A stretch of 63,010 nucleotides of DNA, the filler included, from Collodictyon triciliatum (Eukaryota), in NCBI GenBank assembly GCA_043381765.1. It is 5 parts of 5 records of this genome, joined end to end, with 100 filler letters (N's around TTAATTAATTAA, not from the genome) between each part and the next. Parts side by side here need not be neighbours in the genome. Positions count along the whole stretch, not along the records: positions 1 to 11,700 come from JBHJMP010000478.1; 4 more parts are not named here. One strand, written 5' to 3'. Made by a program: the position numbers and the translations under genes. The notes beneath the pieces were generated by a model. It was given only the letters and a program-made list of their open reading frames with translations, was not told the origin of the DNA and made no database searches. Position 1 is the first letter of the stretch, and the number at the start of each line of letters is the position of its first letter. Of this stretch, positions 1 through 63,010 are shown one piece after another.

Positions 1-155
1 TTTTCTTTTTCTTTTTTCTTTTTTCTTTTTTCTTTTTTCTTTTTTCTTTTTTCTTTTTTCTTTTTTCTTTTTTCTTTTTTCTTTTTTCTTTTTTCTTTTC
101 TTATGAAATATAGATAAGAAGCTCAATTTGTCACCTCATATTTTAACAAATGCAG

Positions 156-3100
156 GGTGACCTGGGAAACATATCTAGTTGTTTGATGTTCTCTGATGAT
201 CAAATTGTCGACCTTGCCCTCCAAACAATTAGACATCTGAACATAAAGGAGAATTTTAGGATGCCGCTTTTTCATTCGGGATGTGTGCCGTGAGTTTCAA
301 TAATGTTTTCCCGAGTTAGCCGAATAATTTAATATTGCTTTTGTCGTTTGTCAACTTACCAGAAGAATCACAGGTTCATGTTCTCGCTGATCGAAGATAA
401 TTTGAAGAGAAATGACGAAATCAGATTTATTCTGGCCCTGATGACTGTTCATGAGGAAATTCGGCATTTCATCTACACCGAAGGAAGAATAAGGGTAAAG
501 TGAAAGATATATGTTCATATCACGTGATGAAAAGAAGTGTTCCAGACATGAAAGTAGCAATTTATCAAAGCCATTTCGCTTGAGCTAATTTAACATGTCC
601 TACATTGAAACATATATTTAGATTTTACAATTCTTGGGCATCTACCCGGACATCATCATTCAGAGATGGGTTTCTTCTTGCATCGGACATCTAAGCCTGG
701 AAAGCGATGAGATGAGAAAGGAAGTTGTCGATACAAACTGCTTAGAATATTTATTCGACTATCTGAAGGGAACAGCCGACACAAAGTATAATTTACCGCT
801 CTATGGATTTAAATATGTATAATCACGTAAATACAACAAACATCTACACATTTTTTTATTCCATTCATCCATCGTTTCTTACTCAAAGCATCCCTTTTTA
901 TTTTTCAGTCTTGTATACTGCTGTGTATGGTCTATATTTACTATCGCACAAGATGAGACATACCGCGCCATTATTGTTGGCAAGGGAGCTTTGGATGTTT
1001 TGTATAGCCACACCATTGTTGATGACCCCTCCATCGTACGACTCTTTTTACTCAAATAAAATTACAATTTCCAGCAAATATACCTGTACTTTTTTCTTCA
1101 GACTGTTAATAAACACAAACTTAATTGTTTATCTAATAATATGTATTTCTAGCTGCAAATAATCGCTGGTTGCCTGGGATATTTTTCTGTTGTCCCGGAG
1201 TTAGTAGACTGTCTGTTGAGTTCAAATATCAGTGTACCGGCATTCATGCGCTTATGTGACGCACCCGATCCTCAGACACAATTCCAAATGATTATAGTGC
1301 GTAATATTTTACGGCAGTTGTCTTGAAAGTCATACACCCTCCTGAAATATATGTTCTTCCAGATGTTTATTCTTCACGGTTTCTCTAATTCAATATTTTG
1401 ATGCTCTTGAATAATCCTGTGTCATTTTAGAATATTCTTCTATCGTAAAAATTAAAAATAGTCCAATAAGGTATTGCTTATGGTAGATTTTGATATATTT
1501 CTTTTCTGTTTTTTCCCAGATTCTCTTTAACATATGTCATTCAAATTTCAATCGCCCTGTGGTTGCTGCATCGGATTTACTGTCATTCGTTACAAGCTTT
1601 CTGTCAACATTTGTGTCAGATACATTTACACTGCATTCCCTTCTTGTAAAGTTATACATCATATTCAAAAATACGCATGCAATTTCATCTCGTGCATTCA
1701 TATTCACATGCACATAGCAAAAAGGTATGTGGTCAGGAGATGTTTATTCAACTGTGTTCTGTTTATACTAGATTTTCAAGAACCTCTGCCTTTGGAGGCC
1801 AAACCATCAGATTTTAGTCGAAGCTGGAGCTCTTGAACTAGTGTCTCCGTTTATCTTCTCTGAAGACCCTGCATTGCGGAAAGAGGCAGAAGAATGCGCT
1901 TGCGTTCTGGCTGAGTCTGTTTCAACAAGGGAGGCTGTCGAAGATCAAGTGAGTATAGTTTCGCATATGCGGAAGGCTTGTACGTGTATACCTTGGTGAG
2001 AATGTCGTCCATTCACGGAACAATTTTGAGTGGGCACGGCCTGTAGCTGATTGGTTGATTAATTTTATGTAATTAGCATGATATTCAAAAAAAAGTATAT
2101 TTTTTCACTATACGAAACGAACCGTAAAATTGTAGGTATGCATAGAATTTCTTATTGCAATAGTACGCTCATTGAATGTCAATGTGGAAACGATGAGATG
2201 GACTCTGGCAATCCTGTATGAGTTCTGCGATATGGACGAAGAACTCCTCACACACATCGCTGAGTTCTGCTTACCTTTGATTCTCCATCTCCCGGTACAT
2301 TATGCCATCGAGCAGTACCACGGAAGGGTATTTGAATGGGGGAAGCCGTATGGCGCCTCATCATCGTCACACAAGTCTTCCGAAAAAAACCCGCCGAAAT
2401 CTATCGGGCTTCTGAAGCCATCTGAATCCTTCATGAACATCAGCGAACTCAGCCCCAACCATTTGAATGAGTATATGATCCAAGATATTATGATTGATGT
2501 TACAAGGATCTTGAGCTGTACCTATGAATTCGAAGCAGCACAGGTATGGGCTATGTTATTGGTGGAGATAGAACTTTAGTACATCACTTTTAATTCTTGT
2601 ATCGACTATAATGCCAGTGATTCAGAAATAAACCTGATTTAACTCTGTCATTTTATATTTAGATTCTTTATGCCGAAGAAAAATCGCTTGCTGCCATCAA
2701 ACTGCTTGTGCAATTTCCAAACAACACTATTCAATATAACTGCATCGTGCTCTTCAAGATGCTTTCATCACAAGATCGTTTCAAAAGGTATACTATTCAA
2801 CCTCACATGTCTCTTCCTTCTTTCCTTTCTTTTTCTTTGTCTTTTTCTTTTTCTTTTTCTTTTTCTTTTTTCTTTTTTCTTTTTTCTTTTTTCTTTTTTC
2901 TTTTTTCTTTTTTCTTTTTCTTTTTTCTTTTTTCTTTTTTTTCTTTTTCTTTTTCTTTTTCTTTTTCTTTTTTCTTTTTCTTTTTTCTTTTTCTTTTTCT
3001 TTTTTCTTTTTCTTTTTTCTTTTTCTTTTTTCTTTTTCTTTTNNNNNNNNNNNNNNNNNNNNNNNNNNNNNNNNNNNNNNNNNNNNNNNNNNNNNNNNNN

Positions 3101-6100
3101 NNNNNNNNNNNNNNNNNNNNNNNNNNNNNNNNNNNNNNNNNNTTCTTTTTTCTTTTTCTTTTTCTTTTTCTTTTTCTTTTTCTTTTTCTTTTTCTTTTTC
3201 TTTTTCTTTTTCTTTTTTAGAATGTTTCTCCGGACTGGATTAATTTCGTTTTGCGATGATAGACATTTGTTCTTCAGTGCGTTATTTTTAATTATCGAAG
3301 GGCTAGCTTCTCTCAATACATGTACAAGCTCCTTTTTTTTTTCCCATTATTTTTCGTTTTGATTTTGTTTGCAACAAAAATTTCTAATAATTTTTTTTTT
3401 CTTGACCTCAACCCGAAAAGGATTCTGTATGAGAATATCCCTCTCGATTTAGTTTGTGGTCTTTGCGAGTCCAAATATATCGAAGTCAAATATGAGGCTG
3501 CTTTGTTTTTGTGTTCCATGCTTCAGGAAGAATACGTAAAGCAAGAGTGTGTTTCAAGAAACCTCATCCCAGCATTCATCGCACCATTGAATACGGGCAC
3601 AGATTCGCTTTACGAATGGACCATAATGAATCTAAATCAATACTCAAAAAGAGGAATGAAGGAGAAAGTCCAAATCGCCTCAGAAAATGTATGTCTTTCT
3701 AGTACTTAATGAGTTTATATTAAATTTGTTAAAAAAAAGTTTTAAAATCCAAACTCCATAGCCTATTTCATGCTGCCTTTTCCTCACCACCTCCATATAT
3801 TTTTTGAAGATATCTTCTTTTTTTCGATCGATCTTTTTTGCGTATTCTTTTCCGTGACAGTTGTGATTTTTGAATAGGCGATGGACCAACTCATTCAATT
3901 GTTGAGCAAGCCTCTCGGCACACCTCTTCTTTGTCGCGTTATATATCTCCTTGGGACTCTCTTCCAGAGCGCTGATGTTGTCAACATGGAAAGATGCGAG
4001 CAGGTTATACTTTTTTCTCCATCTCCTATCATCCCCTTGTTCATCTTAACGCTTGCATGCCTTTTGTCATAATCTTTATGTGTCATCTCAAAGTCTCAAT
4101 GAATCATTTCAGGCCATTGTCCCTCTGATTAAGTATGTTGGCTCTGAGGATGTCGGAATAATGTGTGAAGCTCTTCGCACCCTTGGAATTATGTGTCATT
4201 CCCAAACACATCAACAGAAGGTTTGCCGTGGGAATTATGCTTATATGACAACACCAAATGTTTTTTAGGCTGCTCTTATATCGGCTATTTCAAATGCCGA
4301 ATCAAACTCTTCTCTTTGGCTGTCTTCCTTACCATTATTCCTTCAGATCGTTGATTTAGGAGGGGTTGTCCTCTTTGTTCATCTTCTGAGGTCAGATATC
4401 CCACAGGCTCGATTAGAAGCACTCATGGCACTCCAAGTTTTAGCGCAAGAAAACACTAGTGTGGATATTATATACCAAGAGAAAGGCAACATTGATGCAT
4501 GTTCAATAGCACATTTTTACTACATCCAGGTAAAATGTATTTTCATATTCTTTCCACTATTATATTTGAGTGTCTTGCAATCGATAGATTAAGCATTAAA
4601 AAAAGAAGTTATTTGTGGTATAATATCCTCGAGACTGAATGCCCTCAACTACTTGCAATCACAAATCGAAAACGGCTTTATTTTTTGCTCTTAGGATAAG
4701 GATTTGTTGGAAAAGATACAAGAAGAAGCGAAGAAACTACTGCAATTGTTGGATGAGGGTGAATTATCCACTTGGGGCTGCGGAGAGTATGGACAGCTCG
4801 GTCATGGAACAAACTACAACGAATTTTTGCCCCGGCATCATCCGGTAACTGCATCTTTGAAATTTTTATTTTTTGTATTTTTGTCATATATATTTAATAA
4901 TTATTTGTTACAAATTTTGAATACACACTCCTTTAACTAATTATTTTTAACCTTTTATTAATAAAAATAAAAATGATAATTTACAACTGTATCAAGTCAT
5001 CGAGAGATTTTAAAGTACGAGTTAACAAAGTGGCATGTGGGAAGTCCCATATGATTGCACGCACCGAGGATGGCAAGTTATATTCATGGGGTGAGAACAA
5101 GCATGGCCAGCTGGGAATGAGGGATACAAAAAGCAGAAGCATTCCGACAGTAGTAGATTTTTTTGTAGATTTGTGAGTATCTTAGTCTCTTATCTTCGAA
5201 TTTTGAATTCCATCTTTTATATTTTATATTCGTTATTTTTTTATTTTTTTTTAAAAAAAAAAAGATAGAGGAAACTAAAAAATTATGCTACACAGCGATA
5301 TCATCGATATTGCGTGCGGAAGTGAGTTCAGCATGGCTTACGTTAAGGGTGCTGATGACATGTAACACTTTGTACTTTTTCTCCACGAGTCTGGGAATTA
5401 CTACTATTTTCAAAAGCGAGTGAACTTGGTCAGAAATTATTTTAATTTACACAATGTTTCTGATGTACTATTACAGAAATAGGCTTTACTCTTGGGGTTC
5501 AAATGATTTCGGCCAATTAGGCATCGGCAACACTGATAGCAAAAGCCAGCCTGTTGAAATAGAATTGCTCAGAAACCAAGATATCATCAATATAGCTTGC
5601 GGTGTGCGGCATGCTGCCTGTGTCACTGGTGATATTATATACCTTTTTATATTTTTATATGAGAATAAAGTGCAACCTTACCTTTCCTGATTATTACTGT
5701 GAACATTATTCTGAAACTTTAGTCTTGTGTGTAGTTCAAGGAAGTTTGTACATTTGGGGAGACAACGAACAACATCAGCTTGGGGTTGCACAGTCAAGAG
5801 CATCGAGTGTGCCTATTTTGATGGAATTTTTCCAGGAAGCAGGTGCCTACAAAACATGCAATCTTGTTATGTTTATTAGTATTTTTGAAATGCCTTTTTT
5901 TCAAATTCTAATATTTTATCGAGTCCATTTTGCTTCTCTTCTTTTTTCGATTCAAATTTTTGGTTGTTGTCTTTAAAATAAAAATAAAATTGACATTGCT
6001 TCAAAACTCTTTCAGTTTCCAGGGTCTCTTGTGGTGTCACACATTCAGCAGCGCTTTCTGGAGGTAAAGTTTACACGTGGGGAACTGGAGATTCTGGACA

Positions 6101-9100
6101 GCTGGGATTAGGAGAAGGACAGACTGTCTCTGAAACACCTCAGCCAGTCGACATCCTTTCTTCCGTCAATCAGAGGTTTTTTTTGAATATGTCTCTAAAA
6201 TGAAATCTTTCTATGGCACGCTCGCTGCGAAGGGAAAAAAAAAAAAAAGACAAAAGCTACTTTAAATCCAAAATCACTTTTCAGTGACATCGCTACTTGG
6301 AGGGAAGATTCGACGCACGACCCAGCAGCACCTACCACGGCGAAGATAATTCGTTGTAGTCAAACTATGACTATGGTTGTATCATATTCTGGGCGCTTAT
6401 ACACTTGCGGCGATAATTCTGCTGGTCAGCTGGGGTTGGAAGACAAAGTCGACAAATCGTTTGTTTTGAAGGTCATCTTGCTACTTAAGATAAAAAATCA
6501 GATGAATTTACAAACAGATAGTTAATATCAATAATTAAGGTAGGGGAAAAAACTAAAATTCAATCTTAAAATCGTGTACGCAGGAGGTAACACTACTTTC
6601 GAATGAGCTTTTGTTGGATGTAAGCTGCGGTAGTTCGTTTGCAGTTGCCCTTACTATTGAAGGTCGTGTATTTTCTTGGGGAAGTTGTGAAGATTTTCAA
6701 CTTGGATTGGGTGACCCGTATACCAAAAACACTCCTAATGGTAAGATAAGACTCTATTCTGTATTTTATGGCTTGGAGAACTTATTCATCTCACGTTTTC
6801 AATTAATTGCCCAAATAACAACCGGTTCATTCCGGTGATATTCACTTTTTTTTTTTTTTTTGGTTCCTCTCTTTTTGTTTTCTCATCAAGAAATATCTTA
6901 CCTGCGCGGAGTTCCCATTCGCATACTGGTTGCAGGCTACAACTTTGTCGCATCGATAGGTTAGTTTAACCTTCTTATTTTTGAGTAAGCAGAGTAAGGA
7001 GTCAGGGAGCAGAATAGTTAGTTTGAATAACATACTGCAGTATTAAATTGGTTTTGAGTGCGCTGTATTCGGTTGATTCAAACGAGCGATGAAAAGTCAT
7101 TTTATTGCGAAGTGCAGTGTAAGACTTTACTTTATACACTTAGCACCAAAAGCGGATTACAAGCACCTCATAAGCGAATTTATTATCGCTACGGAATCAG
7201 ACCACCAACCGCCCCTAAATGCTGCAGTCGAAAAATACCTAACAGTTCTTCGAAATGAAGCATTGATAGGTTGTTTTCCATAAGCAATAATTCTTTATTT
7301 ATCACCATCACACTTGCCGGAGCATCCAAGACATCATAATTGCAGCTGATGTTTTAGCTTCAGTGAATTATTTTTTTAAAAAAAATCTTGAAACATATAC
7401 AGGAGACCCCATTCTTGGTCGTGACCAGATTAACAGTGTCTTTTCCTGCATCGATGACATACAACAGCTCGCAAATGGCTCTCCAAAAGAGGATATCAGA
7501 GTAAAACATCCTTTTTATTCTAAAAGATTCTATTTAAAATTTCGAATAAAATCTATTAAAAATATCAAAACTGATCCCACAAATATGTAAAATAATCCTA
7601 CTATGTCACAGAGCATCGGAGATATCGTTGTGCGCTACACTGTAGATGAACTTTTTAATCTACTATTCAACATATCATCTACATTTGGTGAATATATAGA
7701 CAACTTTGAAGACGGCATAATGATGCTTCACTCAAGGTGTTAAATCCAAGATAAATTTCGGAAATCTTTTTGTTTGGAAAATTGTGATTGCCGCTAGGAA
7801 AAATAAAAGGAAAAAAAAAAAGAGCCAAAAGTAGAAACGTTTTTCTTACACTTTAATTTTAAAACTCAGATACGATGGTAACGTCAGATTCCGAACTTTT
7901 GTCGATGCGCGAGGGACGAAAGCAGGTAGGACATATCTCGCCTCGTTTTCTTGTTTGTGCGGGTTGAAGTACTTTCTCAAAAAAAATATGCGGTTCTCTA
8001 GATTAAATTACATCAACATCTAATATTCAACTATTTTAGAGCTAGAAAAGCTGCTCATAGACCCGGTCTTCCGTTTTTACTCTTATCATCGATTCTACAT
8101 GGTAACTTATTTCATTAGTAGAGAACGAGTTTGCTGAAGTCTGCCTTTTACAACCTACTGTTTCAAAGTTCCAAAGCTATTTTCTCTATCTCCATCACAT
8201 TACATATTGTAGGAGGTGAAGAAAGAGCTTCATGAACAGTTAGTCATCGATTCCAAGCAGGACGAAAAAAATCAGGATGACCAACCAACAGGTTAGACTT
8301 GACACCCTCTCACATTCATTTGATTTTATATGTATTGAAAAAAAAACATGTATTCTGCCCAATTTGGTCGACATCAGCCTTAATTTTTTGTTTTACTTGA
8401 TTTATATAACATCTGCATTATCAATAGTTTGGTTTTGTAATATTCTAAAATATGTGAATCGATAGTCAATGATTTAGAAGAATCATTCAATTCTACAATC
8501 CCAATCATGCAAAGAATCCGACCATCAAAAGTAAAACTCAAGAAGGAATCTTCTTTCATGAAAAATATCCTAGAGGTATACCTCAATATTTAAAAAACAC
8601 ACACACACAAAACGGAAAATCATTTTTTAATCCATATTTTCCATTTTTTTCTATTTTTATAATATTTTTTCTGCATTTCGCATCACCATTTTTTTTTCAT
8701 GTTCACAGCTGGATAGAATTAATGTGTGTAACAGCTTTTCCTTTTATCTTATTGACCAGGATTGAAATACTCGTTATTCATATTTTTCACTTTAAAAGGG
8801 AAAAAGTAATTTGTCCGAGGCCACAATCGATGTTATATTCCTTACTATGATATTCGTGATTTATATTACTGTGGTCAGAGCCATGCGCTTTAGAAAAGAT
8901 ATGAAAAAGGTACATCGATGAGATTTTGCTTCCTCGTTTCAGTTGACCATTCATTGCTTACTTCTTTTGTAGATATATGTTTTGTATTTGAAAAGAGTCA
9001 TTGTCGATAAAATGAACGACACATTTCTAAGAATATAATCATCATAAAAAAAATCTCGAAAAGGTCGATAAAAGCGACAAAATTGCTGTTCGAAATGTCA

Positions 9101-11383
9101 TATGGAATCACTTTCGGGTAATTGCTTCTAATGTGGCTGATATGTTCGGTAAGCTAACTTTCATGAACATTTGCGTTCTTAATACGAAAATGGACTCATT
9201 TGCATTCATATTTATTTTGTTCCTGCGAGGCATGAATACATATGGTTACATCTTTTAAATGTAAAATGTAGGCAAAAAGGCGTATACAAATGACTTCTCT
9301 CCTCTGACTGCATATTCAGTTGCATCTTACAACATGTTCTGTCCCTTTTTGCTTGTCCTCATTGGACTTATGTAAGTTTGGTCAGCTCGTTGCCCCTTCC
9401 TCTCCGAAAGTCTGTCGTGTATCACGTCAATCTTCTGAACGGAAGAGATACTGACATTCTTGTTCTATTTGTACAGAGCAACCGCAACAAGCTCGGCTCA
9501 ATATGTGATGCCCTTCTTTCTAGTGAGAACAATAGTTTTCTTATTATCAAATACATGAATATACTGGCGATCTTTTTATTTACTCCAGGCATTGATTGGA
9601 ATTGCAAGATAGGAAGATAGCTTTGATATTGGCTTTTATTTTGGTCGACCACACATTTGAAACAACCTTTTTCTCTTTATTTTCGCCCAGGGTGTATACT
9701 TCTTTTGTGGGTCAGTAATGATTGCATGGGCAATAAAACGAGCGTCAAAGGACAAGGCCGTGATGTGGGTTGACAGGACAAAGAAGCACATCGGACGAAA
9801 CCAAGAAAACGCGCTGGAGCTCTTCTCTTTGGTCTCTGATTATGTCCAGGTAGCCATCATTTTTCCTCGCCGTGCGATCTTTTGTAACGTTTTCTCTGTA
9901 TTAAAAAGATGTAAGAAGCCAAATTTCATTTATATATGTATATGATTGGCTAATCATTACAATAATGGTTTATTGACAAATGAAAACATTTAGCTCGTCA
10001 CCCTGTCATTTAATGATAGCGTTCCATGGAATGCAAATCCATTCACAACGCAAGCTACATCTTTGGGTGGAGGACTTCGGCTAAGTATTCATTCATTTCT
10101 GTGAATATTTATATACGCTCTTGAATATATATAACTATTTTGTAGTATAACATAGCCTTTTCATATATTTTTATCTTCATACACTCGCAACGTATGTTTC
10201 ATAATTTATGTATCAGTTCTCTTAACCGAATCTGATCTCCCTGCAACGATCTTTGTATTCTTTTCTTTAATTAAACCATTTGCACTACTTTTATTTCACA
10301 GAAACAATCTCTGTGGCGACTGGCTTTACCCTGACTTTTTTTGGAATCATGAGCGTCATTGCACTCTGGGTGTTTACACTAAAGATTAGTGAATTCAACA
10401 TAAAAAGTAAAAAAGCTGACGCGTTCAAGAACACAGTTCTTCCGATTCTAGGTAAACTAGGCCATGTAATATCGAATTTCCCTTTCTTTTTTTTAAGCTG
10501 CTTTTTCCTACTGCCCAAAATAATATATGGATTAAATATGCAATCTTTTGATTTACGTCAGAAACTCTGTTTTTTTTTTAACTTATTCAATTTGCATAGG
10601 CGACACCTTCTATATGTCCGTAGCAAGCACACTATTTCAGACGTTCGACTGTGCTGTTGTGGATGGTGATTATGTGGTATGAGTTCACTTTGATTCGCCC
10701 CAACTGAAATTCCGGTCTACCATCCATTCTCTTAAACCTAGCACCACAGCATACCCAAACTATTATCTTTTTCAGCATGGAAGATAAAAAAAAATGCAAA
10801 GGCACAATATTTCAATTTAAAAGAAACGGACATTGTAATTCGATCTATATTTCGTAAAGTCCAAGGTTCAACTTCTTTATTAGTATGTAAGGTGTAAACC
10901 TCGAGTAAATCCATCTACTCATCACACTGCAGTTGCGAGTTGATCCAAACTTTCACTGTTGGCAAGGGTCGCACGCAGCCATGGCTCTTGCCTGTCTCCT
11001 TGGAGTCGGATTATACATTCCTCAGGCAACTCTCACGCCGTTCTCTGCCTTTGATGCTCCGCCCGAACTCGACATCCTTTATGCGCCACTATTCACCATA
11101 TTTTCGCAATATGTCAAAGTGATAATCACAGGATTTTCCATCTACTTTGGTACAGTTTAATTTTAATGTTCATAATCATTTTCCGAATCGTGACTGATAT
11201 CTGAACCAATGTATAACCCAGCCGGCATACCCAGCCTCTTTTTGGTGTGCAACCTGATTGGCAACGTGGCGTTGTTGTGGTTCATCTTGAAATTCAGTCC
11301 TTGTGCCCCGCACGCCATCAGCCATTGGAACGCGGCAATCTTCTTTCAATCAGCAGCTTCGACCGTCTGTGCCATACTTGCAA
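156..11383 (+). CDS. Large multi-exon protein: ARM repeats + RCC1 repeats + DH/RhoGEF-like domain + polytopic membrane domain (5' end outside window; last exon(s) obscured by gap at 11701-11800)
   Basis: Phase-compatible GT-AG exons. ARM-like helices lie at 156-4760 (e.g. IVDLGGVVLFVHLLRS..ARLEALMALQVLA). RCC1 repeats lie at 4760-6958 (WGCGEYGQLGHG, VACGKSHMIARTEDGKLYSWGENKHGQLG, IACGVRHAACVT, WGSCEDFQLGLG). A DH-like domain lies at 7144-8290 (HLISEFIIATESDHQ..KYLTVLR..QINSVFSCIDDIQQL..LEKLLIDPVFRFYSY). Hydrophobic helices lie at 8809-11383 with FDC..LRVDPNFHCWQGSH. Confidence 0.85.
2820..3215. repeat. (TTTTTC)n-type intronic microsatellite spanning an N gap
   Basis: Direct reading. Confidence 0.9.
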
Positions 11384-11600
11384 GTATGTTTACTTTCACC
11401 TATTTCCTTTTTTATTTTTATTTTCTCTTTCTCGATTGCGACTCCCTCACTCGCCCCGACTTCAGTGAAAACAAAAGATTTAGAAAAAAAAATCCAAAAT
11501 TCTTATTTATTCTTTGCTATTAATTATTTTGAATGTCGGATGCTCGTACGATATGAGAAGAATGAACACATTTATGACGGGCGTTTACTTTTTCTTTTAT

Positions 11601-11700
11601 TGATTTTGATTTTGATTTTGATTTTGATTTTGATTTTGATTTTGATTTTGATTTTGATTTTGATTTTGATTTTGATTTTGATTTTGATTTTGATTTTGAT
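11601..11700. repeat. (GATTTT)n microsatellite
   Basis: Direct reading. Confidence 0.95.
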
Positions 11701-11800
11701 NNNNNNNNNNNNNNNNNNNNNNNNNNNNNNNNNNNNNNNNNNNNTTAATTAATTAANNNNNNNNNNNNNNNNNNNNNNNNNNNNNNNNNNNNNNNNNNNN
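11701..11800. other. Artificial assembly linker (N44-TTAATTAATTAA-N44)
   Basis: Palindromic 12-mer with stops in all six frames, centred in a 100-nt N block. Identical construct at four sites. Confidence 0.95.
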
Positions 11801-12089
11801 TTTTTTTTTTTCACCCCGAGTCGAACAGAAAGACGGTGGTCTGCGAGTCGGATCGTTGGGGGTTCTCTCTGATGTGTTTTATGCGATCATTCTTTGGTGA
11901 TCACCACCATCACTCAAATGGAGTGACATTTACCCGGAAAGCAAACCGCACAAAATGGGCACAAATACTATCAAACAGAGAAACTGTGAGATTTAGCATT
12001 CGCTGCATAGTCAATTACTTCATTAGCCCGCAGTGAAAGGATTGGTTTTGTACGGATCGCATCTCGAGTTGGATGAAAATAAAAGGGAG

Positions 12090-12164
12090 AAAAGAAAAGA
12101 AAAGAAAAGAAAAGAAAAGAAAAGAAAAGAAAAGAAAAGAAAAGAAAAGAAAAGAAAAGAAAAG
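12090..12164. repeat. (AAAAG)n microsatellite
   Basis: Direct reading. Confidence 0.95.
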
Positions 12165-12338
12165 AGGAAAGGTAAGAGAGCCAAACATAATTCGGTGCAT
12201 AATATGTGTGTTTTATTTGCGTGCTGTTGGCTTGATTTCTAGAATATGGTCGGCATTATCACTTTTCTTTCATGTTTGTATGAGAGTGAGATAACCTAGT
12301 ATACTTGTTTTTGCATCCCTGATAACTATGTGATGATA

Positions 12339-14835
12339 TCATTGCCATTGCTCATACCCATCGGCGCTGTAGTATCTCCCTCGGCGGCGGCGGCTTCTCT
12401 TGTTCAATACGTAATAATTCAGCCCCACAGAAATCATGACCACCGAGACAATACCTGCCGCAGATGCCACGATAATTGTAATTTTGTTTATCTTGTCGTT
12501 CTTGTTTGACTTGTCTTCTTTCTTTGAGTCTGAACACCCACTGCCGAGACTCACTGGTGAATTTTCGTTTTTGGTCATGCTTAGGACATGTAAATCCCTC
12601 ATGACCAGTGCTTCGCAGCAAACATCGTTGACAAATTGGTCTCCAATCTCATCACCTGAATTGGTGTTGCTGCTCAGTATTTGAATGGAGATTGGGATGC
12701 TATTTGACTCAGTCTTTGTCGTCTGAGAAATCTCCAGTTGCCAATCAGTCAAGTTGTAGGTTTTTGAAAGGGTGTCGATGAACACATTCTCGTCTACGTC
12801 TCCATACTTTTTATCGATGAAAAAAGTTACACACGTGTAAACACGAGAATCTGCAAGAAATCTTGGTTACAACGACATTACACAAAATATGTAAACTGTA
12901 GAAAAAGATATGCGGTGTCCTTTATACTAAAGTAATTGCTTGGTATCAAATAATAAACAAATATTGTCGTTACATCTTAGCATCTAATCAAGCTGCTTTT
13001 AAAAAATGTGTTGCATAAACTCATGAGATAAAGAGAACAAACCGTAAAAATAAACGGAGCCGGTCACATCACCAGAAATCATATCCATCGGGGCACCTAC
13101 GGCGACTAGCTGCGAATTAATCAAGACGCTTTTTGCAAACCCGTCATAGATCGATGCAGCTGATTCTGAATTCAGCTGCTTTACTAGCATCCATGTGTCA
13201 TCTATCTTATTGAAAACATACGCCGACCCACTTACACCATTGGCTTCGTTCCCAATATCCCCGACTATCATGGAACTGCCATATACGGAAACAGAAGACC
13301 CGAAGTTTTGTGGTCTCTTGGGGTTATTTATCCCGCTTTCGAGCAAAGGATATAAAACCTCGCTAAAGTTCCAATCCTCAAGCCCTCCTTCATAAGGCTT
13401 TCCATATTCAAAAATATAAACTGCTCCTACTGGTTCAATTGGCCCTCCACTTATCACAGACTTTGGTGTCCCGATGGCAATAATGTTGATGTGTAAACAT
13501 ATGTAGGTGCCAAACATATCTTGCTTTGCTCCGTAAGGATGAAATATGAATGCCTCACGTCGCCACATTTGTCTTTCGTTTGGTCGGTATATGTAAACAG
13601 CGCCTTCTTCTCCACTATTTCTGAATAAGCTGATAGCTAATCTATCCATATACATGGAAATAGATATTCCTAGATTAATTGCTGTGGTTGAAACCCCGTC
13701 GTCAATGTATGACTTGTAAGACCATATTGCTCTCCCATCGACATGTGTGCGATAAAAAAGCTCTACCCGACCTTTGTTAGAATTAATCCATGGCCCGCTG
13801 ATAGACATCCAATCACCTTGTGCGGCAATCCCCCATCCAAAATAGTCACCTTCTGTTATGTTAAGAGACCCGCGAGTTATGACAGAATTAAATTCAAACG
13901 AGTCCTGAGGTTTTATGTCAAATATGTATACCGCTCCTCTATTTCGATTGCTTCCTGGTGCACCAATAAGAAGAAGCTCTTCATTAATGTAAACACTGAA
14001 ACCAAATAGCGAACTGCTTGTCTCTCCATACTCTCTTCCTTCAATTCTTTGAATCCAATACCAATCCCCGTTAAAGGCTCCTAAAGAACTCTTTCTTTTG
14101 TGTATGTCAACGAATCCTCCGATATCACTTTCATTCACCCCGACTTTACCTTGTGCTCCACATATGAAGTATTGTGAATTTGCCCCAATGCCTCTTGAAT
14201 CACCCAGATAGTTGACGGGTTCACTTCGGTTTGCGTACTTGAATGCTTTGAGGAAAAGAAACCGTTCGTATATGTATAGTTTTAAAAAAATCGGTCGTTT
14301 AATTACACATAACAGAGTGAAAAAAAAAACCATGATACTGCTACATTCAAAACTTGGGCACCAATTAATCCGCAAGGCTTTCTTTTTTTCTTTTTTTTCT
14401 TTTTTTTCTTTTTTTCTTTTTTTCTTTTTTTCTTTTTTTCTTTTTTTCTTTTTTTCTTTTTTTCTTTTTTTCTTTTTNNNNNNNNNNNNNNNNNNNNNNN
14501 NNNNNNNNNNNNNNNNNNNNNNNNNNNNNNNNNNNNNNNNNNNNNNNNNNNNNNNNNNNNNNNNNNNNNNNNNNNNNTTTCTTTTTTTCTTTTTTTCTTT
14601 TTTTCTTTTTTTCTTTTTTTCTTTTTTTCTTTTTTTCTTTTTTTCTTTTTTTCTTTTTTTCTTTTTATGTTGAAAAAGGGAGAAGAAACTTACAGTACTC
14701 GATCCGCGCATAGTCTGTTCTGTCCATCACCGGAAGGCAATTGATCGATCTAGGCAGACACAAGGCGACCACAAGGAGCACAAGAGAGCCGCCCAAAGGG
14801 GTACGCCAGACTATATGCCACGACTTGATTGCCAT
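12339..14835 (-). CDS. FG-GAP repeat (integrin-alpha-like beta-propeller) type I membrane protein
   Basis: Three visible exons (~14835-14694, ~14250-13041, 12850-12339). Signal peptide MAIKSW..SLVLLVVALCLP. Repeats FGFSVYI..LLIGAPG..GAVYIF, FGSSVSV..VGDIG..GSAYVF and VAVGAP..GSVYFY. TM helix ITIIVASAAGIVSVVMISVGLNYYVL followed by a basic tail. Confidence 0.85.
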
Positions 14836-15595
14836 AGACCGAGAATAAAGAAGAAAAGAAAGCCGCCCTGGGATTGTCTTGAACTATGTTTTGCGCACTG
14901 GATTCAAAGCAAAATGACATGTTAGGCATTTTCGATCTTCCTGCACATCTCCAAGGCAGGACGAAGCTGTCACGAGCGTTGCTTGCTGTTTGTCAGATCT
15001 CGAAGAGCGCACTGGAAAAGAAAGAACGGAGGGCAGAAAGCGCAGCGAAGAAGCAGAATTCGAATGGTATATCATAATTGGAATTTATAATTAATACTTA
15101 TTAGATGCTCAATATATAATATTAAAGTATATATACATGGTTAATTATATTCATAATTATAATTTAATGTGAAAACCCCCCTTTAACTTGTTCCTCTGCG
15201 TTGATAGATCCGTGGCCGTGCTTTTGACTGCGGTTTTATGCACAGGCCAACAGCGCCAACTGATGCGATAAAGGAAGCGGCCGGCTTGCGTCCCTCCTAA
15301 CTCCCTGGGACGTTGAACTGCAGCGCAGTAACTCGAGAAATATCTGCTCTGAGTCCGCGGAGGTGTGGTTTTGGATTTCTTTCCGGCTACTCCCTTCCCT
15401 TTATTTTTGCTTCGGTAGTCTTTTCTGTTGCCGATCGGCTCTCTCTGGCCTTTATTGGTTCGTTGCCTGATGCTGGATGGCTGTTTGTTTTTGCTGGGAA
15501 AGCTTGTTCTCTGGGGTTGTCCATGGTCGGCAAACATAGGAGCTGAAGAGAAGAAAACTGACTCTATCAACACAGACAGTATATCATAAAATAAT

Positions 15596-17570
15596 ATGGG
15601 CTGCGATGACGGGAATATCCAGTGGATGTACACAGTGTTCGGCGACTGCGTAAGGCCTCTTCTTTTTAACAACTCACCCAGCACTCTTTCCTTCTGCTTA
15701 CACCTTAATTCCGTGTAAAAAGAAGTTTCTACAGGCCTAAAATTGTGAGAGTCACATATTATTCTTATTCGAAGGTTTACAACGCACGGGACGTTGCAAG
15801 CTTCGTGATTGGCTTGATCTCTCTAGTTTGCTGGATAGTTGTCGGCTGGCCGTGAGTTTATTACCTTTTACTGTCTCTTTGTTTCCTTCTGAAAAGAATA
15901 ATTTTAGGCCTTAAGAACTGTGAAACATTGTTTTCCTTTTTCTTTTTCTTTTTCTTTTTCTTTTTCTTTTTCTTTTTCTTTTTCTTTTTCTTTTTCTTTT
16001 AAACTCCTATTTATCATCTAAATGCCAAGTTTTGTCGAATAAATCATGCTTCCCCTCGCCCCATCAGGCAAATGAGAGACAATTATATCAACCAATCTGG
16101 AGAATCTGTCAGTGTTTCTTTCTTGCTTTTTTGGGGTGTTGGGGACGTGACAAATGTGATTGGGTGTATCCTGACTGAAGCCTTACCAACTCAGGTTTCT
16201 CCTCTGTTTCAGATTCTTTACTCGATAGATATGATATGGATACCTTGAAGCATCTATATCCCACATAATCGTCGTGAAGTAAAACCAATCCTCTTTTAAC
16301 CAAACCTGTAGCTCTTCATCGCCATCTGGTACTGTGTCACCGCGGCCATCCTAATATTCCAGGTTTACTACTATCGCTGGCGGACGTACGTCAAGCTAAC
16401 CAAAGGGGTTAGGATTAACGATGATAGCAGCGCAAGGAGCAGTGCTGCACTGCCTTTTGCACCAATCATTTTATTTTCAGTGGTATTTTTGTGGAATAAC
16501 CCACTAATTGAATTAATCCTGGGATCAAATGGCCAAGAGAAGGGCTTTTCCTCTCGGAGTTTGTTATCGGTGATGGCTGCTTCTTTAATCCATTATTATT
16601 GTTTTAAAAATTCCATTGTTACATACTTGGCTCTTCCCAGAAAGAATATATGACTTCTTTGAATAGATGCTACTTTTTTTGTTTCCAATTTAGAAAAAAA
16701 AAACTTTCTTAGTACTGTATCCACATTTCATTCTTAATTCACCGGTCTACAGTTTAATGGAGTGTTCTCTGGTGCCGGGTCTACAGGAGATGATTCTGAT
16801 GACGATATCGGCCTCATCATGGGCTGGATATCTGCTTTCTTTTATGTTTCATCCAGGATACCACAGATTTACAAAAACGTAATACATCTTCATACCTTAT
16901 TCAAATGTATGAATTTTTTGACTTACATTAAACTCTTCAGTCGGGAGGTTCGTGCCTTCAAATAACTAACTCTCATATTTATAATTCTTTCTAATTGCAT
17001 AGTACCAATCAAAATCTACAGAGGTAATCACTCTTCTGAAATATTGGACGATGTTGTCTTGAGTACATTTTTTGAAAGAAAGAAGGAAAAGAAACCTTGA
17101 AATCTTCTACAGAGAAATACAAATGATGGCAGGTGCTGATTTGTACCTAAACCAGGGTTTGTCACTTACCATGTTCATGTTCTGTTTGCTGGGAAATATC
17201 ACATACGCCGTATCTATATTTTTGCGCGACCTCACCTCGGATTACATCAACACCCAACTTCCTTGGGTAATTGGCAGGTAAAACTATATATAAGTCGTTG
17301 CGTAAGCCTCAATTACAATGCAGCAAATGAATTTAATAATCCTTTTTGAATACTAATTTCACTTCTGAAAATTCGAAAGCTTGGGGACACTCGGATTCGA
17401 TGCATTTGTATCCTTTTAAAAAAAAAGAAACGTAAGACAAGTTATCCCAATATATTTGAAACCCGACTGGTTTTTGAAGTAGAAAATGCCCTTCACCCAG
17501 CGTTCAGATATACCTCCAGTTTAGATGGTATACCCCAACCACGTACCAGGCTGTTCCTACCTCCGACTAG
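15596..17570 (+). CDS. SLC66A1: PQ-loop lysosomal cationic amino-acid transporter (PQLC2/SLC66A1/Ypq-like)
   Basis: Spliced product MGCDDGNIQWMYTVFGDC-VYNARD..WIVVGW-PQ-MRDNY..GDVTNVIGC..PTQ. Second loop SSRIPQIYKN-YQSKSTEGLS..GNITYAVSI..LPWVIGSLGTLGFDAF-IYLQF. Stop TAG at 17568-17570. Confidence 0.88.
17408..17507 (+). other. U12-type (minor spliceosome) GT-AG intron
   Basis: 5' splice site GTATCCTTTT. Branch-like CCCTTCAC about 11 nt upstream of the CAG acceptor. No polypyrimidine tract. Removal restores the frame FDAF|IYLQF. Confidence 0.8.
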
Positions 17571-18057
17571 CACAAATAAATAATTGAATAAATAAACCCC
17601 TGGATTTCTACTCTGGATGCCCACTCAACAAGCTACAATCAAATGAATCAAATTTTAGCATCACTAATTATGACGCAAAGTCTGAAGTTTCACTGCCTGT
17701 AGTGCGAGCAGTGATAAGATTATACTCGACCATAATGCATCTCTGTAGGCTTTCCCCTCTGTAAATCGTAATCCCCGGCCCCGACCTGGACCTCGCAATC
17801 CTAGCCAATTTTCTTGTCTGTGCTGCAAAAGAACCACCAACAACCCCCAGAACCAAAGTATTTTGGAAATTATTTTTCCAGAAATAAAGAATTTCATTGA
17901 AATGTTAGTCCTTAATTTTTTTTCCTTCAATTGGAGCCCCAGCGCTTGGCGATTGTTTTTCCCTTTTAGCCACAACCTCTCTTTCCTCGCATCCTATCGT
18001 GTCTATCGGCGCCAGCTTGCACAGAAGCACTAATCGACCAGAACTTCGAGTATCACC

Positions 18058-18980
18058 ATGAGGTAAGGCCAATCCAGTCATATCAACTGTGTGCCGCATC
18101 CACGCCCCAACGGGTTTCATGCCTGACACTGAACATCCCACCCACCAAAATGCAGCAAGATCTCTTCCGAATCCCTCCGCAACAGCATCAAGACTCTCAT
18201 TGAAGAGTCCAAGACCGCCAAGCGCCCCTTCGTCGAGACCATTGAGCTCCAAATCGGCCTCAAGAACTACGACACCCAGAAGGACAAGCGTTTCTCCGGA
18301 CAGGTAGGAGCCGACACATTCGGACCATTGCTTGAGTGTGTCGCAGCAACATTTACCAACAAGACCACTGATCGGCTGTCTCCCTCCTTAAGGTCCGCCT
18401 TCCGTACACCCCTCGCCCCCGCCTCTCCGTCTGCGTCCTCGGAGATGCTGCCCACAACGACGAGGCCACCAAGCAGGGAATCCCCAACATGAGCGTCGAT
18501 GACCTTAAGAAGCTCAACAAGAACAAGAAGCTCATCAAGAAGCTCGGTTAGTGCCCCTTACAGCTCGTCCCACTCCACTCCGTGCTCAAGCACAACCTTC
18601 TCTGGCAGAGCGCTGACCTCCCACGTCCCCACTTAGCCGCCAAGTACGATGCCTTCCTGGCCTCTGATGCCGTCCTTAAGCAAATTCCCCGTGTTCTGGG
18701 CCCCGGTCTCAACAAGGCTGGTAAGTTCCCTGCCCTCCTCGGAGCCAGCGACAACATGCAGGACAAGATCAACGAAGTCCGCTCCACTGTCAAGCTGCAG
18801 CTTAAGAAGGTGCTCTGCATGGGTGTTGCTGTTGGAAACGTCAACCTCTCTGAGCAGGAAGTCTTCACCAACGTCCAGATGACTGTCAACTTCTTGGTCT
18901 CCCTCCTCAAGAAGAACTGGCAAAACATCCGCTCCCTCCACATCAAGTCCACCCAGGGCCGTCCCTTCCGCATCTACTAA
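18058..18980 (+). CDS. RPL10A: 60S ribosomal protein L10a (uL1)
   Basis: Four exons: [105 protein letters not shown]. Strong C-ending codon bias. Confidence 0.98.
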
Positions 18981-19768
18981 GAGGTGTTGCTGTAGCCCTT
19001 GTGTAGAGTCCTGCTGGTCTTTGCAGAGGATGGTGTCGCTTCTCTTCAGTTACTCTTAAAAGAAAAGATACCCTCTTCCATGACTACAACTTTTAAGACA
19101 TTTCATTGTAATCCTGTAATTTGCTTGTATTCCATATATCCCTGATTTTGATAGAGAGGAGTAATTTACTGTCGTATGAAATTCAAGCGCAAAGATAATA
19201 CCATCACACACGATAACTGAGAAACTGAAATGGAAACAGTGGCACCAAGGCTTCCCTCGAGCATCTGCACTTGCCACCCACTCTCACACGCCCAGAAGCT
19301 CAATCTTGGGTCCCAGAGTCAGGGAGCGAGTTGTCGGTGTCGCCGAGGCGAAGTCATTTGGGAGCTTGTCAGAGACAGTAAAATCCTTTCGCGTCATTAT
19401 CTCGTCTCCCTCCTCTTCTCTCTGCAACCTGTACCTTTGCTCAACTCCCTACCACGACCTTCCAGCCCCGGCAAGAGGTCTCATGTGCTATACACTGTCT
19501 CAGCAACTCACGCCAACTGTAGCTCATTGTCACGCTTCACATATATTTTCACGAGTCTCACTGAATGTAGACCAGTTGCCAGTGTTCCGCCTCGTATCGA
19601 CACATATATCACCTGCCTAGCCTGGATTCGCGTTTGGTATTTATGGCTAAATATGCGACTAAGCGTGGGGAAGGACGTATTGTGAAAGTGACGGGAGGAA
19701 CCATCGCCCTTACAAATAATGTCGAAAAGGGATAAGGGAATATAGAGTTGGCGAGAAAGGCGCGGAGC

Positions 19769-21504
19769 TTAGCCAGTCTTTGACCAGACCTTGCCGTAGG
19801 GTGAATACTCTTGCTGCTTGGGCAGTGAGTGAGCCTGATTCGAAGAAGGGGGAAGAAAAAAAAGTTTAGGAGGTTGCTGATGCATCAAGGGTATTTGTTC
19901 CCTTGTGAATGCTTGGTGTGGATCAAGCTGATGAGAGTATGTCTTACGTGTTGGAGATATGCAGCATTGGATTTGAGAGCAGGTAGAATCCGCCTGGTTG
20001 CATCCATCAAAGAGGGTTAGGGTGGCGCAAGTTATCAAGAATACTCTCAAACTTCCCAAAAGCACAGAGCACGATGTGCAAGTGAGTAATGCTGGGTATG
20101 TGCGTATTTGTCGTCAATGAAATGGCAATTGCAGTGGGATACATCCGTACCTTCTTGCGTTGATAAACCAGTTATTTATCTGACCGAGAGACAAGGAGGT
20201 CTGGTCCATGAGGCCCTGCTTCTCTTCGTCGGTCGGGTAAGGATAGGTCAAGTGGCCTCCAAGCCAGTTTTTGAGGACATAGGTCGCGCCCTTTGGTAGA
20301 TTTCCACGGCGCTTTTTCCCTGCAACGGAGGACCGACGAACAGCAGTGTCAGCAGGAAATCCGATGAAAGAAAAAAAAAAGAATAAAGATGTGTCCTTCG
20401 CAGTTTAGGCAGTTGCAGAAGGGAAATTATTATGGGGAAATGGAAAGAGGGGAGGATGGTCTCACCAGAGTTGGGATTGTATTCACCAACTTCGTCTTCA
20501 CTGTCTGAAAGAATTTCGCCCTGGTTGGATGGGATAATCTTGACCGGGTCGTGCATGCTTGCTCTGGGCTTTCCAAACTCTGCGGTTGAACAGAGCCAGT
20601 CACTTCCCAATGGAATTACGTGCGGCAGTATACACAACGCGGTGTAATTTGGTGGCCACAGATGAAGCAAATATACACATATGGAAAAAATGAAATGAAG
20701 GAGAAGAAAGGCGTATATGGACACAAGGAATCCATAGACGGCTGGCAACGCGAGACTCCGTACAAACCTGTGACTATGGAGCAGTACTTGACAGGAGCAG
20801 GCTCATGCTTCCAGGCCTTGGGCAGCTCAGCATCGATGTCGACAGCCCTGGAGGAGTAGAGGACGAGGGAGCAACCCGATCAGGCATGAGTGCGCACCAA
20901 CCCCATAAGGCATGAATGCGCAAAAGGAGGGGTGAAAGGGTGTCTGTGTGTCGGGTGTCGCACCTGCGCTTGGCGGGGAGGAGCGGGAGCGGGAGCGGGT
21001 CGGTGAGGAGGAGTTGGGGTCTGTGGAGGAGGGTGCCGTCGGGGGCGGCGTTTGCGGAGCCGAGGGAGGAGCTGCGGGAGGGGATCAGCGGGGCGTCGGG
21101 GTCGGCGGCGAGGGGGTGCGGCTGGGGGCGGGGGGCGCTGCGGGAGGGAGCGGTGAGAGGAGAGGAGAGAAGACAAGAGAAGAGAAGACAAGAGAAGACA
21201 AGAGAAGAGAAGAGAAGAGAAGAGCAAAGGAGACGCACAGGGCCGTCGAGGGCGGGCGCGGCGCAGGCAGCCTCGGGCGGGCCATGGGATCCGGCTCCAG
21301 CGTGGCAACGGGCGGCCTCGGGCGGGGCGGGGCGGCGGTCGCAGAGGGCTTCGGCACTGGCAGGGGCGGAGGAGCCCACGTAGCGGCGGACAGCGAGTCC
21401 AGCAGGGCCCGCAGGGGCGGAAGCACGGGCTGGCTCTGCGCGTGGCTCCCCGGCTGTGGCTGTCCTTCGCTTGCGACAGAGTCCGACGACGTCGACGACG
21501 ACAT
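19769..21504 (-). CDS. TALE-class homeodomain transcription factor (TGIF/Cup9-like) with Pro/Ser-rich N-terminus
   Basis: Exon ~20320-20151 encodes KKRRGNLPKGATYVLKNWLGGHLTYPYPTDEEKQGLMDQTSLSLGQINNWFINAR. The next exon continues RRILP. PYP loop extension present. The probable last exon ends GKVWSKTG* at 19769. Confidence 0.92.
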
Positions 21505-21611
21505 GTCTGTCTGTTTTCCTTCTCTTTCGGGGAGGGGCGGTTTGCGTTGGCCTTGCTTGTGTTTGAGCGAATTTTGGTTGGCCTTAGAGCGAAGCGAGTT
21601 GTTTGGTTTTC

Positions 21612-21715
21612 TTTTGTTTTGGTTTGGTTTGGTTTGTTTGGTTTGGTTTGTTTTGTTTTGTTTTGTTTTGTTTTGTTTTGTTTTGTTTTGTTTTGTTTTG
21701 TTTTGTTTTGTTTTG

Positions 21716-21745
<30 letters not shown>
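21612..21745. repeat. (TTTGG)n/(TTTTG)n microsatellite upstream of homeobox ATG
   Basis: Direct reading. Confidence 0.9.
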
Positions 21746-21746
<1 letters not shown>

Positions 21747-23158
21747 TCTATTTGAAGGGAAAATGTGTGGCAGGCAGGACGTGTGGGCGATCGCCTATGC
21801 GACCGCGGGCGGCCAGGGTGAGGATGGGGAAATCCTTCACGGAAAAACATGCGCCTGTGCTGTCTGGCGTGTTTCTGTCGGGCGGAAGTGAAACAAAAGG
21901 GCAGCAATTTTTGAAATTGGATTTAGGTTGTGCCCGCATTTATTTTTAGAATAGAGGACTCGTGGAAGGGGGACGCATGCGGATGCATTCTGCGAATGTG
22001 TCTGGTCTGTGTCCATTCCGCCCGCTGGGTTATTTGACTTTTTTTTTGGCTTCCTTGAAGCATTATTGAATAGGCGTGCCTTAAGGTTGTTGCCCGTGCT
22101 TGGAAATTACCCGGCTGAATGGTGTCTTTCTTTTTTTGGAACATTCTGGATGAGGAAATGACGTCAAAACTGGCGTCTGCTTGGCCACTCGTCTTTCGAC
22201 ACGACTGCCGGTGATTTTTTTGGTTCTTGTCGAAGACAGATTGCAACATCGACGACGGCCTTGGCACTTGTGACGTTTGTGATAGCTCGATTTCTTACAC
22301 AAGAAATTGTTGTTTCTTATACATATGCGTGCAATAACACAAATATGAGCCGTAATATTATTCTAGCATAATTAAGCGCCCATTATGATTTTTAACTATG
22401 TATTATTTAAATTCCAAATTTGTGTATGCATTATAGGTGCAAATATTCAAATATTCAAGCATTCAAGCATTCTTGCATTCTCGCAGCCCTCTTGCTCGGA
22501 ACCAATGAGGCGGTGGATTCTATAGTTGCGGGTGAGCGAAAGGACGAATCACGGCGTTGCGCTTTGATCAAAGGGCAACCTTGCTTCGCCCACCACATAA
22601 AGAGACGATAAGGTACGGTACGGAGGCCTTGGCCACCGCAGGACACGAAGCTCTCGTAACTTCGTTTAGCTCCAAACAGTGGTGTGATGCCTTCTACTTT
22701 GACCACAACGCACCCACCCAGGCATCGCACACCAATGGCTTCCTCTTCCTCGCCTCACTCGCCAAAGCCAGCGCGTTAAGCTGTGTCCCTGCTCTCTTTC
22801 GTTGCTTGTTTGCTTCCTTCTTTTTTTTCGATCGGCTGTGGTTGTCTTTGAGTCCACCCGTTTTTGCGGATACACGCGTCACATTGGAGTTATTTCCCTC
22901 TGGGGTAGCAGAAATGGCTTTGATTATCCAAGAGCGCCTTTGTAATACGATAGGCATTTTAAGCAACGCGGAGCATTCTTGCTGTTGCTTTACATCGTTC
23001 TCTCTTCCTCACTCCCCTCCTATTTTTTTTTTAAAAAAAATTGGTTTCGCTTTCTTTATGGCCTTGGTTAAAGTAAGAAAATCTGTCGTGTATAAAATGA
23101 TGCACATAGACCTCACATAGCAACATTTCCTTCTAGTACCTGGCCAAATAAACAACAA

Positions 23159-23732
23159 ATGGTTGGCCTAACGGAGGGCCAAAAGCTTGAGTTGAAAAAG
23201 TACTCTTTGCTTTTAGCTGAGCTTCGGCAAAAGAATCTGTCCAACAAAGGAAAGGCTAAACTTGCTCAGTTCGGTGCTATATTTCAAGAGCTGGATGAGA
23301 AAGGATACGTGGATTTGATTCCGGTTACATGCCTCTCTTCTCCCTCCCCTTTCTCCCTTTTCGTTTTGTTTAAATACCTCATGTTCCTTCTTCGTTCCGG
23401 GTTACATATACCATTTCTTTAGATAGTTCCCTATAAATTATTTATTCATTTAATTGTATTAGGATTATTCTCCTATTTTCTTTCCTTTCAACTTTTCGTA
23501 TTTGCCTTGAGGCATCACGAACATTTATTGCCTCCTTAATTTTATGCCATGATTTATAGAAGTGGTATTATGATTTGACATTGGTTATCTGAGCATATCT
23601 ATAGGCTTTCTGCGAATTTCGATGATAATCTTTTCTAAACTGCATTTCTCATAGCTGCTTTCGAAATCCCTCATAGAAATAACATATGACCGAGCCAGCC
23701 AAAAGATACAAAAATTACTCCCGATCCCTGAG
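23159..23732 (+). CDS. Uncharacterised ORF fragment (two exons, 3' end not resolved)
   Basis: ATG at 23159 gives MVGLTEGQKLELKKY..GYVDLIP. A phase-0 splice to 23655 gives LLSKSLIEITYDRASQKIQKLLPIPE, then a GT donor before the linker gap. Confidence 0.5.
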
Positions 23733-23858
23733 GTCAATCCCTGCCATGTATCATCCCTGAATTTTAAATATTTAATGTAAGCGATGGATCTGAATACTAA
23801 CTTTCTTTTACGCACAACAGTTCTTATCAAAGCTAGCTTCTATCCAAGTAGGGGTCTT

Positions 23859-23859
<1 letters not shown>

Positions 23860-23940
<81 letters not shown>
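23860..23940. repeat. (AAT)n microsatellite
   Basis: Direct reading. Confidence 0.95.
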
Positions 23941-24040
23941 NNNNNNNNNNNNNNNNNNNNNNNNNNNNNNNNNNNNNNNNNNNNTTAATTAATTAANNNN
24001 NNNNNNNNNNNNNNNNNNNNNNNNNNNNNNNNNNNNNNNN
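23941..24040. other. Artificial assembly linker (N44-TTAATTAATTAA-N44)
   Basis: Same construct as at 11701. Confidence 0.95.
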
Positions 24041-24200
24041 TTTTTTTGTTTTTTTTTTGTCTTTTTTTGTCTTTTTTGTCTTTTTTTGTCTTTTTTTGTC
24101 TTTTTTGTCTTTTTTGTCTTTTTTGTTTTTTGTTTTTTACTGTCTTTTATGGTCTTTTCGACAATGTTTGAAATCAATTACACCTACCAGGTAATCCGCA

Positions 24201-27200
24201 ATGAACCAGATTTTTTGCAACCTGCATGTCTTCAACCACTTCATAAACGGGCCGTTGGGGACTAATTCCGCTGCGCGGTTGAACGTTGCGCTTTGGAGTG
24301 ACATGATTGCAAAGCAGCGCTTTCTGATCGGCTTCCCTTCCGCATCTGAAGCCATGCAACTGCAACACACTGCGCTCTTGAAGAAATACGCAAAGAGAAC
24401 GTCAGAGTTGCTGCATGGAGACCGGTAATGTAGTTTGATTATTCCCTTTTCATTTCTCTTTTCTCCACAACACGTTTATTTATTGCCTTTGGAATATACT
24501 CATATTTGATGTCTGTCGATAACCCAAAAGAACCAAATAAAAAAGTTCTCTCTCAAGGGTTATTAGCCAACGTTTCAAATCAAATTTTATAATTCCTCTT
24601 GTGAGATGCACTTTTTTTTTTACTCTATTCGTGTGCATGCTTCATAATTTGTTGCATAAATCACATGTTTTTCATTTATTTATTTTTTACTCCCATTTAT
24701 CCATTTTTAATTCAAATTAGCACAAATGACACTTGGGTTGGTTGCATTCTTCTCCGCCATTTGTTTCGAGATGCTCCTCGCTCAGCAATCAGCCCGCTCG
24801 GTTCATGGGTCGCTGCAATTCAATCTTGCTTATCAGTAAGGAGGCATACCAAAATATATATTCTATGTTATTTTTAACAAATACATGTTCAAGATAACAT
24901 TAATTTATTTAAGCTGTGTGTAAATAATATCGTTCCATTGCATGTAGCCAAGTAGTTCTTCTGAAGCCCAAAGGGCAGGAATTGCTTGCTGCGTGGAGCT
25001 TATCCGCAGGTGCGGGAAAGATTTAGAGTTGCAAAGAGAGGTCACTTTGGAACATCTCAGCAAGCTTGTAAACCAGATTCTAGAGCTATCTGAATCATCT
25101 GAATGCAAGGCAAGTAGCCTAAATAAGTTGCGCGATTTGATCACCACACATAGTGATTGGATATTTATTTACACCAAAGCGATCGTGTGTTTTGGTCATA
25201 CTTTTGATTATTGGAAAATTTGTCATATCTTTCTATCTTGTGCTGGTATTGTATACTTCCTCAATTAGCAATATCATCCTATACAAAAAATAAAATAGGA
25301 AGAAGTGATGCTGTTTTTGCAAGTGTCCATTTCCACTATGCCAAATGCAAACAGAGGTTATGTCACCAGAGCAACAGCTTTGGCTCTTGAGAATCTTTCG
25401 CATTCCCAGGCAAATGTCAGGCAGGCAGGGTTTTGTTTATGCGTCCATTAATTTAAAATTGTTGTTTCTTTTTATTTCCGAATTGATTTGTGTTATTTTT
25501 GGCGATTTGACTTTACACTTTAAAAAAAATTTTTCTAACATCACTTTGGTAATGTGCAGGCAGCCGCTGCGTTAATTACAACCATTCCTGTGTGTTTTCC
25601 GGAGACTACTCAAAAACTTATTCAACAAATAGTCTCCACCCTTCATCACACCTTCAACATCCTTTTTGGTATCAAAGGTAATTCAATATATGATTCCTTA
25701 TGATTTAATCCTGGAAAAATCAAGTATATTTTTTTGCTTTACTTATCTTGTAGCTTCGTGCAATTTTTTGCGAGTGCGATTTCAAGAATACTTTGCGCTT
25801 ATCGAACCATTTTACCATTGGCTCATAAAATACAGATAACGATCACACAGAAAAACTCCCCTTGGGTGACATCCCTCCTCTTGATGAAGCATCTTCGAGT
25901 GCATTCTGTATTGCGCGTGTGGCGTCTATGATTTCATGCGTTCGAGAAATTCTTGCAAACGAACAACTCACCACCGTAACAATGCCATTGGGCTTGCTAT
26001 TTGCATTCATATACAAGGTATTTTACTATATGGGTGCTAGATTTTTTTGACTGTCTGTGACAAAAAAAACCTTATTTCGGGTCTCATTTTCTTCATTTTG
26101 ATTTGAAGATAGACGATTGATGTATAAATAATAATCCAAAACGGTTTCAGGTCATGGACGTGAATATACATCGAGTTGTAAGTTATTCAAAGATTCAGTC
26201 ATACCTCTCCAGAATCATTTTCATTTACCATAACAAAGATATTCGAATAGGTGTTGGAAACTCATCAAATGGATTTTTCTCACAAAACTGTTGTACTGTT
26301 TCCTATTCAATTAGAAGTGACTGATTTGTTGATATTTTTGCTTCGGAGGTGACTTTTGCTTATATTTCTTATGTCTTTGGCGTAGATTTTCTTTTTCGGA
26401 CAAATACACGCTCATTTATATATTTATATTTTTCAGAATACGGCACATATACCCATCCATATTCCTTGTAGGTTTGGAAAACTCCTTGTTTTAGAGTTTC
26501 ATTTACTGTCAAAATGCATAGTTCGATGTGTTGATAGGATGCGCTCCGTAATGTGCGAATTCATTCTGCTTTTTTTTTCCCATGATGCATCGCATATTTT
26601 AGAAAGGGTTTGAACAGTTTATTATCAAACTAGGCAAGTTCATTATCTAAAAGAGCTTTATGCGTGTTTGATCGAGTTTTACTCAGGTACGTCGGTTCTA
26701 AACATCGCCTGTTTGAGCATTTTGTCGTCTTTTAGAATATATTCATTATATCTGACATTTTCTAAATAACAATATAAAAAAATATACTTGCACTAGCATT
26801 TGGCTGGCAAGGTGTAGATGCAACTTTGGACAGTCTGGTTGACGAAATATTGCTAAGTGTACAGCTGAATCCATGGAAGTACGAAGAAGCGAGCGAATCA
26901 AAGACCAAGGTATGGTTGCGATTTTCGAAAAAAAAAAAATCCCCTTTATTCGATCCAAGGGAAGGAAGGGGTTTTAGGCGCACTTCGAATTGTAATGTGC
27001 ATACAAATCACTTTTACTGTACCAGGGCAGAGTGATATTGTAATAGATTTTGGACATTCTTGAAGAAAAAAGTAAAAGCAAGATATTTATGATTTTAGAA
27101 ACAAAAGACACAGATCGATGAGACCATATCGGAGCTTACCAAGGACGAAACATTTTCGCTTTCAATCATATCCTTAGAAGGTATTTAAAATTGGTACATA

Positions 27201-29320
27201 CAGTTAATTATCCAAACGAATCGTGTCTCTGTGTTTTCTTTTTTATAAAAATAAATAAATTATGATGTCATGGATTTGAAAACACTTAACGGTCGCCCAG
27301 AGAAAAACTTGGTCATTTACTAACTATATTTCCATTCTCTAGTGCTGGAAGAAATCTTCAAACAATCTGGAGGATATCTCTCCCAAACTCTTTTCAAAAG
27401 GATCGAGTCTGTCATTCTGAAGCAACTAATTACAGCAGTCTCCACTCGTGGTGGGTAGCCTATTTTTTGTTTGTACGCTTACTCTCTTCCGCCCTTATAA
27501 TAATAATTAAAAAAAATCGAAAACACGCTCACTTTCAACACTAGGCAAACATTATATTTTTCTTATTGATTTTAGTATTTTTTTTTCCCTCTATTCGATT
27601 CAAAGTGCAGCGAGGTTATGCCATACAAAGGTTATTGATTGTAGTATATTATTCTTATCTTTTCTTCTGTTTTCATGAATAGGTCTATTCCCCGATTCAT
27701 ATACTTTATGCTTGTTGCGTGCGCTCTTTCAACTTTTATTGGCACCATCGAATGCACAACCTGCCAGTCTAAATGTAGCGCTGCGATTGTTCCAACAAGC
27801 GAGTCGCCTGGGCTCGATGGCTGTAATCAGAATTGATATATTCAAGATGTTTCGCTCTTATGTTTTATAAGCATTTTTTTGTTTTTATCCTCACGTAAAC
27901 TTCGTCTTTCATTTCATTTGTATTGCCTTTTCTTTCATGCACTCATATAAGGTTACATCCTACTGCCGGGATTGCATTCGAATCTTTGAGATTTATCTGC
28001 ACCCAAGGTCTGCGCATCGGCTGCCTCCTCCAATTTTATCACAGGCTGACATAATGGTGGTTCCAGAGGCTTCTCAAAATTATGTAAGCATCCCAAATTA
28101 TGCCAAGTGTATCCACTTTAAGCACTTTGTTCTGTAATCATATGATATATCTGTAATATATCTCAAATGGGATGGTATTCATAGGCGATGCAGAGACAAA
28201 GCAATTTTTCGTTTGAGTTTGTTTCAAACCGCATGTCTGCGCTTGAATCTTCGTTTGAAAAGTCACGAAGCACCTCTTTGGTAATTCTATTATTGCTAAT
28301 AATAATGACCGTAATAACCAACTTGCTATACAAAGCATGGTGTAGCTATGGAATTTACATATTCTTTGTACTCGCCTATTACGCTTGAGGAACGTGATAA
28401 ATGATCGAAATCACCAGCCGAGTAACATATCTACCTGGCACAGGACACCCCAGTCGATGTAGCTATTCCCACTGCGGACGAACACACACCTATCCAGACA
28501 AGGCCAAGCGAAACAATCTCATCTTTGTCCTATGCAAACACAAAATCTGATGCACCGGACCAAAGAAATGCCGAAGCAGTTGCAGAGGCAGTCGTGGACA
28601 GAGATGACAAAATCAACCCCACACACCAGTTACAGGAGCCGTCAATCGACAGCTTCAACAAGAAGCAACCGACTTTAACGCAAACATATTCCCAATCGAT
28701 ATTCGAACCAGAAGAGCCTACGATATCTTCGCCATCATCAAACGGTTTGTCGCCATTCATTCATTTGATTCACGCTTACCACCAATCTCCCTCGAGCCAA
28801 TTCCCATATTTCCTATTGCGTAGACCAAAGAAAGGAAATGCCTGATTTTGCTGGCGATGAACAACTGGAGCACAGAGTCGAAAAGGATATAACTAAACCA
28901 CAAATCAGCTCACCACTCGTACATCACAGCAACATGTCTCAAAAGTATGATACTAAACCATGATTAAAACTGCCTTAATATATATTCCTCCTCCCTCCAA
29001 AAAAAAAAAAAAAATAAACCAAATGTAAGTATAGCACACCCCTGAGAAGGGAAACATTCTACATTTCCAGTCTACCGACACCGTTCTCATGTTAACTGTG
29101 AATTTTTTTATATTTTTTGCGCAGCGAAGCACTGTTTGATGAAGAGTTCATCCCATCCGCACAGCCGTCTGTTGCATCCCATGATAAAGAGCCGAGCAGA
29201 GTCGAATCTTCAAAGCTGCACCGTTCAATCTTTGGCGGCTCTCAGAATCAAATCCCCGAAAGCCTGGACGATGATGATGATGATGGATTCCCAGAAATTG
29301 ACATGGAAGACCCTGAATAA
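24201..29320 (+). CDS. PELP1: PELP1/Rix1-like pre-60S ribosome biogenesis factor
   Basis: Rix1-N-like TWVGCILLRHLF..GSWVAAIQSCL. PELP1-like LLRALFQLLLAPS..LRLFQQA..VTSYCRDCIRIFEIYLHPR. Low-complexity linker and acidic tail DDDDDDGFPEIDMEDPE*. Confidence 0.82.
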
Positions 29321-29619
29321 TCACAAAAGCAAGGAATCGAATAAATGATATACAATCGCAGAACTCTGTGAGACTTCGCCCGCAGTCAAGCGTGTTTGTG
29401 TATTTTTGTTTTTAGTTTTTGAGGTGAAATAAATCATAGCTTCATATTGCTGTACTTTATATTTGATAAGGTAATATAATTTCATTCCTTGTGTGCGCGT
29501 GGGGTAGAGTGCGCAATCGACAAAGAATGTTACAAAATCGAAGAAATGGAAATAAATTGTTCTTATCTGTTGCATATATAATTTGTGTTCTAAGAATAAA
29601 CCATAGATTCTTCGCGGTG

Positions 29620-31488
29620 TTTTAGGGGCTGGTGTATGCTCTATTTATTGTTGAGAATCTCTCACTTGTCGGTCCGAGTGTCTCACACAGATGGTTTATG
29701 CAGCGAGAGTATCGAAAACAAACTTTGGGACTTACTCAAAATATACTCTGGCATGGCTAGGTGTAATTTATGAATGAGAGTGGTGTGGAATAAGTGATAA
29801 TTCTTTTTTAATGACAAAACTCATATACGCAAAAAACGGAGCTTTCCTATCAAAAACTGACCAAGCCTTTGACTCTGTCTGGTTTCCCTTTTCCTTTTCT
29901 TTTGGTGCACCTTCTTCATCGCCATTTCCATCTTCACCCTGTGCGACTTTGGTTTTATGAAGAATTGAGCGACTCGGTTTCTTCATCAGCTGCTCTTGTA
30001 TTGATACATCGAATTTGATAGCGGGATACACAAAGTCTCCATCGTCCCAGTACCCAGTATATTCCTTTTTGTGCAATAGAAGAGCTTTTTAGATAAAAGA
30101 AAGCAAGATTTGAGATAAAAGGTAAGCAACGTCCATGTATTTAAAAAAAGCATTTAAACGATGGTTTTTTTTTTGTTTTCTTCTTGGCTCAGTATCGGTG
30201 CGTTACGTCTGTTTCTTGAATGACTGCTTCATTTTGTGCGTAATAATTCCCATTAGATTGTGATACAAAAAAAGAAGAAATTGAAAAGGTAAAAAATAAA
30301 AAAAAAAGATTTTTTGTCTTTTGTTCTGTAAAGATAATGCATGCAACGATAACAATCTTTCATTTGTCATTTATCAGATCAAGTGAAATTCATAGGCGAT
30401 GTTTCGTGTTCTGATATTCTTAATATGCGTGTTAACAAGTCTAAAAGTAACCTTCGATCGACCTGGTGAACATCGAAGGATTTTCCTGTCTTTGTAATAC
30501 CCAGAATGTTGATTAGACATGATTGGTGGACTTTCTTTTCATTTTACGTGTCATCCCGTTATAACTCATAAGCATGATTATTTAGCAAATACAATTATGA
30601 TTATAATTTAAGGTCGAAAAATTGAAAAGTCAATTATGGATTCCACTTGATGATTTCAGACGAAGACTATCTTATTACTTGAATGATTCCAATTTTTTAA
30701 GCATTTCACTTGCATCGAATAATATTTTTTCTGGTATGTGTTGTCTTACATCTAGGATATTGATTAATTAGAGCTTATATCTCGTATGATTAAGATTATA
30801 TATTTCTAAAATTAATTTGCACGAATGATTAAAGCCCAGCATATTGCTTAAAAGTTATAATGGCGGTGTCTCTAACAGCATTATTACCCTTTATAGAAGC
30901 CAATCTCTTGATACGCCTGCATTTTGCAATTAAGGACTCGACCATATTTGAACACCTCCGAGTGAAACTTGGATATTTGTCCATAAATGATAGTCGAATG
31001 AAAACGTGATTGACGCTTTTGAAAAATATTACAAACATGTGTGATTTTTAAATTCAAGGATGAATCACTAAAATCATAGAGGGTTTAAAAAAATGGGATC
31101 AATACTCTTCTCTTTCATCGGAAAACTGAGATAAGGTATCCTCCATAATTTTACTTTTTGATTCCACAGAGTCCAATTTGAATTTGAGACTATATTAATA
31201 CAATCATATCAACCCAAGCGCCCAAAACATAGTGATATTATCAATCAGTTTATAGAATTTAACAAGGCGATGATATGAAAAAGGGAAATGACATAATCGT
31301 TGGCATCCATAATATCGAGAAAAGTATAAAGTAATTGGGCTTGATATTTGCGAATCCAACACAAAGTATATACCTCTCGGCGTTCTGTTCTACTTTCTCT
31401 GTAAGACTTTCGAAAAATGACAACATGATCTCTTCGACTCGCGTCTGAAGCGAGAATATGTAAGAAATCAGTTAAGTATTAAGAGAAA

Positions 31489-31531
<43 letters not shown>

Positions 31532-31535
31532 TTTT

Positions 31536-31600
<65 letters not shown>

Positions 31601-32000
31601 NNNNNNNNNNNNNNNNNNNNNNNNNNNNNNNNNNNNNNNNNNNNNNNNNNNNNNNNNNNNNNNNNNNNNNNNNNNNNNNNNNNNNNNNNNNNNNNNNNNN
31701 TCTTTGTGTCTTTGTGTCTTTGTGTCTTTGTGTCTTTGTGTCTTTGTGTCTTTGTGTCTTTGTGTCTTTGTGTCTTTGTGTCTTTGTGTCTTTGTGTCTC
31801 TGTATTTTTTTTTAACATTATTACTTAACCCAGTACAGAGAGACTATGATGAACAAGAATGGTAACAACAACAAAGACACAAAGACACAAAGAAGACAAC
31901 AAAAAGTAAAGTAAAATAAAAAAAAAAGGTCTAAAAAATAAAGAAGCATTCAAACCTCCAGCGACTGTGCCGAATTCTCCATGAGCGCAACAAAGATCCG
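29620..32000 (-). CDS. Uncharacterised multi-exon protein with N-terminal coiled-coil-like region (boundaries approximate)
   Basis: Spliceable minus-strand exons: TRVEEIMLSFFESLTEKVEQNAE, LKFKLDSVESKSKIMEDTLSQF, FMDKYPSFTRRCSNMVESLIAKCRRIKRLASIK, VRQHIPEKILFDASEMLKKLESF and HKKEYTGYWDDGDFVYPAIKF. No family recognised. Confidence 0.6.
31701..31797. repeat. (TCTTTGTG)n octamer tandem repeat
   Basis: Direct reading. Confidence 0.95.
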
Positions 32001-32628
32001 CTGCCGTGCAGGAGTTTTCTCCTTTTCGCAGGTTAGATGAAGGTATAGCAGGAATCGTATGCCAGAAAATCGTTCCAGGAGGAAGAACCAAGGCCGAAGA
32101 AAAATATGGCAGTGACATAGAACAAGAAAACCGCATAAGAATCGATATGTACTAACTTTTGCTAATTGCGCAGCAACAAACCCATTTACTACACCATAAC
32201 AGCGTTGTGTGAGATGTTTTGCAGTGATTTATTAAATAAGTGCATAATCGACATATAATCTTAAATTTTGTGTCTGCTCAATCATTCATTTTGATAAGTT
32301 GCTGTATATTCCACATATTGCTTCGGTTATTCAATTTCCAGATATGGCATTTTCATTCTGGAGTTTGTTCTTATGACGCTTTTTCCTTTGAAAATCAGAA
32401 AAAACAACAACAAAAACAAAAAAACAAAAAACAACAAAACAACAAAACAAAAACAAAAAACAAAAAACAAACGAGCCAAAGTAAAGAGGCGTTATCATAG
32501 GGACTTTGTCTTTTCCACCATTCATTTGCTCAAGCCTTAACAGAGCACACAGCCACACTCAACACAATTTACTTAGCAACACTGTTCTTTCAAAGAACAT
32601 CATAACCGATCTGGCCCGTTTCAAACAA

Positions 32629-35273
32629 ATGGACGGCCCAACAGCCACGCTTCGCAAAAGTCTGAATCGGCCTGAGGAACTCGCTCGAGTCAAAGATGTG
32701 CGCGATACTCAAAGATTTCGAGATGAATCGCAAAGTCCAAACCCAAGCGTTCGATCGCCAAGCCCAAAAGGCGGCTTTCTTGAGTCTACCGCGGGGAAGA
32801 AAAGGTACAGCCCTTTTACTTCTCTTTCTGAGTGCATGAAGCTCTCCCTGGATGTTGATGTATTGTGTTGGGTCTTTCCTGAGAGAGTACAACTACCTAT
32901 TATTATGAGTTGGAGGAAGGAAGCAATTTTTTTTTAATGAACTTTAATTTTGTGGGTGGCTTCGAAAAAAAAAACCTACCCCAACTCAAACTGAGCAATA
33001 GAAAAATGTGGCTGAATGATGTATCCTTGTAAACAGAACCAACTTTTAAAAAGACCTGAATACATGGTAGGGATAGGGTATTGCTCTCTCCTGTAGAGCA
33101 TGATATCCCCATTGTAATGGGCGAGATACGACAGCCTCGCAGAAATCTTTTGAAGTAGTTTTTAAATTACCAACATGATTGGTGTTCTATTTTCACTACC
33201 TTACTACTTTCATCGTCAATTATTTTGCTTGACGCTATTGAAAGAAAAAAAGATTTATCGATTACTTCCCCCTTTATTCAAGTTCTTGATTGTGTGTATG
33301 CACCCCTGATTATATTGAATTGCTTTTGTTAAAACAAACAACATTGCAAATCATATCATATAATAATAGTAAAGCTTTTCTAAAAAAAACACACACACAT
33401 TTATGGCTGAATAATTATTTAAAGCCCAAACGTCGGCAATGTTGAGATATGGCCAGGAGGATTCGAAGACAAGACAAGTTTCCAGAGAACAGACGAATTA
33501 AATACATCTGGAGCACCGCAAATTAGGCGTGGTCAGAAACCCAGGCTTTTGTTGGATCTGGAATCATATGTTGAGCAAGAATTGAAGCTTCTAAACTGTC
33601 CTCTGTAAGAATAATATATTCCCATGTTGTCTCTTTTTAGAAGATTCAATATATTCTTTAAATTACCTTGATAACTCGTCAATAAAATCTTAAATCAGTC
33701 AAGGACCAAGTGAAGCCAGAGTGCAAGTTTTTCGATCGTGCTTTGGTATGTAAATAGAAGAAAAAACCTGAATACTTTCTCAACGCATACATTTGAAACT
33801 TAAGCTTACGATTGCGTATCTAATTGATATTTATCTAGATATATTTATCGAGACATTCACGACATACAAACCACTTCTCACCCGCATCAAATTGGAATAT
33901 GACATTCTTTTGGATTTTTTAGAGCAACGAGTGAATCAATTGTAAGTGTTGTTCGATACATCTATGGTTTTAAAACTTTCATGATGGATGATAACGCCTT
34001 ATTCAAAAAATTTTTTATTCAGAATACCAACTGAGATACAGCTCCTTACCATCCGAGAAGAGCATGAAAAGAAACTGAAGTTTTATCAAAGAGAAAACTC
34101 GTCTCTAAAGTAAACATCGTTCCTGTCAAAAAAAAAATCACCTAGTCATTCATAGGTATCTGCTTTCCTCAAAATTAAAATTTTTATATAGGAAGCTATT
34201 GGAGGATGAGAAAGATAAGTGTCATTCATTGGAAAACTTGGCTGCTAGCCTCCGAACTGAATTAGAGGAATGCAAACTTAAAATCGCCTATCTCGAAAAA
34301 GAATGTGAAGAGAGTTCTGAAGTTATTCGCGACTTAGAGTTAAAGTTTAGAGCCATGCAAGTTAGTTTTGATCGTTTGTCGATATTTTTTCCCTTTTATT
34401 CGAATCAAAGAATCGTTCATCAATATTTGGTATCATGAGTTTTTTTTTTAAATTATTTAATATATTTTTCTTGGTTGCCTACACATAGAGCACATTAAAC
34501 GAGACTGAGCTGGACTTGCGAGATAGTACTATTTTATATTTAATTCCATGTTGAACTCTCAATCTTTTAAATTATATTACTTTATTTCTTTAGAAATGTG
34601 TCAATTACAATTTATATATGTGGCATAACACCCTTATTCCAGATGATTTATGATATACACCAAATAATAAAATAATAGTTCAAACTCGTCATGACGAAAA
34701 AATGATTGAACTTGAGAGGCTCAGACTGATTCTTCAAAATATGGTTCCCAAGGAACATTTAGAGGACTCTATTAAAGACTTGATTAGAACACGAACAGAT
34801 TTATTCCAGAAAGTCAGATTTTCACAGTTCATTGACCAATTCAACAATCTTGCAAACAATTCAATAACTAAAATAAAAAAATTAACGGATTCATTACAAG
34901 AATAGGAAACTTAAAAAAAAAACTTCAATACTATCTTTAGAGCATAGATGAGGAGCAAATACGGTCTGAAATGGGGAATTTAAAAAAGACACTTCAATCT
35001 GCCTTAGAACAATATCAATCCATGCTTGTAATTATCTTTGCTTAGTTTATCAACATGAGATTAGAATACTGCCCATGCTTCCTCTCCTTTGTTCTTTCTT
35101 TTCAGAAAATATAAAGTGAAGAAATAGTCATATTCAAACTTTTGACAAAATTACTGTAGACAACCCATACGCCAAGGCCAGACCTAACAGCTGCGATACA
35201 GTTGATGCATGTAGATGACTCCCCAAAATCTACGATGGAAGCATTTCAAGACATATGTAACTATGCCTCGTCT
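32629..35273 (+). CDS. TSNAXIP1_N domain coiled-coil protein (translin-associated factor X-interacting-like); 3' end runs into linker gap
   Basis: Spliced KPRLLLDLESYVEQELKLL..EARVQVFRSCFDIFIETFTTYKPLLTRIKLEYD matches the TSNAXIP1/CLHC1 N-terminal domain as I recall it. A long coiled coil and TPRPDL follow (TSNAXIP1 has TPRPDW). Confidence 0.8.
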
Positions 35274-35310
35274 GTAAGTTTGATGAGTAATCCTCCCCCT
35301 CCCCCTCTCT

Positions 35311-35347
<37 letters not shown>

Positions 35348-35396
35348 CTTTTTTTTTTGTTTTTTTTTTTTTTTTTTTTTGTTTTTTGTTTTTTTT

Positions 35397-35496
35397 NNNN
35401 NNNNNNNNNNNNNNNNNNNNNNNNNNNNNNNNNNNNNNNNTTAATTAATTAANNNNNNNNNNNNNNNNNNNNNNNNNNNNNNNNNNNNNNNNNNNN
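35397..35496. other. Artificial assembly linker (N44-TTAATTAATTAA-N44)
   Basis: Same construct as at 11701. Confidence 0.95.
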
Positions 35497-35568
<72 letters not shown>

Positions 35569-35598
35569 GGATTCATATAACTTCGGTAGTAATAGCAG

Positions 35599-43517
<7,919 letters not shown>

Positions 43518-44414
43518 ATTACGCGCATGTATTGACATTTTTGATGCTTCATCTACAAATGAAAAGGACCCCGGTATTATGGAGCCTGTTCCTGTTGTTC
43601 GTCAATACCCTGAACCACCTGTCAAACAAGCGGGGTGGTGAGTGTGGCCGTTCTTGTGATGCTTCTTTTCCTCAGTATTCCTCCTTATTTTTTTCTCCTT
43701 TCTTTCGCTATTGTTTTTATAACTTCATCATGCGAACTGAATCAGTGATAATTGGAAACTCTGCTCTGGTCATGTAGTTTCGAAATACGAATACAAACAA
43801 AAAAAAAAAAGCACCACACGTTGTGGACGTCCTTATTTATGAAATGCTCATTATAAAAGCATATTTGTAACTACAGTAAAAAAAAAAAAATTAGTTATAT
43901 GGATCACTTCCTTTCATTTTGTGAATCAATCCCGTTATCAATAAATAGTGGAATAAATGAATAAACTACCAGCAATCTTTCATAATAAGGAATCTTTTAA
44001 TTTCACCATCCTGCACAAAATTGAAAGGAAGAATAAAAAAAAAAGGAATCTTTTAATTAAGAAACAAATGGGTTTTGATGCTTTTTTGTGTTTACCTCTT
44101 TATATTGCTGGCTTTTTCTTCGTTCTCGTTGACGAAGTCGAGAATATTTTTATTAAACCCCCCGTTGTATAGGATAGGAGTGTTTTGGATTGACTTGCGA
44201 CTAATAGTAACGCTTCGCAAACCAACATACAAATATCTATTCTCATGAAAACAGAAATCGTTTGTGGAACAGCAAATGCCCTTTATGAATATCGAAGGAT
44301 TTCGAAAGGCAAAGAGCCTTAGCGAGGTGCTTGTTACCAAGAAGACAGAAAATGCTTGTTATCATTTTGGATGGGAGAGAAGGCGAATGAAAGTACCCTC
44401 TCAGCTTCTCTAGC

Positions 44415-46040
44415 TCAGATGCCAAGAGTGTATTTCTTTCTGGGCATGTGCCCGGCAAACGAGATGTTGCGGTCTTGGGTGATGTAATCAACAACCGGGT
44501 CACTAGAGGATAAGAGACGCTGAGAAGTATATGCGGCGGAATCAGTCATATTGACGAAGTTTGGCAAGCGAGATAGAGGCGCAGAACTTGGTCTCCTATC
44601 GCCTGATTGAGAATTTGCACGCTGGGTTACTTGCTTGCGATGAGAATCCTCCGATGAACTTCTCGCTTTCATTATTTTAATCATAAATAAAATATTAGTA
44701 AACTACTATACCAACATTCGATGTCCTTGAATCTGTATAAATATGATGTAAAATAGACGTTTTATACTTACATTCCAATTTTTCGCTTGGTTTAGAGTTT
44801 GCAGAGACTTTGGGTGGGTTCGCAGCACTAGAGTTCTTGCTTTTGATATCTCTGCGAGTTTCTCGAAGACCTGCCTCCATGGCTTCATTATATCTCCCAA
44901 GTTTTCGTAGGTAGTATTCTTTGTTTTGATACTCTGAGTTGATGACTCCGCTCGTAGCCCCAATACCAGGAACATGTCCCTACGAAAGTATTGACTTTCC
45001 ATGAGTTTCCCAATTTATGCCCAACCATGATTTATCGAAGCCCGCCGATTAGGTAAAGAATCATAACAATAAAAGTGATCATATATCGCGTAGAGCATCC
45101 TTACATAGCATTCAAGCAAAGTTAATGCGAGGTGTTTTCAATATGTATCCTCCACAATATACTGGACAAACCCATCCGTCTTGTGTAATTTCAAAAGGAC
45201 ATAGTTAAAGTTTATTTTCCTGCCTTTATTCAATTCAAAGAGATATTGTGAAAAAATATAAATATAATCTTACAGAGTATCCCATCGCAATATTCCTTGG
45301 GACTACGGACAACTTCGGAGCAGATCTAGGCCGCGATTGGTGGTGAGTGCGCGGTTCATGTGCGATATGATTCCCGGTATCTTCTGCAGATACCGTTCTA
45401 GAATCCTTTTCAGGATATCTTGTATCCCTGATGGCTGCTCGTATTGTGGTATCGTCATGTCCGCCCTGGTTAGGAGTTGAGCATCTGGTATTCAACGTCT
45501 TCTCATGTTCCGGAGTGGCTGTTTCTCTGTTTCTGACTCGAACTGAAGCAGTAGTCAAAAGGATAATGTCGGTGGTCATGCATATGTAATCTTATTTTTT
45601 AAAAAAAGTACATACTGAAGGAAGGCAGGACTAAGGAAAATTCAAAATCAATAAACACATGAACCAAAAGTGCAATAACTCACAGTACATCGATGCATGT
45701 GTGAATGGGGGTGGGGAACCATTAGGGCGATTGTTAAACTCGAAATCTGCATAATCGGACGACCCAACTAAGACAATAAATGTAATTCAGTAATATCCAG
45801 ACGGAAAGATGCAAGTTGTGGTGGATGATTCCTCAGTTAAGATGTGTATCGTTTAGGCAAGGTTTGCACGTCTTGAATAGTGGGGTTTGCGGTTGAGCGG
45901 AGAGAGGCATACCTTGAAAAGTTTTACACAATCCAGGGACATGGCCTGCGTATCCAGCAATGCGATTGCGGATGTATCGACGAGATTCCCAAGAGTCAGC
46001 GTGCTTTGCCATCACAGTAGAGCTCTGCCTTCTGGCTTCT
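44415..46040 (-). CDS. FAM166/CIMIP2-like ciliary microtubule inner protein candidate (possibly 5' truncated at gap)
   Basis: Disordered protein with three GYxGHVP-type motifs: IAGYAGHVPG, MGYS|GHVPG (formed across a splice) and ISFAGHMPR. Stop at 44415. Confidence 0.65.
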
Positions 46041-46061
46041 GAAAATCGGCAAAAAAAAAAA

Positions 46062-46161
46062 NNNNNNNNNNNNNNNNNNNNNNNNNNNNNNNNNNNNNNN
46101 NNNNNTTAATTAATTAANNNNNNNNNNNNNNNNNNNNNNNNNNNNNNNNNNNNNNNNNNNN
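46062..46161. other. Artificial assembly linker (N44-TTAATTAATTAA-N44)
   Basis: Same construct. The flanking huntingtin gene is clearly 5'-truncated here. Confidence 0.95.
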
Positions 46162-46299
46162 AAAAAAAAAAAAAAAACAAAAAAACAAAAAAACAAAAAA
46201 ACAAAAAAACAAAAAAACAAAAAAACAAAAAAAACAAAAAAAAACAAAAAAAAACGCCACCATGGAATACTTCGTTAAAATGACACGAATTCCAATCAG

Positions 46300-49200
46300 G
46301 TCTCTCAAAAACAGTTCGCTCGATCACTTCCGCACATTATGCCGTTGCTAGCTGAGCTTTTGATTTACCCCACAGTTGAGAGTGCAGGTGGAGCCATTAA
46401 AGCCTTAATCAGCATTACTGATACGTGTAAAGCACGCCTAGAAAAAGGTAGTCACCACATTCCTTTACACGATTTGAAACAAAGGTGAAAATTTTTCATA
46501 AAATTCAATTTTTTGTATGACTTAGATCCAAATGCGACTAGATTTATCAAATTATTAAGGAAATAATTTTCTTCACAGACGAGGTTGATAAAATGAATCT
46601 TTGTGGATACTTTGATTCGTTCGCTGGCGATTATTGTGCTCATATACTTGATTGGGCGTCATCAGTTCCTGATTTATCCTTTCAGATAGACATCGTAAAG
46701 GTTCTCTATTTTCTTTATTCATTTACAGAAAAATGTCTGTGAGTCATTCAAGACTTTTTTTTTCAAAATAAAAATACGAGGATAAGACATTATGATAAAA
46801 AGGTTATACCACTCTTTAGCTCCTTGGAAACCTCTCGATTTGTAGTAGGAACTCATTTTTGAACTACTCCTTTGCGTCATTCTCTCATTTGTCAAAGCTT
46901 CTGAATATATGCAACACAGTTATTACGGTTTGAAATATTTATTATCCTTTAAAATGATACTAATGTAGAAGCTCAAAATTTTTATATATTTATTCATCTT
47001 TTACATGGTAAATTACATATATAATTAGAAGCAACCCCTTATGAAGAAATTGTTATCTATTGACAATTTAAATCTAACGGGGAGTAAACCTGTGAGGCCT
47101 CACGAAACAGGAAGAAACTCAAGCAACCAGCCCCAAGGTTTTGAGCGATCCAATACCGAAACTCTTTTATTTAAGGCTATTTGTTTCTCGACTTATTCTC
47201 AATTGTCGCTCATATAGAATCATTTGGGTTTATCTTCGATTTCACTGGGCTTATGTCATATGTTCAAATCTATCAAAGAATCAACTCTACAAAAGAATCT
47301 AGCCTATCCGGCTTCGATGACGACCCACTTTGTGTGTTGTGTGCATCAATCGTGCAAGTACTCTTTCTTTTTTTTAAAGAGCAACTTTTTAATTGAATGC
47401 ATGGAAACATTTTTCTACGGATTTGCAATTAAAGGGGTTGCTACTCAATGCTTAGTCTCTGCTCTTTATTTTGAGAAGAGTGAAAAAGGATCTATGGATA
47501 GAGTATCTCCCCGAACTCCATTACCTGTTACACACGTTACTGGCATTCTATCCAGAGGTTTTTTCTTCCATAAATATTTGAAGATTGCACCCCAACACCC
47601 TATTACGAATTCATTATTATTATTACTATTATTATATCATCATATTTTTTCAACAAATATGAAAAAAAACTAATAATTTGAATCATATGCAGAGCGTTAT
47701 ACCTTTTTACAACGAATTTTTCCACATGGTTATCGTTCAATCGGCAACTCCGGCATACTATATTTCTCGTCCAAGTATCGATGTTCAGTCAATTACACTG
47801 GACCAGTATACTACTGAATCATCAAATGTACAAGACCAGAGCATTCTCACAGACGCAGGTCTGTCATGCCTTTCACTACTTTTGAATCACTATAAACGAA
47901 AATGAATGATGTATATTGCAAAATTTTAATAAGGTGGGGTAATCTAAGTTACATATATTCCTTCCTTCCCCCCCTCCCCCCCCCCCCCCCCCCCCCTTTA
48001 GATTATGCAGTGTCATTGGAGAGTGACAACCGAAGATTTCCTTTGGCTGAGTATTCGTCTGCTCTGATCAGGGAGCAGCGATCATCTAGTGTATCATGGA
48101 GCAGGGACGATATATCAGGAAGTGCGACAAAGAAGGCATGGAGCAAATTCAAGCCATTCCTTCCAACTACCCAGATGATGAAATACCCGAGCCTCATATT
48201 GTCGAATGAGTTTGGAGAGTTTGTCTTTGTTATTTCACTCATAAATTTAAATCAGCTATAATGTTTTTTTCTTCTATCGACTCAGCAACCAATAATTTCA
48301 ATTTTAAATTGTTTCTATGCGACGAATTTTATATGTATAGCACGCTTTACAAGTCCATGGACTCCAACAAGTTTATCCCAGTCATAGAAAGCTGTATGAA
48401 AATGTATAAAAACACATTAAATTCAAAAGTCCAGTCCCTTATTCTAGATTTTCTTGGGAGAATCGTTGCGTGTGGTGTAAACTTCTCTCGGCTTGATAAA
48501 GATAACACTTTTCTTGGGTTTATAGTTGAGCAGGCATGCTTCATTATAATTCCATACAATACCATAAATACTCATATTATAATTCAAAACATATTCCTTA
48601 GCACAATACCATTATTGAAATTTCTTGTATACCTCGGTTCACACTTCTAGTTAACAGAGATTCATGTCCATATGAATAACCCAAAGCACCTCCTAAGCTC
48701 ATTCTTTGAATTTCTCTGCATTTTGATGTATCTTACAGAGCACAAGAGAGAAGTAGCTATTTATGAAACTGCCTATTTCCTTGTTTTAATTTATGCCAAC
48801 ATTAGTGTTCTTGATTTATTTCGATTCATAACCATTAATAATTTGCATATTTATATAGGTATTGACAGTAAACCAATTGAAGTTTTTGATCACAAATGTC
48901 CAAGAAAACGAATTTGTCGGACATGGAGGAATTCAGGAATATCTCACCCCATTTCTGGTTTATGTATATGATACGTCTAAGGTTAAATTATTGCATATAA
49001 AATCAATCATACATTTTATTTGGTATTAATTAATCAATTTTATCACATCGGTCCCAAAAAACAAAGCTTTTTTTTAATGCTCTTGAAATGCAGTGACAAA
49101 CCAACCTGTTCGTGCTCTTTCAACCAAACGATTAATTTATATATACATATAATCATTCTAGACTTATGTCGCGCGTATACCAGACCAATCTGATCAAGCT

Positions 49201-52200
49201 GGTGATCTGATTTACAGTTTGTTATCAAATTCTCTAAAATCTCCTCACGTTTTGAATACTTTGATGTCATCCACTAGCAAATTGCGATTCACGATGTTTT
49301 GGAAAAGGTACAATCCATTACATTCTATTTTTTCTAAAAGAAATTTAAACTTAAGATGGGGATAAGGAGGAGGCAGAAAAATTAAGGAGCGATAGTGACT
49401 CAAACTATGGACGGCATCATATATTAGTTAATGATATTTTAATTGTGATTTTAAATATATCAGATATGCGAAGGACATCAGAGAAAGAGTTCTCAATGCC
49501 ATATCGTCCACTCAGGCTGATTCGCTTAGCGTCGATTCTTTTCCACTAAAAAATTTTGTAAGAAAAAGTCGACCAACTATATATGCTACCTATCTTGCTG
49601 TCCACATGCCATAATACGGACGTAAACAAACAAACAAACAAACAAACAAACAAACAAACAAACAAACAAACAAACAAACAAACAAACAAACAAACAAACA
49701 AACAAACAAACAAACAAACAAACAAAGAACCTATTCACAAAGGAAACGTCAGCCTACATATCCATTCTAAACCGGACTGCGATTGAATCTGTGGATCGAT
49801 GGGATATTTTTCGACACATTATTTTAGTAATGCAGCGGTCTCTAGATATTACCACTATACCAGCAACTGAGAAGACAACCATGTCATTTAAAATCAGACT
49901 ATTAGGAGCATTGACAAGGATGCATCTGGTATATTTTACTTTTGGAGTTCTGAAAAATTCATCCCAATTCTTTATTCTAAGTTTCTTTGAATCCTTTAAT
50001 TTCTCACTTTGATGACTTTGTAGCTTATGGAGCACTTTTGCGCCGTTTTGAATCATATGCATACTTCATTGATATGTCCAACAAATCAAGAGAATATCAT
50101 TCGTGGAGAACTGAGGGGAATAGTCATACCCAAGATATTTTATTTACTCAGAGCTGCTTTTGGTATAAATAGACTTTGTTTCTCCTTCGAATAAAGGAAA
50201 AAAAAAAAGACTTTGTTTCTCTAACCCCCTGTTTTTCTATTCCAAAGAAACACACTATTTTATTGCAGAATTAAGCAATATTTAAAACTATAATAGATTC
50301 CTCAGCAAACGGACCATTCAATGAACACATTCAGAATGCCGCATGTGGGATATTGGAATGTATAAGCAGTTTATTGATAAAGCATCGATCTTTGACAGCA
50401 GATGCCACATGTGCAAAATTTGGCGAATTTCTTTACCAATTTATCGAATCCTCATTCTTCAAACAGAAGGCATGTCATTATTGCTCCTTTTAAGATAACG
50501 TAATTTTATGGCATATTTTTCTTTGAAATGATCTAGACTTTTATTCGCATAATTTCTCAGGATGACATAGTCGGGTGCATAATGAATTCTATATTCTCCT
50601 CTTGTAATGTACGAAACAAAATTGTGCTATGCAAATTCATGATTCCGATTGGCCGTTATATACCTGATTTCGGAGCCTGGATTCCCTTACAGAATCCTAA
50701 AAATGAAAGGTTTTTTTTCTTCTAATTAACAAAACAACAATAGTAAAGCATTTTCCCCCTTTATTCGATTTAAGGGAACAATAGCAAGCATATAAAATGT
50801 AATAGTGGTTGGTTGTATCCAAGTATAGTTTCATTATGCTCTGATGCTCAAATTTGAATTTTTCAATCACCCAAAACAGTTTAAACGATTTTATCGTGGT
50901 CAATACATGCTTTCTGACTCTTGCAAGCGTTTACCGAAAAATGACAGAGACAAAATACGACCCTCAAACGCTGAGTCAATACCTGGTATATATGCACTCT
51001 AAATTGCTGTATGGAAACCTACATTTGTAACATTTCTTTTATGAATCTCTTGCTTGCAGATTTCCGCAGCCACTTTGCCGCAAATTTCTCAGCTGCTTAT
51101 CGAAAACCATAATGACCCTAATGTGTCAATATTTGTACTATCCCACAAAAGGAATACTGAATTTGAATATTCAATTTTGAATAACTTGGACAATTATCTG
51201 AAAACGATAAAATTGTGGAGGTTCGTTGTTAAAATATGTATCGAAGTATGAATTTAAACATATACCTTCTTTGTTTAGCACAAACCTATGTATATCTTTT
51301 CTCTTTTTCTCTTTTTCTCTTTTTCTCTTTTTCTCTTTTTCTCTTTTTCTCTTTTTCTCTTTTTCTCTTTTTCTCTTTTTCTCTTTTTCTCTTTTTCTCT
51401 TTTNNNNNNNNNNNNNNNNNNNNNNNNNNNNNNNNNNNNNNNNNNNNNNNNNNNNNNNNNNNNNNNNNNNNNNNNNNNNNNNNNNNNNNNNNNNNNNNNN
51501 NNNCTTCTCTTCTTCTCTTCTCTTCTCTTCTCTTCTCTTCTCTTCTCTTCTCTTCTCTTCTCTTCTCTTCTCTTCTCTTCTCTTCTCTTCTCTTCTCTTC
51601 TTCTCTTCTCTTCTTCTCTTCTTCTCTTCTTCTCTTCTTCTCTTCTTCTCTTCTTCTCTTCTTCTCTTCTCATTGTTTTGTTTTTCTTATCTTTTGTAGT
51701 ATTTTTTTTTTACTTCTTTAAATGAATAAAGGAAAAAAATACTTATTTCTTGAAGGGGATTTCTATATTTTTCATTTTATTCCCATATATTTATTTATAT
51801 CTGCATTTTAACAGGCCGTCTTTCATTGGGAAGCTTTTATCTTTTCTTCAACTGCTAAGGCCTTCAGTAGCGCTGTTGAACGTAATTTCCTTCATTCAGA
51901 TGAATATGTGTAAATTTACAACTTTTCGTTCGGTATAAGAGTAAAGAGCAATAAATTTTGTATTATTTTTATGTCTTGTTCTTCTTTTTCTTGTTCAGTG
52001 TGGAATTGATATTGTTTGCCCATGGTTTGCTTGACTGATTACCAAGTTTATTTTAATACACGATACAATTCCTGTATCCTTAGTTAAATACTCATAGACA
52101 CCTTTCTATGATAGGTTGCTGCTTCACGACTGCTGTCCTCTCCTTTGACGCGACAGATGTCCCTTAATTTCGTCTATAATCTCTTAACAAACCTCGCGGC

Positions 52201-55200
52201 TGAAAATTGTTGTGTTAAGGGAGAGGACATTTCATTTGAATCCAAGAAAGGATTGTTTGAGATATTGTCCAGGCCACCAAAATCAAAAAAACACGTGCCC
52301 GGAAGGGAGCTTCTGGTGAACATATTGGATTCTATGGCTCACACTGCAGAAGTTATTGAAGAGGATATGTCGGAGATAGTCACATCTTTTGATATGTCTT
52401 TAGACAGTCGTAACGAATTTTTAAAATTGCTGGCTGCAAAGTGCAACAAAACATGTAAAGTCTTGTTCACAGCGCTACCAGGTATAATCAAATTCTTGAC
52501 GCTGGAAGAAACAAAGAAGTTGACCGAGAGTGAAGACTTTGATGCCAGAGTGTTATCTAAATGTCTTCGATCTGTCGCTAATTCTCCTTGGCACTGTGAT
52601 ATAATCATAAATAGTCTCGTAAAGTATATGTCTACCACCACAAGGTTGGAAATTGGTTCAATCAGAGATATCTCTGAACTGTCTCCATTCATGTGCGACA
52701 TTCTGCAAAATATGAATGGATCAATATTCCAGGCAAACGAAAAGTACAAACTATTATATATTCAATTTAAACGTATGTTATATAATGGACATACTGTTCA
52801 TTATGACTGACATATTTTTGTATATTAAGAATAAAGGAAGAATCGTTCATCGGTTACTTTTTGGATGTAATAATAAAAAGCTGTCCTGTAATCAACTCTT
52901 CACTGTCCTACGAATTGATAACACAATACCAGTTTGAAGTCTTCCTAGAGGTAAAAGTCTTATGAGTATATTTTGGTATGAGTAGGTTTGATAATAATGT
53001 ATTTTTTTTTTTTTTTGCATATGGTTAATTTTTTTACTTTGTTTTCGCTATTCCGTTTCCATTATACTTATTTCAATTAGATAATTCTTTCTCAATACTA
53101 TTATAATCTATCACAATAACAATTAAATGCATCTATATCATCTTCCATTTTATCTGTAAAATTATAGCTGTGCGAGCTCACTGCCATGTTTTACCTGAAA
53201 AACTTTTCGAATTACTCTCCAAATGCTATTGAAATGACCAAAGAAAAATTCCAAAACATTCTTGGCCAGCTACTTTCTATTTATGAAATTCTGAAACCTT
53301 CGAAACGAGCCCAAAGGTTCTTGTCATATTGTAGAACTTTTTTTTTCATTTTATACTATATGTTTCGCATAATTATCATGATTGCCCCCTTTTTATATAT
53401 GCTCAAATTCCCTTTCAGGCATAATGCGTGCGTCTTTAGCAAAATTTCAAGACTATCAAGTCAAACATTGCAACGATGGAGGTAAATTTACCCTACCATT
53501 TGTGATTTTTCCCTTGCAACTGTACACATTCTCTCTCTCTCTCTCTCTCNNNNNNNNNNNNNNNNNNNNNNNNNNNNNNNNNNNNNNNNNNNNNNNNNNN
53601 NNNNNNNNNNNNNNNNNNNNNNNNNNNNNNNNNNNNNNNNNNNNNNNNNNNNNNNNNNNNNNNNNNNNNNNNNNNNNNNNNNNNNNNNNNNNNNNNNNNN
53701 NNNNNNNNNNNNNNNNNNNNNNNNNNNNNNNNNNNNNNNNNNNNNNNNNNNNNNNNNNNNNNNNNNNNNNNNNNNNNNNNNNNNNNNNNNNNNNNNNNNN
53801 NNNNNTTCTTTTTTTTCTTTTTTTTCTTTTTTTTCTCATTCCATTATTCGACTCAAAGATTTTTAATACATCATCTAATTGATTTTGCAAACTCAATACA
53901 TTACAGAAGTACTCGTCACGGCTTTCTTAATCAAGTGATCGAGAAAAAAATTCACTCGGTATTTACCAAAATCGGCCGTTTGTTTACCGGTAAGGTTTAC
54001 AGCACCTGGTTAGTTGAGGACAAGGCTCAATTTTCGGAGTATAGCCCAGCAGATGAGTCTGCGTTAATTGACTCAGATTTGGTCAACAAATCTACTGGAA
54101 ACTCTTTTGAGGACAGCAGCATCCTTAATCCATCAACGCCTTCTCAATTTGAAGGAACAGATGCTTCCTTTATTAAGGGTGAAAATTCAGGGAGTTCGGA
54201 TGTGTTCGGTGTTGACGGAGTGCCATATATAGAACCTGTAATTGGAGAAGAAGGGAAGGGTCGTTCGATTAGTATCCAGTCATATTCTAGTGCTGAAGAG
54301 AACACCTACAGCAGAATATTTTCCAGTCATTTCCCTACTTCCATCAAACTCGCTCAGAAAACACTGTTTCTCGTTCGGGATGAAACAGAAACTCTTTGTG
54401 AGTTAATGGGCTCATTGGCTAAATTCGGGTGGTCTTCCTGGAGTGACTTTTATGAAGTAAAGGATGCATATATTAAATTATATTTTCAATTAATCTACTT
54501 CTTTTTCTTTTAGTTTTGAATGTGCAGTAATAAACTATTGAAATAGATGTGGGACTTTTATACCTCGAATATCCAAGGAGTTATTGATGAGCCAGAAGAG
54601 GTTTTCTTAAGTGCTTTAGTTCGTTCTGTTACACTTCTTGTGAGACAGGTAATAAAATAATTAATGAAAGCTCGCATGTTGACCATTTTTCCGTTCAAAG
54701 AGTAGTTTTTTTTTCTGTTTTTACAAGTGTTATAATCCTACTTGGACTATTCTGGTAGGCCTTCATGAACGAACCTGGGTCTCCAGAGTCTGGCTTTCAG
54801 TATGCACCAAGAGAATTGCAATCATACACCGTATCAGAAAAAGGAAAATTGTTGGCAAGGACTAGAAAGGCCATGGATAACGTTTCGAACACATTTTATT
54901 CGTGGAATGAGGTGAATTTTTTCTTTTATTAAAATTCATTTACTTTCTGATGCTGCATGCTGTTCGAATCTGTCATCTTATCTGGTGCTATCTAGCTATG
55001 GAATTTTGTTGTCCCTTTCTTTTTATCCGCTGTAACTAATTTATTGTCGAATGATATGGAGTCTAATTCAAATCCCACCCACCCCTTTTTTTAAAAAAAA
55101 TAAAAGTTTATTCCTTTTGATGGAAACATAGAGCGATCTAGAAGGTAATAATTGGTTTATATATGCAAATTGATTAAAACATGCAATATAATACTACTTG

Positions 55201-58200
55201 ATATATCATTAGTGTCGTTGGTTATCAAGCCAACCAATTATCCATTCCACAGTTGAAGACCAGAGGCAACTTGGAAAGCTTAAAAGAGGTTGACTTTCAT
55301 CCAAGAAAAAAATATTCCTAGATAACCTTATACAGGAATGTATATATTCTCAACCTAATTTTCTCAACACGCAGGGAACTTCGCTTAGTAAGATTATAGA
55401 TAATCTCTTTAACATGTTTACACATCCGAAGTTTTTGGGAAAAATTGGGAAATCGGATGACCTTCAAGGAGAAGAATTTGGCTTAAAGGAGTCTGGAGAA
55501 CACTACAACCGCCCATTCCTCCGAAAAGAAGTCTTTCGCGCCATCTTCATGCTCTCCGATTATATGAATGGATCTCAAATTGAAAAAATGGTCCAATTAT
55601 TCGATTTCATACTTTTGGAAATAAAAAGAACGGCTATTGATGACCCTTTGGCAAAACCTTGGTTATTGCTTGGAATTTGCAAGGTATATTTGTTAGTAAC
55701 TTTTCAATATTAAATATATGTAACCCAAGAAAAGAAAGAACATAGTTTGATGAGAATAAGTGCGTGGGTTTCGATTTTCATTTTTCTTTTTCTTTTTCTT
55801 TTTGGTCAAATTTAAAAATCAGGGAATCGCCTTACTGGAACAGCCACCAAAGATTCGCATTCAATTAGATCAAGTCGTCAAGGAGTTGCTTGATTCAAAT
55901 ATCATTTTCGCTCACCTGGCATGCTTTGATGCAATTATGTTTATTTTTCAATCATCTAGGAGACAGGTGAAAATGATTATCAAACACTTTTGATCAAACT
56001 GGTGACTTGTTTGCGATTTTTTCTTAATTTTTCTGACTTAAGCTTTACATCGTATGTATGTATGTATGTATGTATGTATGTATGTATGTATGTATGTATG
56101 TATGTATGTATGTATGTATGTATGTATGTATGTATGTATGTATGTATGTATGTATGTATGTATGTATGTATGTGAATGTTTTCATTTATTTATACACTTT
56201 TGATCGCTTACTTTAGCTAGCAGAGTCACTTGCATTAACACTAATGGAAAAGAGTCGACATATTTTCAACAAAACGATAATTCCAAGGACGGCAGGAGAA
56301 ACAACCACGGATTTAAAAACATGTAGATATGTTTTTGATGCAAGACTAGGTGTACGCTATTATCAAAAACTGCTTGCAATAATGTACCAAATCGTGCTTG
56401 ACTATCCCAGAATATCCGAAGAAGCAGATTATACAAAATTTGTCGTTGCATACTCTATCTCAGTTCCCTCATCCCTCTATACTCCAGTCCAGGTAGTGTT
56501 ACTTTTATTCAAATTCTCTTTGATGATTGTATCTTTTTAATTTTTATTGTTATTTTTATCATCACCACCATTATCATAATCATCATCGGTGTTACTGGTA
56601 CAAAACTGAAAACTTTATGCATGAAGGATTAACAAATGAAACACGAACCAATACATTTACATATCTACGAACCAGATTCTAGCATCAGTATATGCCGGAT
56701 TAGAGCGACTTTTGACATCTTACACACTCTCCCAAATGCATCGATTCGCAATCGTCAGATATGCATTTTCACGCTTGAATATGTCTGATGATTTGAATAG
56801 AGGGTCGTCAGGGAAGCATCCCTCTTCCTCAGCGAATATACCAAACTGGACCGGGGAACATGTTTTGGAGATTCAATCTCCACATCAAGAAAGAATCAAA
56901 AAGCAACTAATGAGGCGGGCATTGTCAATCACGTCCATCTACATAACTAACATCGGACACTCGCATGGCTCAGGAGAAAATGATGCGGGAAATATGTAAC
57001 CTTCGTATCCTTTTTGGTGTACTCTATACTATGGTTTTATGTATATTTTTTTATAAGCTATGCTCATCATGAATTTATTTTATAATATTCTTTTTTGCAG
57101 AAAAAAATTGAGAATCAAGCCTTTTTATTTCTAATATCACCTTATTATTCGTTCTCTTTAGTCATTTGGATGTCACAGAGAGGGTTATGGACTCATTTTC
57201 AAAAGTATGGCAGCCATATAGAGATGACCTGCAAATAGTTTCAAGGTGAACTTCATTTCTGGAACTTTGCATGAAGTAGCTTAACTCAAATATACATTCT
57301 TGGATCCGCAACCATCTATCTTGTAGAAATACTTACCAAACTTTGCTTTTTAAGGGAATTATCGCACCTGCTTTTGGACTTTTTCTCTCCAGAAAGACTC
57401 TTACCCATGATATTCAATGAATTTCTAAAGCTGAAAGGAACTCCACTGATAATAGGACGCATCCTTTTTGAAGTGCGTGATGTATATCTAGTATAGTCCA
57501 CGTGTTTCTTTCTTTTTTGTCACATTTTTATCTCAAACACATAAATAAATGTACTGAATTTTATTGTCATCCTGTTCACAGGTTTGCCAAACCTTGTTAG
57601 CTAAGGGTTGTCATGAAAACATACTTCAGTTGGCTTCCATATCCATCCCGAACATCATTTCTAATAGAAACAAAGATGTTTTGATATGGTCACTATCTGT
57701 GATATTCCTGTCTGCATCGACAAAGTCGCACATCCAAGGATTGTAATAGAATTCATTACCATCCCATAACTATATTTACAAGATAAGCTGGTATGTGAGC
57801 TGGTAAACTAAGCGTCACTACCTACACTTGACTTTCCTTTTATTTCATTAAATATCACAAAAGGTTTTGGCAAATCTCAAACACACTGCGCCCGGATACT
57901 GACATCTTCCTAACATCGGCATGCGATTTTTATTCTCATCAGGTCAGAAAATACTTCAATCACAGCAAGTTGACTTTTTACACCATTAATTTTCAGAAGA
58001 AGAAGAAGAAGAAGAAAAAAAAGAAAAGACGCCGATTATATTTATGGGCATGAATATTATCTTTTTTCTTCTTTTTGAACGTGTTGAATATCTCATGAGT
58101 TGTTCTTTGAAAGAGATGGAAAAGGAATTATGTATCTATGTGCAACAGAGTAGCAACAACGTAGCAATCAAGTATGATATCTAATTATGTTCGAACAAAA

Positions 58201-58328
58201 CATAGAGTATCCCACCAGAAAAGAGAACCGAAATAAAGAGGGAATTTCTCGCGCGTGCTCACGCCATACCCATATTCAAATCTCTGCTCGACTTGATGGA
58301 TGATTTCGACAAGGAGTCGTTCTGCTAG
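46300..58328 (+). CDS. HTT: Huntingtin orthologue (5' part missing in gap)
   Basis: Collinear matches to recalled huntingtin blocks: VQSLILDFLGRIVACGVNFSRLDKDNTFLGFIVEQ, FGWSSWSDFYEMW, EVFRAIFMLSDY..DDPLAKPWLLLGICK, VYAGLERLLTS, DFFSPERLLPMIFNEFL, IWSLSVIFLSAST and ACDFYSHQ. Ends DKESFC*. Confidence 0.93.
49624..49726. repeat. (AAAC)n intronic microsatellite
   Basis: Direct reading. Confidence 0.95.
51295..51671. repeat. (TTTTTCTC)n / (CTCTT)n compound intronic repeat spanning an N gap
   Basis: Direct reading. Confidence 0.9.
56052..56173. repeat. (GTAT)n intronic microsatellite
   Basis: Direct reading. Confidence 0.95.
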
Positions 58329-58647
58329 TTCAACACACCAACCCCATCTACAATGATACTTGGGGTCCCATCCAGCACTTCTAACCAGCTGGTAGATATT
58401 GGTTCTAATGACCAAATATAATCTACCCCGTTATGAAGATGGGAAGAAATAATGGGAAAAAAAAAATCAAGAATAACAATAAATCACACAAACCAATTTA
58501 CTTTTTCCTTACCCACTTCTCTCGGGTCACTCCGAGATAAAATAAACTGAGTTTCATTTTTGAGGGAAGTTTTTGTTTGTTTGTTTTTTATTTAAAAACT
58601 ATTTCTTTTTTTTTTTCTTTCTTTTCGTTCTCTGCGGATGACCTCGC

Positions 58648-60911
<2,264 letters not shown>

Positions 60912-61076
60912 TCAACTGGAAAGATTAGTTAACATAAGAAGGCCTTTGCGAACTACACTGCTGTTGCGCTGATTTTTGCTTTGCATAGTGGCACAGCACT
61001 AAGTGTGCACCTGGCATTTGAGGGTGCTCTCTTGCGTTACATGCGGTATAGACTTGTAATATGATTGTGTTTTTGA

Positions 61077-61189
61077 TGTTTGTTGTTTGTTGTTTGTTGT
61101 TTGTTGTTTGTTGTTTGTTGTTTGTTGTTTGTTGTTTGTTGTTTGTTGTTTGTTGTTTGTTGTTTGTTGTTTGTTGTTTGTTGTTTGTT
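61077..61189. repeat. (TGTTTGT)n heptamer tandem repeat
   Basis: Direct reading. Confidence 0.95.
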
Positions 61190-61733
61190 GGAGTCTAAAC
61201 AGGCTTCTAGGATTCTCGCGTTTGCTTATTTCTTCGTTTCCCACATCCACCCAATACAAGTACAAGTATTGCATTATATCACAAATCATATGCAAGACCA
61301 CCGATCGCAGTCTCGCCATGTTTTCACCGCCAAATCCTCAAAAATCTCGTCAATACTTGTATTCCCAGCATTAAGAAAGCCCGGAGGCATTAGAGTAGTA
61401 TAGCTCCTCGGTGCCTCAAAGGGCCGACCTTAGCCTCGTTAATAAGCCATGACTAATACTTCTACAAACACTTGCAGCGATACTAATACAAAACCGAGGG
61501 GAAAAAAACATCAAAGCCGATAAGTAAATCATACTCACACATCGCAACTGAAGTCAGCATTGGATATATCCTTGTATAATATTGATACCAAGTATACATT
61601 TATATCTACTAGGAGTATACCATAAAATCTTAAAGACTGATGAAGAGAACTTCCTGCGAACTATGAAATCTTTCTACAGATTAAGATTATGTAATATTCT
61701 ACTATCTTATTTTTCATCGCTCGGCACAGGTCA

Positions 61734-61806
61734 GGGGGTGTAGCTCAGATGGTAGAGCGCTCGCTTAGCATGCGAGAGGTAACGGGATCGATGCCCGTCA
61801 CCTCCA
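61734..61806 (+). tRNA. tRNA-Ala (AGC)
   Basis: 73-nt cloverleaf. Acceptor stem GGGGGTG/CACCTCC-A with G3:U70. Anticodon arm CTCGC-TTAGCAT-GCGAG. T arm ACGGG-ATCGATG-CCCGT. A T-run Pol III terminator follows just downstream. Confidence 0.97.
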
Positions 61807-61895
61807 GATTACATTTTTCTCGCATCGCACCCGTCCCCTTTTGAGGAAGTTATATCACCCTCTTTTTTTTCGCCCAAGCCCAGCCTTTGTTGTCC

Positions 61896-63010
61896 TTAGA
61901 GTCTCCACACATCAAATAGTCCCATAGTAATGATTCCATATTCATCAAGCTGAATCCTGCTATTCTTCAATATATTCTTTCCATGAAATGGTATACCCGT
62001 TTTTTAGTCCCCAAAGACACCAAATACAGAGAATTTTTTTTTTCCTTTATTCGATTCAAAGTACACCAAATACAGAGAATAAACGCAGAGGCATTAAAAA
62101 TGGAAACGAATGACGCCCTTGCTTCCTTCCATGCGCGCATCATTTCCTCCACCATCAAACTACTGGTCCTTACAGAATCTTCGTAAAGAGTCCCCAATCC
62201 TCCATATCAAGCTGCATAGTCCCTCATTCCTCATACTAATATTTATTTAGCATAGAAAAAAAAATCAACATGAAAATGTAAAGATGCCTCATCAAAAATT
62301 ATGTCGAAAAGAAGATAGCCATGTTTGAGGCTCTGTTGGACTGATTTGTGAATCTCGCTTCTTGAAATATAGAACTAAATCCTCCATTCTTCAAATCAAA
62401 GAGATACTAAAGGTGTGTCACAGGATGGATACCACCAAGAACGCGCCCATGCCCTCGAATTACTCTAAATGCTTTTTACTTTTCGACCATGTGGCTATCC
62501 CCATTGAGCTGAGACTCATGCGAAGTCTTATAAAAATTCACCATGCTACAACCAATAGGCCGTATAAGCACGGTGAATATGACCCCCATAATGACGTTTA
62601 ATCCCTCTGCTATCTTCCTCCAGACATCCGCTTTCTCATTCAAGGCATTGATTCCTCCATCCTCGTCTTTTTCTTTTTTCTTCTTCACGCTAAACAACGC
62701 CGACTATATACACCTTCATCATGTAATCGTATCTCGTCCAACCATGTGAGTCATCAAAGTATTCGAATGTGCTATTGCTCTTTATATGTATTCGAACAAT
62801 CGCCCATTTCAGCGATATTGAATCATGATGCTTTCGTGTTTTGTGCAAGTAAACCAACAAGGTCGGAAGCAAACATCCCTTCTACCTTTCCAAAGTTGGA
62901 TTGGATTTCTTTTCACACATTTTTGTATGACTTGTCTCATAGGCTTTGGATATTATCATTCAAGAGATGCACCATATGATATATTCTATATGATTAGCTT
63001 GTGATAGATA
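61896..63010 (-). CDS. Uncharacterised multi-exon protein, 3' part (continues beyond window)
   Basis: Spliceable exons: DDSHGWTRYDYMMK, ALNEKADVWRKIAEGLNVIMGVIFTVLIRPIGCSM, SNSRAWARSWWYPSCDTPL, SLKHGYLLFDIIFDE, LDMEDWGLFTKIL, LMVEEMMRAWKEARASF and LDEYGIITMGLFDVWRL*. Confidence 0.65.

What the first reader, a model, noticed from the sequence alone, without database searches (positions are those of the whole stretch)
156..11383. ARM-RCC1-RhoGEF(DH) module fused directly to a ~10-TM membrane domain
Seen: the exons splice in frame across every domain junction. One exon (4695-4844) encodes both the end of the ARM region and the first RCC1 repeat. The RCC1 to DH (6958/7144) and DH to TM (8576/8809) junctions are phase-compatible, with no stop or intergenic space. 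No PH domain follows the DH. Known: RCC1+DH occurs in alsin-type and amoebozoan GEFs, and FxC..L..D....CW...H is typical of a widespread protist polytopic membrane family (e.g. Dictyostelium TmcB-like proteins). Inference: this could be a one-component membrane receptor or channel wired to Rho/Rac activation. I do not recognise this architecture from any described protein.
Basis: partly seen in the sequence, partly recalled or inferred. Interest (0 to 1): 0.8.

Follow-up and report, generated by a model that had tools for sequence, protein, structure and literature searches.

The report
Multi-pass membrane protein carrying a RhoGEF
One intron-rich protist gene joins helical repeats, a seven-bladed RCC1 propeller and a Rho-activating (DH) domain directly to a many-pass membrane domain of an unnamed protist family, so a Rho switch may be wired straight to a membrane sensor or channel.

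Summary
Spliced contigs from two public runs of one study carry GT..AG joints, and they bridge the ARM/RCC1, RCC1/DH and DH/TM junctions in frame. My 38-exon model reads 1697 residues without a stop.

- The RCC1/DH junction is 6959/7144.
- The DH/TM junction is 8575/8799, not 8576/8809.
- 11383 is an exon end, not the gene end. At least one 3' exon is missing from the window.

RCC1 is solid: seven repeats, Pfam E 1e-8 to 1e-17. The DH could not be scanned as a spliced protein with Pfam. A local profile built from 10 Pfam-verified RhoGEF domains scores it 26.8 bits, E 2.8e-7. The best of 1000 shuffles scores 5.4 bits. ARM is only weakly supported.

The TM domain belongs to a real protist family with no Pfam model and no PDB fold match. 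Other members fuse it to EF-hands, an ANF receptor domain, an Arm repeat, or, in Platysulcus tardus, a homologous DH-like region.

So this is a membrane-integral, PH-less RhoGEF. Catalysis, topology and any receptor or channel role are inferred. The "TmcB-like" label was not tested.

The parts
150..4003 (+). 5' helical-repeat (ARM-like) exons. This is a model only: 150-206, 260-304, 622-785, 909-1035, 1153-1300, 1818-1979, 2164-2543, 2663-2787, 3301-3688, 3878-4003. The start codon and the stretch across the N gap 3043-3142 are uncertain.
   Evidence: Exon chain from my dynamic programming on codon and splice scores. It is in frame with the RNA-supported part. Pfam Arm E 0.0014 on 1153-1299. 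No contig cover was available here.
4113..4529 (+). Last ARM-like exons, 4113-4220 and 4347-4529.
   Evidence: X1 record 1 covers 4345-4527, with 54 nt more upstream and 328 nt downstream. Pfam Arm E 0.028 on 4347-4529.
4695..6959 (+). RCC1-like seven-bladed propeller. Exons 4695-4844, 4997-5172, 5296-5361, 5477-5628, 5735 (or 5723)-5842, 6016-6175, 6285-6471, 6584-6740, 6891-6959.
   Evidence: Pfam RCC1 on 5 of 5 ORF pieces, E 7.2e-9 to 4.1e-17. Seven W/C-G-x-x-x-x-G/Q-Q-L-G motifs in the model. Joints 5172|5296, 5361|5477, 6175|6285 and 6471|6584 in X1 and X2.
7144..8291 (+). Dbl-homology (RhoGEF) domain exons 7144-7269, 7403-7500, 7612-7736, 7870-7925, 8040-8101, 8213-8291. The profile match spans 7182-8230.
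   Evidence: Local HMM of 10 Pfam-verified RhoGEF domains: 26.8 bits, E 2.8e-7, aa 1093-1241 matching profile positions 5-148 of 173. The best of 1000 shuffles scored 5.4 bits. Pfam RhoGEF was the only family hit on 7405-7734 read through its in-frame intron (E 0.017). Exon boundaries fit the contig lengths and 'from_end' values.
8102..8212 (+). In-frame 111-nt intron with two stops (TGA at 8135, TAG at 8210). It is retained in the X1 contig and apparently spliced out in X2.
   Evidence: X1 record 4 lies unbroken on 8038-8289 with 5 differences, all inside this intron. The X2 loose end at 8212 carries the last letters of exon 8040-8101.
8466..8575 (+). Basic linker exon between the DH domain and the first membrane helix.
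   Evidence: Joints 8291|8466 and 8575|8799 in X1 and X2.
8799..11383 (+). Polytopic membrane domain. Exons 8799-8909, 9064-9148, 9272-9371, 9477-9522, 9691-9849, 9994-10084, 10302-10451, 10600-10676, 10933-11149, 11222-11383. It has about 9-10 hydrophobic helices, and the conserved C...C-W-x-G-x-H loop lies at 10650-10970.
   Evidence: All 10 introns appear as GT..AG joints in X1 and X2, with one open frame. Library search with exon 10933-11148: 18 hits, best E 2e-10. Local phmmer of the TM part against the family: E 4e-25 to 1e-6.
11384..11800 (+). GTATGT donor after 11383, then intron sequence and the N runs 11701-11744 and 11757-11800. The last exon or exons are not in the window.
   Evidence: The contigs of X1 and X2 run on for 255 or more letters after 11383. 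Their first 30 letters are absent from the window. Read in frame, they give the family's last conserved helix motif (compare).

Best explanation
This is a single protein-coding gene of a GT-AG-intron eukaryote. It has at least 38 exons, a median intron of 133 nt, and encodes more than 1700 aa.

From N to C the product has:
- about 670 aa of ARM-like helical repeats,
- a seven-bladed RCC1-like propeller,
- a Dbl-homology RhoGEF domain with no PH domain,
- a short basic linker,
- a polytopic membrane domain of about 10-11 helices.

Most likely mechanism: the membrane domain replaces the missing PH domain. It holds the DH domain permanently at a membrane, where prenylated Rho/Rac-type GTPases sit. 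The ARM and RCC1 modules act as protein-binding or autoinhibitory platforms. A conformational change in the membrane domain, caused by a ligand, ion or lipid, could gate the GEF.

Shown: the gene structure, the splicing across the junctions, the identity of the RCC1 and DH domains, and membership of the TM domain in a conserved protist family that is fused elsewhere to sensory or regulatory domains.

Inferred: GEF activity, a cytosolic position of the DH, and any gating by the TM domain.
For: Splicing and continuity:
- All 15 of 15 listed joints are GT..AG and appear in contigs of two runs. Single contigs bridge DH to TM: X1 record 4, and X2 record 10 from about 8090 to 11383 and beyond.
- The length of X1 record 3 (978 nt) and the 'from_end' values place it from RCC1 (6013) to DH exon 7612-7684. 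This fits my exon sum to within 1 nt. It is an inference.
- The frame is open over 1697 aa.

Coding constraint:
- Of 25 differences between window and contigs, 15 are intronic and 10 exonic. Of the exonic ones, 7 are synonymous and 3 are not.

Domains:
- RCC1: Pfam E 7.2e-9 to 4.1e-17.
- DH: local profile of 10 PF00621-verified seeds gives 26.8 bits, E 2.8e-7 among 1020 targets, over profile positions 5-148 of 173. The best shuffle scored 5.4 bits.
- DH: Pfam RhoGEF was the sole hit on exons 22-23, E 0.017.
- TM family.

Fusion partners in relatives:
- DH-like region in P0015 of Platysulcus: Pfam RhoGEF E 0.0037; my profile 15.7 bits; Smith-Waterman 75 against shuffles of 37.2 +/- 4.4, with 0 of 500 reaching it.
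- EF-hand pair in P0013/P0020.
- C-terminal Arm repeat in P0018.
- ANF_receptor domain, E 5.9e-25, in Blepharisma P0019.
Against: - The DH match is modest. The Pfam partial hit (15.7 bits) is below the gathering score of 27.6.
- Segment 7871-8290, read through its introns, gave no Pfam hit.
- The CR3 motif reads P-V-F-R-F where my seeds have P-V-Q-R-I, so catalysis is not assured.
- Topology is unresolved. K/R-rich loops follow the first helix and helices 'a' and 'b'. Taken at face value together with the extracellular ANF domain of P0019, this would put the N-terminal domains on the non-cytosolic side, unless an odd number of the three elements before helix 'a' span the membrane.
- One contig (X1) retains the stop-containing intron 8102-8212, which would end translation inside the DH.
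- The two runs come from one study and are only guessed to be RNA.
- The 5' third of the model has no transcript support.
Confidence: 0.6

Rival explanations
1. The membrane domain is the working part, either a channel, a transporter or a receptor with its own output. In this reading the ARM-RCC1-DH arm is a regulatory or scaffolding tail. It would bind a small GTPase or cytoskeletal partner to control or position the membrane protein, so information flows from the GTPase to the membrane.
For: The same TM family carries other regulatory domains on its cytosolic-type ends: EF-hands, and an Arm repeat after the last helix. The most conserved part of the protein across the family is the TM core. 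The CR3 Gln is replaced.
Against: No channel, transporter or GPCR fold was recognised. Foldseek against the PDB found nothing at E below 0.2, with TM-scores of 0.1-0.2. A sequence profile against the PDB found nothing at E up to 10. DH domains are exchange factors in every characterised case that I know of (recalled).
Confidence: 0.2
2. The DH-like region is a degenerate, non-catalytic helical domain, a pseudo-GEF. The protein would then be a membrane scaffold built from ARM, RCC1 and helical modules.
For: The profile scores are low (26.8 bits locally, 15.7 bits for the Pfam partial hit). CR3 reads P-V-F-R-F. The Platysulcus homologue matches only profile positions 5-114 to 118. There is no PH domain.
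Against: The match covers nearly the whole domain in colinear order, including the CR1 T-E and a recognisable CR3 helix. The one difference listed in exon 7403-7500 is synonymous, and the one in exon 7612-7736 is a conservative I to M change. PH-less and Gln-less DH domains with activity exist (recalled, not checked here).
Confidence: 0.2
3. The fusion is an artefact. In this reading two neighbouring genes, a soluble ARM-RCC1-DH gene and a TM gene, were joined by read-through transcription or by chimeric contig assembly.
For: The runs are low-depth contig sets from one study. X2's contig starts near 8090 behind an adapter-like sequence, and another adapter-like end lies at 10407 in X1. Intron 8102-8212 is retained in X1.
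Against: Two separate contigs in two runs cross 8291|8466 and 8575|8799 with canonical GT..AG and keep one frame. There is no stop and no intergenic space. An unrelated complete transcriptome ORF (P0015) has the same order, DH-like region then TM.
Confidence: 0.03

Closest known systems
Dbl-family RhoGEFs (Pfam PF00621), canonical DH-PH tandem
   Same: It has an all-helical DH domain with the CR1 T-E and a CR3 helix. The match to a profile of verified RhoGEF domains is colinear.
   Different: No PH domain follows, because there is no room. Instead the DH is covalently joined, through about 60 residues, to a polytopic membrane domain. The CR3 Gln is replaced by Phe.
Alsin (ALS2)-type GEFs: RCC1-like domain, then DH-PH, MORN and VPS9 (architecture recalled)
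   Same: An RCC1-like propeller lies directly N-terminal to a DH domain. There are weak exon-level Pfam Alsin_RLD hits (E 9.1e-7, 28.9 bits, cut-off 100).
   Different: No PH, MORN or VPS9 was found. It has an ARM-like N-terminus and a membrane domain. The Alsin_RLD score is far below the family cut-off.
Unnamed protist TM family: P0015 Platysulcus tardus, P0024 Telonema subtile, P0011 Fabomonas tropica, P0010 Astrephomene gubernaculifera, P0019 Blepharisma stoltei, plus metagenome proteins
   Same: The TM core is the same, with invariant C, H, A-T and P positions (C...C-W-x-G-x-H, P-x-A-T-L-T-P-F, L-D-I-x-Y-x-P). Local phmmer E values run from 4e-25 to 1e-6. P0015 also has the homologous DH-like region upstream.
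   Different: None of the 15 members scanned has RCC1. The partners differ: EF-hand, ANF receptor, Arm repeat, or none recognised.
Oomycete GPCR-bigrams (PMC6033456, passages read)
   Same: The concept is the same: a multi-pass membrane domain fused in one polypeptide to a catalytic signalling domain, which suggests a signalling shortcut.
   Different: In bigrams the order is an N-terminal 7TM GPCR followed by a C-terminal enzyme, and no GEF is among the listed partners. Here the enzyme is N-terminal, and the TM domain has about 10-11 helices with no GPCR fold match.
Dictyostelium TmcB family
   Same: TmcB is described as acting in cAMP signalling during sexual development (PMC8516963 and PMC12750705, passages read).
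   Different: Membership was not tested. No TmcB sequence appeared among the hits and none could be fetched.

Membership tests
Dbl-homology RhoGEF (PF00621) | Significant, colinear match to a DH profile over most of the domain | tested here: met
   Local HMM of 10 seeds, each verified as PF00621 (E 4.7e-12 to 5.2e-42). Spliced model: 26.8 bits, E 2.8e-7 in 1020 targets, aa 1093-1241 on profile positions 5-148 of 173. Best of 1000 shuffles: 5.4 bits.
Dbl-homology RhoGEF (PF00621) | Score at or above Pfam's own gathering threshold (27.6 bits) | tested here: inconclusive
   The spliced protein could not be submitted. Single exons gave no hit. Exons 22-23 read through an in-frame intron gave 15.7 bits, E 0.017, as the only family listed. 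Exons 24-26 read through gave no hit.
Dbl-homology RhoGEF (PF00621) | Conserved CR1 Thr-Glu and CR3 Gln-Arg helix (roles of these residues recalled) | tested here: inconclusive
   T-E is present. CR3 reads P-V-F-R-F against P-V-Q-R-I in the seeds.
Dbl-homology RhoGEF (PF00621) | Nucleotide-exchange activity on a Rho-family GTPase | not testable with these tools
   This needs a biochemical assay.
Canonical DH-PH tandem | A PH domain directly C-terminal to the DH | tested here: not met
   About 60 residues separate the end of the DH match (aa 1241) from the first hydrophobic helix (aa 1306). The linker exons gave no Pfam hit.
RCC1-like propeller (PF00415) | Seven RCC1 repeats | tested here: met
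   Pfam RCC1 on 5 of 5 pieces, E 7.2e-9 to 4.1e-17. Seven repeat motifs are present in the model.
Armadillo repeat (PF00514) | Repeats scoring above the Pfam cut-off (20.6 bits) | tested here: inconclusive
   Two sub-threshold hits: 19.0 bits, E 0.0014 (1153-1299) and 14.9 bits, E 0.028 (4347-4529). The other 11 different N-terminal pieces scanned gave none.
Alsin type (RLD-DH-PH-MORN-VPS9) | PH, MORN and VPS9 domains after the DH, and Alsin_RLD at or above 100 bits | tested here: not met
   Alsin_RLD scored 28.9 bits at best. What follows the DH is a TM domain.
Unnamed protist TM family | Alignment over the whole core, with the invariant C, H, A-T and P positions | tested here: met
   Library search: 18 hits. 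Of these, 14 were confirmed by local blastp at E 3.4e-11 or better and 4 were dropped as spurious. phmmer of the TM part: E 4e-25 to 1e-6. Invariant columns.
Fungal-type TRP / Flc-Pkd2-like (PF06011) | Match to PF06011 | tested here: not met
   None of the 15 family proteins matched PF06011. The E cut-offs were 1 for 12 of them and 0.1 for 3. Window TM exons: none at E up to 10. The only link is an Atlas lead: the nearest named clusters carry PF06011 on 18% and 25% of members, with scores of 0.81 and 0.87.
Dictyostelium TmcB family | Sequence or profile similarity to TmcB | not tested
GPCR-bigram | N-terminal 7TM GPCR domain followed by a C-terminal catalytic domain | tested here: not met
   The order is reversed and there are more than 7 helices. 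There was no meaningful GPCR fold match; the best GPCR row had E 1.1 and TM-score 0.17-0.22.

The most novel reading that the evidence does not exclude
The unnamed TM family may be a previously unrecognised eukaryotic sensor module, either ligand-binding or ion-conducting. Different protists have plugged it directly into different outputs or inputs: an ANF ligand-binding domain outside the cell, and EF-hands, Arm repeats or a DH domain inside. In that reading, the window's protein and its Platysulcus relative are one-component receptor-RhoGEFs. They would turn an extracellular or membrane signal into Rho/Rac activation with no G protein, kinase or adaptor in between, and the link would be old enough to be shared by distant lineages.
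Probability: 0.2. Interest if true: 0.8.

Novelty: new variant of a known kind. Interest (0 to 1): 0.6.

Why it matters
Dbl-family GEFs are normally soluble. They are brought to membranes by PH domains, lipids or adaptors. A GEF built into a polytopic membrane protein would be the shortest possible path from a membrane event to the actin-regulating Rho switch.

The work also brings out a conserved membrane family with no Pfam model. It occurs in at least a stramenopile, a telonemid, an ancyromonad, a green alga and a ciliate. Its varied fusion partners (ANF receptor domain, EF-hands, Arm repeat, DH) point to a signalling role that nobody has studied.

The DH fusion gives a direct biochemical read-out, Rho-GTP loading, with which that family's function could be tested.

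Tried and rejected
- No RNA holder was listed by the look-up of sequencing runs. The three runs are only guessed to be RNA. I treat their contigs as cDNA because they carry intron-less GT..AG joints and adapter-like ends. That is my inference.
- There is no contig cover on 3300-4121, and X3 covers only a repeat near 5240. I draw no conclusion from either.
- No whole genome is held for this window.
- Exon-by-exon Pfam scans of the DH gave nothing. For the TM exons the only listed matches were to unrelated families, all below their cut-offs.
- phmmer of DH exon 7146-7268 and of P0015 against PDB sequences gave nothing relevant.
- A word-indexed homologue search with TM exon 10933-11148, longer proteins, gave 0 hits. 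With family alignments it gave only 1 hit and 3 hits.
- Metagenome scans for relatives of the TM exon: the first alignment was too loose (error). The second found 61 pattern matches, none confirmed.
- Aligning the six DH exons as separate rows onto the P0015 DH region failed. MAFFT stacked them on top of each other (A5), so I discarded that alignment.
- The AlphaFold2 model of family member P0011 was only moderate (pLDDT 65.5, pTM 0.65). Foldseek against the PDB gave no match at E 0.001 or better; the best was E 0.22 with TM-score 0.11. No fold assignment was made.
- A profile of the TM family against PDB sequences gave 0 matches at E up to 10.
- Library hits P0002, P0005, P0014 and P0016 were dropped as spurious. 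They are multi-stretch, low-complexity matches, and P0002 is a bacterial HYR / Por-tail protein.
- The first dynamic-programming gene models over-split the exons or chose a wrong frame at 4726-4844 and 5005. I corrected them by hand using the RNA piece ends.
- I tried to settle topology with hydropathy and the positive-inside rule and could not.
- Earlier-findings look-ups returned nothing.
- The phrases 'transmembrane RhoGEF', 'membrane-spanning RhoGEF', 'RhoGEF domain fused' and 'transmembrane Rho GEF' occur in 0 papers of the held library.

Full report
**What the region is**

The window is AT-rich (about 35% GC). On the + strand of 150-11383 it is broken into many short open pieces. Their translations read as helical repeats, then RCC1 repeats, then a helical region, then hydrophobic helices. 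No comparable coding signal lies on the - strand. No whole genome is held for the window.

**Transcript evidence**

One sequencing-run search found three runs of one study, stored as Logan contigs. None is on record as RNA. I laid them on 3300-11500.

- X1 and X2 give contigs that skip stretches of 72-256 nt. 15 of 26 joints were listed, and all 15 have GT..AG ends.
- After applying the stated ambiguity, each has GT and AG exactly at the intron ends.
- Some loose ends look like a template-switch adapter. I recognise this from memory, and it fits cDNA.
- The listed joints define exons 8466-8575, 8799-8909, 9064-9148, 9272-9371, 9477-9522, 9691-9849, 9994-10084, 10302-10451, 10600-10676, 10933-11149 and 11222-11383. 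Joined, they give exactly one open frame.
- X1 record 4 (1115 nt) lies on 8038-8289 and continues through these joints. X2 record 10 (1702 nt) runs from about 8090 to 11383 and beyond. So the DH-to-TM junction is crossed by one contig in each of two runs.
- The lengths of X1 records 1 and 3, and the 'from_end' values of the listed differences, fit my exon boundaries at 4347, 4695, 7403, 7612-7736 and 8040 to within 1-2 nt. They imply that record 1 joins the last ARM-like exons to RCC1, and that record 3 joins RCC1 (6013) to DH exon 7612-7684. That is an inference, because those pieces and joints were among the rows not shown.
- Both runs come from one study, so they are not independent.

**Gene model**

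I trained codon and splice scores on the RNA-defined exons and introns. Dynamic programming then chained the remaining exons. I corrected three places by hand: 4347, 4997 and 5735/6016.

The result has 38 exons and 1697 residues, with no stop. The median intron from 4004 onward is 133 nt. Everything upstream of 4113 is model only.

Of the 25 differences between the window and the contigs, 15 lie in introns. These sit in contigs that are unspliced there. The other 10 lie in exons, of which 7 are synonymous and 3 are not. That pattern fits a gene under purifying selection in a close relative.

**The 3' end**

After 11383 comes a GTATGT donor. Both runs' contigs go on for 255 or more letters. The first 30 of these are not in the window, even as 12-mers. 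Read in frame, they give a hydrophobic stretch with G/S-W, matching the family's last conserved helix (L..GW..I). The last exon or exons therefore lie in or beyond the N runs at 11701-11800.

**Domains**

RCC1. Five of five ORF pieces hit Pfam RCC1, E 7.2e-9 to 4.1e-17. The model shows seven repeat motifs.

ARM. There are only two sub-threshold Pfam Arm hits: E 0.0014 on 1153-1299 and E 0.028 on 4347-4529. The other 11 different N-terminal pieces scanned gave none.

DH.
- Single exons gave nothing.
- Exons 7403-7500 and 7612-7736 share a frame across a 111-nt intron. Read through with X at the one stop, they gave Pfam RhoGEF as the only family: E 0.017, 15.7 bits, profile positions 33-102 of 180.
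- Exons 7870-8291 read the same way gave no hit.

To get a proper test, I fetched real DH domains. A degenerate pattern for a recalled 9-residue CR3 motif found 29 metagenome loci. Twenty of them had the exact motif in an ORF. I sent 10 ORF pieces to Pfam and all 10 were RhoGEF, E 4.7e-12 to 5.2e-42.

A local HMM of these 10, with 173 positions, gave these results:
- the spliced model scores 26.8 bits, E 2.8e-7 among 1020 targets;
- one domain of 22.7 bits covers aa 1093-1241, which is profile positions 5-148 and window 7182-8230;
- the best of 1000 shuffles of the same region scores 5.4 bits.

The alignment keeps the CR1 T-E and a CR3 helix, but reads P-V-F-R-F where the seeds have P-V-Q-R-I. 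Only about 60 residues separate the DH match from the first membrane helix, so there is no PH domain.

**The membrane domain**

- Exon 10933-11148 (72 aa) searched against 1.84 billion representatives gave 18 hits, best E 2e-10.
- The spliced model aligns to 14 of them by local blastp, E 1e-20 to 3e-11, over up to 350 residues. The other four are spurious.
- phmmer of the TM part gives E 4e-25 to 1e-6 against 19 family proteins.
- No family member has a Pfam hit on this domain.
- A family profile finds nothing in PDB sequences.
- An AlphaFold2 model of member P0011 (pLDDT 65.5, pTM 0.65) finds no PDB fold at E below 0.2.
- The ESM Atlas twice named PF06011 (TRP) as the nearest Pfam label, but only on 18% and 25% of the cluster members, at scores of 0.81 and 0.87. 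That is a lead, not a finding.

Named sources of members are Platysulcus tardus, Telonema subtile, Fabomonas tropica, Astrephomene gubernaculifera and Blepharisma stoltei.

Fusion partners among the 15 members scanned with Pfam:

| Partner | Member(s) | Note |
|---|---|---|
| EF-hand pair | P0013, P0020 | both from one cluster |
| Arm repeat after the last helix | P0018 | |
| ANF_receptor, E 5.9e-25 | P0019 | |
| Weak RhoGEF, E 0.0037 at 1484-1599 | P0015 | |
| RCC1 | none | |

P0015's DH-like stretch is homologous to the window's:
- phmmer E 2.6e-4 in an 18-sequence set, and reciprocally 3.7e-4;
- Smith-Waterman score 75 against shuffles of 37.2 +/- 4.4, with 0 of 500 reaching it. The best alignment in the whole 2630-aa protein falls on 1477-1600;
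- my DH profile scores it 15.7 bits.

**Topology**

Hydropathy shows one helix (aa 1306-1326), a conserved amphipathic helix, a helical hairpin and then about seven more helices in the window. K/R-rich loops follow the first helix, helix 'a' and helix 'b'. In relatives, the tail after the last helix is strongly basic.

In the Blepharisma protein the presumably extracellular ANF domain sits directly before helix 'a'. For that to agree with a cytosolic DH here, an odd number of the three elements before helix 'a' must cross the membrane. I could not decide this without coordinates or a topology predictor. It is the main open risk for the mechanism.

**Isoform**

X1's contig retains the in-frame intron 8102-8212, which holds two stops. 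X2's loose end shows it spliced. A truncated soluble product is therefore possible alongside the full-length one.

**Literature**

- TmcB is described as a Dictyostelium family acting in cAMP signalling during sexual development (PMC8516963 and PMC12750705, passages read).
- Four phrases for a transmembrane RhoGEF occur in no paper of the held library.
- The nearest concept in print is the oomycete GPCR-bigram, an N-terminal 7TM domain with a C-terminal enzyme and no GEF listed (PMC6033456, passages read).
- A broader term search listed nothing on this architecture (listing only).
- Supplements were closed.

**Verdict**

The fused gene is real. The RCC1 and DH identities are supported. The TM domain is a member of a conserved but undescribed protist family.

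The most likely function is a membrane-integral, PH-less RhoGEF whose membrane domain anchors it and possibly gates it. Activity, sidedness and gating are inferred.

I rate it a new variant of a known kind, with interest 0.6.

Noticed in passing
window 18552-18977 (+), inside the GC-rich stretch 18000-22000: This exon encodes ribosomal protein uL1/L10a (Pfam Ribosomal_L1, E 2.9e-28). The region has 51-54% GC against about 35% elsewhere.
   Followed up: partly
window 13002-14300 (-): A long open frame with FG-GAP repeats (FG-GAP_2, E 7.1e-29). It looks like an integrin-alpha-like neighbour gene on the opposite strand, interrupted by an N run at 14478-14577.
   Followed up: partly
window 61734-61806 (+): One tRNA gene (Rfam RF00005, 59.8 bits). 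It was the only Rfam match in the window.
   Followed up: no
window 1-135, 2800-3250, 11600-11800, 12080-12200 and other places: Long purine/pyrimidine microsatellites (AAAGA/CTTTT-type and GA-type) flank N runs of 100 nt or of 44+44 nt. One such gap probably hides the last exon of the gene studied.
   Followed up: partly
window 5232-5267: All three runs pile up thousands-fold word depth on a T-rich / poly-A-like stretch inside intron 5173-5295. This is a repeat artefact, not expression.
   Followed up: no
P0018 / P0023 (JGI metagenome proteins): These are family members with an Arm repeat after the last membrane helix. Their source labels them 'ABC-type multidrug transport system', a label that no Pfam hit supports.
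   Followed up: partly
P0019 (Blepharisma stoltei, 1175 aa): An ANF_receptor ligand-binding domain (residues 357-695) sits directly in front of the same TM core. This is a receptor-like arrangement that seems undescribed.
   Followed up: partly
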